Shown here one piece after another: positions 1-64,000 of a stretch of 64,000 nucleotides of DNA. A program made the position numbers and the translations under genes. The stretch lies in the NCBI GenBank assembly GCA_045612715.1, contig JAZKZP010000125.1, forward strand, positions 9,943-73,942, given 5' to 3'. This DNA is from Eubacteriales bacterium (GTDB taxonomy: Bacteria > Bacillota > Clostridia > Oscillospirales > CAG-272). Positions within the stretch are counted from its first letter, which is position 1; each line of letters opens with the position of its first letter. Below the pieces are notes generated by a model that saw only the letters and a program-made list of their open reading frames with translations, ran no database searches and was not told the origin of the DNA.

Positions 1-8747: not shown

Positions 8748-9238
8748 TTTGATTCTCCTTTTATTGTCTTAATTTTTCTTTCAACAGCTCTGCTGAAATT
8801 AGTTGCTCTGGTTCGGATTTCTTTAGTCAGTCGCTCTCCTGTGCGGGCGATTTTAGACACATCTTCTGCCGTTAAGCTTTGTTTCAAAAGCGCGTGAATT
8901 AAGCGATTTCGATCTTCTTTCCACTCTAATATTTCATCCATTAAAGTGTCAGAAAAATATTTGTGCGCGATTGATTTCTTTTCGCGAGCAAAATCTTGTA
9001 TATAAGCAATCTTGGAATCCAAAGTTACTTGATAACGACCTCGTTTCTTTAAATACGCCTCCCACTTCCCTGCGTGACGAATAATGGACTCAGTTCTATC
9101 TTCGATTATGGTATACTCTATGAATATAGCCTCAAGATAAAACCCCGATGCAAGAGCTCTTTTGAGTCTTACAAACTGTTCGCGATAATTCTCATGCTTT
9201 TGAACATTATCGGCAGTTATGAATTCTTTAACGTCCAT
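8744..9238 (-). CDS. Helical protein with an HEPN-like Rx4H motif (164 aa)
   Basis: ORF track entry. EDRNRLIHALL fits the HEPN RNxxxH / Rx4-6H signature near the last helix. It is translationally coupled (ATGA at 8744-8747) to the 650-aa LRR gene. The CDS call is solid, but the HEPN assignment is tentative. Confidence 0.6.
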   Translation of the reverse strand: MDVKEFITADNVQKHENYREQFVRLKRALASGFYLEAIFIEYTIIEDRTESIIRHAGKWEAYLKKRGRYQVTLDSKIAYIQDFAREKKSIAHKYFSDTLMDEILEWKEDRNRLIHALLKQSLTAEDVSKIARTGERLTKEIRTRATNFSRAVERKIKTIKGESK

Positions 9239-9262
9239 AACGACTCCCTATGATATTCGTTT

Positions 9263-10897
9263 TTATATTTCTTTAAACTCTAATCCGTTTTCCTTTGCAT
9301 ATTCAATGCCGAAAGAACCCGCCGGAGCAACTATAACAAGCGTTTTTTTACCGCCATCCCTTGTAAGAGTAATTGGCTTACTCCACCAATTGCTTGTAAT
9401 ACATGACGATGCTTTTTTCACGTTTTTATGAAAAACAAGTTCTTTCAAATTTTCACACTCGTAAAAAGCATATTTGCATATCTCGGTAACAGTTTTGGGG
9501 ATTTGTATAGACGTCTTTTTGGTTGAGCTGCAGGAATCAAGTTTGCCGTTTATAACTACCATTTTACTGCTATTTTCAAGAAGCTTGCATCCTACAAAGC
9601 TTCCTCCAAATACACACCCTTCGGGGATTTTAATCTCCTTAAGTTTTTCGCACGACGCAAATGCACCGTTTCCTATTTCTTTGAGTGATGATGGCAGTCT
9701 AACAGTTTCAACGTTAGAACCATTAAATGCATCGTATTCCAAGCCAACAACACCCTCTGGTATAACAACCTCTTTAATACTAAGGCGCTCTCGTTTAGCC
9801 TGAGCTGTAAGGCGTTCTTTCTTTGGAGAAAACGCCCATGCATTTATGTAGAGCACAGTTTTTTTGCCAATTTTAGAAGGTATAGTTACAATCGTATCCC
9901 TTCCCTTATACGAATCTATCGCGATCCCCTTTGTGCCGTCATCGAGCTCAACAGAAGAGTACATCCAATCAAGCTTGGCTTCTTCGGGAGTGAGCACGAT
10001 ACCTTCGGGCGCATCTAAGTCAAGCTTTGATGCACTCTTATCTTTTTGTTCTGCTACAATGCCTTGCTTTTCCATATATGCAAGCATTGTAGCTATTGCT
10101 TCGGCATTTTTAGTTTTCTGCACTTCTTCAAAAATTTTACCGCAAACCGCTTTTTCAATTATATCATTGCTAGTCATAAAACGTAACATTGCGAGATTTG
10201 TGTGAACGGTTGTATAGTATTTCTTCCTTTGAGAAACAATGTACTTCTTATATGCATCTACAACAGATTTTTCGATTTCTTTGCCATCGTTATACAGACG
10301 CAAAAACGACTCCACACATTTTTGTTTTAAGTCGGCTGACAATACTTTAAAGCTTTCGTTAAGCCAAACCAATTCATCCATAAGATAAAATTCCAATATG
10401 CAGTGTGCCTTGGGAAATTTTATCGAATACAAAACGTCTATGTACCTGGTACGAGGATTGATAGTGATCTTACACCTTTTTCTGTTCTCGGCATCTCTGT
10501 GTCCACAAAAAACAAGATATGGATTGTTGTCATTACCCAAGTAAAAATGCTTGTCTTCTTCAATTACTCGAAAATCCTTTAAAGAGTTATAAATTTCACC
10601 TTTATCTATACCGTTGACGATAGGCGTTTCCATATCATCGTAGTTGAAAATCACACCTTTTCGAGCCGTATAGTTATAAATGCGAAATTCCACAGGCAAT
10701 TGTTTGCAGTTTTTGAAAGCTTCGCTTCCTACTTTGGTTACCGTTTCCGGAATTGTAACTTTTTTTAGTTTCTCACATCCCGCAAATGCCCTTGAGCCGA
10801 TTTCAGTAACTCCTTCCGGAATAACCACTTCAGTCTCTTTGCCTACGTATTTTGTTAAAATACCATCTTCAATTACGAAATCATTGATGTTGCTCAT
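9263..10897 (-). CDS. Cytosolic LRR_5 repeat protein with a central helical insert (544 aa)
   Basis: N-terminus is MSNINDFVIEDGILTKYVGKETEVVIPEGVTEIGSRAF. LRR_5 units occur at both ends. The middle section (YKKYIVSQRKKYY...MLAYMEKQ) is related to the C-terminal module of the 650- and 264-aa paralogs. Confidence 0.8.
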   Translation of the reverse strand: MSNINDFVIEDGILTKYVGKETEVVIPEGVTEIGSRAFAGCEKLKKVTIPETVTKVGSEAFKNCKQLPVEFRIYNYTARKGVIFNYDDMETPIVNGIDKGEIYNSLKDFRVIEEDKHFYLGNDNNPYLVFCGHRDAENRKRCKITINPRTRYIDVLYSIKFPKAHCILEFYLMDELVWLNESFKVLSADLKQKCVESFLRLYNDGKEIEKSVVDAYKKYIVSQRKKYYTTVHTNLAMLRFMTSNDIIEKAVCGKIFEEVQKTKNAEAIATMLAYMEKQGIVAEQKDKSASKLDLDAPEGIVLTPEEAKLDWMYSSVELDDGTKGIAIDSYKGRDTIVTIPSKIGKKTVLYINAWAFSPKKERLTAQAKRERLSIKEVVIPEGVVGLEYDAFNGSNVETVRLPSSLKEIGNGAFASCEKLKEIKIPEGCVFGGSFVGCKLLENSSKMVVINGKLDSCSSTKKTSIQIPKTVTEICKYAFYECENLKELVFHKNVKKASSCITSNWWSKPITLTRDGGKKTLVIVAPAGSFGIEYAKENGLEFKEI

Positions 10898-10917
10898 TTT
10901 AATGTCTCCTTATTGTT

Positions 10918-12333
10918 TTATATTTCTTCTTTATCAAGCACAAGTTTGATTGCCCACGGAGGCACGTTAGGATTAAAATTATCTTCGCGAATAAAGACGA
11001 ATGCGGCATCGTAATTTGGCTTTCTTTCCGGGAATATGCCCCATCCATCCGTAAAATAAATAACACCTTTAAGGCGAGTTAATTCGCCTGATTTTACAAG
11101 TTCATTTACATAATTGAAAGCTGGACGAAAGTCCGTGCCACCAAAACCGTGCAGCTGCATATTTTTTATGTAATCATCGAATTCCCTTTGCGATGTTATC
11201 TTAACAACTTCTTGAATTTTAGCATCGCATTGGATTATATATAGATTAATTTTCGAGAAGAAACTCTCAGTATTTTTCAAAATGTTATATGTTTTATTAA
11301 TGAACGTCTGCACAAGCTCACCTGAAACGGAACCAGATGTATCTATAATAATCGCAAACTCGCGAATTCTTTTAACATCCTTATATTCAAGTGGCTCAAT
11401 AAGAGGCATTTTTTTATAAAGCTTGAGTCCATAAGTATAGAAGACATAATCAAACTCGTCATCATTTATCTTTATTGCCTCGCCCATCACAGCAAATTTC
11501 TTTAAGAAGGTCGTATAATCATATTTCTCACGATTCACTTCCCTAAGATTTTGCATCATGCTTCCGGCTTTGTCTCCTTGCTCTTTTGAGAAAGTTTCAA
11601 GGTCTTGAAGCATACGCTCGGAAATTTCTTTCCAACGTTCTTCTAATTCCTTATTGCCTGATTTTCCCTCGTTGTTGGATTGATCATATGACGAATCCTC
11701 ATTAGGTTCTCCACAATCGTTGTTTCCACTAGTTTCTTCTCTTTCGTTCGAATGATCTCCTCCAGCAGTATGATTACTACCTGGTAATAAATCATCAGGC
11801 AAATACCAAATAGAATGATCATCAGCAAAGAAAAGATCTCTTATTTTCCTTATTTCATCATCATTTATTTTTTTATCTAAATAATATCGATAAATTTTTT
11901 CTGCAGTTAGATGCTTCAATTCTTTTTTCAACAAAGAAATAATGTCGTTCTGCTTGTTAGCTCTAGCTGCATATATTGAAGTCATATCAAGCTCGTTGAT
12001 AATATTTTCTACGGCTATATCGCAAGCCAAATCCCATATATTAGGATTTAATAATTCATTAACAAAATTATGTCTATATAAACAATGTAACAATGTATGC
12101 AAATAATCTCTTGTTACAATGTAGTGTTCAGCTGAATAGCGTTTAAGTATATATATTGGATTATAATACAAATACTTACCATCAGTGGCAAATGATACCT
12201 TGTTTGTGCTTTGAGGATTTAGCTCAGCTATCGCCAAATCCAAAAAGCGCATATTGATTGCCAAAGTGTTGCGTGATAAGCGTAATATATCTTCAGCAAG
12301 TTTTTCAATTTTTAATAGATCCTCGTTCATCAC
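10918..12333 (-). CDS. vWA-domain protein with an N-terminal metallopeptidase-like domain (DUF2201-type; 471 aa)
   Basis: MIDAS motif IIIDTSGSVSG is present. The N-terminal LHTLLHCLYRH sits where this family carries an HExxH-like motif; here it is HTLLH, with the Glu absent. An acidic low-complexity linker is present. This is the typical partner of AAA_5 MoxR ATPases. Confidence 0.8.
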   Translation of the reverse strand: MMNEDLLKIEKLAEDILRLSRNTLAINMRFLDLAIAELNPQSTNKVSFATDGKYLYYNPIYILKRYSAEHYIVTRDYLHTLLHCLYRHNFVNELLNPNIWDLACDIAVENIINELDMTSIYAARANKQNDIISLLKKELKHLTAEKIYRYYLDKKINDDEIRKIRDLFFADDHSIWYLPDDLLPGSNHTAGGDHSNEREETSGNNDCGEPNEDSSYDQSNNEGKSGNKELEERWKEISERMLQDLETFSKEQGDKAGSMMQNLREVNREKYDYTTFLKKFAVMGEAIKINDDEFDYVFYTYGLKLYKKMPLIEPLEYKDVKRIREFAIIIDTSGSVSGELVQTFINKTYNILKNTESFFSKINLYIIQCDAKIQEVVKITSQREFDDYIKNMQLHGFGGTDFRPAFNYVNELVKSGELTRLKGVIYFTDGWGIFPERKPNYDAAFVFIREDNFNPNVPPWAIKLVLDKEEI

Positions 12334-12419
12334 GCAACACCTCCCTTTAAAATAGTTGTATAGCTTAATATATTGCTATAGTCGTATTTATACTCGTATT
12401 TTTCCCCTTTATTTTTTGT

Positions 12420-13214
12420 TTACAAGTTATTATTTTTCCAATCCAAAAGATATGCAACACATTGCTTTGCTCCTGCTTTTAGAGCCGGCTCAAAAAAAGC
12501 ACTATTAAAGTTTTTTGCAGTTATGTAGCCATGTTGAGCATATACATGTATTGCTTGCACCATATCTTCTACAAAAACTTCTTCTAATAATCTTTTCTTT
12601 TGAGATCCGATATACTTAACCATTTCCGGATCCGCATTTGTATATACTTCAGGATAGCTAAGATAACCTCTTGCAGCAGGAAGCATCAATTTAACACGTT
12701 TTATTGTTTTCCAAGGAAGCTTGGGTGCTGTAATTCTATATATTTTTGTCTTAGGTGATATACTCCACAACGAGTTTAATCCTAAACTACCCAAAACGTA
12801 AATATCTCTTAATGCATGACAGTATTCAAATGTGCCCAAGTCATCTAACTCTACATCGGCAAGAATCTTGACAGTAGTTAGATATATAGATCTGTTAAAT
12901 GCACCCCATCCAATGTGACTCACTGAGTCAGGAATTTCTATACTTTCAAACCTACTCCATGCAAAGGCTTTAGAACCAATATAATCCACAGAGTTTGGAA
13001 TTTCTATTTGTTTTAATAAATCACACCCCAAAAAGGCTTCTGTATCAATTCTTTTAACAGAGTTCGGAATAATTATCTTAGTTATTTTTCCACAACCTGC
13101 AAATGCCTTTGTACCAATACAAGTAACTCCGTCTGGTATAACAACTTCCGTACCTTTTCCTTTGTACTTTATTAATAAATTATCTTCAATAATAAAATCA
13201 TTAGTTTTGCTCAT
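12420..13214 (-). CDS. Short LRR_5 protein plus the shared C-terminal helical module (264 aa)
   Basis: N-terminus is MSKTNDFIIEDNLLIKYKGKGTEVVIPDGVTCIGTKAF. The C-terminus (YRITAPKLPW...YIGSQKKR...YLLDWKNNNL) is homologous to the tail of the 650-aa protein. Confidence 0.8.
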   Translation of the reverse strand: MSKTNDFIIEDNLLIKYKGKGTEVVIPDGVTCIGTKAFAGCGKITKIIIPNSVKRIDTEAFLGCDLLKQIEIPNSVDYIGSKAFAWSRFESIEIPDSVSHIGWGAFNRSIYLTTVKILADVELDDLGTFEYCHALRDIYVLGSLGLNSLWSISPKTKIYRITAPKLPWKTIKRVKLMLPAARGYLSYPEVYTNADPEMVKYIGSQKKRLLEEVFVEDMVQAIHVYAQHGYITAKNFNSAFFEPALKAGAKQCVAYLLDWKNNNL

Positions 13215-13259
13215 TTCTAATGTCCCCTAATATGATTCCTCCAAATTATCATTTACAAA

Positions 13260-14231
13260 TTATCGAATAATTTTAGCGTTTTTACACCCTGCCAATGCAT
13301 CTGATCTGATTTGCGTCTCACTATTAGTTACAACTACATTTCCAAGTGATTCGCACTTGTAAAATGCCCCCGACCCGATAGACTGCACGGCATTAGGTAT
13401 GGTAATGGTCGTTAGTGATTTGCAATTTTTAAAAGCATCCGCTTCAATCTTAGTTAAAGATTCTGGCAATGTTATGCATGCCAAAGATTTGCACCCCTCA
13501 AAAGCCTCATTTCCGATAATAGTTACCGAGTTAGGAATATGTACATGGGTCAATTTTTTGCATTTACTAAATGCACCTTTGCTAATTTCAACAACAGAAT
13601 CAGGAATAACAATTTCAGAAAGCGATTCACACGCACAAAATAATCCTAGATCAAGGATTTTTAATGAGTTGGGTAAAGTTACATTGGTCAAAGACTGGCA
13701 CAGGAAGAAAGCTTGATCACCCAATTTAGTTACAGACTTAGGAATATCAATACTCTTTAAAGAAGAACACCAGTGAAATGCCTCGCTATCAATACGTTTT
13801 ACAGAATTTGGAATAGTTATATTTTCCAAAGAAGTACAATATGCAAAAGCTTTTTCCCCAATTCGAGTAACTGAAATGGGAATCACAACTTCAGTTAACT
13901 TTTCACATCCAAAGAAAGCATATTTGCTAATTGTACCCATAGAACCAGAAATAACAACACTTTTTAATCCAGTTTGAGCAAATGCATAATCTCCAAGTTG
14001 AGTAACAGAGTTTGGAATATCTATGTTAGTTAATGATTGGCAATCTCTAAAAGCGAATTTCCCTATTTCGGTTACAGAATTTGGGATTTGTACACTTGTT
14101 AAAGATCTGTTACTCAAAAATACATTTTTATCAATTTTTGTTACTCCTTCCGGAATTACTACTTCGGTATCACTACCAGTGTATTTTTTCAACACACCAT
14201 CTTCAATAATAAAATCATTAATATTACTCAT
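13260..14231 (-). CDS. LRR_5 (BspA-type) repeat protein (323 aa)
   Basis: N-terminus is MSNINDFIIEDGVLKKYTGSDTEVVIPEGVTKIDKNVF, followed by about 12 LRR_5 repeats. No signal peptide. Confidence 0.85.
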   Translation of the reverse strand: MSNINDFIIEDGVLKKYTGSDTEVVIPEGVTKIDKNVFLSNRSLTSVQIPNSVTEIGKFAFRDCQSLTNIDIPNSVTQLGDYAFAQTGLKSVVISGSMGTISKYAFFGCEKLTEVVIPISVTRIGEKAFAYCTSLENITIPNSVKRIDSEAFHWCSSLKSIDIPKSVTKLGDQAFFLCQSLTNVTLPNSLKILDLGLFCACESLSEIVIPDSVVEISKGAFSKCKKLTHVHIPNSVTIIGNEAFEGCKSLACITLPESLTKIEADAFKNCKSLTTITIPNAVQSIGSGAFYKCESLGNVVVTNSETQIRSDALAGCKNAKIIR

Positions 14232-14333
14232 AAATTTTTCCTTTCCACGTTAAGCACGTCGGCGTTTATTGTTTTTTATATCACAAATGCTAAACATCAA
14301 GTAATCGCGATATGATAAATTCATACGAATTAA

Positions 14334-14822
14334 TTACATTTCATCTAAAAGAATATCATCTGACAATGCATCAATATCAAAATTGTTACCTTCTACTGTT
14401 GAAGAAAGAAAGTTTTTAATATTCTCCATTGATTCAAGAGGTGTAGCCCCGATTTGCTCGGCAAGTTTAGTTACACCGAAATTAGCGAACTGTGTCAAGA
14501 AATCTATTTTCTTGAATTCAGTTTTTTCACCAAAAGCTAATTCAAGACGCTCATCTTCAGTGAGGTTTTCGGTGGCAGTTGATAAAATTGCTGCTTGAAA
14601 CATAAAATCAAGTCTACCATTATCATTATTTTGAATTACATTTCTCGGAACCGAGTGAGTATATTCCTCATCTGATGCAATTCTTTTATCATACATGATG
14701 CCTATGGACATTGAAAGCATATATATGCTATATTGAACTCTTGGCTTAAATAATGGAGCAAGAGCATCTATTGCCTTATCCCAATCTACGCCTCTCAAAG
14801 CTACATCTGTGGTTATTTCCAT
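14334..14822 (-). CDS. 162-aa mostly helical protein with an acidic C-terminus; last gene of the PLD-helicase/ABC operon
   Basis: ORF track entry. Its start overlaps the ATPase stop by 10 nt (14813-14822). No motif recognised. Its size and position fit a small adaptor or middle component. Confidence 0.7.
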   Translation of the reverse strand: MEITTDVALRGVDWDKAIDALAPLFKPRVQYSIYMLSMSIGIMYDKRIASDEEYTHSVPRNVIQNNDNGRLDFMFQAAILSTATENLTEDERLELAFGEKTEFKKIDFLTQFANFGVTKLAEQIGATPLESMENIKNFLSSTVEGNNFDIDALSDDILLDEM

Positions 14823-16768
14823 AAATGTCCCTCCTCTACCTTTGCAATATTCTTTTCTTCATTACTTACGATGGTATAAACTCTGCCGATATTTTCTTGA
14901 GCGAAAATCTCGTGTAAATCGTCTTTAGAGAACAAAATAACTTGTGGAGCAAACTGTGGAATTGCATCAATTACATTTTGTCTTTGGTCAGGGTCAAGTT
15001 TTGAAAATGGACCGTCGAGCACCAAAGGATATTCTTTAGCATTAAGATTTTCTTCGCTTTGAAGCATTCTCAAAATACCGCCGATATACGCAAATGATAC
15101 AACCGCAAATTGACCTTCAGACTTGGATTCATCTCCAAAGCTATCGGTTACACGAACAGAAAATTCTCTACTTACACTAACGTTACGTTTACTCGTCAAC
15201 ATTTCGTTAATAAGCTCTTGAATGTTTTCTTCAAGTCTTTGACTATATGCAACAGATTCATTATCAAGTCTGTCTTGGAAATATTGAAGAACCTTTTCCA
15301 TTATCTCAATTTTTTGGTTAATCTTGTCCACAGCAACAACCTTAGATGTCAACTCATCGTATTTCTTCATCCAAGTTTTAAGATAAATATCCAATTTTTT
15401 AAGTTCTGTAACCAATTCAGTAATTCTTGTATCCAAAGCTTTAACATCAGCTTCAGCCTTTTGGCGGTCAATAACGAGATGCTCTATATCCGGGCTCTTC
15501 TTTTCCGCCTCATCAAGTTCCCTAATTTTAACATCGCATTCATATGCCTTTTCACTGTTTTCAAGCACTAATCTGATATGATCCTCAACCTTACTCTTAT
15601 CATATCCCTGTTTCCATCTTTGTGCTGAACGAGTAAATTCTGTGTACAAATATGTATATGATGGCGGAAGCATAGCAAGATATTTTTTGAGATGTTCTCT
15701 TTGCTCTCTACATATCTCTTGTCCGCATATACATTCGGTAGTGCTATCTTGAAGTAAATAATTAATTAATGGCTTGTTGATACCGTTAGGCAATTTGCTT
15801 TGCTCTATCTTCAAATGAATCTTTTCTTTTGCATCCTCAACGGTTTTAGCCATTAAATGCATTGGATACATATTAAGAACAGTAGCACCAAATTCTTTTT
15901 GTTGAGCTTCGGAGTTGCGAATAAAAAGTTCTCTCTGAGCACGCAACTCTTTTCGTCTTGCCTCATATTCAGCTTTGGACTTACTACTACCTATTTTTTC
16001 GGATATTTCGGTAATTAATCTCTTCTTCTCTTCTCTTTCTTCAATAGCCTTGTTTTGAAGAAGTGTATATTTTTCAATACGAGCTTGTGCCTGCTCAATA
16101 TTATATTTTGCAGTAGCTATTTCGCTACCACTAGCAGCAGAACCCTTGCTTAGGTATAGTTTGCCAAGTACGGTGGTTTTCAAATCAGTTCTACCTATAT
16201 GGTTAATCGCTGCCTCTATAACATCAAGATCAAACATTGAATATAAAGCTTTACGAAGTTTGCCCGCGGAGTCTTTCCCTTTTACTCTAAGGTCGGCAAT
16301 CATACTCTCTCCGTCAAAGAAGAAATATTCTGAAAGACCGGATGGGAGCATCTTTTCGATTACTTCTTTAGGGCGATCCATACGCTTCCAGTTGTGGTCT
16401 TCATCTCTCTGATTCAAAGCAAAATCTTCTGCTATCTTTTCAGAATCATCAAGCCCTTTTTTATATTTGTGAGTTCTTGTCAAAGAATATTGAACGCCAT
16501 CGTGTTCAAAATCTATTCTGCCCATTACATTAAAGACCGCACCGTATGGTTGCTCACTTTCAAATTGAAGATTATATAGTCTATCAGTAGTTGTCTTGTT
16601 GAAATGAACCTGTCCATAAAAAATCCACTGAAACAACTGATGAAGTGTTGTTTTACCGTCACCATTCTTACCGTATATGATGGTTACTTTCCCATCAGTT
16701 GAACATTTGATTTGTCCATAATCCTTAAAATTTCGGAAATTTTCAAATTCAATTTTACTTATTCTCAT
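14813..16768 (-). CDS. DndD/Rad50/SMC-like ABC ATPase with a long coiled-coil insert (651 aa from ATG 16768)
   Basis: N-terminus is MRISKIEFENFRNFKD...IIYGKNGDGKTTL (Walker A). About 350 aa of heptad-rich sequence follows, including ECICGQEIC. The signature-like motif is KSEGQ, and LVLDGPFSKLDPDQRQN (Walker B/D-loop) resembles DTPLGRLD..HR.N of DndD. I prefer the ATG at 16768 (AAGGAGG upstream) to the track start at 16795. Confidence 0.8.
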   Translation of the reverse strand: MRISKIEFENFRNFKDYGQIKCSTDGKVTIIYGKNGDGKTTLHQLFQWIFYGQVHFNKTTTDRLYNLQFESEQPYGAVFNVMGRIDFEHDGVQYSLTRTHKYKKGLDDSEKIAEDFALNQRDEDHNWKRMDRPKEVIEKMLPSGLSEYFFFDGESMIADLRVKGKDSAGKLRKALYSMFDLDVIEAAINHIGRTDLKTTVLGKLYLSKGSAASGSEIATAKYNIEQAQARIEKYTLLQNKAIEEREEKKRLITEISEKIGSSKSKAEYEARRKELRAQRELFIRNSEAQQKEFGATVLNMYPMHLMAKTVEDAKEKIHLKIEQSKLPNGINKPLINYLLQDSTTECICGQEICREQREHLKKYLAMLPPSYTYLYTEFTRSAQRWKQGYDKSKVEDHIRLVLENSEKAYECDVKIRELDEAEKKSPDIEHLVIDRQKAEADVKALDTRITELVTELKKLDIYLKTWMKKYDELTSKVVAVDKINQKIEIMEKVLQYFQDRLDNESVAYSQRLEENIQELINEMLTSKRNVSVSREFSVRVTDSFGDESKSEGQFAVVSFAYIGGILRMLQSEENLNAKEYPLVLDGPFSKLDPDQRQNVIDAIPQFAPQVILFSKDDLHEIFAQENIGRVYTIVSNEEKNIAKVEEGHLWK

Positions 16769-16916
16769 TTGAAACCTCCTTATCAAGTTCGTCAAGTATT
16801 GCTTTTACAATATCATTTTTCGCTTGACTTTCACCGACCATCTTCTCAGCTTGAAGTTGTCTTTCTTTTTCTTCAATAAAGGAAACTAAATTATTAACTA
16901 TTTTCTGATTACTCAT
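16755..16916 (-). CDS. 53-aa micro-ORF bridging the helicase and ATPase genes
   Basis: Below the ORF-track size cut-off. Peptide: MSNQKIVNNLVSFIEEKERQLQAEKMVGESQAKNDIVKAILDELDKEVSNENK. Its ATG overlaps the helicase stop (GATGAGTAA at 16909-16917). Its 3' end overlaps the ATPase start and carries that gene's RBS. This is a translational-coupling layout. Confidence 0.5.
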   Translation of the reverse strand: MSNQKIVNNLVSFIEEKERQLQAEKMVGESQAKNDIVKAILDELDKEVSNENK

Positions 16917-18954
16917 CTAACTTTTCCTCCACATCTTCATAATCGTACACATCTACGTCCGAATAATTAAGACCATAGTGATATAAATAATTTTCAAATT
17001 CTGGTTTTAACTCATTCCAGTTTAATGCAAGCTTAGCATATTCGCGAAATCTTCTAAACTCTATTTTTGCCCATGCCGTAAGTTCTGTAGAAGGCAAAAC
17101 TATTACATCGTATATGTGCGCACTTTTTTTGCCATTATAAGTTCTTAAAATACGTCCACGCCTTTGAACAAATTCCCTATAATCATCGTTGCTTGAAAGA
17201 ATTAATGCACTCTTGATTGACGGAATATTAATACCCTCGTCCAAGCATCTTATTGCTGTCAACGCAGATATTTCTCCCTTGTTAAAGGCATCGACTAACT
17301 CCATACGTTCATGCATATTTTCTTGTGCAGTAAACTGACTTGCCTTATAACCAGCAGAAGAAAGAACGCGTTTTATAGACTGTATATGTCTAAGTTCCTC
17401 TCCGGTATTGTTATCGAACAATCTACCATCACCGCAATATACAACAACGTGATCTTGCTCTTTAACAGAATCTATTATTTTCATAATATACTTCTGCTTT
17501 TCTTCTGCCATGGAGATGGCACGCAATCTACCTCTCAATGCTATAACAAGTTTCTCGTGATCTATGCATACTTCATTTCTGAAACAAGAGGCTATTCGAG
17601 CACTAAAATAATTGAATTTTTCTTCGTCATCTTGCGTACTGTCTACAAATATCGGGTGATAATAATATGGAACAAGGTACCCTCTCTCAAGGGCATCTTC
17701 TATCGTTAGGCTAAATACTTGTCCTCCAAAGAAGTTCATTAATTCTTTACCCTTAGTTGCAGATGTACCACTAAATGGTGTAGCACTTAAACCAAGCATA
17801 AACTTAAACTGACAAGAAACATCCTCTGATTGATTTGTAAATCTATGTGCTTCATCTACAATCAAAAGTTTATCTTCATTGGATTTTATCAGTGTGTTTT
17901 GAAATCTATCCATGTTGAAAGAAGCAATTGTAGAAATAATTATGATCTGTTTATCCGGATTATATCGCTTATTAATAATTGCTTCTGTCATTTGTTGCTC
18001 CCACTTGGGATTTTCCGATGAAACAAGGATTATTTTAGCATCAATAAATGCTTTTTCCACATCTTCACACCACTGCTTAACTAAATGTTTATACGGAGCA
18101 CAAATCACAATCATCGAAGAATGAGTTTTAAGCAATTCTTTTGCAGAATAAATTGCTGTCCAAGTTTTACCGGTACCTGTTGCCATAACATAAAATCCGT
18201 GATAACCGTTATTGACCCAGGATGCAATGGCTTGCTCCTGGTAATCTCTCAATGTTATGGGATTTTTTGGACTCGAAGATGATTTTCTTTGTTCTATCAT
18301 TTGCAAAATATTAGATTCTGCACTTTTTTTATAATCATAAACTTTAACGAATTCATTGGTACCATTCCACAAAGAATCAAATTCTTTGATTTCGTCTTCT
18401 ATTCTTTCATTATCTTCATTAATCCAACTTTTAGCGGTTCTTATCTTCTCGTAATTATGTTGATAACCACTCAACGTAGCATTAGCTGATCCATAAAAAA
18501 CAATTATATTACCATCAAAATCGGTAAGAATACCTAATTTGTCGTGATAAATACCATAAGTTTCAGTTACTGCAATCTTAATATCCAAAATTCCTCTCGC
18601 TATTAATGTAGCTAATAACTGAAGTTTGGCGTCATCAAAAATTTCGATTTCGCGCATAAATTCTCGTGTAAAAGAGTTATTAATTACTTTTTCTCTTGCT
18701 TCGTATCCTAAATTAATAGCCTCAATGTCTTCGGCGGTTAATTGAGGACTTGCAATCAATTGAACTCGCCCATTATTTCTCGCGAGGGCAACAATACCAT
18801 CAATAATTGGTTCTAAAACTGAAGATGAGAAAAATCCAACGCTTCTTTTATATTCTTTTGTACATTTTAAAGCTGGAGTTAGAAAAGCTTTTGCTATGCT
18901 ATCCTGACCCATACTAACATAACTTTGTTTAATTTCTAAATCTCTAAAATTCAT
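16909..18954 (-). CDS. PLD-family (single HKD) nuclease domain fused to a DEAH-box SF2 helicase (~681 aa)
   Basis: HKD motif is IYHDKLGILTDFDGNIIVFYGSANAT. Helicase motifs are VMATGTGKTWTA (I), LIVDEAHRF (II), LGLSATP (III) and QRRGRILR (VI). The ATG at 18954 forms an ATGA overlap with the upstream stop. The track's 18960 start is a TTG. Confidence 0.85.
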   Translation of the reverse strand: MNFRDLEIKQSYVSMGQDSIAKAFLTPALKCTKEYKRSVGFFSSSVLEPIIDGIVALARNNGRVQLIASPQLTAEDIEAINLGYEAREKVINNSFTREFMREIEIFDDAKLQLLATLIARGILDIKIAVTETYGIYHDKLGILTDFDGNIIVFYGSANATLSGYQHNYEKIRTAKSWINEDNERIEDEIKEFDSLWNGTNEFVKVYDYKKSAESNILQMIEQRKSSSSPKNPITLRDYQEQAIASWVNNGYHGFYVMATGTGKTWTAIYSAKELLKTHSSMIVICAPYKHLVKQWCEDVEKAFIDAKIILVSSENPKWEQQMTEAIINKRYNPDKQIIIISTIASFNMDRFQNTLIKSNEDKLLIVDEAHRFTNQSEDVSCQFKFMLGLSATPFSGTSATKGKELMNFFGGQVFSLTIEDALERGYLVPYYYHPIFVDSTQDDEEKFNYFSARIASCFRNEVCIDHEKLVIALRGRLRAISMAEEKQKYIMKIIDSVKEQDHVVVYCGDGRLFDNNTGEELRHIQSIKRVLSSAGYKASQFTAQENMHERMELVDAFNKGEISALTAIRCLDEGINIPSIKSALILSSNDDYREFVQRRGRILRTYNGKKSAHIYDVIVLPSTELTAWAKIEFRRFREYAKLALNWNELKPEFENYLYHYGLNYSDVDVYDYEDVEEKLDE

Positions 18955-21674
18955 ATCCAATCCTCGTCCATATCTAAATCAATATCAATTTCTTCTGCGA
19001 TCAGATCATCGATATTATCCAAATTATCAATAGTGTATATTTCTTTTAGCGTTTCAGTAACAACTCCAGCAAATTCACTAATATCTAATTTACCTACTGG
19101 AGCAATTAAAGGTGCCGATAATCTGAATTGATTATATGTCGTACCTACAGTTAATTCCTTACTCCATTTCAAAACAATACTATATATCAGCCATTCATTC
19201 CAAGGTGCTGAAATTTGGGGTAATTTATGAAGACAATCAAGTGATGAAACCAAAACCGTTTCATTGACATTATCCTGCAACAATTCAATTACTTGATTAG
19301 CAATTTCCTCTGTTATACCTAGAAAATCCCATGTAGCCAAATATTGTTGATTCATCAAAGCATGCGTATCATTAAAAGAATTCAACAATTCTAAAATAGA
19401 GGATATATCATAGTGAGATTCTTTGGCAAATTCCATAATATCAGAAATGACTATTTCATCACTATTCAAAATCATATCTTTAATTTGTTCTTCTGGATTT
19501 TCTATATTAACATTATAATTTGCTATATATGGTCTCTTAAATTGATACTTATCGTGGAATAAATACTCCAATACCGAATACATAGCAGAAGGAACATCTA
19601 TAAATAATTTGTTTAATAAATCATTATCATCTTTTTGAATATACTCAAATATCTCTATGTAGTGCTTAGGCTTGTCGGCAGCAAGAAATTTTGATACTAC
19701 TGCATTCAAATAATTTTTATCATAATCAGTAATTTTCAATTTGCTTGCATGAATATACTTTCCAAACATATTTAAAATGCCATTGCCACTCAACGCATAA
19801 GCTATAACCACTTCCGTAACTCCTGGGAAAGCTTTATATATTACTTCTTTTTTAATGGGATAATCATATTGTTTAACATAGTTTACAATTTCCACATGGA
19901 ATGATGATGCAAACTCATTTTTAGATATATAATCCCTACGGAAAACAAATTCATTACCAAACAATTCTTTGAGTACACCCTGAAGATAATATTTGTTATC
20001 TATACCTTGTTCTAACAACTTTTCTTCAAATATGGAGAACAAAGTATTTGTAAGGAAAATCTCGGCTGGATTATCAATTATATATTGATATATCTCATCT
20101 GCTAATTCCTTAGAAATATATTGAGTTCTTTTGGGCATATACTTGCCTCTTCCACAAAGAACAGACAAGTCTGCAATTCTACCAGAGATTGCTCTATTGT
20201 TCTCTGGAACAGTTCGACAACCATATTCTTCTGAAGCTATATATCTAACAACATTCAATTCATCCTCATCGTAAATATCCAATCCCTGAGGATAGTACTT
20301 CTCTAATATTGCAGTATATACTTGAGAAAGTGACATTCTAGCTCTATGATAAGTAGATCCGTCCTTAGGAAATTCATCTAAGATAGCTTTTTCAATCAAC
20401 TCCTGAGGTATACCTTGGTTTTCGATAGCATCAGTAACCACTTCATCGTATGTTTTTTCATCAAAAGTATCAGGCAACTGAGCAATTATGTTACTAACAA
20501 TGCTGTCAATAGAATCATCTCCCATTATAAACAAGTCAAGTTGGGAGTCATAATAATATGATGAACTACCTGACTTTCTTAAAAGATAAACCATCTCATA
20601 ATATTTATCTTCAAAATAAGGCATGAGCTCTGATGAGGATAAAACGTTATCCCCATTTAATTCAGCTGATATTTTTGACAAAATGCGCTTCTTATTATGA
20701 TAAAATTCAAAAATTCTATTTGCTTTTGCTTCCAGCTGTCTAATTCTCTCACGAGTAATTCCAAGTTTTTCTCCAACCATTTGAAGAGTTTCACCTCTTG
20801 ATCTTCCTTTAAGAATAATTTCCATATTGGGAGATCTACCATAAATACTCGTAAATATTTCAAGTACTTCTTGTTTTATATCAAAAGAACACCATTCCAA
20901 AAAACGAAGCAATATCGCATATGCTTCCTCGTTTTCGAGTAATACATCTATATCAATACTTTTAACTTTGGCATCTGGTTTTTCTGCTATTTGATATACT
21001 AAATTTAAAAGTTCTTGTATATCTTCTTTTCTTGTGTATGCCTTAATATATCCTTGTACTTTGTTTTCCAATCTGTCTTTTGGAATGTTCTTAAATCTCT
21101 CATCTATTTCTCTTCGTTTACGCTCATATCTATTGGTATTACGAATAAATTCCGTAAACATATTCATTACAGGAATAATAGTATTGGGTGATGCATAACA
21201 TTGGCGTGCTAAATCTGTTCCCAATATATCTATTGCTTCTCTATATTTGCAACTTTCTTCTTTAAGTTGCTCTGAAATTTCGTCCGCTTCAACAAATGAA
21301 AAATCATTATTCAATATATTTTCTATATTCTCTTTAATTATTTGATTGTGTCTAATAGCATTCGCATTCACATCGCTATTTTCTTTAATTTCAATAGAAT
21401 TTCCCTTACTCAAGTTATAAAAAAAGAGATGCAATTCGTCAACAGTCTTTTTTCCCGCATTTCTAAAATTTGAAAAATCCGAAACTTTTGTCGCATACAA
21501 CTTATGCAAAGTTGTAATACCATTTCTCATTAAAACGTTAGAAGTGCGCACCGAAAAAGAGAGTGTTAAAACGCTCACATCTTCAATCATCGATAAATCA
21601 ACAGGATACATTTCCCAAAATGTTTTATCTATTATTAAATTTTCGTCAATATATCTTTTGTGATCTTCATTCAT
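18951..21674 (-). CDS. 907-aa protein with an RNAP alpha-CTD-like HhH domain, a sigma-70 region-4-like HTH and a large unknown C-terminal region
   Basis: LSFSVRTSNVLMRNGITTLHKL...FRNAGKKTVDEL aligns by eye with alpha-CTD (LELTVRSANCLK...NLGKKSLTEI). GETLQMVGEKLGITRERIRQLEAKANRIF aligns with sigma-70 region 4.2 (TLEEVG..VTRERIRQIEAKALRKL). The remaining ~550 aa are unrecognised. Confidence 0.8.
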   Translation of the reverse strand: MNEDHKRYIDENLIIDKTFWEMYPVDLSMIEDVSVLTLSFSVRTSNVLMRNGITTLHKLYATKVSDFSNFRNAGKKTVDELHLFFYNLSKGNSIEIKENSDVNANAIRHNQIIKENIENILNNDFSFVEADEISEQLKEESCKYREAIDILGTDLARQCYASPNTIIPVMNMFTEFIRNTNRYERKRREIDERFKNIPKDRLENKVQGYIKAYTRKEDIQELLNLVYQIAEKPDAKVKSIDIDVLLENEEAYAILLRFLEWCSFDIKQEVLEIFTSIYGRSPNMEIILKGRSRGETLQMVGEKLGITRERIRQLEAKANRIFEFYHNKKRILSKISAELNGDNVLSSSELMPYFEDKYYEMVYLLRKSGSSSYYYDSQLDLFIMGDDSIDSIVSNIIAQLPDTFDEKTYDEVVTDAIENQGIPQELIEKAILDEFPKDGSTYHRARMSLSQVYTAILEKYYPQGLDIYDEDELNVVRYIASEEYGCRTVPENNRAISGRIADLSVLCGRGKYMPKRTQYISKELADEIYQYIIDNPAEIFLTNTLFSIFEEKLLEQGIDNKYYLQGVLKELFGNEFVFRRDYISKNEFASSFHVEIVNYVKQYDYPIKKEVIYKAFPGVTEVVIAYALSGNGILNMFGKYIHASKLKITDYDKNYLNAVVSKFLAADKPKHYIEIFEYIQKDDNDLLNKLFIDVPSAMYSVLEYLFHDKYQFKRPYIANYNVNIENPEEQIKDMILNSDEIVISDIMEFAKESHYDISSILELLNSFNDTHALMNQQYLATWDFLGITEEIANQVIELLQDNVNETVLVSSLDCLHKLPQISAPWNEWLIYSIVLKWSKELTVGTTYNQFRLSAPLIAPVGKLDISEFAGVVTETLKEIYTIDNLDNIDDLIAEEIDIDLDMDEDWI

Positions 21675-21714
21675 TTTATTATCCTCATCGCAAAATTATA
21701 TAAATATATATAAT

Positions 21715-21743
21715 ATAATAACATATATCACGAGAAAAATCAA
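21715..21743 (-). promoter_or_regulatory. Promoter inside repeat cassette A (drives the 907-aa gene operon)
   Basis: On the minus strand: TTGATT (21743-21738), 17-nt spacer, TGT-TATTAT extended -10 (21720-21715), about 40 nt upstream of ATG 21674. Confidence 0.5.
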
Positions 21744-21828
21744 GCAAAATACACAAATACTTGTACTTTTCGACTATTTTTATTCTTTTATCTAATTTTA
21801 TCATTTTTTATTCTTGTTTGCAAGAAAA

Positions 21829-21852
21829 AGGTGTAGCGAGATTGCTACACCT
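21829..21852 (-). terminator. Intrinsic terminator in cassette A
   Basis: The minus strand reads AGGTGTAGC-AATCTC-GCTACACCT followed by TTTTTCTTG. Confidence 0.6.
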
Positions 21853-21950
21853 TAGGTCAATTCACATTATAAATGTTTATTTTTCAGTTTTTCAAGAGTT
21901 CTCCTTAAGGCGATAAAAATGTAAAAGCAAAATATTATATTTTCTACACA

Positions 21951-21974
21951 AAAGGAGCGCCAAAGCGCTCCTTT
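21951..21974 (-). terminator. Intrinsic terminator of the 1834-aa gene
   Basis: AAAGGAGCGC-(4 nt)-GCGCTCCTTT hairpin lies 24 nt past the stop at 21998, followed on the minus strand by TGTGTAG. It sits in tandem with the cassette A terminator. Confidence 0.6.
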
Positions 21975-21997
21975 ATTTGGGGGTTAAATGATAACAT

Positions 21998-24900
21998 TTA
22001 TTTCTTTGGCATAGGATATTTTTGTCCTGAGCGCATAGGAAGTGAAGATAATTTATTCTTTAATTGGGTTTCAGCTTCTCGTTTGCTATCATCATACTTT
22101 TTAACCAAAGTTGCCTTTTCATTTTTGAGTGTATTAATATCAAAGGTCAAGTTTTGAATTTTGTTCTTCAATATTCCTTTGCGAATGAAGAATATAATTC
22201 CTGTGCAAAGAAAAGTAAAAAATGACATAGACTCAAGTTTTTGTTTTGTAGCAGCAAGCTCTTTTTCTTTTTCAGTAATTTGAGCTTCAAGAGAAGTAGC
22301 TTTTGTATTGTACTCATTAGACAATTTAGCAAGTGTATTTTGACACTCTTCTTCCGCTATCTTTGTCTCACTCGTAATAAACTCTTCTCGTTTTTGCTTA
22401 ATTTCTGCTTCTTGTGCTTTGCGCTTATCTACTTCTTGTTTTCTGCGTTCAGCGTCTTCCTGTGCCTTACGGTAGGCTTCTTCAATAGAATTTCCCGATG
22501 CTACTTCCTTGGCTGTTCTCAACGCCTCTTCTTCACGTGTTTTGCGCTCGGCTGCTTCAGCATCCGATTGAACAACTACATTTTTGGAAGTTTTATTTGA
22601 TTTCGGTTTTAATTTTCTAGCCCAATATACAGTATGTCTGCCTTTTTCTTCATAAAATTTCTTATCCCAATCTTTTTCCCAATCACTTGGTTTTGATTCC
22701 GCATCACAATAAATTGCTGTTAAAGGAGATTCCATGAATACTTTGTTTCCCATTCTAACTACAGATATCGGGATGTGTGCAGTTGTAAGTGATGCACAAA
22801 AAGCAAAAGCATTATCATCTATGCTTCTGAGGCCCTCTGGAAAACGAATTTCACGGAGTGATGAACAACCACTAAACGCGTATGCATCTATGCTTTTCAA
22901 GTTATCATTAAATTCAACACTTACTATTGATTCACAGTCATCAAATGCAAACAAACCAATCTTTTCTACAGAGTCAGGGATAACTACACGAGCCTGATTT
23001 CCTTTATATTTTTTAAGTACTCCATCTTCTATCTCAAATATAGAATCCTCCCAGTTGGAACCTACATTAGCAACTTTAGACCAATCTACTTTATACTTAT
23101 TATCACCAACAGAGGATGTATTGTTCCATTTTTCATCCCAACCATTGGGTTTACTATTAGCTTCACAGTATATAGTCATATTATCATTACAGGACTGAAA
23201 TGCAAATGGTTTGATCGTTTTAACCGACGAAGGGATTGTAATGCTCACCATTTCCTCAGCCCAAGTGATAGCACACTCTTCTATGTTAGTTACTGAGTTA
23301 GGAACTTCAAAATGTTGCAAAGAATCACAAAATCCTAAAACATAAGAATTTAGAGTAGTAATGGAGTTGCTAAATATTGCTTCTCTCAATGAAGAGCAAC
23401 TAGAAAAAGCACTGTTTCCTATAAATACAACACTGTCTGGAATATTTACACTAACAAGTGAGGTGCATTCGTAAAATGCATTGTTTTCTATTTTTGTAAG
23501 CGTATCCGGAAAATCTATTTCAGAAAGTGCAGAACACTCACTAAATGCAAAAGAACTTATCTCCTTGAGTCCATCATTTAGTTGAACGCTTTCAATAGAT
23601 GTACATTCTGAAAATGCTCCGCAAGCAATTCTTTCCACGAAATCAGGCACGACCACATGTGACTGATTACCTTTATATTTCGTAAGTACTCCATCTTCAA
23701 TTTCGAAATCTTGAATTGATGTTGTTGTAGTTTTTGAAGTTGTTTTCTTTTTTGTGGGAGTTTTGGCTTTTGCGGGGGCTTCTTTCTCCTCATCATGATC
23801 TTTGACATTAGACCCCCATACTACAGGGCAATAATCGCCCCAGTGTAGCCAATTCCAATCTTCGTGCCATTTACTAGGCTTTGAATCAACCTCACAGAAA
23901 ATGGTAACTGCAGTACATCCAAAGAATGCAGAGTCTTCAATTTCCATAACGGAACTTGGAATCGTTACTTTTTCAAGAAATCTAGAATATGCAAAAGCAT
24001 TTTTGCATATTTTTGTTACGGAATTAGGAATAGTAACATTTTCAATATACATATTTCTATAAAATGCTTGATTCCCTATTTCTATTACGCCTTGTGGTAT
24101 TAAAACATTAGCGCTATTTCCGTTATACGATATCAAAACACCATCATTAATTTCAAAAGCATCCGCCTCGGACACGCTAGATTGATTGCTCTTTCCAGGA
24201 TAGAATATAGTTGTAGTATCACCAGACTGCTTTATTTTAATTTGAGAAGTTGAATCTGTAATAGTATTGTGTACACACTTAGTCTTCTTCATCCATTCTT
24301 CAAGCACTTCAATGAAGTTATCAATAACTGCCGTGTCTTGTGAATCTACTTCTCCACCGTGGTTATGATATGCGTGGAATTGATACCCACCTACTTCGGT
24401 AAGCAAGAATCCGTTTGCCTTATTATAAGTCGGATCGCTAACATCGTACCAAGTTTGATATAAATAAGCACAATTCAAGTCTGATATCACGCGTCTAACC
24501 TGCACATTAGGGTTAAGAAGTCCTTTTAATTTAAACATCATTTCCATGCTATCAAGCATACCTTCATTAAATGGTTGAGTATTAGCAGGTCTTGATGCGA
24601 TAGCAAAGCTGAAGGGTTTGGCATCAATGTGATTGCTTCCATCAGGGGTGTTTTCAGAAACTGTATAAGTCCAACCACTATTGACACCGTCATTAGCGCC
24701 AGAACGATATCCATCGGGAATTGCGCAATGAATTACATCGTCAATAGTAAATTGTCTCCTATCATGATACGTTGGAACATTGCTTTGAACTTGTTCTTTC
24801 AACGCTGCTTTCACGCATTCTTGATGGTTTGCTTGTTCAAATTCATGATTTTCACTTTTTGCAAAGTGAACTGAAGACTCATATTCTGAGGGATTTGCTC

Positions 24901-27502
24901 CCCAAACAACAGGAAGATTATCAATATTCCACAACTCCAACCAAAATCTCGGTTTAGATTCGGCTTGAACATGAATAGTTAAATTTTTACATCCTTCAAA
25001 TATATCAACTCCAGTGCTCTTAACGCTATCAGGTATAAAAACAGTCTTTAAAGATGTACAGTTTCTAAATGCTCCCTCCGCAATATTAGTAACCGTCGAA
25101 GGAATGTAAACACTTTTAAGAGAGGTACATCCTTGGAAGGTTTGCCATTCTATTTTTTCTATAGAATCGGGAAGTTTAATACTTTGTAGAGATGTGCAAT
25201 CTCTAAACGCTGCACCATCAATTCTAACAATCGTATTTGGAATATCTATACTCTTTATAGTCTTACATCCATCAAATGCACGTTCACCAATTTTCGTAAC
25301 CGAATCGGGAAGCACAACATGATCTGCAGATCCTGTATATTGTTTTAGAATTCCTCTATTTACCGTAAATTCAGCATTATCTCCTATCGTTTTGCCAACA
25401 ACTCTCTTGCGCTCTGCTTCTTCTTTGGCTTTGTGTTCAGCTTCTTTAGATATGCAACCTAACTCTTCTTTATCGTGAATTTTAGAGTGATTATTTAATT
25501 CTGTAGCACCCCAAACTACATTATGTTGGTCTTCATTAAATGAATAATCAAGCCATTCTTCATCCCAACCATCCGGCTTTGATTCCGCTTCGATATAAAT
25601 GGTTGTACGATTGCAAGAATAGAACACTCGTGCTCCCATTGTTTTAACTGTTTTGGGAATAAAAATACTCTCAAGGTTTTTACATCCCGTAAACGCCTCT
25701 TCGCCTATGCTAACTACAGAATCGGGAATGTTTATACTCTTCAGCGACTTACAATATGAAAATCCTCCAGCGCCAATTTCCTTAAGTGAGTCAGGTAACA
25801 CAATGGTTTTCACAGAATCAAGAAAACTAAAAGCATTATCTCCAATTATTACAACAGATTCACCCACAATCAGTTCTTTTGCCGATGCACAGCCGCTAAA
25901 AGCAATTTCACCAACAAATTCAACAGAATCAGGAATAACAATTTTTTCTAGCGCAGTATTATCTGTAAATGCTGCTGTTTCAATTACCTTTGCAGAATTA
26001 CTAATAACCAATTTTTTGAGTGAATTGTTTTTCCCGAGACCGCCCGAAATAGTTATTACAGAATTTGGAATGATCAATTCCTCTATTGCGGGACACCCCT
26101 CAAAACACGCAGGCATTTCAGTAATTCCATTACCAAATTGCACTTTCTTAAGAGAAGGACATCCACTAAAAGCAGAAGAGTGGATTTGGGTAACATTATC
26201 GCCTATGGTTACAGTGACAAGGTTCTCGCAATTATGGAAAGCCATTGGAGAAATGCTTTTAACCACGTTCGGAATTACAACATGTTTTTTATTTCCGTAG
26301 TATTTGAATAAGTCACCATCATAGATACCAAATTCATCCTCGTCATAGTCGTCATCTCCAATATCATTATTATAATCGTCTACAGACTCCTCGCATTCAT
26401 CTTCATCATCTCCCTCATCAGAATCCAAACTATCAAAATCGATTTGCATTTTATTTTTTAACGACTTTGCTGTCATTTTTCCTATAGCAATTGGACTATC
26501 ATTAACAGTCAAGGCTTTGAGAATATCCAAAACATACCCATAATGTTCTTCGTCATCGTAACCTTTAACATTAGCCTTCCATGTAAATACAAGAGATTTA
26601 TCATTTTCTGTTTGAATTACAAGGCATGTTTGGGACAAATAAGTCGAAAGTACATTTTCAATAATTGTGAACTTAATTGGGATATTAAGAATTGAAACAA
26701 AAGGACTCTTTTGCAAATTGTGTATTTTTACACCTCTTACTTGAGAGAGGGTTTGAACATCAAATTCTCTTTTGATGGTGTCATCAATATCCAAGGAGTC
26801 AAAAGAAACCTCTACTTTGTTCTTATACAATTCTTTGCCATCATCATTAAAATACTGATAACCGTAAATAGTACAAATACCATTATCGTCCTCATCTTCG
26901 CCATCTTCGCTAGCATAATCATTTATTACAAAATACTCCGCTGGAATTTTGAATTTTACATCATCACAAATCGTATATGTACCGCTAGAAGTTGTATTGC
27001 TCTCTTCCAAAGCTCTATTTTTTTCCCTATTTGCTTTGAGTGTTTGCTCGTAGTAACTAAAATCTTCGGCATCATATCCGTCAGTTTGGTCTACGTAAAC
27101 ACGGCACATTGCACCTTCCTCATACACCGCGTTGTGTATAAGTTTCTTTACATCATAGTTAGGAAAGTCCTCATCAAAAAAGCCTTCAAGGGCACTTATT
27201 ATGTTAGTGGCTGTCAATGCTTCTTCTTCATCTTCTGCCTCTTGCTCTGAACTTCTACCGTCATAATCATCTTCAAGTAATTGATTTATGTAGTAATCCC
27301 CACCGCCATCCACATCACACAACTGACGGGTAACAGTTACAACATTATCACTTACATTAATCCAGCCGATTGTGTCTTTCGGGTATGCTTGGTATTTGAG
27401 AAGTAATTTTTCTACCTTTTCCGCTAATTCTTCATCATAAATACCGTAAGCCACAAAACTCGAACTTGATGAATTTGTTACAAAATCAGTCCTTATTTTC
27501 AT
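21998..27502 (-). CDS. Giant multi-module LRR_5 protein (1834 aa) with a conserved N-terminal domain, coiled coil and a possible C-terminal tail anchor
   Basis: N-terminus is MKIRTDFVTNSSSSSF. There are five LRR_5 modules, each ending in a cap of the form (E/D/N)SKPxxWxxxW...VxW(G/A/S): ESKPDGWDEEW, ESKPRFWLELW, DSKPSKWHEDW, NSKPNGWDEKW, ESKPSDWEKDW. Acidic linkers separate them. The C-terminus has a Lys/Glu coiled coil and then the hydrophobic stretch FFTFLCTGIIFFI. Confidence 0.85.
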   Translation of the reverse strand: MKIRTDFVTNSSSSSFVAYGIYDEELAEKVEKLLLKYQAYPKDTIGWINVSDNVVTVTRQLCDVDGGGDYYINQLLEDDYDGRSSEQEAEDEEEALTATNIISALEGFFDEDFPNYDVKKLIHNAVYEEGAMCRVYVDQTDGYDAEDFSYYEQTLKANREKNRALEESNTTSSGTYTICDDVKFKIPAEYFVINDYASEDGEDEDDNGICTIYGYQYFNDDGKELYKNKVEVSFDSLDIDDTIKREFDVQTLSQVRGVKIHNLQKSPFVSILNIPIKFTIIENVLSTYLSQTCLVIQTENDKSLVFTWKANVKGYDDEEHYGYVLDILKALTVNDSPIAIGKMTAKSLKNKMQIDFDSLDSDEGDDEDECEESVDDYNNDIGDDDYDEDEFGIYDGDLFKYYGNKKHVVIPNVVKSISPMAFHNCENLVTVTIGDNVTQIHSSAFSGCPSLKKVQFGNGITEMPACFEGCPAIEELIIPNSVITISGGLGKNNSLKKLVISNSAKVIETAAFTDNTALEKIVIPDSVEFVGEIAFSGCASAKELIVGESVVIIGDNAFSFLDSVKTIVLPDSLKEIGAGGFSYCKSLKSINIPDSVVSIGEEAFTGCKNLESIFIPKTVKTMGARVFYSCNRTTIYIEAESKPDGWDEEWLDYSFNEDQHNVVWGATELNNHSKIHDKEELGCISKEAEHKAKEEAERKRVVGKTIGDNAEFTVNRGILKQYTGSADHVVLPDSVTKIGERAFDGCKTIKSIDIPNTIVRIDGAAFRDCTSLQSIKLPDSIEKIEWQTFQGCTSLKSVYIPSTVTNIAEGAFRNCTSLKTVFIPDSVKSTGVDIFEGCKNLTIHVQAESKPRFWLELWNIDNLPVVWGANPSEYESSVHFAKSENHEFEQANHQECVKAALKEQVQSNVPTYHDRRQFTIDDVIHCAIPDGYRSGANDGVNSGWTYTVSENTPDGSNHIDAKPFSFAIASRPANTQPFNEGMLDSMEMMFKLKGLLNPNVQVRRVISDLNCAYLYQTWYDVSDPTYNKANGFLLTEVGGYQFHAYHNHGGEVDSQDTAVIDNFIEVLEEWMKKTKCVHNTITDSTSQIKIKQSGDTTTIFYPGKSNQSSVSEADAFEINDGVLISYNGNSANVLIPQGVIEIGNQAFYRNMYIENVTIPNSVTKICKNAFAYSRFLEKVTIPSSVMEIEDSAFFGCTAVTIFCEVDSKPSKWHEDWNWLHWGDYCPVVWGSNVKDHDEEKEAPAKAKTPTKKKTTSKTTTTSIQDFEIEDGVLTKYKGNQSHVVVPDFVERIACGAFSECTSIESVQLNDGLKEISSFAFSECSALSEIDFPDTLTKIENNAFYECTSLVSVNIPDSVVFIGNSAFSSCSSLREAIFSNSITTLNSYVLGFCDSLQHFEVPNSVTNIEECAITWAEEMVSITIPSSVKTIKPFAFQSCNDNMTIYCEANSKPNGWDEKWNNTSSVGDNKYKVDWSKVANVGSNWEDSIFEIEDGVLKKYKGNQARVVIPDSVEKIGLFAFDDCESIVSVEFNDNLKSIDAYAFSGCSSLREIRFPEGLRSIDDNAFAFCASLTTAHIPISVVRMGNKVFMESPLTAIYCDAESKPSDWEKDWDKKFYEEKGRHTVYWARKLKPKSNKTSKNVVVQSDAEAAERKTREEEALRTAKEVASGNSIEEAYRKAQEDAERRKQEVDKRKAQEAEIKQKREEFITSETKIAEEECQNTLAKLSNEYNTKATSLEAQITEKEKELAATKQKLESMSFFTFLCTGIIFFIRKGILKNKIQNLTFDINTLKNEKATLVKKYDDSKREAETQLKNKLSSLPMRSGQKYPMPKK

Positions 27503-27540
27503 AAATGTTCTCCTTTATAATTTTATTTTTCGGGATTATT

Positions 27541-29874
27541 TTATCCAAGCAGTCCCTCTTGTTTCAACCACTTACCAAAAGACATTCCAAGTATTTGTTG
27601 GGCATCCTTTTGCAGAGTGTTTAACTGCTTTGCAATATCGGGATTATCTGCAACAAGTTCTCCCGCGGTCTTAAAAGTAGTACCATTGGGATATCTGCGT
27701 TTGAGTTCTTCAATGGTTTTGGAATGATCTGCTTTTGGTCTCCCACCCTTTACATCGGAAGGTTTATATCCATAGGCTATCAAGAAATCCGCACTGCTTG
27801 TATAGCCAAGTTGTCTATAAAGCTCTGTAACTGTTTCTCCCCATTTTTTATGATCTTTATTTAAACTAACAATTACTTTATCGGGATATGCTTCATCAAG
27901 TTTACCAAAGAGAGTGTCCAAACGTTTCTTAATTCTTTCTGGCTCTTCACCAGGCTTATAAAGTACCCCAGCAGTAGCTGCTTCTACGCTTTTCGGTGCC
28001 TCATTAATCAAAATGCCTTCTTGTACCAAATAATCACGAGTGGAAAGCCCTGTAAATCGCTTGGCATTATTTGAAACAATAGCCAAATCAAGGTCAGCAT
28101 TGTCGGCGATTAAGCTTGTTACATCGGTCTTTTTTGCTTTGTTTTCATATCTTTGTTTTAGCAAAGAAATAAGTGCATAAAAGTCAGTTTTAGTAGTTTT
28201 AAGAACCCCCAGCGTTTCAAAGTGATCTTTAATGCTCTTGCCATATTTTCTACTTACATATTCTTCAACTCTATGCTCAGGAATATTAGATTCCACAATA
28301 ATTGCGGTAATTTCTGGATTAGTTAAAAGGATACCCGATTCCTTAGATTTCGCAACAATTGATAATATAAGATCTTCACATGCTGCATCTCTACTCTCTT
28401 TTCTCGCAATTTGTGCTGCCTCGCGTTGTATGGCTTCAATATCTTCGTTAAAAGCTCTTTTAACAAGCAAATCCAGAAGATTATTTAAAGAAATAATTAT
28501 AATATTACCGCCATTTTGTTTTATCTCTACCGCTTTTTCAAGCAAATTTTTACCGTAATGATTTACCGTATCTAGATTGCCGTTTTTAATATGCTGTTGT
28601 TTTTTTACGAATCTATCAAATTGATATATTTCATCAGTTTCAACAACAAGAATATTTGTAAATTCGGATACATCTTGTACACGTTTCCAATGCAATTCAG
28701 TTAAGACATCTGAAACTGATGACAAAATCTCTTTCGAGTTTTTGGGGTCAGCGTATACTGAAAACTTCATTCTATGATTTAGAGAGCTAATTTCATCAAT
28801 ATATGGATCATATATGGAATGCCACATCTCATAATTTGATTTATTAGATACTATGCTACCAATTTTATCATATTTGTCTGGTTTAAACGAAGCACCACCA
28901 TGAGTACGAATATATTTTATAGCGGAATCTATTCCGCTTTCAAATTCTAATTTGCTACCACCGAACGAACATATTTTAGACCAAAGTTCAGGTTGTTTAT
29001 TAGCTAATGCATCACATCCTTCGAATGCACCATCTTCAATAAAATTAAGCCGAGTTGGTAAATTTATACTCTCAAGATTTTTGCATCCTGCAAATGCACC
29101 TTTCTCTATTCCATATATGTTATATGGCAGAGTTACACTTTTAAGACTAGTACATCCTTTAAATGTATCTTGTGGAACGTATGGTGAACCTACAAAATCA
29201 ATGTTTTCAAGATTTTTGCAATCCATAAAAATTCCAGGCTCTTGCATATAAGCAGATCCCTCTATACTTTTGAATTTGCATCCTTTGAAAACCTCGCTGG
29301 ATAATTCCATTATTGCGTGAGACAAAAATAATGTTTCAAATTGCATTTTGTCTTCATTGTAAGATAAAAGCTTTCCATTACTGATTTCAAAATGGTCAGG
29401 TACATAATTTGCGGCTTCTAAAGAAAAATCACCCCAATCAAAAGATCTGGTACAAAAACCATCAGTTTCGTCAATGTACACTTCAGCACACGTACCACCT
29501 CTGGCAGCTGCAGCTTTCACTAACTTTTCAAGGTGCATTTTTTGATCATTTGATAGACTTGGTAAAAAGACAAAAAGCGCGGGAAGAATATTATAGGCCT
29601 TTCTCGCTTCTCTATTGTCTGCGTCTATTTCTCTACTTGAACGATTATCTTTATAGCATTGATTGTGCACATAAAAACGTCCATGATCCAAAGTAGTTGT
29701 TATGGAAGTAACACCATTGAAAATTTCAAGACGTCCCACTTTATAGTCAGATAAAGCTTCTTGCTTTCCACCCAAAATTTTTGTTATAAAATGCGCAATT
29801 TCGTCATCCCCAATGCCCAAGGCAATAAAGCTCGAACTTGATGAATTTGTTACAAAATCAGTTCTAATTTTCAT
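27541..29874 (-). CDS. 777-aa paralog: same N-terminal domain, a short LRR_5 block, then repeated small helical modules
   Basis: N-terminus is MKIRTDFVTNSSSSSF, identical to the 1834-aa protein, with a shared ...VY(I/V)D(E/Q)TDG motif about 130 aa in. LRR_5 units include FKGCTSLKSVTLPYNIYGIEKGAFAGCKNLESINLP. C-terminal modules end in G(I/V/L)L: HFETLGVLKT, RDYLVQEGILIN, GKWLKQEGLLG. Confidence 0.85.
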   Translation of the reverse strand: MKIRTDFVTNSSSSSFIALGIGDDEIAHFITKILGGKQEALSDYKVGRLEIFNGVTSITTTLDHGRFYVHNQCYKDNRSSREIDADNREARKAYNILPALFVFLPSLSNDQKMHLEKLVKAAAARGGTCAEVYIDETDGFCTRSFDWGDFSLEAANYVPDHFEISNGKLLSYNEDKMQFETLFLSHAIMELSSEVFKGCKFKSIEGSAYMQEPGIFMDCKNLENIDFVGSPYVPQDTFKGCTSLKSVTLPYNIYGIEKGAFAGCKNLESINLPTRLNFIEDGAFEGCDALANKQPELWSKICSFGGSKLEFESGIDSAIKYIRTHGGASFKPDKYDKIGSIVSNKSNYEMWHSIYDPYIDEISSLNHRMKFSVYADPKNSKEILSSVSDVLTELHWKRVQDVSEFTNILVVETDEIYQFDRFVKKQQHIKNGNLDTVNHYGKNLLEKAVEIKQNGGNIIIISLNNLLDLLVKRAFNEDIEAIQREAAQIARKESRDAACEDLILSIVAKSKESGILLTNPEITAIIVESNIPEHRVEEYVSRKYGKSIKDHFETLGVLKTTKTDFYALISLLKQRYENKAKKTDVTSLIADNADLDLAIVSNNAKRFTGLSTRDYLVQEGILINEAPKSVEAATAGVLYKPGEEPERIKKRLDTLFGKLDEAYPDKVIVSLNKDHKKWGETVTELYRQLGYTSSADFLIAYGYKPSDVKGGRPKADHSKTIEELKRRYPNGTTFKTAGELVADNPDIAKQLNTLQKDAQQILGMSFGKWLKQEGLLG

Positions 29875-30956
29875 TTTGCTTCTCCTTTTGTTCTAAATTC
29901 ACTATCACAAAATACTATTTCGGGCATCAGTGGACAACCGCCCATACAAAGCTCATACTTGGGACAACCTTTACAAGCACTTCGCATTTTATTGCGGAAT
30001 TGTTCAAAGGGTTCACTGTTCCATGCTTCGTCAATCGACATATCACGTAGTGAAACCTGATACTTTTTATCCTGGTCAAAGCTACAAGGCACCATAGTCA
30101 TATCAGCACCTATATAGCAGCTATATCTACCTCCCTCACATGTGTCGAGGGATTCAGGCAAGATGTTTTTGCAATATCTAATAGCTCCGGGAACGTTGCA
30201 GCTATCCATACCGACCTTGAAGGGATGTTTTTTATCAAACTCCTCAAAGAATTCTTTGACTCTGGGATCATCAACCGAAAGCATATTTGCTCTCGAGCCT
30301 TGTCCAGCCGGTTTGTGCAAAAGGAATATAACCGCATTGATACCCTTGGGAAATGAATTATTCTTTAGGCGTTCTATTGCCTCATCAATGCTATTTTTTC
30401 CAAGAACATAGTGAATATTGGTTTTCACACCTGCCTCAAGGAGCATTTCAATTGCTCGATATGTATACTCACTACGATACCAGCTAACTGCAATTGCGCC
30501 ACAATAATCCTTGCACAATTGTGCAATTTCAGGAGTCATACCGTACCCTGAGGTTGTAAAATTGGGAACAAGGTAATTTTCTCGACAAATTTTGAGTATT
30601 TCTTCAAAATGTTCGTGTTGATCTGGATCTCCTCTACCGCCAAGAGCAAATTGATTGCATCTAAGCTTTGATTGCTCTGCAATCCACTTGAAATCCTCAA
30701 CCGTCATATTTGGTTCTTCAACAAATAGACCACTTTGATAGCAACCAATTCCTGCTTTGGAGCAAAGACCAGTTTTGCCGTGAATACAGTGCCCCATAAT
30801 TCCCACATCAATAAGATGTGGATATGAAGCCATAAATGGATCTACGCCCGTATCTTTCCCATTTTCATCAAGCACACCCGTGCGCATATAAAATCCGCTC
30901 TCGGTATCAAAAAAACTCTTAAATTTATATTGTTTATCTTCTATTGTGTATTTCAT
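29871..30956 (-). CDS. Radical-SAM-like enzyme with a SPASM domain and a non-canonical N-terminal Cys cluster (361 aa)
   Basis: The C-terminus CEGGRYSCYIGADMTMVPC...CKGCPKYELCMGGC matches the SPASM signature Cx2Cx5Cx3C. LGGRGDP occupies the place of the GGEP SAM-binding motif. No CxxxCxxC is present; the only N-terminal cluster is HCIHGKTGLCSKAGIGCY (Cx8Cx6C). ATGA overlap with the 777-aa gene. Confidence 0.75.
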   Translation of the reverse strand: MKYTIEDKQYKFKSFFDTESGFYMRTGVLDENGKDTGVDPFMASYPHLIDVGIMGHCIHGKTGLCSKAGIGCYQSGLFVEEPNMTVEDFKWIAEQSKLRCNQFALGGRGDPDQHEHFEEILKICRENYLVPNFTTSGYGMTPEIAQLCKDYCGAIAVSWYRSEYTYRAIEMLLEAGVKTNIHYVLGKNSIDEAIERLKNNSFPKGINAVIFLLHKPAGQGSRANMLSVDDPRVKEFFEEFDKKHPFKVGMDSCNVPGAIRYCKNILPESLDTCEGGRYSCYIGADMTMVPCSFDQDKKYQVSLRDMSIDEAWNSEPFEQFRNKMRSACKGCPKYELCMGGCPLMPEIVFCDSEFRTKGEAK

Positions 30957-30992
30957 CGTTTCTTCCTCAAAAGTATATTTGAAAATAATATT

Positions 30993-31142
30993 TTAATAGA
31001 GCAAATCATTAAAAGTAGACTTACCTTCGCGATACACTTCCATCATCTTTGATATCTTGTTCTGTAATGGTTTACCGCGATATGTGATATTAGAAACCCC
31101 AATTTGATTTTCTTTAATTAAGCAAATATCGATACCGCGCAT
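30993..31142 (-). CDS. Possible 49-codon ORF or frameshifted C-terminus of the 169-aa gene
   Basis: My translation: MRGIDICLIKENQIGVSNITYRGKPLQNKISKMMEVYREGKSTFNDLLY. It overlaps the last 25 nt of ORF 31118-31627 in another frame, next to an A5 run. It is protein-like in composition but unsupported otherwise. Confidence 0.3.
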   Translation of the reverse strand: MRGIDICLIKENQIGVSNITYRGKPLQNKISKMMEVYREGKSTFNDLLY

Positions 31143-31627
31143 TTTTGCTTTCTGACTCCATCCCATATAAGTTCTCTATGATGCCTGGAGTTACACAAAC
31201 AAATAATCTCATGCTTTTTCTTAACATAGTGAAAGCTAAATTGAATTGAATATATCTGCACCACCCAAAGCGACTCTTTATCTATGTAATTAATATACAC
31301 ATCATCTATATCTAAATTTAGAAGAATAGCAGTCATGTAATGAATGTCATTTTTGAAACCATATCCAATTTTACTGTTAGATTGTTTCACATATGTATTC
31401 AGTAAATTCATAGAAGCGCAAAATAATAATACATCCCCGACATCTTCAATCTTTATATTTTTGATAATGGCATATGCTTCATATGCCATCTCTTCCGATA
31501 CTATTTCTTTATCAAACTCTTGTAATTCAATGCACTTCAAATTTAGTTTTTCAACATATAACTCTAATGCATCTACATTTTCAGTTTTTAATAAAACAAC
31601 TTGGCTCATAATAGCGCACTCATACAA
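31118..31627 (-). CDS. Hypothetical protein (169 aa)
   Basis: ORF track entry, co-directional and closely spaced in the operon. No motif recognised. Confidence 0.6.
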   Translation of the reverse strand: MYECAIMSQVVLLKTENVDALELYVEKLNLKCIELQEFDKEIVSEEMAYEAYAIIKNIKIEDVGDVLLFCASMNLLNTYVKQSNSKIGYGFKNDIHYMTAILLNLDIDDVYINYIDKESLWVVQIYSIQFSFHYVKKKHEIICLCNSRHHRELIWDGVRKQKCAVSIFA

Positions 31628-31648
31628 TTAAAATAGGTAAATATCGTA

Positions 31649-32179
31649 TCAAACAATCTTAATCTCTATTACTTTTGTTTTAGGCAAAGCTCCATCGAAC
31701 ATATCTTCGTGATTTTGTATCTTTGCACCACACTCCTTACAAACATATTCCGACGTAGGATTATATTCATCAAAACAAACTATCGTTTCACCACATTCAG
31801 GGCACAATCCAGGCCCTTCTAGTGATACTATAACGATGATTTTTAACACACCATTCTCGTATTCATAATCAGCGCATGACTGATATCCGCCTCTCTCGTC
31901 ATCATAGAATGCATGCCCGTAAAATGTAGAGTTTTGCAACTCCATAGCAATTGCACGACAAGTTTTTTCCACTATATCATTTTCATTACCAATATCCCCC
32001 TTGGATACACAAAGCTTACATTCAGCTTCATTCAAAAAGAGCGTTTGTGCCTCAGAATTCATTTCCATTTCTTTCAAAATACTTTCCATAACAAAAAATG
32101 CTTTTTGAGCATTTTCAATATTATTAAGAATCAAGTTGAAGTTCTCCCCGGTATAAATCAAATCATCATTTTTAATCAT
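31649..32179 (-). CDS. Hypothetical protein with a C-terminal zinc ribbon (176 aa)
   Basis: CPECGETIVCFDEYNPTSEYVCKECGAKI (CxxC...CxxC). This is the first gene after promoter cassette B. Confidence 0.65.
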   Translation of the reverse strand: MIKNDDLIYTGENFNLILNNIENAQKAFFVMESILKEMEMNSEAQTLFLNEAECKLCVSKGDIGNENDIVEKTCRAIAMELQNSTFYGHAFYDDERGGYQSCADYEYENGVLKIIVIVSLEGPGLCPECGETIVCFDEYNPTSEYVCKECGAKIQNHEDMFDGALPKTKVIEIKIV

Positions 32180-32265
32180 AATCTTTTGTATCCTTTCTTG
32201 TAACCATAAATTTACAATATAAAAACAATTTCTCGGAATTCACTTTTTATGTGATTGTATATAAT

Positions 32266-32294
32266 ATAATAACACACATTGACTAAAATTTCAA
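32266..32294 (-). promoter_or_regulatory. Promoter inside repeat cassette B (drives the 176-aa ... rSAM ... LRR operon)
   Basis: On the minus strand: TTGAAA (32294-32289), 17-nt spacer, TGT-TATTAT (32271-32266). The architecture matches cassette A. Confidence 0.5.
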
Positions 32295-32379
32295 GCAAAA
32301 TTTACAAATACTTACTCTTCCCAACAAAATTTGATATATTATCTTATTTTATCATTTCTTATATTTATTTGCAAGAAAA

Positions 32380-32403
32380 AGGTGTAGCGAGATTGCTACA
32401 CCT
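32380..32403 (-). terminator. Intrinsic terminator in cassette B
   Basis: Same hairpin AGGTGTAGC-AATCTC-GCTACACCT plus T-run, about 10 nt after the stop of ORF 32413-33288. Confidence 0.6.
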
Positions 32404-32412
32404 AAATTTTTA

Positions 32413-33288
32413 TCATGGATTTTTATCTTTAGTCCACCCCTCGCACTCCATCTCATTCTCTCTCATCTCGGTAACGATTACATACATCGTTCTTCCGAGT
32501 TTGAGAGCAGTAGCGATTGGAAGAGTATCAGCAGTTGGTACAAGTCCTACACTATTTCCGTTGTGCAATACACAAACTGACTTTTTTGTTTCGTCAAGTG
32601 CAAAGTTGAGAACTGTGCAAACCTTTATCTCTGCCATCATTTCCTTTTTATCTCCTGCAATTTGGATTACCAACCGCTTGCGATAGTAAGTATCGCCTTC
32701 AGATAAAGGAGTGGATTTAGGTGCATTTTCATCTTTTTTCTCCGTTTTGAGTGCCTCGACGCGCACGTTGGTTGCCAAAATATCCTTCTTTTCTTCTTTT
32801 TTCTCTACCGATTTTCTTTCGGTGGTGTTTCTTGAAATTGCAAAATTATTAAAGGAAGACTTGGCAGAGGGAGTGACGGTTTTATTCGCTTCCGTCTTTT
32901 TCTCTTTCGCTTCTTTTTTCTTCTTTTCTTCCTTTTTTGGAGAAGTTACAGTAGAAGATTTGAAAGAGGTGTGCTTACCACTCTTGACCTTTGCTTTGTG
33001 TATTGATTTACTGCGTTTTGCTCGTTTAGCAAGTCCCAAAGGTATGAAGAAGAAAGCTATACTTGCTATAAAGAAATTACCCAGCTTATCAAGCAAAATT
33101 TGATTGCTACTCCTTGCCTTTTTGCGTTCTTTGACAGTATAATTCATCGTATGGCGTCTACGTTCATACTCTCTTCTTCTTTGCTTTTCTCTTTTTCTTT
33201 GTGTGTCACTTTTGCGTTGTCCAGAACCGTATGAAATCATAGCGGTAAACGAACGCAACCACCACTTAAACCATCTTTTGAATGACAT
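32413..33288 (-). CDS. Highly basic membrane-anchored protein with a possible HIRAN-like C-terminal domain (291 aa)
   Basis: Has an Arg/Lys-rich N-terminus, one hydrophobic helix (FFIASIAFFFIPLGLA) and a Lys/Glu/Thr-rich linker. The C-terminal segment VLNFALDETKKSVCVLHNGNSVGLVPTADTLPIATALKLGRTMYVIVTE resembles the HIRAN pattern (tentative). Confidence 0.6.
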   Translation of the reverse strand: MSFKRWFKWWLRSFTAMISYGSGQRKSDTQRKREKQRRREYERRRHTMNYTVKERKKARSSNQILLDKLGNFFIASIAFFFIPLGLAKRAKRSKSIHKAKVKSGKHTSFKSSTVTSPKKEEKKKKEAKEKKTEANKTVTPSAKSSFNNFAISRNTTERKSVEKKEEKKDILATNVRVEALKTEKKDENAPKSTPLSEGDTYYRKRLVIQIAGDKKEMMAEIKVCTVLNFALDETKKSVCVLHNGNSVGLVPTADTLPIATALKLGRTMYVIVTEMRENEMECEGWTKDKNP

Positions 33289-33301
33289 AAAAACCTCTTT
33301 A

Positions 33302-33922
33302 TTAATTCAATTCATCAATTACAATCGGAGTGTCACCATTGTTCCATGCATCTATCTGATATTGTAAAATCATATCAAAATACGTTGATTTATGGCAATT
33401 TTGGCATCGAACAGAAAAATCGTTTCGTTCGTCCACCAAAAGCTCACCATTGCCACCACATTCACATTTTCTCGTCAAAAGATGGTTACCAACTGCCATT
33501 TTATTAATCCAACCTCTTTTGAAATACTCTTGTCTATCTATGAATTCTTCTCTTTCATCATATTCATACAATTTCATCTCAAAAGAATCGAATTTGATAA
33601 GCTTATGATTTTCTTCTTGCGATATGGAAATCACTCGTTGTCCCTTGAAAATGGTCTCCTCTTCAGATATCCACTCCTCATCTCCCAAGCCCCAAAGCTC
33701 GTATTTATCTTCAGAGAATTCATAGGACAAATCATAGATATTGAGTCCCCCGTATCCAAGTGTTATAAAGTGGTTCTCCGTTATGAATAAAAGAGCATAT
33801 CCTTCGGTAGTATGGAATGCAAACTCGCCGATGGTTTGCAAAAAGTAATCACTATTCTCTTTTTCGTATTTATCCGCGTATCTAAGTAAATCAACGCTCA
33901 AAATCGGTTCGTTTAAAATCAT
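33302..33922 (-). CDS. Hypothetical protein with a zinc ribbon (206 aa)
   Basis: CECGGNGELLVDERNDFSVRCQNCHKS. Lies 9 nt downstream of the WYL regulator gene. Confidence 0.65.
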   Translation of the reverse strand: MILNEPILSVDLLRYADKYEKENSDYFLQTIGEFAFHTTEGYALLFITENHFITLGYGGLNIYDLSYEFSEDKYELWGLGDEEWISEEETIFKGQRVISISQEENHKLIKFDSFEMKLYEYDEREEFIDRQEYFKRGWINKMAVGNHLLTRKCECGGNGELLVDERNDFSVRCQNCHKSTYFDMILQYQIDAWNNGDTPIVIDELN

Positions 33923-33931
33923 AGTATCACC

Positions 33932-34924
33932 TCAATATCTATCTTTGATATTCTCCAAATATTCCTTAAAGTTCTCAACTGTCTCCTGCGGTGCGAGGAG
34001 CTTGACCTTCTCGCCAAATGATGAACACCAGCCGAAGAAGAGGTCGCTTACTTGAACGTTGACGGTAAAACGCACGGTGTTTTCACCACTTGTAACCATC
34101 TTGGTGTGCTCTCCAAAGAGGTCAAACACGGCATCAACGAGGGATTTGTCAATATCAATTGTCACCGCGGTGGCTTCACCTGAAAACATACCAAAAAGCT
34201 GTTTTTTGTACTGTGCAATATCAAAATGCATCTCCTCGGGTGGAAGCTCAACGTCCTTTGATTGTTCGATTTCCACCTTTTCCATACGGTCAATTCTGTA
34301 GTTTGCAATCTTACAGAATCGACTGTCATAAGTAACAAGATAATAGTGCCCGTCGGCAAAGACCGTGCCAATTGGGTTAACAACATAGTGATGGTGATCC
34401 CTTCTATAAACCTTGTTGTGATTAATATCGTAGTCGAAATAATAGAAAATTATCTTTTTGCCAATGTTAATCGCATTGATTATGGTGTCAACGCTATAAT
34501 AAATGCTCTCGTTGGTGTTTTTTTGTGTATTGAACTTTACAATGTTATTCTGCAAGACAAGTCCCTTTTGGCTACCCGCAAGGTCGGCAATTTTGTGGAT
34601 AAGCTCGGCGCTCTTCTTCTCGGTGATGAACGATGCCGCCTGCACCGCGTCCATCAAAATATGTAGCTCGGGCGCGTCAAAGCTACGGTCTTCAACGTAG
34701 TAAAGATTGCTTCTTCCACGACGGCACATAATCTCATATCCGTGCTCATTGAGAAGCTTGATATCGTCATAAATCGTCGTTCTGTGAGCCTCAATACCAC
34801 TCTCTTGAAGCTTCGCACGAAGCTCCTCCGTGCCCATCGGGTGCTCCTCATCGGTCTCCCTCTTGAGAATTTCATATATCTTCAACGGTCTTATTCTGTT
34901 GTATTTTTCGTTAGCTTTCATCAT
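33932..34924 (-). CDS. HTH + WYL domain transcriptional regulator (CapW/BrxR-like architecture; 330 aa)
   Basis: The N-terminal winged HTH is RPLKIYEILKRETDEEHPMGTEELRAKLQESGIEAHRTTIYDDIKLLNEHGYEI. The WYL-type core is HHYVVNPIGTVFADGHYYLVTY, followed by a C-terminal WCX-like region. Confidence 0.8.
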   Translation of the reverse strand: MMKANEKYNRIRPLKIYEILKRETDEEHPMGTEELRAKLQESGIEAHRTTIYDDIKLLNEHGYEIMCRRGRSNLYYVEDRSFDAPELHILMDAVQAASFITEKKSAELIHKIADLAGSQKGLVLQNNIVKFNTQKNTNESIYYSVDTIINAINIGKKIIFYYFDYDINHNKVYRRDHHHYVVNPIGTVFADGHYYLVTYDSRFCKIANYRIDRMEKVEIEQSKDVELPPEEMHFDIAQYKKQLFGMFSGEATAVTIDIDKSLVDAVFDLFGEHTKMVTSGENTVRFTVNVQVSDLFFGWCSSFGEKVKLLAPQETVENFKEYLENIKDRY

Positions 34925-35005
34925 TTGCTCCTTCTTGATATTTTTCTACAAATACTTTGCAAAAGTCCTCGCACTCTCGACAACGCATTCTGCCTTCAAA
35001 AGTCA

Positions 35006-35401
35006 TCATCTTTTTATTATTTCTAAACCGCGTTGTCTACCTTCTCTTTGAATTATATTCTCACAACATTGCATTAAAAAATCCCAATTATCTTTCATAA
35101 CTGAAGGTATTTTTACTTTGTTTTTGTATACTGTCTTGACTTCAATTAAAGGTTGGTACTTCTCTTCTTTCCAATACGGAGGTGTTTTCACAACATAAGC
35201 TTTATTTATAAATGTCATAAATTCTTCTTCAGTTATTTCACCGTCGTGTTGCCAAAGATACTCATCTAATGCAAGTATTTGCCCAGGAGTCATTCTATCT
35301 GTTTCTATTAATGCCGTTGCCATATTGATGTTATTACAAGCCAATGCTTGCATTATCCTTGTTATGATTTCTTCGTTATCTTCAATCTGTTTTTGATTCA
35401 T
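35006..35401 (-). CDS. Hypothetical protein (131 aa)
   Basis: ORF track entry, 5 nt downstream of the AAA ATPase gene. No motif recognised. Confidence 0.6.
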   Translation of the reverse strand: MNQKQIEDNEEIITRIMQALACNNINMATALIETDRMTPGQILALDEYLWQHDGEITEEEFMTFINKAYVVKTPPYWKEEKYQPLIEVKTVYKNKVKIPSVMKDNWDFLMQCCENIIQREGRQRGLEIIKR

Positions 35402-35406
35402 AGTTA

Positions 35407-36288
35407 TTACTCCTCAAACTCATCTCTATGACTCATAAAAAAGTCATAGTATTTACGAACATTGGGTAATTCAGTCCACGCGCAAGTGTCAACGGGATAT
35501 GCATCTAAATTGTATATCAGCGCATTTTCCAAAGCCAAAAATATCGGTGAATGTGTTGCAATTATAAACTGACTCTTAGTAGCAATTGATGTTGCCAATA
35601 TGTATTTTGCCAAGTCCAATTGATACTCTACCGAAAGACTGTTCTCGGGCTCGTCCAAAAAATACACAGCGTCTTCATCAATTTTATCATAGAAATAGTT
35701 TAGCGCCGTTTCACCGTTTGAAAACAAATCAATATCCCTTGATGAACGGTTTTTGATATATGATGATTTCGAGCGTTTTGGAGAAATAACCTCTTTTACT
35801 TCCTTCCATCTTTCAAAATCGTGCATTCCTCGAAAACTATATATGCTCGGATCCTTCATAAATTGCTCTTGAATATTATCATACCTTTCAATTAAGGAAT
35901 TCTTTTTATCCTCAATATTCTCATTTATCGTTCGAGCATTCAAAACGTATTCAAAAACGTCATCACTTGTCAGGACGTATGAGATTTTGGGATTTTTATA
36001 GTAATCCAAGCTACACATTTTAAGATAATCCTCAAAATAATGTGAATTGTTGAAATCAGAAAATCTTATTGCATTCATTTTGGTCGAAATCACATTAATC
36101 AACGTGCTTTTTCCCGAGCCGTTACCTCCATAAAAGATGGTAATATTGTCAAATTTTACACTTTCCAACATCTTTTCGGGAAATATTTTGAAGGGATAAA
36201 TATTGCTATAACAAGTTAATTTAGAACCACTAAAAAAGCCTGCTTCTCTTTGATCGCTTGGTAAAGTCACTTTATTAAGATAAATCAT
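35407..36288 (-). CDS. Stand-alone ABC-type/AAA_21-like ATPase (293 aa)
   Basis: Walker A is IFYGGNGSGKSTL, the signature-like motif is FSNGE, Walker B is VYFLDEPENSLS, and the H-loop is IIATHSP. Confidence 0.8.
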   Translation of the reverse strand: MIYLNKVTLPSDQREAGFFSGSKLTCYSNIYPFKIFPEKMLESVKFDNITIFYGGNGSGKSTLINVISTKMNAIRFSDFNNSHYFEDYLKMCSLDYYKNPKISYVLTSDDVFEYVLNARTINENIEDKKNSLIERYDNIQEQFMKDPSIYSFRGMHDFERWKEVKEVISPKRSKSSYIKNRSSRDIDLFSNGETALNYFYDKIDEDAVYFLDEPENSLSVEYQLDLAKYILATSIATKSQFIIATHSPIFLALENALIYNLDAYPVDTCAWTELPNVRKYYDFFMSHRDEFEE

Positions 36289-36308
36289 TTATTTTCCCCT
36301 CCTTTGTA

Positions 36309-36563
36309 TTAAAAATCTATAGGTATTCCCTTATCTATTCTTACCGCGGCTCTGACTATTTCCTCTTCAGTTGCTTGTAGGTCGTTTTCACCAACCAATC
36401 TGCTTTTAAGCCAATCAAACCACTTCTGTATTTTTTCCTCAGTATTAAGTTTCATTGCTATTAAGACTTGATTTTCTTGACTTAGAGTAATTATACTATC
36501 AATTGTTACAATCATATCTAATAGAGGCTGCCAATACGGACTTGACTTGTCTAATGTTTTCAT
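36309..36563 (-). CDS. Small hypothetical protein (84 aa)
   Basis: ORF track entry; tightly packed co-directional gene. Confidence 0.55.
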   Translation of the reverse strand: MKTLDKSSPYWQPLLDMIVTIDSIITLSQENQVLIAMKLNTEEKIQKWFDWLKSRLVGENDLQATEEEIVRAAVRIDKGIPIDF

Positions 36564-36564
36564 T

Positions 36565-36777
36565 TCAATTCTCCGTTTCGCTATCCAAATCTATCGAATT
36601 TAATAATTCAATCAACTTAGTTCTTACTTCTTCTTCGTTAAGTTCTGAATCGGTGGATATATCAGTAGCTTTAAGTGCAACTTCTATTGTGCATGAATTT
36701 GCCCAAGAAATCAGTTCTATTGTAGAATGTGAATATCCTGCCAATCTTTTTCTATACTCTTCGCCTTTTAATCTCAT
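36565..36777 (-). CDS. Small hypothetical protein (70 aa)
   Basis: ORF track entry; 1-nt gap to the next gene. Confidence 0.5.
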   Translation of the reverse strand: MRLKGEEYRKRLAGYSHSTIELISWANSCTIEVALKATDISTDSELNEEEVRTKLIELLNSIDLDSETEN

Positions 36778-36780
36778 AAT

Positions 36781-36963
36781 TCAGTCCTCACTTATTTGCA
36801 TTCTTTCCAAGAACTCCCTCTTGCTTATTTTAGGATTTTCCGTTATTAGTTTGTAGCTCTGTTCCAGTTTCCTGTCGTCTACTGCTCTCGCTATTGCTAT
36901 CATCTCCACTTTCAAGTCTCGAAGATAATTCATAACTAACATTCCCTTTTGATAATGTGTCAT
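36781..36963 (-). CDS. Small hypothetical protein (60 aa)
   Basis: ORF track entry; 3-nt gap to the next gene. Confidence 0.45.
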   Translation of the reverse strand: MTHYQKGMLVMNYLRDLKVEMIAIARAVDDRKLEQSYKLITENPKISKREFLERMQISED

Positions 36964-36965
36964 TG

Positions 36966-37151
36966 TTAATACTCCTGCACCAAATCAAGCACCATAATCG
37001 GTGTTGTCACTGTATCAATCATCTTGTGGTCGCTATCGAAAAACTCGACCTCAAACAAGCTCGGCTGATATTTCTGCACGATTGTTCCCTCCGTGCCCTC
37101 AGGTATACCCTCATAATTTTCCGTTAATTTTACTGTGTCAAATTCTTTCAT
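36966..37151 (-). CDS. DUF4926-like small protein (61 aa)
   Basis: MKEFDTVKLTENYEGIPEGTEGTIVQKYQPSLFEVEFFDSDHKMIDTVT fits the DUF4926 pattern (FD.V.L....G...G..GTIV..Y....EVEF.D) as I recall it. Confidence 0.6.
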   Translation of the reverse strand: MKEFDTVKLTENYEGIPEGTEGTIVQKYQPSLFEVEFFDSDHKMIDTVTTPIMVLDLVQEY

Positions 37152-37190
37152 AATCTTCTCCTTTTCGGATTAATCATCTATTATGCAACC

Positions 37191-37219
37191 ATTATACACC
37201 TAAATTTTCCATTTGTCAA
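37191..37219 (-). promoter_or_regulatory. Consensus sigma-A promoter of the small-protein/AAA operon
   Basis: On the minus strand: TTGACA (37219-37214), 17-nt spacer, TATAAT (37196-37191). GACAACT direct repeats lie just upstream. Confidence 0.6.
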
Positions 37220-37281
37220 ACTTTAGTTGTCGCTTTTTGGCAACACCTTAAGAAAGTTGTCAGTTTTTGAAGACAATATGA

Positions 37282-37305
37282 AAAGACGACCTTTCGGTCG
37301 TCTTT
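37282..37305 (-). terminator. Intrinsic terminator after the nucleotidyltransferase gene
   Basis: AAAGACGACC-(4 nt)-GGTCGTCTTT hairpin lies 19 nt after the stop at 37324. A T-run follows on the minus strand. Confidence 0.65.
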
Positions 37306-37323
37306 GATTATATTCAAATACTT

Positions 37324-38049
37324 TTATTTCGATTTCTTCTTCATCGCCGCAGCAATAACGTCATCAACGTTATCGCGGTTTACAACATCGGGATATTTGT
37401 TTGAAATATTAGCAAGAATATCTTTTGCGTCAGTTTCGTACTGGCTAAGCTCGTCAAAAAGCGCTTTCATATCATCGCAAGACAATATTTTCTTAAGCAT
37501 ATCTTTTGTATCGTCTGCGATGCGTGACCAATCGCTATATAATTCAACAACTGCCCTATCAATCATCTCATATGTAATAGGTGCGCCTGCAAGTTGCTGT
37601 TCATAAATAATGCCCGCAACGTCGGAAAGGTCCTTTTTATATTTTCTGCCCGAAACAAGCTTCATTGCAACGAGATACTCAGCTTTAATTGTTCTAACAG
37701 TAAGAACACCTGAAAACTTCTGGTAATATTTTGAATACTCAATAATTTTAGGTGTAAAAGATGATGTTTTCATAAAGTCGTCATTTACCCAACCGTTTGG
37801 CAAGCCAAATTTATCTCCCACCGCATTGATGCATTCCTTCATTATTGATGCCTTTGCATAATAAGCATCAATATCATAAGAAGATGAACGAAAATCATAG
37901 TTTACAAGTATGGACGCGCCACCTACAAGAATAATTTCCATAGGTGTTCCGTGTCCTCTCTTTTTGAGCTCTTTTCCAAGCTCTTTTAAGTAATTCTCAA
38001 TATCCACCTTTGTAAATGGCTTATTATCAATAGACATTCCTAATCTCAC
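37324..38049 (-). CDS. Pol-beta-fold nucleotidyltransferase-like protein (candidate toxin of a type IV/AbiE-like pair; 241 aa)
   Basis: ILVGGASILVNYDFRSSSYDIDAYY matches the G[GS]-x(n)-DxD minimal NTase motif. It overlaps the upstream HTH gene by 23 nt. Confidence 0.65.
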   Translation of the reverse strand: MRLGMSIDNKPFTKVDIENYLKELGKELKKRGHGTPMEIILVGGASILVNYDFRSSSYDIDAYYAKASIMKECINAVGDKFGLPNGWVNDDFMKTSSFTPKIIEYSKYYQKFSGVLTVRTIKAEYLVAMKLVSGRKYKKDLSDVAGIIYEQQLAGAPITYEMIDRAVVELYSDWSRIADDTKDMLKKILSCDDMKALFDELSQYETDAKDILANISNKYPDVVNRDNVDDVIAAAMKKKSK

Positions 38050-38593
38050 TTTCTATAATATTAAATCGAACAAATTCCGGTATAGCATCTATGAAGCTTT
38101 GCTCTTTTACTTTGCTCGTACTATCTAATTTATCCGCAAGCAATACATCCTTTGGATAAATAGGTTTACTAAGTGATTGCATACGAATTTGATTGTATTT
38201 TTCACACAATGGAATGTCATTAATACGGCTCAAATAATCAAGCATAGCAAGTGTATAAAATGCCTCTGGATACCACTTCTTTTTCCAATATCTATTCACA
38301 TCATCGGATTTGAGCGTTTCTATAATATAATCAATATCAGTCAAATCCTTTACAAGATGGCAAACATTACTCTTAAATATTTCAAAGTCAAGTCTAACTT
38401 CAACAACATCTCGTAAAAGATCTTCCATAGGAACGTTCAAAACAGAGGCCAATCTATAAACAGTTTCGGCAGAGCATTTGCCAATATCGGTTTTCCCTTT
38501 TACTATATCAAGCAAGGTCGTGTATGGAATGCCACTTATTTTTGCACATTGATAAACGGACATTTGCCTTTCATTCAAAATTATCTCAAGCAT
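38027..38593 (-). CDS. XRE-type HTH protein (candidate antitoxin/regulator; 188 aa)
   Basis: NERQMSVYQCAKISGIPYTTLLDIVKGKTDIGKCSAETVYRLASVLNVPMEDLL is a Cro/C1-like HTH. Confidence 0.7.
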   Translation of the reverse strand: MLEIILNERQMSVYQCAKISGIPYTTLLDIVKGKTDIGKCSAETVYRLASVLNVPMEDLLRDVVEVRLDFEIFKSNVCHLVKDLTDIDYIIETLKSDDVNRYWKKKWYPEAFYTLAMLDYLSRINDIPLCEKYNQIRMQSLSKPIYPKDVLLADKLDSTSKVKEQSFIDAIPEFVRFNIIESEIRNVY

Positions 38594-38618
38594 AACGTTC
38601 GCCTCCTTTCTTAATAAT

Positions 38619-38647
38619 ATTATAACGGTGCGCCGTTATATTGTCAA
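38619..38647 (-). promoter_or_regulatory. Consensus promoter with a palindromic operator in the spacer
   Basis: On the minus strand: TTGACA (38647-38642), 17-nt spacer, TATAAT (38624-38619). The spacer and -10 contain tataacgg-tgcg-ccgttata (38621-40), an inverted repeat with 8-bp arms. Confidence 0.65.
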
Positions 38648-38663
38648 TAGTTTTTGAGAAAAT

Positions 38664-38855
38664 TTATGTATTAATGTTCATTTCGTTCAAAATTCTTTTG
38701 TGTAAAGAGATCATTGCATCACAAAAACGCGTAATTACTGTCAATGATATATAAGGTGGGTCGCCTTCACGGATTCGCATAGTTCTCCTTATCTCCTTCG
38801 GGATAACCACGCGACCTAAATCGTCAATTCTTCTCACAATTCCTGTTGCTTTCAT
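38664..38855 (-). CDS. Short SpoVT/AbrB-N-terminus-like protein, copy 1 (63 aa; possibly a truncated relic)
   Basis: MKATGIVRRIDDLGRVVIPKEIRRTMRIREGDP is nearly identical to the SpoVT/AbrB swapped-hairpin N-terminus as I recall it. The tail lacks the remaining AbrB-domain strands and any GAF domain. Confidence 0.55.
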   Translation of the reverse strand: MKATGIVRRIDDLGRVVIPKEIRRTMRIREGDPPYISLTVITRFCDAMISLHKRILNEMNINT

Positions 38856-38950
38856 ATATAAAAATCTCCTTTTAATTTAGCTAAATTATCAACCTTCGTT
38901 GTTCTTTTAGTTTTTGTCGTAACAGGAATTTTATTCATACAAAAATAATT
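38664..38950 (-). repeat. SpoVT-like gene+promoter repeat, copy 1 (copy 2 at 52700-52995)
   Basis: Coding region, RBS and ~90 nt upstream (including tttagtttttgtcgtaa.aggaatttta) align by eye with 52700-52995 in direct orientation. Confidence 0.7.
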
Positions 38951-39278
38951 ATTTGAAATATGTATAGAAAAGTAAGATCATCTTAAAAAAATAGAGAGTT
39001 ATATTAATATAACTAATCAATAAAATTACAAAACGATATTGAAAAGCTAACATCGATAGTTCAGGGTCGCAGAGATCAAAGCAACTGGCCAGAAGATTGG
39101 TATTGGAACAAAGAACTTCAACAATTAATATATAAAGGAATGGATCATTTCAACTTTTTAACATTGCCCCTTCCAAGCCATTCTGTCTTTTGGCAGGACA
39201 ATGCGATACCGACGAAAACTACGAAATGATGCTCAAAGCAGACGGATAAAAAAATGACGGCAGATTAAAAATAGTCAA

Positions 39279-39374
39279 TCACGCTATCTTTCTAAGTAAA
39301 TGTTCTTTCGGTACAAGGTCTTCCAACCATACCATTACCACCATATCACTTCCATTTTGTCCTCTGCTTAACAT
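39279..39374 (-). mobile_element. Remnant of an IS transposase N-terminus (IS1182/IS5-like)
   Basis: My translation: MLSRGQNGSDMVVMVWLEDLVPKEHLLRKIA then stop. LEDLVPxxHLLRKI is the conserved N-terminal motif of this transposase group. No transposase body follows. Confidence 0.55.
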
Positions 39375-39471
39375 AACTTTCACCGCCTGCTTATTTCCAC
39401 TTCTATTATACCACATCTCATGCAAAAAAGCCACCTTAAATGGTGACTTTTCGAGAGTCTGGAATAATATA

Positions 39472-39496
39472 CCCCAAAAGCATTATGCTTTTGGGG
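39472..39496 (-). terminator. Intrinsic terminator after the first GH53 gene
   Basis: CCCCAAAAGCA-(3 nt)-TGCTTTTGGGG hairpin followed by a U-rich tail on the minus strand, 50 nt after the stop at 39546. Confidence 0.65.
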
Positions 39497-39545
39497 GTAT
39501 ATCAGTTTTCGGAATAGTCTTAATTTATATAATAAGAATCCCTAT

Positions 39546-41159
39546 TTAATCTTTAACTGCGTTAAATACGTTTAAGCTTGGCAGCACTTTACCGTTATAT
39601 GTGAAAAATGTTTGGTTGGCCCACGTGCATCTTGTTAAGCTATCAGCCCAACCTGCTCCGGAAACGGGTAACCAAGCTCCTTCCCACCAGAAAAGACCGT
39701 ATCCGTTGGGACTGTCTGCAAGAGCAGCTATTACATCTCGCAAGAAGTTTGCCTGTCCCGAAACACTAACGTCATATCCTGACAATGCCCATTCGGTATT
39801 AAAGCTGTTTGAGGCGTGAATTGAGCTTGTGTAAGTAAATGCGTATGACGTTTCGGCAATCGTGACCAATTTATCCGGAAATTCTTGATATAAAACATTT
39901 AATGCGTTTTTCAAATCACTGATTTTTCCTTGATACTTAGGATAATATGATAAACCAATAATATCAAAATCAAGTCCGTTTAAATCCTGATAAAAGCTCT
40001 TCATAAAGTCGGTTCCTGTCATGCCTTTTGAAATATGAATCATAGTTAATATATCTTCATCCACTTCATTAACCGCATCGAGTCCTGCTTTTAAATATTT
40101 GCGGAAATTGTCGGTATACGCATATCCTCTGATATTTGAATTTAAAGAATATGAATTGGTTAAATATTCCACGTTCAAATCTCCGGTCAATTTATCACTT
40201 TCATCGCCGGGATATTTCGTCATCATACCGTGTGTAACCTCATTACCGATTTGAACCATATCGGGCAAAGCACCCACTTCTTTCAATTCCAACAATATTG
40301 ATTTTGTATATTCGTAAAGCGCATTAGCTACCTCATCGCTTGTTTTGAAGTCCGCCCATGCCTTTGGTATTACCTGATACGTGGGATCTGCCCAGAAATC
40401 GCTGTAATGAAAATCCAACAACAGCTTTAATCCAGCTGCTTTAGCCTCTCTTGCCAATCTGATGATCGTTTCTTTGTCGCAAGTGCCACCGCCATAGCTA
40501 ACCTTTTCTCCGGTTGAATAAGTATTATATGGATCGTTCCACAAACGTAATCTAACATAATTAACGCCGTTGTCAGCTAAAATTCTGAATACGTTTTGAC
40601 GCTTACCTTCACTATTATAATACTTACCACCATTTTGAATAACCTGATAAACCATGGACATATCAATTCCCAACGGAAAGCTACTATCTATTTTGTTAGT
40701 TAACGGATTGACTTCGATAGGATTTAACCATCCCTCGCTTGTCTCCTGAGATAACGTCGAGGAATAATTATCCTCTTTTACTGTTACTTTAAAAGCAGTT
40801 GATACTCCCGAGGCGGTAGTGGCTGTAACGGTTGTTGTAGTGCCGCTAAGCATACCTTGAATTTTATTGTCATATATCCAGATGTTTTGATTATCATAGG
40901 TATATGTAACGGGTTCATTCTCCATATTGACAAACTTAACACTTATTTGTGTTGCTTCATCAACCTCAAGAGTATAACTGTTTATAATAATTCTTCGATT
41001 ATCCGAGGGATTTGTGCTTGATGGGGTTGTACTTGATGTAGTTATGGTTGATTGAGAAGAGCTATTGGTAGAATCGGTATGACTATTGGTAGGATTATTA
41101 ATTGTACAAGCTGAAAAAATAACAACTAAAATCAGTATCAATATTAATAATTTCTTCAC
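39546..41159 (-). CDS. Secreted lipoprotein GH53 endo-beta-1,4-galactanase with an Ig-like N-terminal domain (537 aa)
   Basis: Lipobox is LVVIFSAC. GH53 motifs are VRLRLWNDPY, LLDFHYSDFWADP, VQIGNEVTHGM and IAETSYAF. Confidence 0.85.
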   Translation of the reverse strand: MKKLLILILILVVIFSACTINNPTNSHTDSTNSSSQSTITTSSTTPSSTNPSDNRRIIINSYTLEVDEATQISVKFVNMENEPVTYTYDNQNIWIYDNKIQGMLSGTTTTVTATTASGVSTAFKVTVKEDNYSSTLSQETSEGWLNPIEVNPLTNKIDSSFPLGIDMSMVYQVIQNGGKYYNSEGKRQNVFRILADNGVNYVRLRLWNDPYNTYSTGEKVSYGGGTCDKETIIRLAREAKAAGLKLLLDFHYSDFWADPTYQVIPKAWADFKTSDEVANALYEYTKSILLELKEVGALPDMVQIGNEVTHGMMTKYPGDESDKLTGDLNVEYLTNSYSLNSNIRGYAYTDNFRKYLKAGLDAVNEVDEDILTMIHISKGMTGTDFMKSFYQDLNGLDFDIIGLSYYPKYQGKISDLKNALNVLYQEFPDKLVTIAETSYAFTYTSSIHASNSFNTEWALSGYDVSVSGQANFLRDVIAALADSPNGYGLFWWEGAWLPVSGAGWADSLTRCTWANQTFFTYNGKVLPSLNVFNAVKD

Positions 41160-41181
41160 GCTTGTTACCTCCTAAAGCATA

Positions 41182-42744
41182 TTATTTTCTTGCAATAGCA
41201 ACGTTGTCAATTGAGCCCCATGCCCAAGAATAAACATTGATTGTGATTGTTACTGTAACTGATTCAGTACCTTCGGCAACCGTGAAATCATACGCCAAAT
41301 TTGTGGAAGCTGATGTTGCTCCGTCTTGCCAAGTGTTTTTATACGTATCGAATGTACCAATAGTTGTTCCATTAATGCTTACAACGATGTCAGCACGGTG
41401 GAACCATGCGCCTGCAAGCATACTCAAGGTATAATCTCCTGCTTCCAAGCCTTCCACTGTGGTTTCCAATGTAACTACATATGTTGAATTGCTTTGATTA
41501 TCAACCTCATAACGATGATTGCTGGTTCCTGTTTCAAGCATTATTTTACCAACAGTGCCTGTTGTTGTAAATGTTTTTTCTGAATTTTCAAATGTTCCGA
41601 TTTCGTTAAATCCATTAATTACTTCCAAGGTTGTATCTGTAGCTTCAATTACAGTGATAGCAATATCCTGAGTAAAGTCTACGCCATTAACCTTACCAGT
41701 AACCGTTAATGTAGCACTTCCTGCTTCAGCAGCTGCAACCAATGTAGTACCATCAATTGATGCTGCACCGGTAACTGAATATGTCAATTCTGTTAATGGA
41801 AGTTCTACGGGCGTTGTTTGATATACTAAATTAGCCAAATCAAATTGTTCATTAGTCTTTAAAGTAACCGAACTAAATGCTATATCAGGATCATTAACTA
41901 CGCCTTTAACGATTGTCAAATCATCCATACTTGCCCAAGGCTGTTCAGTGCCTACTACAGTAATAGTAATAACGTTTGCTTCTGCATTAGGAACAAATTC
42001 AACAACGTAACGGTCAAAGTTTCCATCTTTCTTATACCATGTGGGAACGTATTCTTCGCCGTTAATTGTAATTGTTACATTAACTGTTCCGGCTTGCATA
42101 AAGTAATAAGAAATTGAATGAGTTTCAGCTTCAATTCCGCCCAAATTAGCAGTCAAGGATACTGTGAAATCCAAGCTTGTTGAAGTAGCATCGTCCCATC
42201 CGCCATACAAACGCAATGCATTTGCACCTGAACGGAAATCGAGTGCTGCGCTAGCTGCAACGTTTTCGTCAGTAACAACCCATTCCAACTGATTGAGAGA
42301 GGATTCAAAAGCTCCCATCAAGTTGAACTTTTCAATAGCTGAAATTCTTTCTATTGCGTTAACTGTTACGTTGAATGTGCAAGTAACACCTGATTCAGAA
42401 GTTACTGTAACAGTTGTTTCACCCGCACTAAGAGCTGTCAAATAACCGCCACTGATTTCTGCAATTTCAGGATTTTCAACTGCGTATTCAACTGATTCTT
42501 CGATCATATCAGTGAAGTTTACAATGATCTCAACGCTGTCTTCCTCATCTATGATGATATCATCAACAGAGATTGAGGGCTCAGGCTGTTCAACAACGTC
42601 ATCAGGCTTTGTGGTTGTTGTGGGAGTTGTAGTTGTGGTTGTTGTGGGAGTTGTAGGAGTTGTAGTATTTCCCCAATCACCGAAGCATGATACTAAAAGT
42701 GACATGCTTAAAACGAGAGCTAAAATTACTAAACTTTTTTTCAT
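41182..42744 (-). CDS. Surface lipoprotein with a Thr/Pro linker, Ig-like (Big_2-type) and carbohydrate-binding-like beta-sandwich domains (520 aa)
   Basis: Lipobox is LLVSC. The linker is TTTPTTPTTTTTTTPTTTTKP. Contains Big_2-like repeats (GETTVTVTSESGVTCTFNVTV). The C-terminal module resembles the C-terminus of the 698-aa GH53 protein. Confidence 0.7.
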   Translation of the reverse strand: MKKSLVILALVLSMSLLVSCFGDWGNTTTPTTPTTTTTTTPTTTTKPDDVVEQPEPSISVDDIIIDEEDSVEIIVNFTDMIEESVEYAVENPEIAEISGGYLTALSAGETTVTVTSESGVTCTFNVTVNAIERISAIEKFNLMGAFESSLNQLEWVVTDENVAASAALDFRSGANALRLYGGWDDATSTSLDFTVSLTANLGGIEAETHSISYYFMQAGTVNVTITINGEEYVPTWYKKDGNFDRYVVEFVPNAEANVITITVVGTEQPWASMDDLTIVKGVVNDPDIAFSSVTLKTNEQFDLANLVYQTTPVELPLTELTYSVTGAASIDGTTLVAAAEAGSATLTVTGKVNGVDFTQDIAITVIEATDTTLEVINGFNEIGTFENSEKTFTTTGTVGKIMLETGTSNHRYEVDNQSNSTYVVTLETTVEGLEAGDYTLSMLAGAWFHRADIVVSINGTTIGTFDTYKNTWQDGATSASTNLAYDFTVAEGTESVTVTITINVYSWAWGSIDNVAIARK

Positions 42745-42773
42745 TTTCTTTTTTCCTTTCTTTTTTTGTTTTT

Positions 42774-43622
42774 TTATCCTTTTACTGCCCCTGAAGAGAT
42801 TCCCTCTACCATAAATTTTTGTAGAGAAATATATAATATTACAATCGGAACTGCAATTAATACACTTCCGGCAGCAAACATCGTAAATTTGGTAGTAATA
42901 GTTGACTCTAATGTCATATTATATAATCCTACTGCTACCGTATAAGTTGAAGGATCCTTTAAAACCAGACCGGCTAAAATATAATCGGTCCACGGAGTCA
43001 TAAAGGACATCAAGGCGGTATATATCAAAATTGGTGATGCAAGTGGCAAGAATATTTTGAAGAATATTACAAATTGATTAGCACCGTCTAAAATAGCCGC
43101 TTCGTCAATGGATTTAGAGATCGTATCGAAGTATCCTTTGCATACAAAGAAACCTAAACCCGAACCGGATACATAGACTAATAGCAACGCCCAAATGGAT
43201 CCTACCAAACCAAGCATATTTAAAATGATATAAACCGCAATCATTGCCATAAATCCTGGAAACATACCTAAAATCAAGGTTATATTCATTAAAGGCTTAC
43301 GCGATTTAAACCTGAATCTTGAAAAGCAATAACCCGTTATCAGTGTAAAAAACGTTGACAAAATCATATTTAATATCGCGATAACGAACGTGTTTTTAAC
43401 CCAAGTCAAGAATTCAGTTGTTTCTATTAGTTTAACGTAATTATTCGTTGTTGTTTCGGTTGGGAAAAATGTAGGTGAGATCACACCTGCCTCCAACTTA
43501 AAGGAAGCGGCAATAACCCAAACGACAGGTATCAGCCAAATAATGCACAACACGTTCAATAATAAATTTGAAGCGATTGCGTCAGCTATTTTTGCTTTTT
43601 TATAACTACGGTGTTTCAACAT
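42774..43622 (-). CDS. Sugar ABC transporter permease (MalG/GanQ-like; 282 aa)
   Basis: Multiple TM helices and the EAA loop DEAAILDGANQFVIFFKIFLP. Confidence 0.85.
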   Translation of the reverse strand: MLKHRSYKKAKIADAIASNLLLNVLCIIWLIPVVWVIAASFKLEAGVISPTFFPTETTTNNYVKLIETTEFLTWVKNTFVIAILNMILSTFFTLITGYCFSRFRFKSRKPLMNITLILGMFPGFMAMIAVYIILNMLGLVGSIWALLLVYVSGSGLGFFVCKGYFDTISKSIDEAAILDGANQFVIFFKIFLPLASPILIYTALMSFMTPWTDYILAGLVLKDPSTYTVAVGLYNMTLESTITTKFTMFAAGSVLIAVPIVILYISLQKFMVEGISSGAVKG

Positions 43623-44959
43623 TACTGATACTCCTCCTCTCTGTTATAAGCTGCACTTCTTCTATAAATAATCAATGACAAGCTTGCAGAAATGATAAAC
43701 ATAATAATGCCGATTGCCGCACCGATGTTATATTCGGGGTTATGCTGCATCGTTAGCTTATATAACCATGTGATAAGAATATCAGTTCCTCCCGCCTTGC
43801 CACCTGTTCCCAAACCCGTAGGACCACCATTGGTTAAGAACCAAATTACATTAAAGTTATTTATGTTACTAATGAAATTAGTAATCAAAAGAGGAGTTGT
43901 CATAAATATAATGTGTGGGAAAGTAATTTTGAAGAAAATATGCGTTTTGCTTGCTCCGTCAATTTCGGCAGCTTCATAATAATCCTTAGGGATATTCATC
44001 AGCAATCCCGAAATCAGTAGCATAAAATAAGGAATACCAACCCACATATTGATTAATATTATCAATACCTTGGCAATAAGTGGATCATCCCAAAAAGCTA
44101 TTCTTTCCGTTATCAATCCCCAATCCAACAGTATCGTATTAATCGGACCGTATTTAGAAAACATTGTATTCATAACTCTCAATGATAAAAACTGAGGAAT
44201 TGCCATTGTAACAACAAATATAGAACGATATAGTGGCTTAAGCTTAACAACCTTTTTATTGATTAATAAAGCTAACAAGAATCCACCAAAATAGCAAGTA
44301 AACGTTGCTAAGAGTGCCCATATTATCGTCCATCCGAAAACGTTTTTTAACGCCTTAAAATTTTGAGAGTTACTAAATAAACTAATGAAGCTTTCCAATC
44401 CCGTCCAAGATAAATGCTTATCATTCATTATGGGGATTGTACCACTGGTGCCGTAATCCGTGAAAGCAATACAAATCATAAACACAAGTGGCAAAACCGT
44501 GAACAAGAATGCTCCAATAATAGGGATAACCAAAGCCGTGGCATAGAACTTTTCATTTGCCAAAGATTTTAAATCATCCTTAAAACTCTTAAGGGGCTCA
44601 CCGTTGATGATTTTCGAAGCATTATTATATGTAAGTTTAAGGTTTAATAAATAACAAAATACAAACAATGCCGTTATAAATATAGCCAAGATGCCATATA
44701 ACAATGAAAAATTGGACTGGACATTGTGTACGTTTAAGGTGAAAAATCCTATCAGGCTTTTAAAACCGCTACTAACCATATATAGCAAATAAGCAGTTTC
44801 AATTAATAAAAACATAATTCCGCGAACAATTTGTTTTTGAACAATTTGCCCCAATCCCATTATAAAATGAGTCAAAATTAATGATACTTTAATTAATGGC
44901 GAGGATTTGCAGTATATTGATGTATATTTTTCGAGCAGAGGTTTTTTCATTAAAACCAC
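43622..44959 (-). CDS. Sugar ABC transporter permease (MalF/GanP-like; 445 aa)
   Basis: Multiple TM helices and the EAA loop YEAAEIDGASKTHIFFKITFP. Confidence 0.85.
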   Translation of the reverse strand: MVLMKKPLLEKYTSIYCKSSPLIKVSLILTHFIMGLGQIVQKQIVRGIMFLLIETAYLLYMVSSGFKSLIGFFTLNVHNVQSNFSLLYGILAIFITALFVFCYLLNLKLTYNNASKIINGEPLKSFKDDLKSLANEKFYATALVIPIIGAFLFTVLPLVFMICIAFTDYGTSGTIPIMNDKHLSWTGLESFISLFSNSQNFKALKNVFGWTIIWALLATFTCYFGGFLLALLINKKVVKLKPLYRSIFVVTMAIPQFLSLRVMNTMFSKYGPINTILLDWGLITERIAFWDDPLIAKVLIILINMWVGIPYFMLLISGLLMNIPKDYYEAAEIDGASKTHIFFKITFPHIIFMTTPLLITNFISNINNFNVIWFLTNGGPTGLGTGGKAGGTDILITWLYKLTMQHNPEYNIGAAIGIIMFIISASLSLIIYRRSAAYNREEEYQ

Positions 44960-44969
44960 CTCCGATTAT

Positions 44970-46211
44970 TTATTTACTTTTTATGAGCGATTCGGCACCT
45001 TGCAATTTTTCGTCAATAAGATTCTTTGTTATAGAAGTTCTTGCATTCCACAATTCAGTCATAACGTCCTGCATTGGAGACCAATAGCTACCCATTTTCA
45101 AAATATTGGGCATAGTAATCGAATTATCTAATGATTGTTTAAAAACTTGCAGTGATGAACTATTGGAAATATATTTTTCGATTCTATCACTGGAGATGGT
45201 GGGCAAATATTCTTTTTCAACTAAACGCAAGTATTGAGCCTCTTCGCTTGACAAATACTCAGCCAACATATGAGCAATTGTTGGATTCTTTGAATAGCGG
45301 TTTACACCGTATCCCTTATATCCAGAAAACGGTCTTTGATTTTCTCCGTTTATTTTAGGCAAAACTGCAATAGCAGCATTTTCTCCCAATGCGTTTTTAA
45401 CATCTGCCCATAAATAGGGTGACGATATAATACCTACAACCTCACCTGTTTGAAGTAATGAGAATCCCTCGTTAACCGTAGCATTTTCAATCACGTCCGA
45501 ATAATCCTTATAGAAAGAATAAAGATTGTTTACTGCTTTTGTAGTGTTCAAATCAATTACATCCTCGTCCGTACCGTCTTCACCAAACAACACAGAGTCT
45601 GTGAATAAGCCAAATGGGTAATAACCCGAATTTGTATTGGAAACAGTCCAAGCAACCTTTTTATTAGCACTCTTAATCGAATCAAAGCTTGCTAATTGCT
45701 CTGCGGTAATTTTGGATTTATCATACATAACGGTTAATGATTCTGCTGTTATCGGATAACCGTATAATACGCCTTCGTAGGTAAATGCATTCAATGCATC
45801 TTCAGATTGGACTTCTTCTAATTTTGAAGCATAGATGTTTTCTGAAATTAAACCTGAATTAACTGCCGTTCCCAAGGTATCGTGAACAAATGCAAAAATA
45901 TCAGGGCCGTTACCTGCAGGTCCTGCAACCTGCAAGCCCTCAACCGCGCTTGCTTCCGCTTGAGCGATGATTTTTATCTCAATTTTAGGAGCAAGTGGAT
46001 ATTTTTTATAATAATCAGCCAAGAAATATTCGCACAATGTACTAACAATGCTTATATTTGATTCGTCTTCCCAAATAGTAATCGTAATCTTGTCACTTGT
46101 TGAACTTGCAGACGAATTATTAGAGCATCCGCTAAGTGTGAATATTCCCAAAATGCTTACAAGAATCAAAACAAAACATACTAATCTTTTCATTTTTATT
46201 TTTCCTTCCAT
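44970..46211 (-). CDS. Sugar ABC transporter substrate-binding lipoprotein (GanS/CycB-like; 413 aa)
   Basis: Signal/lipobox is MKRLVCFVLILVSILGIFTLSGC. The true start is probably the internal Met at 46193. The overall pattern is MalE-like. Confidence 0.8.
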   Translation of the reverse strand: MEGKIKMKRLVCFVLILVSILGIFTLSGCSNNSSASSTSDKITITIWEDESNISIVSTLCEYFLADYYKKYPLAPKIEIKIIAQAEASAVEGLQVAGPAGNGPDIFAFVHDTLGTAVNSGLISENIYASKLEEVQSEDALNAFTYEGVLYGYPITAESLTVMYDKSKITAEQLASFDSIKSANKKVAWTVSNTNSGYYPFGLFTDSVLFGEDGTDEDVIDLNTTKAVNNLYSFYKDYSDVIENATVNEGFSLLQTGEVVGIISSPYLWADVKNALGENAAIAVLPKINGENQRPFSGYKGYGVNRYSKNPTIAHMLAEYLSSEEAQYLRLVEKEYLPTISSDRIEKYISNSSSLQVFKQSLDNSITMPNILKMGSYWSPMQDVMTELWNARTSITKNLIDEKLQGAESLIKSK

Positions 46212-47302
46212 TTTTTATAAATCTCTAAGCCCCTTAGAGCTTTGCCTTGGTAATCAAACAATCCTTGATTTGACCATTCGTTACCACCGCTTTTGTGAGC
46301 TTCATTAATATACACTCTTGCTTCAAAAGAAGCCCAAGAGGTATTTGGAACTGCCAACCAACCGGGCTCCCAATAGTATAAGCCCAATAGATTGATTTTC
46401 TTGGACAATTTGAATAAATCATCCAAAAAATCTCTTTGACCTTCTATACTAATAGGATATTCGAGCTTTAACGGCAATTTCTCAATACTTTCGGAATTAA
46501 TAACCAAATTGCTATTACTATATTTTTCTAACGTAAAGCCGTAAGACGTTTCAACAATCATAATATCCTTGTTGAAGCTTTTTTGAATATCAGTTAAATT
46601 ATATTCCAAATCACGTAACGTACCGTGCCAGTAAGGATAATATGAAACGCCTAATATATCAAATTCAACTTTTCTTTTGGTTATTTCCGTCAACCATTCT
46701 CTATATAACGCGTTATCTCCGCTACGCTCCAAATGCAGTATAGCTTTAGCAGATGGGAACACCTCTCTTAAGGCATTGATACCGGCTTTCAAAAACATAG
46801 CCAAATTATCCCATTTGTGATCTGTTCCGTCTAAATGTCCATTGGGCCAACACATACCGCCCGTTATTTCGTTGCCAATTTGAACATATTTTATATCAAT
46901 ATTTTCTTCTTTGAAACGCAACAGCGTTTCTTTAGTATATTGATATATCGCGTTTTTTAGGGCAATATCATCGTAATTTCTCCAGGCCTTTGGAAGAACC
47001 TGCTTACCGGGATCTGCCCAAAAATCGCTGTAATGAAAATCCAACATTATATTCATTTCGCGTTCAAGCGCTCTTTTGGCTAATTTAATCACCCTATTCA
47101 AATCACAGGTCCCTGCCAAATATGGATTTCCAAATTCATCATATGGATCGTTCCACAATCGCAATCGAATGGAATTGACTCCATAACGTTTTAAAATATC
47201 AAATAAATCCTGCGGTTGTTCTGAATCTAAATCAAAAAACAGTCCGTTATTTTCTTCAATTTCCAACAGTGTGGAAATATCCATTCCATATTCAAACATC
47301 AT
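46196..47302 (-). CDS. Intracellular GH53 galactanase (no signal peptide; 368 aa)
   Basis: IRLRLWNDPY, MLDFHYSDFWADP, VQIGNEITGGM and IVETSYGF. The N-terminus MMFEYGMDISTLLE lacks a signal sequence. Confidence 0.85.
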   Translation of the reverse strand: MMFEYGMDISTLLEIEENNGLFFDLDSEQPQDLFDILKRYGVNSIRLRLWNDPYDEFGNPYLAGTCDLNRVIKLAKRALEREMNIMLDFHYSDFWADPGKQVLPKAWRNYDDIALKNAIYQYTKETLLRFKEENIDIKYVQIGNEITGGMCWPNGHLDGTDHKWDNLAMFLKAGINALREVFPSAKAILHLERSGDNALYREWLTEITKRKVEFDILGVSYYPYWHGTLRDLEYNLTDIQKSFNKDIMIVETSYGFTLEKYSNSNLVINSESIEKLPLKLEYPISIEGQRDFLDDLFKLSKKINLLGLYYWEPGWLAVPNTSWASFEARVYINEAHKSGGNEWSNQGLFDYQGKALRGLEIYKKWKEK

Positions 47303-47514
47303 TCATCAAACTCCGTAATACGAGTTAAAATATGTTTGTAACGGAATCTTGCCATTTGATTTTTATTTAAAACGTCCTCTTCTGTGCCTCGGTAATTGCA
47401 ACGCAAACAATAAAACTCTTTTTTGTCCTTATCAAAAAACATATCGATGTCTATGTCTCTCATAAAGCAAGACGGACAACGGTAATTTAGTCTGCCTTTT
47501 CCAGATTGAGCCAT
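47299..47514 (-). CDS. Small zinc-ribbon protein (71 aa)
   Basis: CPSCFMRD...CLRCNYRG. Overlaps both neighbouring genes. Confidence 0.5.
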   Translation of the reverse strand: MAQSGKGRLNYRCPSCFMRDIDIDMFFDKDKKEFYCLRCNYRGTEEDVLNKNQMARFRYKHILTRITEFDE

Positions 47515-49319
47515 GATTCAAAGACCTCCTTGTTTTTGAGTTTTTTCTTCAATCCCAATGTAAACATTGGAGAGAATGCGTATCCTTCGTTCGCATATCC
47601 TTCGGCTTCGGTTGTGCTATATAAATTCACCTTTGTTTCAATATCTGGAATTATAGCCGATACGGAGGTTACATTCGCCAACGAAACTGAACGGCACTTA
47701 TAAGCATATAAAATTTCTTTTGTTTCTTTATCATTAGCTACTCTTAATGTAATATGTGACATATCCTCCGGATATTCGGTAGTACCATAACAAGCTGTCA
47801 TATATTCATTAATTTCAACCTCTTTTGAAGGATCGCTCATTTCTAAGATTTCACGTTTAAATCTTATTGAGCTTGAGCCCTCTTCAAAAATAACGGTAGT
47901 TTGCAACTTAATGGTTAAATTCTTAAATTCAATATCTACAGGTTCCAAAGTAATTATCTTTGAATTGTCGGTCTGAGAAAAATGAGCCTTCGTTCTGCAC
48001 AAGCACAGATCCACCTCTTCTCCCTCATAGCTTATCTTACATGACTTGATAGTTCCTTCACCGGCATAATGAGTGAAATAACCTGCACGGTAGTTTGCTT
48101 GTATCAAGAATGGATAAGAGCAATCCTGAACGTGCTTTGTTCCAATTCCAACAGGCCAGTAAAGCTTGGCTACGTACGGTCTTAAATCAATTAACGCGCC
48201 ACCCTGATTCATATCCACACAGGTACGAAGATATGGATCGGCATACCAGAACAGTTGCTTATCTCCACCATACAAAATATCCTTCCATAATGCAACCTCA
48301 GGCATTTCATAATGATGTGTGCTGCGATAGTAATCTGCAAATTCACTCATCGTTAAATCAATAAGCTTTCCTTCGTTTTTCAGTTTAGCATAATATGCCA
48401 TACCGTCTTCGTAGCTCTTTAATAACAACTCATATGGAGCTTCCCAACGCCCCATTTTGTTCATCCATCCGGGACCTACAAACATCATATTATATGAATA
48501 GCCATTGTTGAACTTAGCTAAATGACGATATTGATCAATCAGATTATATAGATACGGATACTCTCCATCTTGATAAATCATACCTCTTAATACATTTTGA
48601 GGGTGAGTACCGAAGTTAGAACCGTTACCGTCAAAGCAAGCCAACAAATCTCTTGACAAATGAGGTATGGCAACAATTCCGCTATCCTCATCGGAATTTG
48701 CAGCAGGTGCGTGTGAGTTTTGCTTTGATGGAATCCATGGATTCCAAGGCCCTCCGTCAAATAAAGTATACCAAGAATTGTTACAAGTGTGGTAGGCCTT
48801 TGGCCCTTCCTCCCAACACGTTGCTACTGCACATTTAACACTTGGATATTTATCCTTTATGTAATTGATCAGGTCAGCATCCATAAAATACGAACCCGTT
48901 GATTCCGGATAAAAACCGAATTTTTCATAGAACAATTCAAAAACATCATTAACGATTGATATTTTATCCTCCATACTAAACATCCAAATGCAGAAATCTT
49001 TAGTTTGGTATTTATCGCGAAATTCTTTACAGGGCAAACCCAGCAATGTTAAAGCTATTTCATCTCCGTACTCCTCGTGATGCGCCTTTGCCAAGGATAC
49101 TGCCTCGTCGTTAAATAAGCTTGCATAAGTCATTTGAATAGTAGTTTTAATTCCATTTTTATGAGCAATGCTTTGTTGGATCTTAAAAATATCCAAAGAC
49201 TCAGTCAACAAGCTTTCTTTTGTTATATTTTCCTTTTCACCGTGTCCCGTAACCTTTTCCGCGTATTCGGGAACCATTTCCGGTCTGTGAATAACATTTA
49301 AAACCATTTTTGACATCAT
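47487..49319 (-). CDS. Uncharacterised 610-aa cytoplasmic protein embedded in the galactan locus
   Basis: ORF track entry. No signal peptide and no motif I recognise. It sits between two GH53 genes. Confidence 0.75.
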   Translation of the reverse strand: MMSKMVLNVIHRPEMVPEYAEKVTGHGEKENITKESLLTESLDIFKIQQSIAHKNGIKTTIQMTYASLFNDEAVSLAKAHHEEYGDEIALTLLGLPCKEFRDKYQTKDFCIWMFSMEDKISIVNDVFELFYEKFGFYPESTGSYFMDADLINYIKDKYPSVKCAVATCWEEGPKAYHTCNNSWYTLFDGGPWNPWIPSKQNSHAPAANSDEDSGIVAIPHLSRDLLACFDGNGSNFGTHPQNVLRGMIYQDGEYPYLYNLIDQYRHLAKFNNGYSYNMMFVGPGWMNKMGRWEAPYELLLKSYEDGMAYYAKLKNEGKLIDLTMSEFADYYRSTHHYEMPEVALWKDILYGGDKQLFWYADPYLRTCVDMNQGGALIDLRPYVAKLYWPVGIGTKHVQDCSYPFLIQANYRAGYFTHYAGEGTIKSCKISYEGEEVDLCLCRTKAHFSQTDNSKIITLEPVDIEFKNLTIKLQTTVIFEEGSSSIRFKREILEMSDPSKEVEINEYMTACYGTTEYPEDMSHITLRVANDKETKEILYAYKCRSVSLANVTSVSAIIPDIETKVNLYSTTEAEGYANEGYAFSPMFTLGLKKKLKNKEVFESWLNLEKAD

Positions 49320-49325
49320 TACATC

Positions 49326-51422
49326 CTACTCTCTTACCAATGACCAGTCGTCAAGATGTCCCCAAACACCGCTTTCGGCAGCCACTCTAATACCTATCTC
49401 GGCAGTGCTTTCGGTAATAACGATATTGGATATTGTGGCTTTGACATAATAATTATCCTTGCTGCCCCAACCTTTTACTTTATCCTTAAGGTCATATACT
49501 TTTTCTTCGCCATTGTTATATTTAATGTAAATTTCTAATTGTTGATGTTCCTTGGTGGCGGGATCAATTGCCATGCAATACACCTCCAAGGTATAAGTTC
49601 CGGGTTCCAAGCCGTTAATAACCTGTTTAACCGTAAATGAGTAATCTCCCTGGTCATAATACCAGTTCATATCAGTAGTTCCCGTTCTGGTATCAGTTTT
49701 GCGGTCTAACTTTACAACCTTCGTTCCTTCTGGAGTTTGAGTTTCAATAATCCACGGATCACCCAAAACATCGGTAGCGCCTTGTTTTTCATACGAGGAG
49801 TCCAAAATATAATTTTCTATAACTTTAACGTTAGCCACAACGTTATATTTATTGGCTACCAATCCCTTGACCTGATAAGTACCGACATTAGCAAGCTGTG
49901 CCAAATCCTCAGAATCCCAAACGACCTTCATATCTCTGATGGCATCCAAATTGGTTTCTACAGGATATGTATTCGGCAACGTTTGTTTTTCAAAAAGATT
50001 TATAGTCACGTTGATACTGTTAGCATGAACAGCCTTTGCTACCTCGGTTTTATTGTTGGCACCTGTTCTTATCTGCTTGAATACCGCCAATGTGGGTAAT
50101 GCCTTGCCCGTATAGGAGAACAATCCCTGGTTCGACCATGTTGCCTTACCGTCCTCCGCCAAATTTGTTTCATCATTAACGTTTCTACCGCTTGCTTCAC
50201 TTGCCCACGAAGCACCTTCAATAGGCAACCATCCAGGTTCCCAATAGAATACACCCAAGCCCAAATTATTAGGCACATTAGCTACAGTTTGGATAACATC
50301 TCTTAACGCGGTTGCTTGACCTTGCAAGGAAGTTAAGTATCCGCCAACCTCTTCAAAGGTTGAATTATATGTATTGGAAGAAAATTCGTTTTGTGCCTCG
50401 GTATAGCCGTAAGAGGTTTCAACTACAACCACAGGTTTATTAAACTTTTCACTTATATTATTCAAGTTTTTACTTAAATTTTCCAAGGTTCCCGACCAAT
50501 ATGAATAATAAGAAGCTCCAATTATGTCATAATGAACTCTACGTTCATCCAATTCGGTAAAGAAAGCCTCGAATTCATCAAAGTTTCCACCGTTTGCCAA
50601 ATGAACCATTGTATAAATTTCGGGATAAACTTCCTTTGATGCCTTAATTCCCGCTTTCAACAATTTAGCAATGATATCAAAGCTCGTATCGGGATCATTC
50701 CAGCTGATTTTACCAACAGGCCAACACATACCGTTGTTGATCTCGTTACCGATTTGAACCATGTCCACTTCCAAGCCCGCATTTTTGAATTCAGTCATTG
50801 CTTCCTTGGTGTAATCGTATAATTGCTTAGCCAAATCATTGACATTATCAATACTAGCCCACTTGACAGGTAAATCTTGAGTGTCAGGATCAGCCCAGAA
50901 ATCGCTGTAATGGAAATCTAACAAAATCTTCATTCCAACCGCCTGAGCTCTTTTTGCAAGGCTTATGGCTTTTTTGACATCATTATCTCCGCCACCATAT
51001 CCTTCCTTAAACATATTATAAGGATTATTCCAAATTCTGACACGGAAGGCGTTCACGCCGTTGTTTGCCATAATTTGAAATATATCCTGCTCTTTGCCGT
51101 CTTCGTTATAATAGACGCCGCCCAGTTCTTCAATCTTGGCAACCATAGATGCATCCACACCCATTAAAAAGTCATCCCTTAAATTTTTTACTGGGTTGAC
51201 TATAATGCTATCATAGTCGTATTCTTCATCATTAACGCGATCCCCGTAAGTATCCGTAAAGGTCTTCTCACCAAAGGTGAATTTAACCTCTCTGGTATAA
51301 TTTTCAATACCGTCATCATATTCATCAATAAGATTGCTGTTATCATTCGGCTTTGTGCAAGAAAATAATCCCAACAACAACGCAACCACAAGTAAAAAAC
51401 TAATTTTTTTCATGCTTTTCAT
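49326..51422 (-). CDS. Secreted lipoprotein GH53 galactanase with a C-terminal carbohydrate-binding-like domain (698 aa)
   Basis: Lipobox is LLGLFSC. GH53 motifs are FRVRIWNNPY, LLDFHYSDFWADP, VQIGNEINNGM and VVETSYGY. The C-terminal ~200 aa form a beta-sandwich-like module. Confidence 0.85.
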   Translation of the reverse strand: MKSMKKISFLLVVALLLGLFSCTKPNDNSNLIDEYDDGIENYTREVKFTFGEKTFTDTYGDRVNDEEYDYDSIIVNPVKNLRDDFLMGVDASMVAKIEELGGVYYNEDGKEQDIFQIMANNGVNAFRVRIWNNPYNMFKEGYGGGDNDVKKAISLAKRAQAVGMKILLDFHYSDFWADPDTQDLPVKWASIDNVNDLAKQLYDYTKEAMTEFKNAGLEVDMVQIGNEINNGMCWPVGKISWNDPDTSFDIIAKLLKAGIKASKEVYPEIYTMVHLANGGNFDEFEAFFTELDERRVHYDIIGASYYSYWSGTLENLSKNLNNISEKFNKPVVVVETSYGYTEAQNEFSSNTYNSTFEEVGGYLTSLQGQATALRDVIQTVANVPNNLGLGVFYWEPGWLPIEGASWASEASGRNVNDETNLAEDGKATWSNQGLFSYTGKALPTLAVFKQIRTGANNKTEVAKAVHANSINVTINLFEKQTLPNTYPVETNLDAIRDMKVVWDSEDLAQLANVGTYQVKGLVANKYNVVANVKVIENYILDSSYEKQGATDVLGDPWIIETQTPEGTKVVKLDRKTDTRTGTTDMNWYYDQGDYSFTVKQVINGLEPGTYTLEVYCMAIDPATKEHQQLEIYIKYNNGEEKVYDLKDKVKGWGSKDNYYVKATISNIVITESTAEIGIRVAAESGVWGHLDDWSLVRE

Positions 51423-52228
51423 CCTTTCCTTGGCATATTCGTAGGCGAATATCCAAAATGCTTTTTAAATTCTCCTGAGAAATGCAGTTGATTTTTATAT
51501 CCGACCAATTCGGCTACTCTTTTTATATTGAAGCTATTGCTTTTTATAAGAGTTAAAGCTCTTTCCATTCTGACCTTGGTTAAAAACTGCTTGGTTGAAA
51601 TACCTTCGTGTTTTTTGAATAAGTTCGATAAATAGTTGGCAGAAACCCCAACATTAGTTGCAACATCAAGCACGGAAATGCCAAATTGGTAATTATTGTA
51701 TATGAATTCCTTAGCCTTATGTAAGTGTATTTCAGGATCGGAAACTCTTCTCTCCTTAATAAACAAATTTATCATTCTGGAAAAAATTTGATAACTCAAT
51801 CCCAAGCATTCCAAATTCAAGAACCCAGCATATTTATATCTGTCGTATAAATTGTTAAATAAATCCTTTAGCAGATGATTTTCTCCGTCATAAAAAATCG
51901 AATTAGTTTCAGAAAAGCCTGAACGGTTTAATAAATACTTTGCCCGAGTTCCGTCAAAGCCCAACCAAATATAAGTCCAGGGGTCATCGTTGTCGGGAAA
52001 ATAATGACGGACCTCTCCGGGAGGTATATAAAAAATGTGCCCTCTTTTCAAATAGTGCTTTTTGCCGTTATCAACGAAATATCCCTTTCCACTTATAACG
52101 TAATGAAACAAATGATATTCCTTGGGTGTAAAAGAAAACTTTTTGTCTGCAATGCATTTTTCTTTTCCGCACTCTAACAATTTCAATTCTAAACTGTTAG
52201 ACGCGCTAAAGAAATTTGTTTCATTCAT
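51419..52228 (-). CDS. AraC-family transcriptional regulator (cupin + HTH)
   Basis: The C-terminal AraC HTH is ISVLDVATNVGVSANYLSNLFKK...VAELVGYKNQLHFSGEFKKHFGYSP. I prefer the ATG at 52228 (MNETNFF, AGGAGGG upstream) to the track start at 52306. ATGA overlap with the GH53 gene. Confidence 0.8.
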   Translation of the reverse strand: MNETNFFSASNSLELKLLECGKEKCIADKKFSFTPKEYHLFHYVISGKGYFVDNGKKHYLKRGHIFYIPPGEVRHYFPDNDDPWTYIWLGFDGTRAKYLLNRSGFSETNSIFYDGENHLLKDLFNNLYDRYKYAGFLNLECLGLSYQIFSRMINLFIKERRVSDPEIHLHKAKEFIYNNYQFGISVLDVATNVGVSANYLSNLFKKHEGISTKQFLTKVRMERALTLIKSNSFNIKRVAELVGYKNQLHFSGEFKKHFGYSPTNMPRKG

Positions 52229-52699
52229 ATAGACACCCTCCTTATTATAAAACATTTGTATTCTTTTCACCCTTATTATACACGATAAAATATAACATTT
52301 CAACATATTTTTTTATCAAAATCATATTTTTTTATATATTTGTAACAAAAAAGCCATATGAAACATTTTAATGTGAGATTTTTATATATAAAAGCTTGAA
52401 AAGAACAAACGGTTATTGACTTTTCGTGATTTTCTAACGCACTTATTGTGTTATATAGTTTTGTTTCATCAATACTGATATGATATTCTTATATAGATAC
52501 ACGTTTATAATAACTGTAACTTTGCCAAGGATTTTTGGGTAAGCCAGAATGTTACATCCTTGAAAACCACATTAACATACTCTTTCTGAGTATCGGTAGA
52601 ATATAAAATAATCTGTCCGTTTTTTCTATATTAATACAACTCCTAAGGACTATAGAGAAAAACATAGATAAAATAAAGAAATGACAGGTAAAACACCTG

Positions 52700-52897
52700 T
52701 CATTTATTTTTATGTATTCCCTTTTCGAGTTCAATTCGTTTATTCAAATTAAAAATTGCCATACAAAACCTGTCGAAAAGTGTCAATGTTGTCTGCAATG
52801 GGTCGCCCTCGCGGATTCGCATAGTTCTCCTTATCTCTTTTGGTATCACCACACGCCCCAAATCGTCAATTCTACGAACAATTCCCGTTGCTTTCAT
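52700..52897 (-). CDS. Short SpoVT/AbrB-N-terminus-like protein, copy 2 (65 aa from ATG 52897)
   Basis: Same first 33 residues as copy 1 (MKATGIVRRIDDLGRVVIPKEIRRTMRIREGDP). The tail (..DRFCMAIFNLNKRIELE) is homologous to the copy 1 tail (..TRFCDAMISLHKRILNE). Confidence 0.55.
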   Translation of the reverse strand: MKATGIVRRIDDLGRVVIPKEIRRTMRIREGDPLQTTLTLFDRFCMAIFNLNKRIELEKGIHKNK

Positions 52898-52995
52898 ATA
52901 TTTAAATCTCCTTTTAATAATCACCATTTCGCAAATTTTGTTGCTATTTTAGTTTTTGTCGTAAAAGGAATTTTATGCATTAAAACGCTATATTT
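52700..52995 (-). repeat. SpoVT-like gene+promoter repeat, copy 2
   Basis: See copy 1 (38664-38950). Confidence 0.7.
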
Positions 52996-53020
52996 TTGAA
53001 ATGTCGCAAAACCACTACAT

Positions 53021-53218
53021 CTAATGTCTAACAGTAAGTTCATCGGCTTGACTTTCAACAAAAAATTTGTGAGGAATATGTGATGGAATAATAAAAATAT
53101 CACCCGCATTACACGGAATATCTTTGTCAAGAATACGGTGTATCCCCACACCTGAAACCACCAAAGATATTTCAAAAAATTCACATTCTTCAAGCTTCAA
53201 AAATGCATATTGAAACAT
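53021..53218 (-). pseudogene. Cupin (AraC N-terminal-like) fragment
   Basis: GIHRILDKDIPCNAGDIFIIPSHIPHKF looks like the AraC-type cupin ligand-binding barrel. The ORF stops after 65 codons and has no HTH domain. Confidence 0.4.
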
Positions 53219-53308
53219 TTCAATAAATTAGCAATTAATAAAAATCCAACCGCCGTGTGATTTTCTTTTAATAAAAAAGAGCTTAGCAAAATGCTAAGCT
53301 CTTTTATT

Positions 53309-54142
53309 TTATTCAAATTTGAATATTTTCATTCGCTCGTTGGGAGTAACGTTGGGTTGATGGAAGGTTATACACTTTTCACTATTAAGATCGGTAAAGC
53401 ACATACAGTGACCTCCGTCTTGATCGAAAATAGATTTCTCCAAAACATAATCCCCCATAGCACCGTTTTTGCTAACGCTTTTAAGCACTGAGTATCCGCT
53501 GGCGGTTACTGTTGACCAAAGAAGTACAGTGCAACCATCCTCTTCATATAGCCAGGGACCTTCAGCAATATATCCTCTGCAATTATCATCCCCAACCTCA
53601 ACAGACAGAGGGCAATCTCTACCACTCACTATTTTTTTAGGTTTACCTACAAGTTCAGTAAGATCATCAGAAAGCTGTGCCATATATAAGCTTCCGTCAC
53701 CGTTTCCGCAGATAGGTGTTGTCCATTCGTTTGAAAAGCACAGGTATGGGACACCATTTTGAAGAAACAGCGTTGCGTCAAGGCATCCCCATCCTTCAGG
53801 TGTAATATATTTTCCCGTAAGCATCTTAAAATTGCCGTCAAGCTTATCCGACTTAAAAATAATACTGCCACGTCCCAAATCATTTCTAAAAACAGACACG
53901 ATCAAGTAATATTCCCCTTTGTATTTGTGCATCTCGGGTGCCCAAATATTAGTATATTCATCAAGGGAGCCGTCGTTGACCATAACGCATATACGCTCAA
54001 AATTATTCAAGTCATCGGATTGATAAAGCGTAAGGTCACTTGCTCTTCCCCACGGATCATCACCTGTCGTGCCAAGCAAATAGTATCTACTGTCTTCAAC
54101 AAACACAAATGGGTCACGAATATGTATTTCATCTCTAAGCAT
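53309..54142 (-). CDS. GH43-family glycoside hydrolase (277 aa)
   Basis: IRDPFVFVEDSRYYLLGT, NIWAPEMHKYKGEYYL and CLDATLF are typical five-bladed-propeller GH43 motifs. Confidence 0.75.
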   Translation of the reverse strand: MLRDEIHIRDPFVFVEDSRYYLLGTTGDDPWGRASDLTLYQSDDLNNFERICVMVNDGSLDEYTNIWAPEMHKYKGEYYLIVSVFRNDLGRGSIIFKSDKLDGNFKMLTGKYITPEGWGCLDATLFLQNGVPYLCFSNEWTTPICGNGDGSLYMAQLSDDLTELVGKPKKIVSGRDCPLSVEVGDDNCRGYIAEGPWLYEEDGCTVLLWSTVTASGYSVLKSVSKNGAMGDYVLEKSIFDQDGGHCMCFTDLNSEKCITFHQPNVTPNERMKIFKFE

Positions 54143-54147
54143 TATTA

Positions 54148-58406
<4,259 letters not shown>

Positions 58407-58415
58407 GGGACACCT

Positions 58416-58583
58416 CTATTTATTTCCTAAAAATGTTGCAACGCAGTTATGAATGAAGGCCGCATCCTTTGAAACGAAGTACGGATTTTCGATAGCCGCA
58501 TATATAACGTAGCCCACCATGGCTGCTACAATCAATCCTATAACCGCAAGCCAAATGGCTGCAATAATTCTGTTTTTTATCAT
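58416..58583 (-). CDS. 55-aa single-pass membrane micro-protein
   Basis: Below the track size cut-off. Peptide: MIKNRIIAAIWLAVIGLIVAAMVGYVIYAAIENPYFVSKDAAFIHNCVATFLGNK. It fills the gap between the permease and ATPase genes. Confidence 0.45.
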   Translation of the reverse strand: MIKNRIIAAIWLAVIGLIVAAMVGYVIYAAIENPYFVSKDAAFIHNCVATFLGNK

Positions 58584-58586
58584 ACG

Positions 58587-59504
58587 CTACCCCTTTATTC
58601 CCGAATTTGCATTTGTCTGAACAAATGCTTTATTCATAAAAATAAACAACAGGATAACAGGCAATGAAGCTATGAATGATGCCGCCATAACAAACGGCGT
58701 GTCGCCCGCCTCTGCTCCCGCAGTTGAGTTAAGACCCATTATAAGCACCTGTACGGTTTTGATATCGGGGTCAGTAAGATATATGCTCGGTCCAAAGAAA
58801 TCGTTCCAGATACCAACAAACCAGAAAAGCATTTGTGCGATCAGTGCAGGCTTAATAAGAGGAACAACTACCTTTATAAAAGTACCGAACCATCCTGCTC
58901 CCTCTACCCTGCTCTCTTCAATCAATGAATCGGGCACGGATGCTTTTATAGTTGTTATCAAGAACAACATCATACCCACGTTTCCAAACAAACCGGGAAT
59001 GATCAAGGGCCAAAGTGAGTTGATAAGTCCTATTTCTCGCCACATTCTATACTGCGGAAGCATTACCGTTGCAAAGGGTATCATCATTGACACAAGAAGA
59101 GTCATTAAAATAACGTTCTTGCCCTTGAATTTCATTTTAGCAAAAGCAAATGCCGCAAGTGTTGAAAAAAACGTACCGATAGGTACAACAAGAATTTCGA
59201 TAATCATCGTGTTCTTGACAGCGTCAAGAAAATTAAATTCTTTTATCGTATATCTGTCATTACCCGTGAATATTTCAAAAAACACCTTCCAGTTTGGATT
59301 TTTTGGAAAGAAATCATCAAGAATAGAAGCAGACCCAATGATCTCCTGCCTCGTTTTTAAGGCAGAGATGATCATATATGCATAAGGAAATATCATCAGG
59401 AATGCCGCTATGCAAACAATGGCGGTTGAAAAGACAAATAGAGCCTTATTAGAGATTCTGTTTCTTTTTGCCTGCTGATAAATCATATTTTCATTATACT
59501 TCAT
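58587..59504 (-). CDS. Sugar ABC transporter permease (305 aa)
   Basis: TM helices and the EAA-like loop IEESRVEGAGWFGTFIKVVVP. Confidence 0.85.
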   Translation of the reverse strand: MKYNENMIYQQAKRNRISNKALFVFSTAIVCIAAFLMIFPYAYMIISALKTRQEIIGSASILDDFFPKNPNWKVFFEIFTGNDRYTIKEFNFLDAVKNTMIIEILVVPIGTFFSTLAAFAFAKMKFKGKNVILMTLLVSMMIPFATVMLPQYRMWREIGLINSLWPLIIPGLFGNVGMMLFLITTIKASVPDSLIEESRVEGAGWFGTFIKVVVPLIKPALIAQMLFWFVGIWNDFFGPSIYLTDPDIKTVQVLIMGLNSTAGAEAGDTPFVMAASFIASLPVILLFIFMNKAFVQTNANSGIKG

Positions 59505-60415
59505 TTTCTCACATCCTTAAATACGTTAGATTTTGAAAAAAGTATCACAGTAATAATCAAAATAACAATGGACAAAAGGACTGAGGCCGCACTTGCCCAG
59601 CCATAATTTGCCTGATTTATACCATAATTCCAAATGTAATAAACTATTGTTCTCGCACCCGGGAGTCCTCCGCCCATTACTAAACTGTCTGCATAGCTCT
59701 GCAAACCGCTGATTACGCCCGTAACTATCAAATAGAACGAGGTATTATTGGTCATTGGGAGTGTAATGTCAATGAATTGCTGCCAACGCGAAGCGCCCTG
59801 AACTCTTGCAACCTCATAATAAGATTCGGGAATATTATTAACTCCCGCAAGATAGAGTATCATAGCGCCGCCAATTCCACCCCAGATGTTTTTGATAACA
59901 ATAGCTATTTTTATCAGCCACGGGTCGTTGGATATCCAATTCAGGTCAGTACCAAGAATACTATTGATAAGTCCCATTTCTCCATTTTTAAACAGATCAC
60001 GGAACACAATCATAATAGCAAGACTGGACGTTACTGCGGGAAGATAGTAAAGAATAGTTAACAAGGTTCTTCCCTTTGCCAGCTTTTTAAGATATATAGC
60101 AAGTAAAAGTCCAAGAAAAACTCCCACGGGAATGCTCAAAAGCATAAGTATTGTATTGAGCGTTGCATCTCGGAAATTCTGTTCTTGAAAGATTTCAATA
60201 TAATTCTGAAATCCAATAAACTTAAACGTTCCCTTAATCGCATTAAAATTGGTAAACGACATAAATACAGAATATCCAAGTGCCCAGGCGGTAAACAGGA
60301 AAAAGCCTAAAACGGGTATCAAAATAAATAAGTATGCAAATAAATGCTCCTTAAATTTTGCATTTAACGTTTTTTTGTGGCTTTTTCCCTTATGCAATAG
60401 ATTGAGTTCTTGCAT
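59501..60415 (-). CDS. Sugar ABC transporter permease (304 aa)
   Basis: TM helices and the EAA-like loop YEVARVQGASRWQQFIDITLP. ATGA overlap with the next permease. Confidence 0.85.
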   Translation of the reverse strand: MQELNLLHKGKSHKKTLNAKFKEHLFAYLFILIPVLGFFLFTAWALGYSVFMSFTNFNAIKGTFKFIGFQNYIEIFQEQNFRDATLNTILMLLSIPVGVFLGLLLAIYLKKLAKGRTLLTILYYLPAVTSSLAIMIVFRDLFKNGEMGLINSILGTDLNWISNDPWLIKIAIVIKNIWGGIGGAMILYLAGVNNIPESYYEVARVQGASRWQQFIDITLPMTNNTSFYLIVTGVISGLQSYADSLVMGGGLPGARTIVYYIWNYGINQANYGWASAASVLLSIVILIITVILFSKSNVFKDVRK

Positions 60416-60431
60416 ATTCTACCACCTCAGT

Positions 60432-61856
60432 TTATTCTAAGTTTTGGTGCATCTTTGTAAGTTTCTGCTGATAAGCCTCAGCAAATGCTTCGATAGCTTC
60501 TCTTGCGGTCTTTGTTCCCGCCCAAACAGGATTGAGCTTATCCATAAGATCGTCAAATGCAGTCTTTTCGTATGTATAGTAGTAAGGACGGTATTTGCCC
60601 TCCATTGTGGCTGTTCCCTTTACTGGATCAAGGAATACTGACTTACTTGTGGGATATGTCTTAACACCACTAAGTCCAACATTATTGAGCCATTCGTTTT
60701 CAGCCATACTCTGAACGTTGGGCATTGCTTGACCGAGCTTGTAGTTCATCTCCGCAGCCTTATCGCTTGTAGCAAGCCATTTAGCAAGCAACACTGCTGC
60801 TGCCTTATTTTCGCTTGCGGCACTTACAGAGTAAGCAACAGATCCGATAAGAGTTGTTGACTTGGAACCTTCCGCTTCGCCAACAGGAACGGGCATAATG
60901 TCAAATTCAAATGAAAGACTCTCCCAATATGTTCTCATATCCCAGGGACCCATCCAAGTGAAAAGGCACTGCTGAGATGCGAATTTTGTAAGTGCGCTTG
61001 ATGTTGCCGCTGAAGCATAATCAGCTGCCAAGCCTTCAAGTGAAAGATCTGCAACGAACTGGATCGCATCGATAAAGTTATCGGTATTGATAGCACTTGT
61101 TTTTGCGCTATCATCTGTATAATAGTTTGCGTTGTTGGAATAAACAGCCGCGCTTGCCTCATAGTGAGTAAGGGGTACAATCTTAACACCGTCAACCTCA
61201 AGGCCCTTAAATGCGCCAAGATACTGCTTAAATTCACTGAAGGTCATAGGCTGTGTGGTTGAGGGAAGTTCAACGTCGAGGTCGTATTCTTCAATAAGCT
61301 GAAGAATGAGTGTCTTATTGTATGCGATAGCATAGGGTCCCAAGTCCTTAGGCAAGCCGTAAATATCCTCACCCTGTCCAACAGTCTTCTTTTCTTCATT
61401 CCAACGGAACATATCAATGGACTTATCCCAAAGGCTATCCATCTCTTCTTCAGAAAGATATGGTGTAAGATTGAGAAGTCTGCCCGAATCTACCCATTTT
61501 ATATAATCCCAGTCCGGAACGTAAAATACGTCGGGCAAATTGTCCGCATTGTTTACAAGATTGTTAGAATATGCAGTAGTATCACTTATTGCGTTGTAGA
61601 ACACCTTAACGTTAGGATATTCCTTCATAAATTCAGCGATCATTTCCTGAAAGTTCTTTTGCTCTGCAATACTTCCCCAACCAAGGAAGTCCAATTCATA
61701 CTGCTTGTTGGGATCAAATTCTTCATACACTTGATTATCAACGTTTCCTTCATTGCCACCGCATGCGGAAAAACAAGCGGAAAACGCAAAAATCAAGGCA
61801 AGAACTAATGTTAATGATATAATTCTCTTCATATTAATTCTCCTTATATTGCACAT
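60432..61856 (-). CDS. Sugar ABC transporter substrate-binding lipoprotein (474 aa)
   Basis: Signal/lipobox is MKRIISLTLVLALIFAFSAC, so the start is probably at 61832. The size and pattern match an extracellular solute-binding family 1 protein. Confidence 0.8.
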   Translation of the reverse strand: MCNIRRINMKRIISLTLVLALIFAFSACFSACGGNEGNVDNQVYEEFDPNKQYELDFLGWGSIAEQKNFQEMIAEFMKEYPNVKVFYNAISDTTAYSNNLVNNADNLPDVFYVPDWDYIKWVDSGRLLNLTPYLSEEEMDSLWDKSIDMFRWNEEKKTVGQGEDIYGLPKDLGPYAIAYNKTLILQLIEEYDLDVELPSTTQPMTFSEFKQYLGAFKGLEVDGVKIVPLTHYEASAAVYSNNANYYTDDSAKTSAINTDNFIDAIQFVADLSLEGLAADYASAATSSALTKFASQQCLFTWMGPWDMRTYWESLSFEFDIMPVPVGEAEGSKSTTLIGSVAYSVSAASENKAAAVLLAKWLATSDKAAEMNYKLGQAMPNVQSMAENEWLNNVGLSGVKTYPTSKSVFLDPVKGTATMEGKYRPYYYTYEKTAFDDLMDKLNPVWAGTKTAREAIEAFAEAYQQKLTKMHQNLE

Positions 61857-61882
61857 TTAGTGGGCAAAAGCTGCCCACTAAA
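61856..61882 (-). terminator. Hairpin between the repeat-protein gene and the SBP gene
   Basis: TTTAGTGGGC-(7 nt)-GCCCACTAAA. The U-tail is modest, so this may be a partial terminator or processing site. Confidence 0.4.
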
Positions 61883-61893
61883 TGTATTAAATT

Positions 61894-64000: not shown

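Follow-up and report, generated by a model that had tools for sequence, protein, structure and literature searches.

A candidate DNA-binding adaptor with RNA polymerase-like domains is encoded by the first gene of a phosphorothioate-linked Pbe defence operon in a Eubacteriales bacterium

What is the role of a large protein that carries likenesses of two RNA polymerase (RNAP) surfaces, the C-terminal domain of the α subunit (α-CTD) and region 4 of sigma-70, at the head of a bacterial operon? The question is posed by gene X, which lies in a 64,000-nucleotide stretch of DNA from a Eubacteriales bacterium (the window). An earlier note on this DNA had placed the gene in a defence operon and had suggested that its product might be a decoy for phage proteins or, as a fallback, a DNA-binding regulator or targeting subunit. 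The gene and its surroundings are laid out as follows.

21675..21997, minus strand: intergenic region upstream of gene X, with the terminator of the preceding LRR gene and promoter-like sites (consensus scans only)
21828-21853, ahead of gene X within 21675..21997: terminator-like hairpin (consensus scans only)
18951..21674, minus strand: gene X, 907 aa, operon gene 1 (ORF list and translation)
16909..18954, minus strand: PbeA, a fusion of an HKD (PLD) nuclease and an SF2 helicase (PADLOC PbeA, E 3e-201)
16755..16916, minus strand: PbeB-like small protein, 53 aa (ORF; same position conserved in 49 related loci)
[quoted passage not shown]
14334..14822, minus strand: PbeD-position gene, 162 aa, overlapping the end of PbeC (conserved in 47 loci)
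2..856, minus strand: DndB, N-terminal 285 aa, with a DGQHR motif and cut by the window edge

That this is a defence operon is borne out by the PADLOC matches of the downstream PbeA and PbeC. Additionally, PbeA matches Pfam PLDc_2, ResIII and Helicase_C, as well as TIGR04095, and PbeC carries the CxC motif ECICGQ and matches TIGR03185 (DndD; E 1.5e-28). A 53-aa gene also occupies the PbeB position in a related locus, L001. The PbeD-position gene found no HMM match in profile searches of Pfam, PADLOC and NCBIfam, and its hhalign probability against canonical DndE is 0.1%, from shallow alignments. The window's DndB is 79% identical (tblastn) to that of L001, where it is annotated as PF14072, and probably marks the start of a dndBCDE modification cluster. 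The same four genes, PbeA, PbeB, PbeC and PbeD, make up the PbeABCD/CxC-ABC-ATPase-DndE system, with dnd genes lying beyond: gene X, itself unannotated, heads an anti-phage operon of a known, phosphorothioate-linked kind. It is, moreover, translationally coupled to its neighbour: at the junction, the start ATG of PbeA overlaps the stop of gene X in the sequence ATGA, and the identical 4-nt overlap is seen between X and PbeA in L001.

Relative to the published system, X is an addition. The archaeal four-gene PbeABCD cassette of Xiong et al. (2019) was cloned and described without an X-like gene, and it protects 10^4-fold (PMC6459918); the component list given by the Aravind laboratory in 2024 comprises the helicase-nuclease, the small protein, DndE, methylases and MTaX1 (PMC10853773). 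A large α-CTD/sigma-4/winged-helix protein is not among the components in either account, it is missing from the Pbe models of PADLOC, and in the related loci that we retrieved, it stands as an extra operon gene 1. Because the archaeal cassette protects without it, X lies outside the core Pbe mechanism.

The protein itself is built from five consecutive parts, in which no catalytic or enzymatic domain was detected.

21405..21581, minus strand: α-CTD-like helix-hairpin-helix domain, residues 32-90 (Pfam and PDB profile matches, Foldseek, conservation, charge)
20889..21404, minus strand: helical linker, residues 91-262, the fastest-evolving part (conservation 25-30%)
20685..20888, minus strand: sigma-70 region 4 (4.1 + 4.2) helix-turn-helix (HTH), residues 263-330 (Pfam, profile, hhalign, conservation, charge)
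19089..20669, minus strand: about eight tandem winged-helix (WH) domains, residues 336-862 (AF2, Foldseek, hhalign, conservation, charge)
18954..19088, minus strand: acidic C-terminal tail, residues 863-907, net charge -15, predicted disordered

Overall, the protein has a net charge of -53: its basic parts are the α-CTD (pI 9.9), sigma region 4 (pI 10.1) and a single WH unit, and the remainder is acidic.

The two RNAP-like heads had been recognized in the earlier note at residues ~35-90 and ~290-325 (the latter as region 4.2), with the motifs VRTSN, NAGKKTVDEL and TRERIRQLEAKA, every one of which is found in the translation; both identifications stand. For the first head, Pfam RNA_pol_A_CTD matches residues 32-81 (E 1.6e-9; 37.8 bits against a cut-off of 23.8), a 37-sequence family profile finds the Bacillus subtilis α-CTD (1z3e_B) in the PDB at E 9e-13, and an AF2 model superposes on the same structure with an rmsd of 0.9 Å over 54 columns (TM 0.77; Foldseek). 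Arg43, Asn46, Gly74, Lys75/Lys76 and Thr77 of X correspond to R265, N268, G296, K297/K298 and S299 of Escherichia coli α, and the first and third of these (R43 and G74) are retained by 90% or more of the family members. Identity to the B. subtilis α-CTD is 27-31%, and the acidic 261 determinant, as we read the alignment, has not been retained. Neither the α N-terminal dimerization/assembly domain nor any other α-subunit domain was found in X by Pfam, and rpoA models match at residues 31-92 only, with 20-31 bits against cut-offs of 228-523. In some family members, the α-CTD is undetectable or degenerate; one of those where it is undetectable (P0209) has an XRE-type HTH_3 domain somewhere in its sequence.

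For the second head, Pfam Sigma70_r4 matches residues 293-318 (E 2.4e-6; 27.4 bits against a cut-off of 24.1), and the family profile matches Thermus aquaticus sigma-4 (1ku3_A, E 5e-12) across residues 3-68 of the latter; hence, X has region 4 in full, beyond the 4.2 portion first noticed. Residues 267-330 align with a set of sigma factors, taken from the fetched genome loci, with an hhalign probability of 98.7%, and a phage Sigma70_r4 protein superposes on this domain to within 1.3 Å over 49 columns. The recognition helix, TRERIRQLE in X, is invariant in the family: the pattern (I/L)(T/S)RER(V/I)RQ(I/L)E holds in 37/37 members of the alignment, even where overall identity falls to 19%, and the invariant residues include the equivalents of sigma-70 R584, E585, R586, R588 and Q589, which read the -35 element. 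Indeed, a scan of genome contigs with the whole-protein alignment returned true sigma factors plus one real relative only, because this helix is the most conserved pattern in the alignment; the sigma-factor genes so obtained served as the reference set. As a copy of region 4, the domain is nevertheless divergent: it is 35-39% identical to members of the sigma-factor reference set, as against ~80% among those members, and it has a six-residue deletion in the 4.1/4.2 loop relative to them. This comparison, like that for the α-CTD, used the RNAP parts of other bacteria, as the host rpoA and sigA lie outside the window. X lacks regions 2 and 3 and is therefore not a sigma factor, a reading that we discarded: Pfam finds neither Sigma70_r2 nor Sigma70_r3 in it, and residues 95-262 give an hhalign probability of 0.1% against the sigma-factor alignment, with nothing like regions 1.2-3. 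In sum, X has the folds and DNA-contact residues of the α-CTD (R265/N268/G296/K298) and SigA region 4, at 27-39% identity, but is without the α N-terminal domain and sigma regions 1-3.

A limited resemblance to a known defence protein also involves this second head. Residues 179-333 of X, which take in linker residues 179-262, align to positions 560-711 of the 726 in the model for MzaA (NCBIfam NF041931; PADLOC PDLC02203) with E 6.7e-7. Like X, MzaA is a large, non-enzymatic protein encoded by the first gene of a defence operon (the MZA system), but the score of 28.5 bits lies far below the family cut-off of 800, so that only the sigma-4 module is common to the two and the match is not a full-length one. 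Moreover, this module is C-terminal in MzaA, unlike in X, and the match is confined to it.

The C-terminal part of X, of which about 550 residues had previously appeared unassignable, resolves through AF2 and Foldseek into about eight tandem WH domains and the acidic tail. The array is modelled with pLDDT values of 84-86, no other part of the protein is as well conserved, and two of its units (519-588 and 647-722) can be recognized as duplicates (hhalign repeat probability 96.9%); the inter-domain arrangement of X is not confidently predicted (pTM 0.40 and 0.57). Among known structures, UFL1, SelB WH1-4 and Dcc1 match the C-terminal 570 residues best (E 1.2e-5 to 3e-4; Foldseek gives UFL1 at E 1.2e-5 and SelB WH1-4 at E 3.4e-4). 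These are eukaryotic or translational proteins of unrelated function, and the likeness is one of fold type only, with 8-15% identity and an rmsd above 10 Å over the array. A parallel in kind is provided by tandem wHTH modules without catalytic function that are found with nucleases or ATPases in phosphorothioate restriction, namely those of DndG, SspB and the FokI recognition domain, sigma-type HTH and multi-wHTH modules being known in such restriction proteins (DndH variants, DndG and SspB; PMC10853773). However, X has about eight units, mostly acidic, where these have three; no sequence relationship to them was found, and FokI as a structural match is marginal (E 0.5, probability 0.07; Foldseek). 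As seven of the eight WH units are acidic, most of X is probably off the DNA, and we rejected the array as a long DNA reader in the manner of DndG or FokI as the main reading. The tail bears the motif D(D/N)LDNIDDLIxDxI, which all 30 closer members carry, those of them with examined context being Pbe-linked; the motif is absent from P0071-P0076, four of which are linked to BREX-4 or PDC-M33.

Homologues of X numbered 77 in one search, and 2,616 representative clusters were found at 50% identity. The family is absent, as a family, from Pfam, NCBIfam and PADLOC; we found no published description of it, nothing relevant in literature searches on MzaA or on PF03118/RNA_pol_A_CTD, and no relatives in viral contigs, phage genomes or plasmids. 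Taxonomic labels were available for few of the retrieved loci, and the labelled ones are Clostridia. Members range from 900 to 2,000 aa around the common α-CTD-sigma4-WH architecture, and where extra domains occur, they are nucleic-acid binders (HHH_5, XRE HTH, PC4). Among 87 related loci, X lies directly 5' of PbeA in 73, this pair being followed by PbeB, PbeC and PbeD in 47-58 and, directly after PbeD, by DndB-E in 33-44. In other genomes, X is found with BREX type 4 (BrxP/BrxC/PglZ/BrxL) or with the candidate system PDC-M33, where the gene order is permuted and X is last of the set in some loci. Nucleases alone are also seen beside it: a NERD nuclease gene lies 9 nt upstream of one family member, and an Mrr_cat nuclease is encoded upstream of X in 16 loci. 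In one BREX locus (L152), a 237-aa gene between X and BrxP is unrelated to DUF6339. X evolves faster than its partners, with 53% identity in the same loci where PbeA and PbeC have 78% and 80%, and within X, it is the N-terminal half that changes fastest.

Taken with the architecture, these associations lead us to propose, with a probability of about 0.5, that X is a non-enzymatic DNA-binding adaptor or gate subunit of the phosphorothioate-linked Pbe (CxC-ABC-ATPase) defence operon. The two basic, RNAP-derived heads would hold X on duplex DNA, which is probably promoter-like (-35/UP-like), given the invariance of the -35-reading residues. The variable helical linker connects the heads to the acidic, conserved scaffold of about eight WH units, and scaffold and tail would dock the effector: here, the PbeA nuclease-helicase with PbeB, PbeC and PbeD; elsewhere, BREX-4, PDC-M33 or a bare NERD or Mrr nuclease. 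By docking, X would either recruit the effector to the DNA or gate it there, and the form of its C-terminal tail would track the partner system. In favour of this proposal are the identities of the two heads and the conservation in them of residues that contact DNA in RNAP; the confinement of basic charge to the heads and one WH unit; the lack of any detected catalytic domain and the scaffold-like fold of the C-terminal 570 residues; the recurrence before PbeA, the ATGA coupling and the other nuclease and defence partners; the tail that differs between closer and distant members; the nucleic-acid-binding nature of the extra domains in the family; and the precedent of HTH modules in phosphorothioate restriction proteins. 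Counting against it are the protection afforded by the archaeal cassette without X, the acidic WH array, which probably keeps most of the protein off the DNA, the low confidence in the predicted arrangement of the domains, and the invariant recognition helix, which cannot confer variable sequence specificity of the HsdS kind; indeed, an HsdS-type specificity subunit was rejected because of that invariance. Furthermore, an HTH protein encoded at operon position 1 is what one would classically expect of a regulator.

X might instead regulate transcription of the defence operon, as an autorepressor or as a switch that responds to infection, its RNAP-like heads occupying UP and -35 elements in competition with RNAP. 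Its place behind its own promoter-like region, the conservation in both heads of those residues that read these elements, the dispensability of X for the archaeal core system and its occurrence with unrelated defence systems would all suit such a role; WYL-type defence regulators such as BrxR are similarly common to unrelated systems. We nonetheless consider it unlikely: proteins of 900-2,000 aa, built on a conserved WH scaffold of 570 aa, far exceed known defence regulators in size, coupling to PbeA suggests stoichiometric co-production, and partner-specific C-termini and pairing with bare nucleases suggest physical partnership. Moreover, X can come last in PDC-M33 loci, and a helix invariant over ~2,600 clusters is a poor fit to operators private to each operon. 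A direct association with RNAP, through binding of sigma-4 to the β-flap (in an alternative or anti-sigma-like manner) or through coupling of defence to transcribing or promoter-bound RNAP, is very improbable. Region 4 is complete, and MzaA, which is similar in part, bears the NCBIfam name 'sigma-70 family RNA polymerase sigma factor', implying the first of these roles, but X has neither sigma region 2 or 3 nor an α N-terminal domain, and the loop deletion and low identity set it apart from a real sigma-4.

The decoy proposed in the earlier note would use the two heads as bait, their capture or modification by a phage releasing the nuclease and ATPase partners. Firmicute phages do target these surfaces: phi29 p4 acts on the α-CTD and phage G1 gp67 on region 4 of sigma-A. 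Both bait-like domains are real, the arginine equivalent to R265, the target of T4 Alt/ModA, is conserved, X evolves faster than its operon partners and fastest in its N-terminal half, and its presence in several defence systems and beside nucleases is sensor-like. The mimicry is poor, however, in both identity and loop length and in the apparent lack of the acidic 261 determinant, and the strongest constraint falls on the DNA contacts. This architecture forms the shared core of the family and is no sporadic insertion. The α-CTD can be degenerate or undetectable, once in a member with an XRE HTH; stand-alone α-CTD and sigma-4 domains, besides, often serve as DNA-binding modules in proteins other than RNAP, phage proteins among them. 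The idea has gained no positive support, and we regard it as decidedly unlikely. A broader version, in which X is a general infection sensor adopted by Pbe/Dnd, BREX-4, PDC-M33 and bare nucleases, serving as bait for RNAP-hijacking phage proteins or as a reader of incoming promoter DNA and releasing nucleases when engaged, seems to us no less doubtful; if true, X would be a bacterial equivalent of an integrated decoy, made from parts of the transcription machinery. Most likely, X links nucleases to DNA rather than serving as a decoy for phage proteins, and the fallback of the earlier note, a DNA-binding regulator or targeting subunit, agrees best with the findings as a whole.

How PbeABCD arrests phage is itself a matter of disagreement, one study reporting no DNA cleavage and comparative genomics predicting a nuclease mechanism. 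As a conserved, translationally coupled fifth Pbe protein, X offers a concrete handle on the DNA sites at which the nuclease-helicase acts, or on the signal to which it responds, and it would supply a missing component for defence-annotation tools such as PADLOC. Given that the family, ~2,600 clusters strong and unannotated throughout, also occurs alongside BREX type 4, PDC-M33 and minimal nuclease pairs, it could explain an input or targeting step that is common to several defence systems.

The gene for X is an open reading frame of 907 codons (window 18951-21674, - strand; ORF list and translation), and its product matches two Pfam families with scores above the curated cut-offs: RNA_pol_A_CTD (residues 32-81, E 1.6e-9) and Sigma70_r4 (residues 293-318, E 2.4e-6). 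A profile built from 37 homologues and searched against PDB sequences retrieved the alpha-CTD of B. subtilis RNA polymerase (RNAP; 1z3e_B, E 9e-13) and sigma region 4 (sigma-4) of T. aquaticus (1ku3_A, E 5e-12); since the latter match spans residues 3-68, X carries the entire region 4, beyond 4.2 alone. When superposed, the AlphaFold model of X (mean pLDDT 83.9) deviates by 0.9 Å from 1z3e_B and by 1.3 Å from a phage Sigma70_r4 protein. The two RNAP-like domains far exceed chance, and the earlier note, which had recognized by eye an alpha-CTD copy and the helix-turn-helix (HTH) of region 4.2, was correct; both folds also hold in the structural comparison.

Within these two heads, the strongly conserved positions are the DNA contacts. 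In the alpha-CTD, Arg43, which we take to be the equivalent of E. coli alpha Arg265, and Gly74 are shared by at least 90% of members, and Asn46 is usually kept; the Lys75 and Lys76 positions vary, usually with one of the two basic. In sigma-4, L297, R308, E309, R310, R312 and Q313, presumably corresponding to L573, R584, E585, R586, R588 and Q589 of sigma-70, do not vary, even where overall identity falls to 19%. The DNA-contact and -35-reading roles of these positions are assumed here from established structural work on RNAP. Mean pairwise identity is highest in the winged-helix (WH) array (38-61%) and lowest in the linkers (25-30%), with 47% in sigma-4 and 36% in the alpha-CTD, which is degenerate or lacking in part of the family; in one member, P0209, an XRE-type HTH_3 was detected somewhere in the protein, and an alpha-CTD was not.

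The helical stretch at residues 95-262 does not resemble sigma regions 1.2-3 (hhalign probability 0.1%, compared with 98.7% for residues 267-330), which means that X is not a sigma factor. A weak alignment links residues 179-333 to the C-terminal end of MzaA, which is encoded in a defence operon. The ~550 further residues previously regarded as unassignable can now be placed: residues 336-862 form ~8 winged-helix units, confidently folded when modelled alone (pLDDT 85.9), with detectable duplicates at 519-588 and 647-722 (96.9%). Their closest structures are tandem-WH scaffolds, namely, UFL1 (E 1.2e-5) and WH1-4 of SelB (E 3.4e-4), with Dcc1 and Egalitarian also among the best matches. No catalytic domain was found in X. 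Only the alpha-CTD (pI 9.9), sigma-4 (pI 10.1) and one WH unit are basic; the remainder is acidic, giving a net charge of -53 for the whole protein. The last 45 residues (net charge -15) carry the conserved motif D(D/N)LDNIDDLIxDxI, and such an acidic tail ends all 30 closer family members, those examined for context being all Pbe-linked; the six most distant aligned members (P0071-P0076) have a different C-terminal end, and four of them are linked to BREX-4 or PDC-M33. The arrangement of the domains is uncertain in the models (pTM 0.40 and 0.57).

X ends in a stop codon that overlaps the PbeA ATG (ATATGA), and the operon that follows is the PbeABCD system, which bears out the earlier placement of X in a defence operon:

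Genes downstream of X in the window
Next gene after X: PbeA, HKD nuclease-SF2 helicase fusion (PADLOC E 3e-201)
After PbeA: PbeB-like ORF, 53 aa
After the PbeB-like ORF: PbeC, DndD-like ABC ATPase with an ECICGQ motif (E 1.6e-76)
14334-14822, after PbeC: PbeD-position gene, 162 aa
2-856, cut by the window edge: DndB gene, 79% identity to the DndB of a related locus

This system was described by Xiong et al. 2019 (PMC6459918) and named the CxC-ABC-ATPase/DndE system by the Aravind laboratory (PMC10853773); an X-like protein is absent from the component descriptions in both papers. PbeD is a DndE cognate according to the literature; the PbeD-position protein has no match in Pfam, NCBIfam or PADLOC, and its profile does not resemble that of the canonical DndE encoded in the adjacent dnd cluster (hhalign 0.1%). 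The ~13 kb between PbeD and DndB (window 857-14333) encode BspA-type LRR proteins, a DUF2201 metallopeptidase/VWA protein and a MoxR-like AAA ATPase; because DndB lies within ~100 nt after PbeD in most related loci, this stretch looks like an insertion splitting the Pbe and Dnd modules. LRR_5 proteins are abundant throughout the window: upstream of the operon (21998-30956), 1,834-aa and 777-aa BspA-LRR proteins are preceded by a radical-SAM/SPASM gene (29871-30956). Upstream of X (21828-21895, - strand), consensus scans pick out TTGAAA-18-TATAAT, a promoter-like site close to consensus, and after it a terminator-like hairpin with a 10-bp stem and a T run; more promoter-like sites bearing TG extensions lie beyond. 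The site and hairpin may act as an attenuator or give rise to a short leader transcript.

Of 87 loci, comprising the window, 80 metagenome contigs and six further loci, 73 have PbeA directly after X, and PbeB, PbeC, PbeD and DndB-E are found downstream in 49, 58, 47 and 33-44, respectively, although the set includes near-identical contigs and these counts thus overstate the independent observations; the remaining loci are mostly on truncated contigs. In 16 loci (L001 9169-9981 and 15 others, the window not among them), a Mrr_cat restriction-nuclease-fold gene lies immediately 5' of X on the same strand. A GmrSD-like gene follows DndE in L001. Distant members directly precede BrxP-BrxC-PglZ-BrxL, that is, BREX type 4 (L002 10001-23234; L152 567-7264), which to our knowledge lacks brxA and brxB; the L152 member has an XRE HTH and no detectable alpha-CTD, and is separated from BrxP by an unassigned 237-aa gene. 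Others adjoin the PADLOC candidate system PDC-M33, consisting of A, B and C (DUF6339) with a conserved ~74-aa gene (L004 2431-9388; L071 6298-13309; L142 2672-8509), either downstream of it (L004, L071) or upstream (L141, L142, L149, L150), and may be its unlisted fourth or fifth component. In the two-gene pair of L005 (8870-11851), a 211-aa stand-alone NERD nuclease is followed 9 nt later by a 778-aa X-family protein. As this nuclease matches the N-terminus of PglW (and of MkoA) in PADLOC, and residues 168-255 of the member P0074 match PglW positions 773-856, PglW may hold NERD and X-family modules in one chain.

Searching with a profile of the last 570 residues of X gave matches in 2,616 representative clusters (clustered at 50% identity) at E <= 1e-3, 1,052 of them at E <= 1e-30, and the WH module was C-terminal in 150 of the 150 matches listed, in proteins reaching 2,030 aa (~770-2,030 aa for full-length members). 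Pfam found Sigma70_r4 in 41 and RNA_pol_A_CTD in 33 of 43 diverse representatives, with occasional HHH_5, XRE-type HTH or PC4 domains. Among six long members scanned, five show sigma-4 and one or two alpha-CTD matches behind an unassigned N-terminal extension of ~440-670 aa; the sixth gave zero Pfam matches. The N-terminal extra region of longer members (L079, L080, L109, L123 and L147) opens with a W-x-x-EEA-x-LL-x-D-x-Y-like motif, which resembles Myb/SANT-type repeats and has no Pfam match. No relatives were found in viral contigs, phage genomes or plasmids, and the only name supplied by any source is 'hypothetical protein'.

The proposal that X is a decoy sensor for phage proteins that hijack RNAP is biologically sensible, and is compatible with the sharing of the family among several defence systems and with its fast evolution (53% identity where PbeA has 78% and PbeC 80%), but it has no positive support, and the family-wide architecture speaks against it. 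Moreover, on sequence comparison the heads are poor copies of RNAP surfaces: judged against proteins of other bacteria, because the host rpoA and sigA lie outside the window, X sigma-4 has 35-39% identity to region 4 of a sigma-factor reference set (~80% among themselves) and a 6-residue deletion in the 4.1/4.2 loop, while the alpha-CTD is 27-31% identical to that of B. subtilis and, in our reading of the alignment, does not keep the acidic 261 determinant. This headline of the earlier note is therefore unsupported, and we consider it improbable. An RNAP-binding or sigma-like factor is more doubtful still, as regions 2 and 3 are absent from X. The place of X at the head of the operon and its HTH would suit an operon regulator; its size, its ATGA coupling to PbeA, the partner-specific ends and the pairing of family members with bare nucleases all make that role unlikely.

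The best-supported reading, with a probability of about one half, is that X is a non-enzymatic adaptor: its two basic heads would bind DNA, the acidic WH scaffold and partner-specific tail would bind the effector machinery, and X would recruit or gate nucleases on DNA. The fallback put forward alongside the decoy, a DNA-binding regulator or targeting subunit, is supported. Given that the -35-reading residues are invariant family-wide, the DNA feature recognized is probably a universal, promoter-like one rather than a private operator. Overall, we conclude that X is a real accessory component of known defence systems, widespread and so far without annotation.

Follow-up and report, generated by a model that had tools for sequence, protein, structure and literature searches.

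We analysed a 64-kb stretch of DNA from a Eubacteriales contig (the window), in which one short intergenic sequence occurs twice within a mosaic defence island. The genes around it are all encoded on the minus strand. Reading from a predicted promoter at about 37190, they are a DUF4926 gene, small ORFs, an AAA_15/21 ATPase gene, a 131-aa gene and the gene of a WYL regulator. The WYL gene is followed on its 3' side by a 206-aa gene, a 291-aa gene, one copy of the repeated sequence (copy B), a block of rSAM and LRR genes, the other copy (copy A) and an operon that starts with the gene of a 907-aa protein. The remainder of the window holds further BspA-LRR genes and a galactan-utilisation cluster. 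The genes and larger units are as follows.

33932-34924, minus strand: WYL regulator gene (HTH_11, WYL and WCX; Pfam, PADLOC), encoding the candidate binder of the palindrome discussed below
32413-33288, minus strand: 291-aa gene, the last before the palindrome and downstream of the WYL gene in relatives
21853-32246, minus strand: block between the copies, 10,394 bp (B-type 5'UTR, five genes, own terminator, about 95 nt of unique sequence)
31649-32179, minus strand: 176-aa Zn-ribbon gene, in the block
31118-31627, minus strand: 169-aa gene, in the block
29871-30956, minus strand: rSAM/SPASM gene, in the block
27541-29874, minus strand: LRR777, in the block
21998-27502, minus strand: LRR1834 (BspA-LRR), in the block
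21951-21974, minus strand: predicted intrinsic terminator of LRR1834 (-17.2 kcal/mol; kept in the related contig L077 with loop changes)
14334-21674, minus strand: operon headed by copy A (Pfam, PADLOC, NCBIfam)
18951-21674, minus strand: gene of the 907-aa protein, with RNAP alpha-CTD-like and sigma-70 region 4 parts (Pfam)
16909-18960, minus strand: PbeA-like PLD-helicase gene (PADLOC PbeA, 3e-201)
14813-16795, minus strand: PbeC-like SMC ATPase gene (PADLOC PbeC, 2e-76)
14334-14822, minus strand: 162-aa gene

The 330-aa product of the WYL gene has the wHTH-WYL-WCX architecture. In Pfam it matches WYL (2.3e-9), WCX (1.1e-5) and HTH_11 (1.5e-3, below the cut-off of that family), and in PADLOC it matches the WYL model at 3.6e-26. 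Its nearest relatives of known structure, matched weakly in the PDB (E about 6e-5), are WYL-domain chains, one of them deposited as a DeoR-family regulator; these chains are probably DriD. In the operon behind copy A, the PLD-helicase also matches the NCBIfam model dnd_restrict_1 (1e-111), a DNA phosphorothioation system restriction enzyme. These matches, together with those to PbeA and PbeC in PADLOC, indicate that copy A heads a Pbe-like anti-phage module.

A direct repeat with conserved elements

The two intergenic regions form a direct repeat on the minus strand (repeat finder on the window), which aligns ungapped over 157 nt with 78% identity and 34 mismatches (blastn E = 8e-34). Within it, a run of exactly 36 nt is identical between the copies (21817-21852 = 32368-32403). 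Read on the minus strand, this core consists of AGGTGTAGC-AATCTC-GCTACACCT followed by TTTTTCTT; that is, a palindrome with a 6-nt centre and then a T-run. The copy number in the window is two, both by blastn (E <= 0.01) and by a pattern search allowing three mismatches. The elements of the two copies are listed here, with P1 and P2 denoting putative promoters.

21696-21852, minus strand: copy A, regulatory head of the 907-aa/PbeA/PbeC-like operon (repeat finder; single copy of the relatives)
21829-21852, minus strand: hairpin A, a 24-bp perfect palindrome, AGGTGTAGC-N6-GCTACACCT (folding, terminator scan)
21821-21828, minus strand: T-run of copy A, 3' of hairpin A
21795-21823, minus strand: P1 of copy A (TTGCAA at 21818-21823, 17 nt, TGaTAAAAT at 21795-21803; invariant hexamers)
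21715-21762, minus strand: P2 of copy A (box AAGTATTTGTnnATTTTGCTTGA at 21740-21762, TTGATT at 21738-21743, 17 nt, TGtTATTAT at 21715-21723)
32247-32403, minus strand: copy B, head of the 176-aa/rSAM/LRR block, directly 3' of the 291-aa gene (repeat finder, blastn)
32380-32403, minus strand: hairpin B, 24-bp palindrome, a candidate for both WYL-operon terminator and operator (terminator scan, pattern search)
32372-32379, minus strand: T-run of copy B, 3' of hairpin B
32346-32374, minus strand: P1 of copy B (TTGCAA at 32369-32374, 17 nt, TGaTAAAAT at 32346-32354; promoter scan, upstream TG)
32266-32313, minus strand: P2 of copy B (box AAGTATTTGTnnATTTTGCTTGA at 32291-32313, TTGAAA at 32289-32294, 17 nt, TGtTATTAT at 32266-32274)

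A first-pass annotation of this DNA had described two aligning intergenic regions (about 145 bp) with a perfectly identical 36-nt core, a minus-strand hairpin with a T-run, a promoter downstream of it (TTGATT or TTGAAA, a 17-nt spacer, TGT-TATTAT), and a separate terminator for the gene upstream of copy A. This description is confirmed in every detail, with the alignment now extending over 157 nt. Both coordinate pairs of the core are exact; the core hairpin has a folding energy of -15.7 kcal/mol (z = -4.75 against shuffles) and is flagged by a terminator scan in copies A and B alike; the promoter sequence is present in both copies; and LRR1834 carries its own hairpin at 21951-21974. The gene context was also given correctly, with copy A standing before the 907-aa and PLD-helicase genes and copy B before the 176-aa, rSAM/SPASM, LRR777 and LRR1834 genes. 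The annotation had further read the repeat as a terminator-plus-promoter unit. The sequence features agree with this, and the description was incomplete in one respect: it missed P1, a second conserved promoter-like sequence whose -35 element overlaps the T-run.

Hairpin B begins 9 nt past the TGA stop of the 291-aa gene. It has the sequence features of an intrinsic terminator: a stem of 9-10 bp with five G-C pairs, a 6-nt loop, the stretch TTTTTCTT and a position after a stop codon. Folding of the whole 201-nt region gave nothing convincing besides the core hairpin (z -2.65). A small peptide from a 41-codon ORF in copy A was considered and rejected, because in copy B this ORF is stopped after 3 codons.

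Both P1 and P2 resemble sigma-70-type promoters in their near-consensus hexamers, 17-nt spacing and TG, and the promoter scan scores P2 of copy B at 10/12 positions with an upstream TG. The first ATG lies at 21674 on the copy A side (907-aa gene) and at 32179 on the copy B side (176-aa gene). The DNA is AT-rich and promoter-like matches abound in it (72 found, 59 expected), so the stronger argument for P1 and P2 is their pattern of conservation. The P1 hexamers are invariant in all cassette sequences and the spacers of both promoters vary. Only 2 of the 34 mismatches between the copies fall within the 59 nt made up of the palindrome, the 5-nt spacer, P1 (TTGCAA, TGaTAAAAT) and P2 (-35, TGtTATTAT), and 32 fall within the other 98 nt. 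This depletion (Fisher p = 5e-6) is indicative only, as the elements were partly picked by conservation; the same holds for the three elements outside the identical core when taken alone (p = 0.02). The pattern fits selection on the predicted terminator and promoter features. A P2-like promoter also occurs in a distant relative (L070), where it precedes a decayed DUF262 gene, an Mrr gene and a 906-aa gene; this speaks for P2 as the older promoter in operons of this kind. As a side observation, the 10-mer AAGTATTTGT recurs just upstream of the WYL gene (34948-34957), which we judged too weak to use.

An insertion relative to related loci

Related loci (L050 to L079) place the repeat in context. 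In L050 and L051-53 the gene order is WYL, a 29x-aa gene, an intergenic region of about 180 nt and the 907-aa gene, without the rSAM/LRR block; the 907-aa protein is 95% identical on L050 and 71% on L051-53. The 29x-aa gene, whose homologues form 38 clusters, is adjacent to the WYL gene in L050 and L078, and one gene apart from it in L051 and the window. The single intergenic copy of L050 and L051-53 matches copy A at 95% (L050) or 94% (L051-53) identity and copy B at about 80%. Positions 2371-2528 of L050 align twice to the window: once with copy B, continuing the 291-aa gene, and once with copy A, continuing into the 907-aa operon (95.5% over 7.4 kb from copy A onwards). Since L050 and L051-53 carry a single copy, the window has 10,394 bp (21853-32246) inserted within the regulatory region relative to them. 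Parsimony makes the insert-less state the ancestral one, because both L050 and L051-53 show it. Among the relatives the cassette was seen only at the orthologous position.

The ends of the block can also be followed in an independent Logan contig from 3 samples (L077). Its 176-aa protein falls in the same 90%-identity cluster as that of the window, and its block is 92.6% identical over the first 2.6 kb. The contig starts in the core (ACCTTTTTCTTGCAAATAAATATA...) and continues with a well-conserved promoter of the B type; at its other end come LRR genes, a terminator and a unique tail as in the window, then the hairpin and the 24 nt of core sequence with which the contig also starts. Starting and ending in the core, the block is core-bounded there too. 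In this respect a circular molecule would be indistinguishable from a contig broken at a repeat. A single contig underlies the arrangement in the window; L077 corroborates the boundaries of the block and nothing of what lies beyond them. That the cassette could mark a module boundary, as suggested earlier, is directly borne out by the single copy in L050 and L051-53 and by the core at both ends of the L077 block. Hairpin A is separated from the LRR1834 stop by 146 nt of unique sequence, which might have been what was left of a duplicated gene end; this was rejected, as the stretch does not resemble the 29x-aa gene's 3' end.

In other relatives the same position holds different genes. L078 and L079 carry the WYL gene and a 289-aa gene directly before other cargo (a 187-aa gene and a Macro-domain gene), which makes the position after the 29x-aa gene a variable slot. 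Their homology to the window stops at the stop codon of the 289-aa gene, and the stretch after it has a P1-like promoter (TTGCAA, 17 nt, TGaTATAAT) and no palindrome. The cassette is likewise absent at the 176-aa homologues in L054, L055 and L057-59, and at the distant 907-aa homologues in L070-76, which are preceded by an Mrr gene. That is, the regulatory head travels with some cargos and not all, and is not universal in the slot.

Identity varies sharply along the head. Between the window and L050 it is about 87% in the 291-aa gene and 98% in the palindrome window, and only 66-76% in the promoter half of copy B; judged by this divergence, that half is a diverged homologue and not a fresh duplicate. 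Just past the core, copy B carries a variant (CAAATAAATATAA) in common with L050 and L077, and copy A a variant (CAAACAAGAATAA) in common with L051. With variants shared crosswise between loci, the sequences appear mosaic around the core. Compared with L051, the window is 86-98% identical over a stretch that begins at the palindrome and runs into the 907-aa gene as far as roughly codon 75, against 40-78% upstream and 46-82% farther downstream. Third codon positions follow the same boundary (76-84% identity in codons 1-75, 36-64% in the next 325 codons examined), which fits a recombination tract better than protein-level selection. These patterns point to homologous exchange at the conserved head, in a direction (a gain here or a loss in the relatives) and by a mechanism that we infer.

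The palindrome and its possible roles

A search of the window for the palindrome with up to 3 mismatches gave one extra match and none in 100 shuffled sequences; the chance of such a match in the window is estimated at below 0.05. It lies at the predicted promoter of the WYL operon.

37191-37248, minus strand: predicted promoter of the DUF4926...WYL...291-aa operon (pattern search; layout also in L050, L051 and L078)
37225-37248, minus strand: look-alike palindrome, AGGTGTTGC-N6-GCGACAACT, with the centre caaaaa
37214-37219 and 37191-37196, minus strand: -35 TTGACA and -10 TATAAT of this promoter, 17 nt apart, the palindrome being 5 nt upstream of the -35

The ATG follows about 40 nt past this promoter. 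The succession of palindrome, 5 nt, -35, 17 nt and -10 is common to P1 of the cassettes and to the WYL-operon promoter, and the same layout is found at the orthologous promoters in L050, L051 and L078 and at a second L078 promoter upstream of an RNase_T gene. The left-arm consensus of these WYL-island promoters equals the cassette arm AGGTGTAGC at 9/9 positions, and their right arms (nnGACAACT) equal that of the cassette at 7/9. A degenerate pattern derived from these examples gave no further match in the window or in loci L050-L079. The boxes were seen only in loci carrying the WYL gene, plus L077, a contig too short to be informative on this point. As the WYL-operon promoters are mutually homologous, their resemblance to the cassette palindrome amounts to about one independent coincidence.

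Related 9-6-9 (pseudo)palindromes thus stand 5 nt before the -35 in the two cassettes as well as at the promoter of the WYL operon, a resemblance in sequence only, from which we infer that the palindrome is a candidate operator of the WYL regulator. The first-pass annotation had proposed the AT-rich stretch between hairpin and -35 as a shared operator. The palindrome is the better candidate, since the promoter of the WYL operon itself is headed by the same layout. The look-alike palindromes of the WYL promoters are imperfect and have no T-run, and are hence not terminators. Two points count against an operator. First, the site has its centre near -52, as would suit an activator, whereas the defence-linked WYL regulators described so far, BrxR and CapW, are repressors. 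Second, in L051 the innermost stem pair is changed from C-G to T-A, one compensatory change that favours a structural hairpin over a protein site. The hairpin loop varies as well, in L051 and in L077.

Putting these observations together, we consider it most probable (roughly 0.6) that what is repeated here is a defence operon's regulatory head, doubled by the 10.4-kb block, and that its palindrome both terminates the upstream operon and serves as an operator for the WYL regulator. The ancestral arrangement, as seen in the relatives, would be a WYL operon ending in the 29x-aa gene, followed by the palindrome and T-run, P1, P2 and the 907-aa/PbeA/PbeC-like operon. In the window the rSAM/SPASM and BspA-LRR block lies between two copies of this head, whose identity is complete only over the palindrome, T-run and P1 -35. 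Homologous recombination in the core most likely produced the join, or else the core was homogenised later by gene conversion. After joining, both operons would begin with the same signals. The palindrome would end transcription of the upstream operon and also act as the operator of the island's wHTH-WYL-WCX regulator, and with this operator in common, the WYL operon, the rSAM/LRR block and the Pbe-like operon would form one regulon.

An extended form of this explanation treats the head as a docking unit, in which the palindrome is terminator, WYL operator and homology patch at once, so that cargo operons with a version of the head could be recombined in 3' of the 29x-aa gene and would come under the control of the island's WYL regulator without further change. 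If true, the rSAM/SPASM and BspA-LRR block was recruited into an anti-phage regulon beside the Pbe-like system. We regard this as a tentative idea and rather unlikely as a whole.

A more modest explanation, which we also hold to be doubtful, is that the palindrome is an intrinsic terminator only, inert in copy A, that the promoters are homologous and constitutive, and that the likeness to the WYL promoters is coincidental. The energy of the hairpin and its T-run are typical of terminators, and the compensatory stem change in L051 agrees with this view. Searching for the stem with any loop in 185,579 species-representative genomes gave 49 loci, all unrelated and with differing loops and flanks; identical stems serve as ordinary terminators in unrelated genomes. 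Coincidence would nevertheless have to account for the equal -35/-10 spacing in the cassettes and four WYL-island promoters, the 9/9 match of the left arm, the low chance expectation given above, and the fact that the look-alikes do not have the form of terminators.

The same core could instead be an att- or dif-like site (9-bp inverted arms around a 6-bp centre), with the 10.4-kb block as a mobile cassette that integrates and excises. The identical 36-nt core does stand as direct repeats at both ends of the block, homology to the relatives breaks exactly at the palindrome, and L077 begins and ends in the same 24 nt, as a circular form would. We nonetheless think this improbable. No integrase, resolvase or transposase domain was found by Pfam in the block or among the larger window ORFs scanned; homology between the copies continues for about 120 nt past the core and takes in both promoters, as would not be expected of att sites; the same type of palindrome occupies ordinary promoter positions elsewhere in the island; and the block homologues with a 176-aa gene in L054, L055 and L057 lack it.

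A chimeric assembly, in which an L050-type chromosome and a separate block-carrying molecule or locus were joined via the core, is very unlikely. The exact shared core is short (36 nt), the Logan contig breaks at it, and exact look-ups of the window's 176-aa and 907-aa proteins and of the protein P0001 gave no record, but a chimera would require two consistent misjoins, the 291-aa, 176-aa and neighbouring proteins occur together on one NCBI contig of 95,577 bp, and a 9-kb circle without replication or recombination genes is implausible.

The first-pass annotation had also called the cassette a portable unit, had asked for a search for further copies of the core, and had named a common REP-like element as the finding that would speak against it. 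In JGI metagenomes and IMG/VR the invariant core of 20 nt, and in IMG/VR also the hairpin and the P2 box, had either no match or only chance matches in unrelated sequence. The cassette had no significant blastn match in PLSDB plasmids or INPHARED phages, the 291-aa protein had no tblastn match in plasmids or phages, and a search for related loci in IMG/VR gave none. Rfam holds no relevant family (window at the gathering threshold; 21600-32500 at E <= 1). The cassette is not portable in a free sense: it turned up at this type of locus alone, and at no other place in these large collections. A REP- or MITE-like dispersed element, present in two intergenic regions by chance, would indeed be short, palindromic, intergenic and AT-rich, but with two copies in 64 kb, no homologue in the 185,579 genomes, JGI metagenomes, IMG/VR, PLSDB or INPHARED, and relatives that carry the cassette at the orthologous position only, it is the least credible of these explanations.

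Relation to known systems

Mosaic gene exchange at conserved boundary sequences has been proposed for the module junctions of lambdoid phages and for defence-island hotspots. The doubled regulatory head resembles these cases in that a short conserved non-coding stretch marks a change in gene content, and the tract of high identity starts exactly at the palindrome. It differs in scale: one locus type and a handful of sequences are concerned, and no general family of boundary sequences is demonstrated. Within these bounds, the locus is a clear example of a defence island gaining a 10-kb block at a conserved regulatory junction, with each operon keeping a promoter. The head also resembles compact intergenic regions in which a terminator is followed by a sigma-70 promoter (a 9-10 bp stem, a 6-nt loop, a T-run, 17-nt spacing and an upstream TG), and differs from them in the overlap of the T-run with the P1 -35, in its two tandem promoter-like elements and in the doubling of the unit around a block.

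The defence genes themselves recall DndBCDE-PbeABCD, a phosphorothioation-based defence system (Xiong et al. 2019, PMC6459918). The copy A operon encodes PbeA-like and PbeC-like proteins, and relatives have DndBCDE immediately downstream. The first gene here (907 aa) matches no Pbe model in PADLOC, in contrast, and no dnd genes were found among the scanned window ORFs.

As to the regulator, one point of reference is the WYL activator DriD from Caulobacter (Gozzi et al. 2022, PMC9186387). The DriD site is a 20-bp palindromic sequence that ends 1 nt (didA) or 17 nt (recA) upstream of the -35 (PMC9186387). The palindrome studied here, 5 nt from the -35, is likewise placed just 5' of this element. 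The two proteins are only distantly related in sequence, however, and DriD controls DNA-damage genes and not a defence island.

The closest parallel is with regulators of the BrxR/CapW type. CapW is reportedly (Blankenchip and colleagues, 2022) a BrxR-like wHTH-WYL-WCX regulator found in defence islands, and here too a mosaic defence island is headed by a WYL regulator with HTH, WYL and WCX parts. In the case of BrxR, inverted repeats of the form 11-5-11 are bound at two of the promoters within a single defence island (Picton et al. 2022, PMC9122601); a later paper (PMC11662680) concerns CapW. Like R-BOX1 and R-BOX2 of BrxR, the putative inverted-repeat boxes here lie at the regulator's own promoter and at that of a downstream defence operon. 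Unlike those of BrxR, they are 9-6-9 rather than 11-5-11 and lie upstream of the -35, not downstream of the promoter; moreover, the box in the cassette is a perfect palindrome with a T-run, and so a possible terminator of the upstream operon.

The comparison provides an uncharacterised WYL regulator of gut Clostridia with a testable candidate regulon: the promoters of its own operon, the Pbe-like operon and the rSAM/LRR block, which have the same layout. If the WYL protein binds the palindrome, BspA-type LRR proteins and their rSAM partner would be linked to the regulation of phage defence, and one sequence would be both terminator and operator. Otherwise, this is an ordinary duplicated intergenic region. 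The locus is ordinary biology in kind, with one worthwhile and testable regulatory lead.

Insertions, possible exchange and duplication in the window

The features concerned are as follows.

34925-36965, about 2 kb: insertion in the WYL operon (the minus-strand operon with the WYL regulator gene)
33302-33922: insertion in the same operon, where a 206-aa gene separates the WYL gene from the 291-aa gene
24282-25448 (L051, 18826-19992; L077, 7073-8199): LRR stretch of 97% identity
27422-27516 and 29794-29888: N-terminal regions shared by LRR1834 and LRR777, respectively
38640-38960 and 52682-53002, minus strand: another region present twice (repeats D6 and D18)

Both insertions are additional relative to the WYL operon of the related contig L050. 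The larger one holds small ORFs and the genes for an AAA_15/AAA_21 ATPase (35407-36288) and a 131-aa protein. The island has a mosaic make-up in several places. Within LRR1834, 1.1 kb is 97% identical to LRR genes of two other contigs (L051 and L077, the latter an independent carrier of the block between the cassettes), while the sequence flanking this stretch is 78-88% identical, a pattern suggestive of recent exchange among LRR genes of the BspA type. LRR1834 and LRR777, which both lie after the rSAM/SPASM gene, have in common a ribosome-binding region and the N-terminus MKIRTDFVTNSSSSSF; a different one, MSNINDF(V/I)IEDG, is found in four of the five remaining LRR genes of the window. MKIRTDFVTNSSSSSF may serve as a recognition sequence for the rSAM enzyme. 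The D6/D18 copies (identity about 77-83%) consist of two small AbrB/SpoVT-like genes (MKATGIVRRIDDLGRVVIPKEIRRTMRIREGDP...), which diverge in their C-terminal halves and keep the box AAAATTCCTnTTACGACAAAAACTAAAA upstream.

Promoter variants

37160-37290 (orthologous promoters in L050, L051 and L078): WYL-operon promoter region with an extra half-site
21866-21895, minus strand: sigma-70-like match, TTGAAA, 18 nt, TATAAT
L070, 8633-8675: P2-like promoter, TTGAAA, 17 nt, TGgTATAATATTATATATAT

In the WYL-operon promoters the right half-site is repeated further upstream in direct orientation (aaaaaNNGACAACT), about 31 nt ahead of the second copy, giving three half-sites in total; the cassettes are without this additional copy. 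The match at 21866-21895 (11/12, the top sigma-70-like score in the whole 14-kb scan) falls within the unique tail of the block and is directed straight at hairpin A, and its -10 is not kept in L077, which reads TAAAAA. The P2-like promoter is followed downstream by the decayed remains of a DUF262-like reading frame, then an Mrr_cat gene and the 904-aa homologue, in a locus with no WYL gene and no palindrome.

The Pbe-like module and its relatives

14334-21674: Pbe-like module, the operon headed by copy A

The first gene of the module encodes an unclassified 907-aa protein with RNAP alpha-CTD-like and sigma-70 region 4 helix-turn-helix domains, whose match to MzaA is weak. Of the window ORFs that were scanned, none was a dnd gene, and the module may therefore be orphaned here; in its relatives (L051 and L070-L072), the genes for DndB, DndC, DndD, DndE and GmrSD follow it directly.
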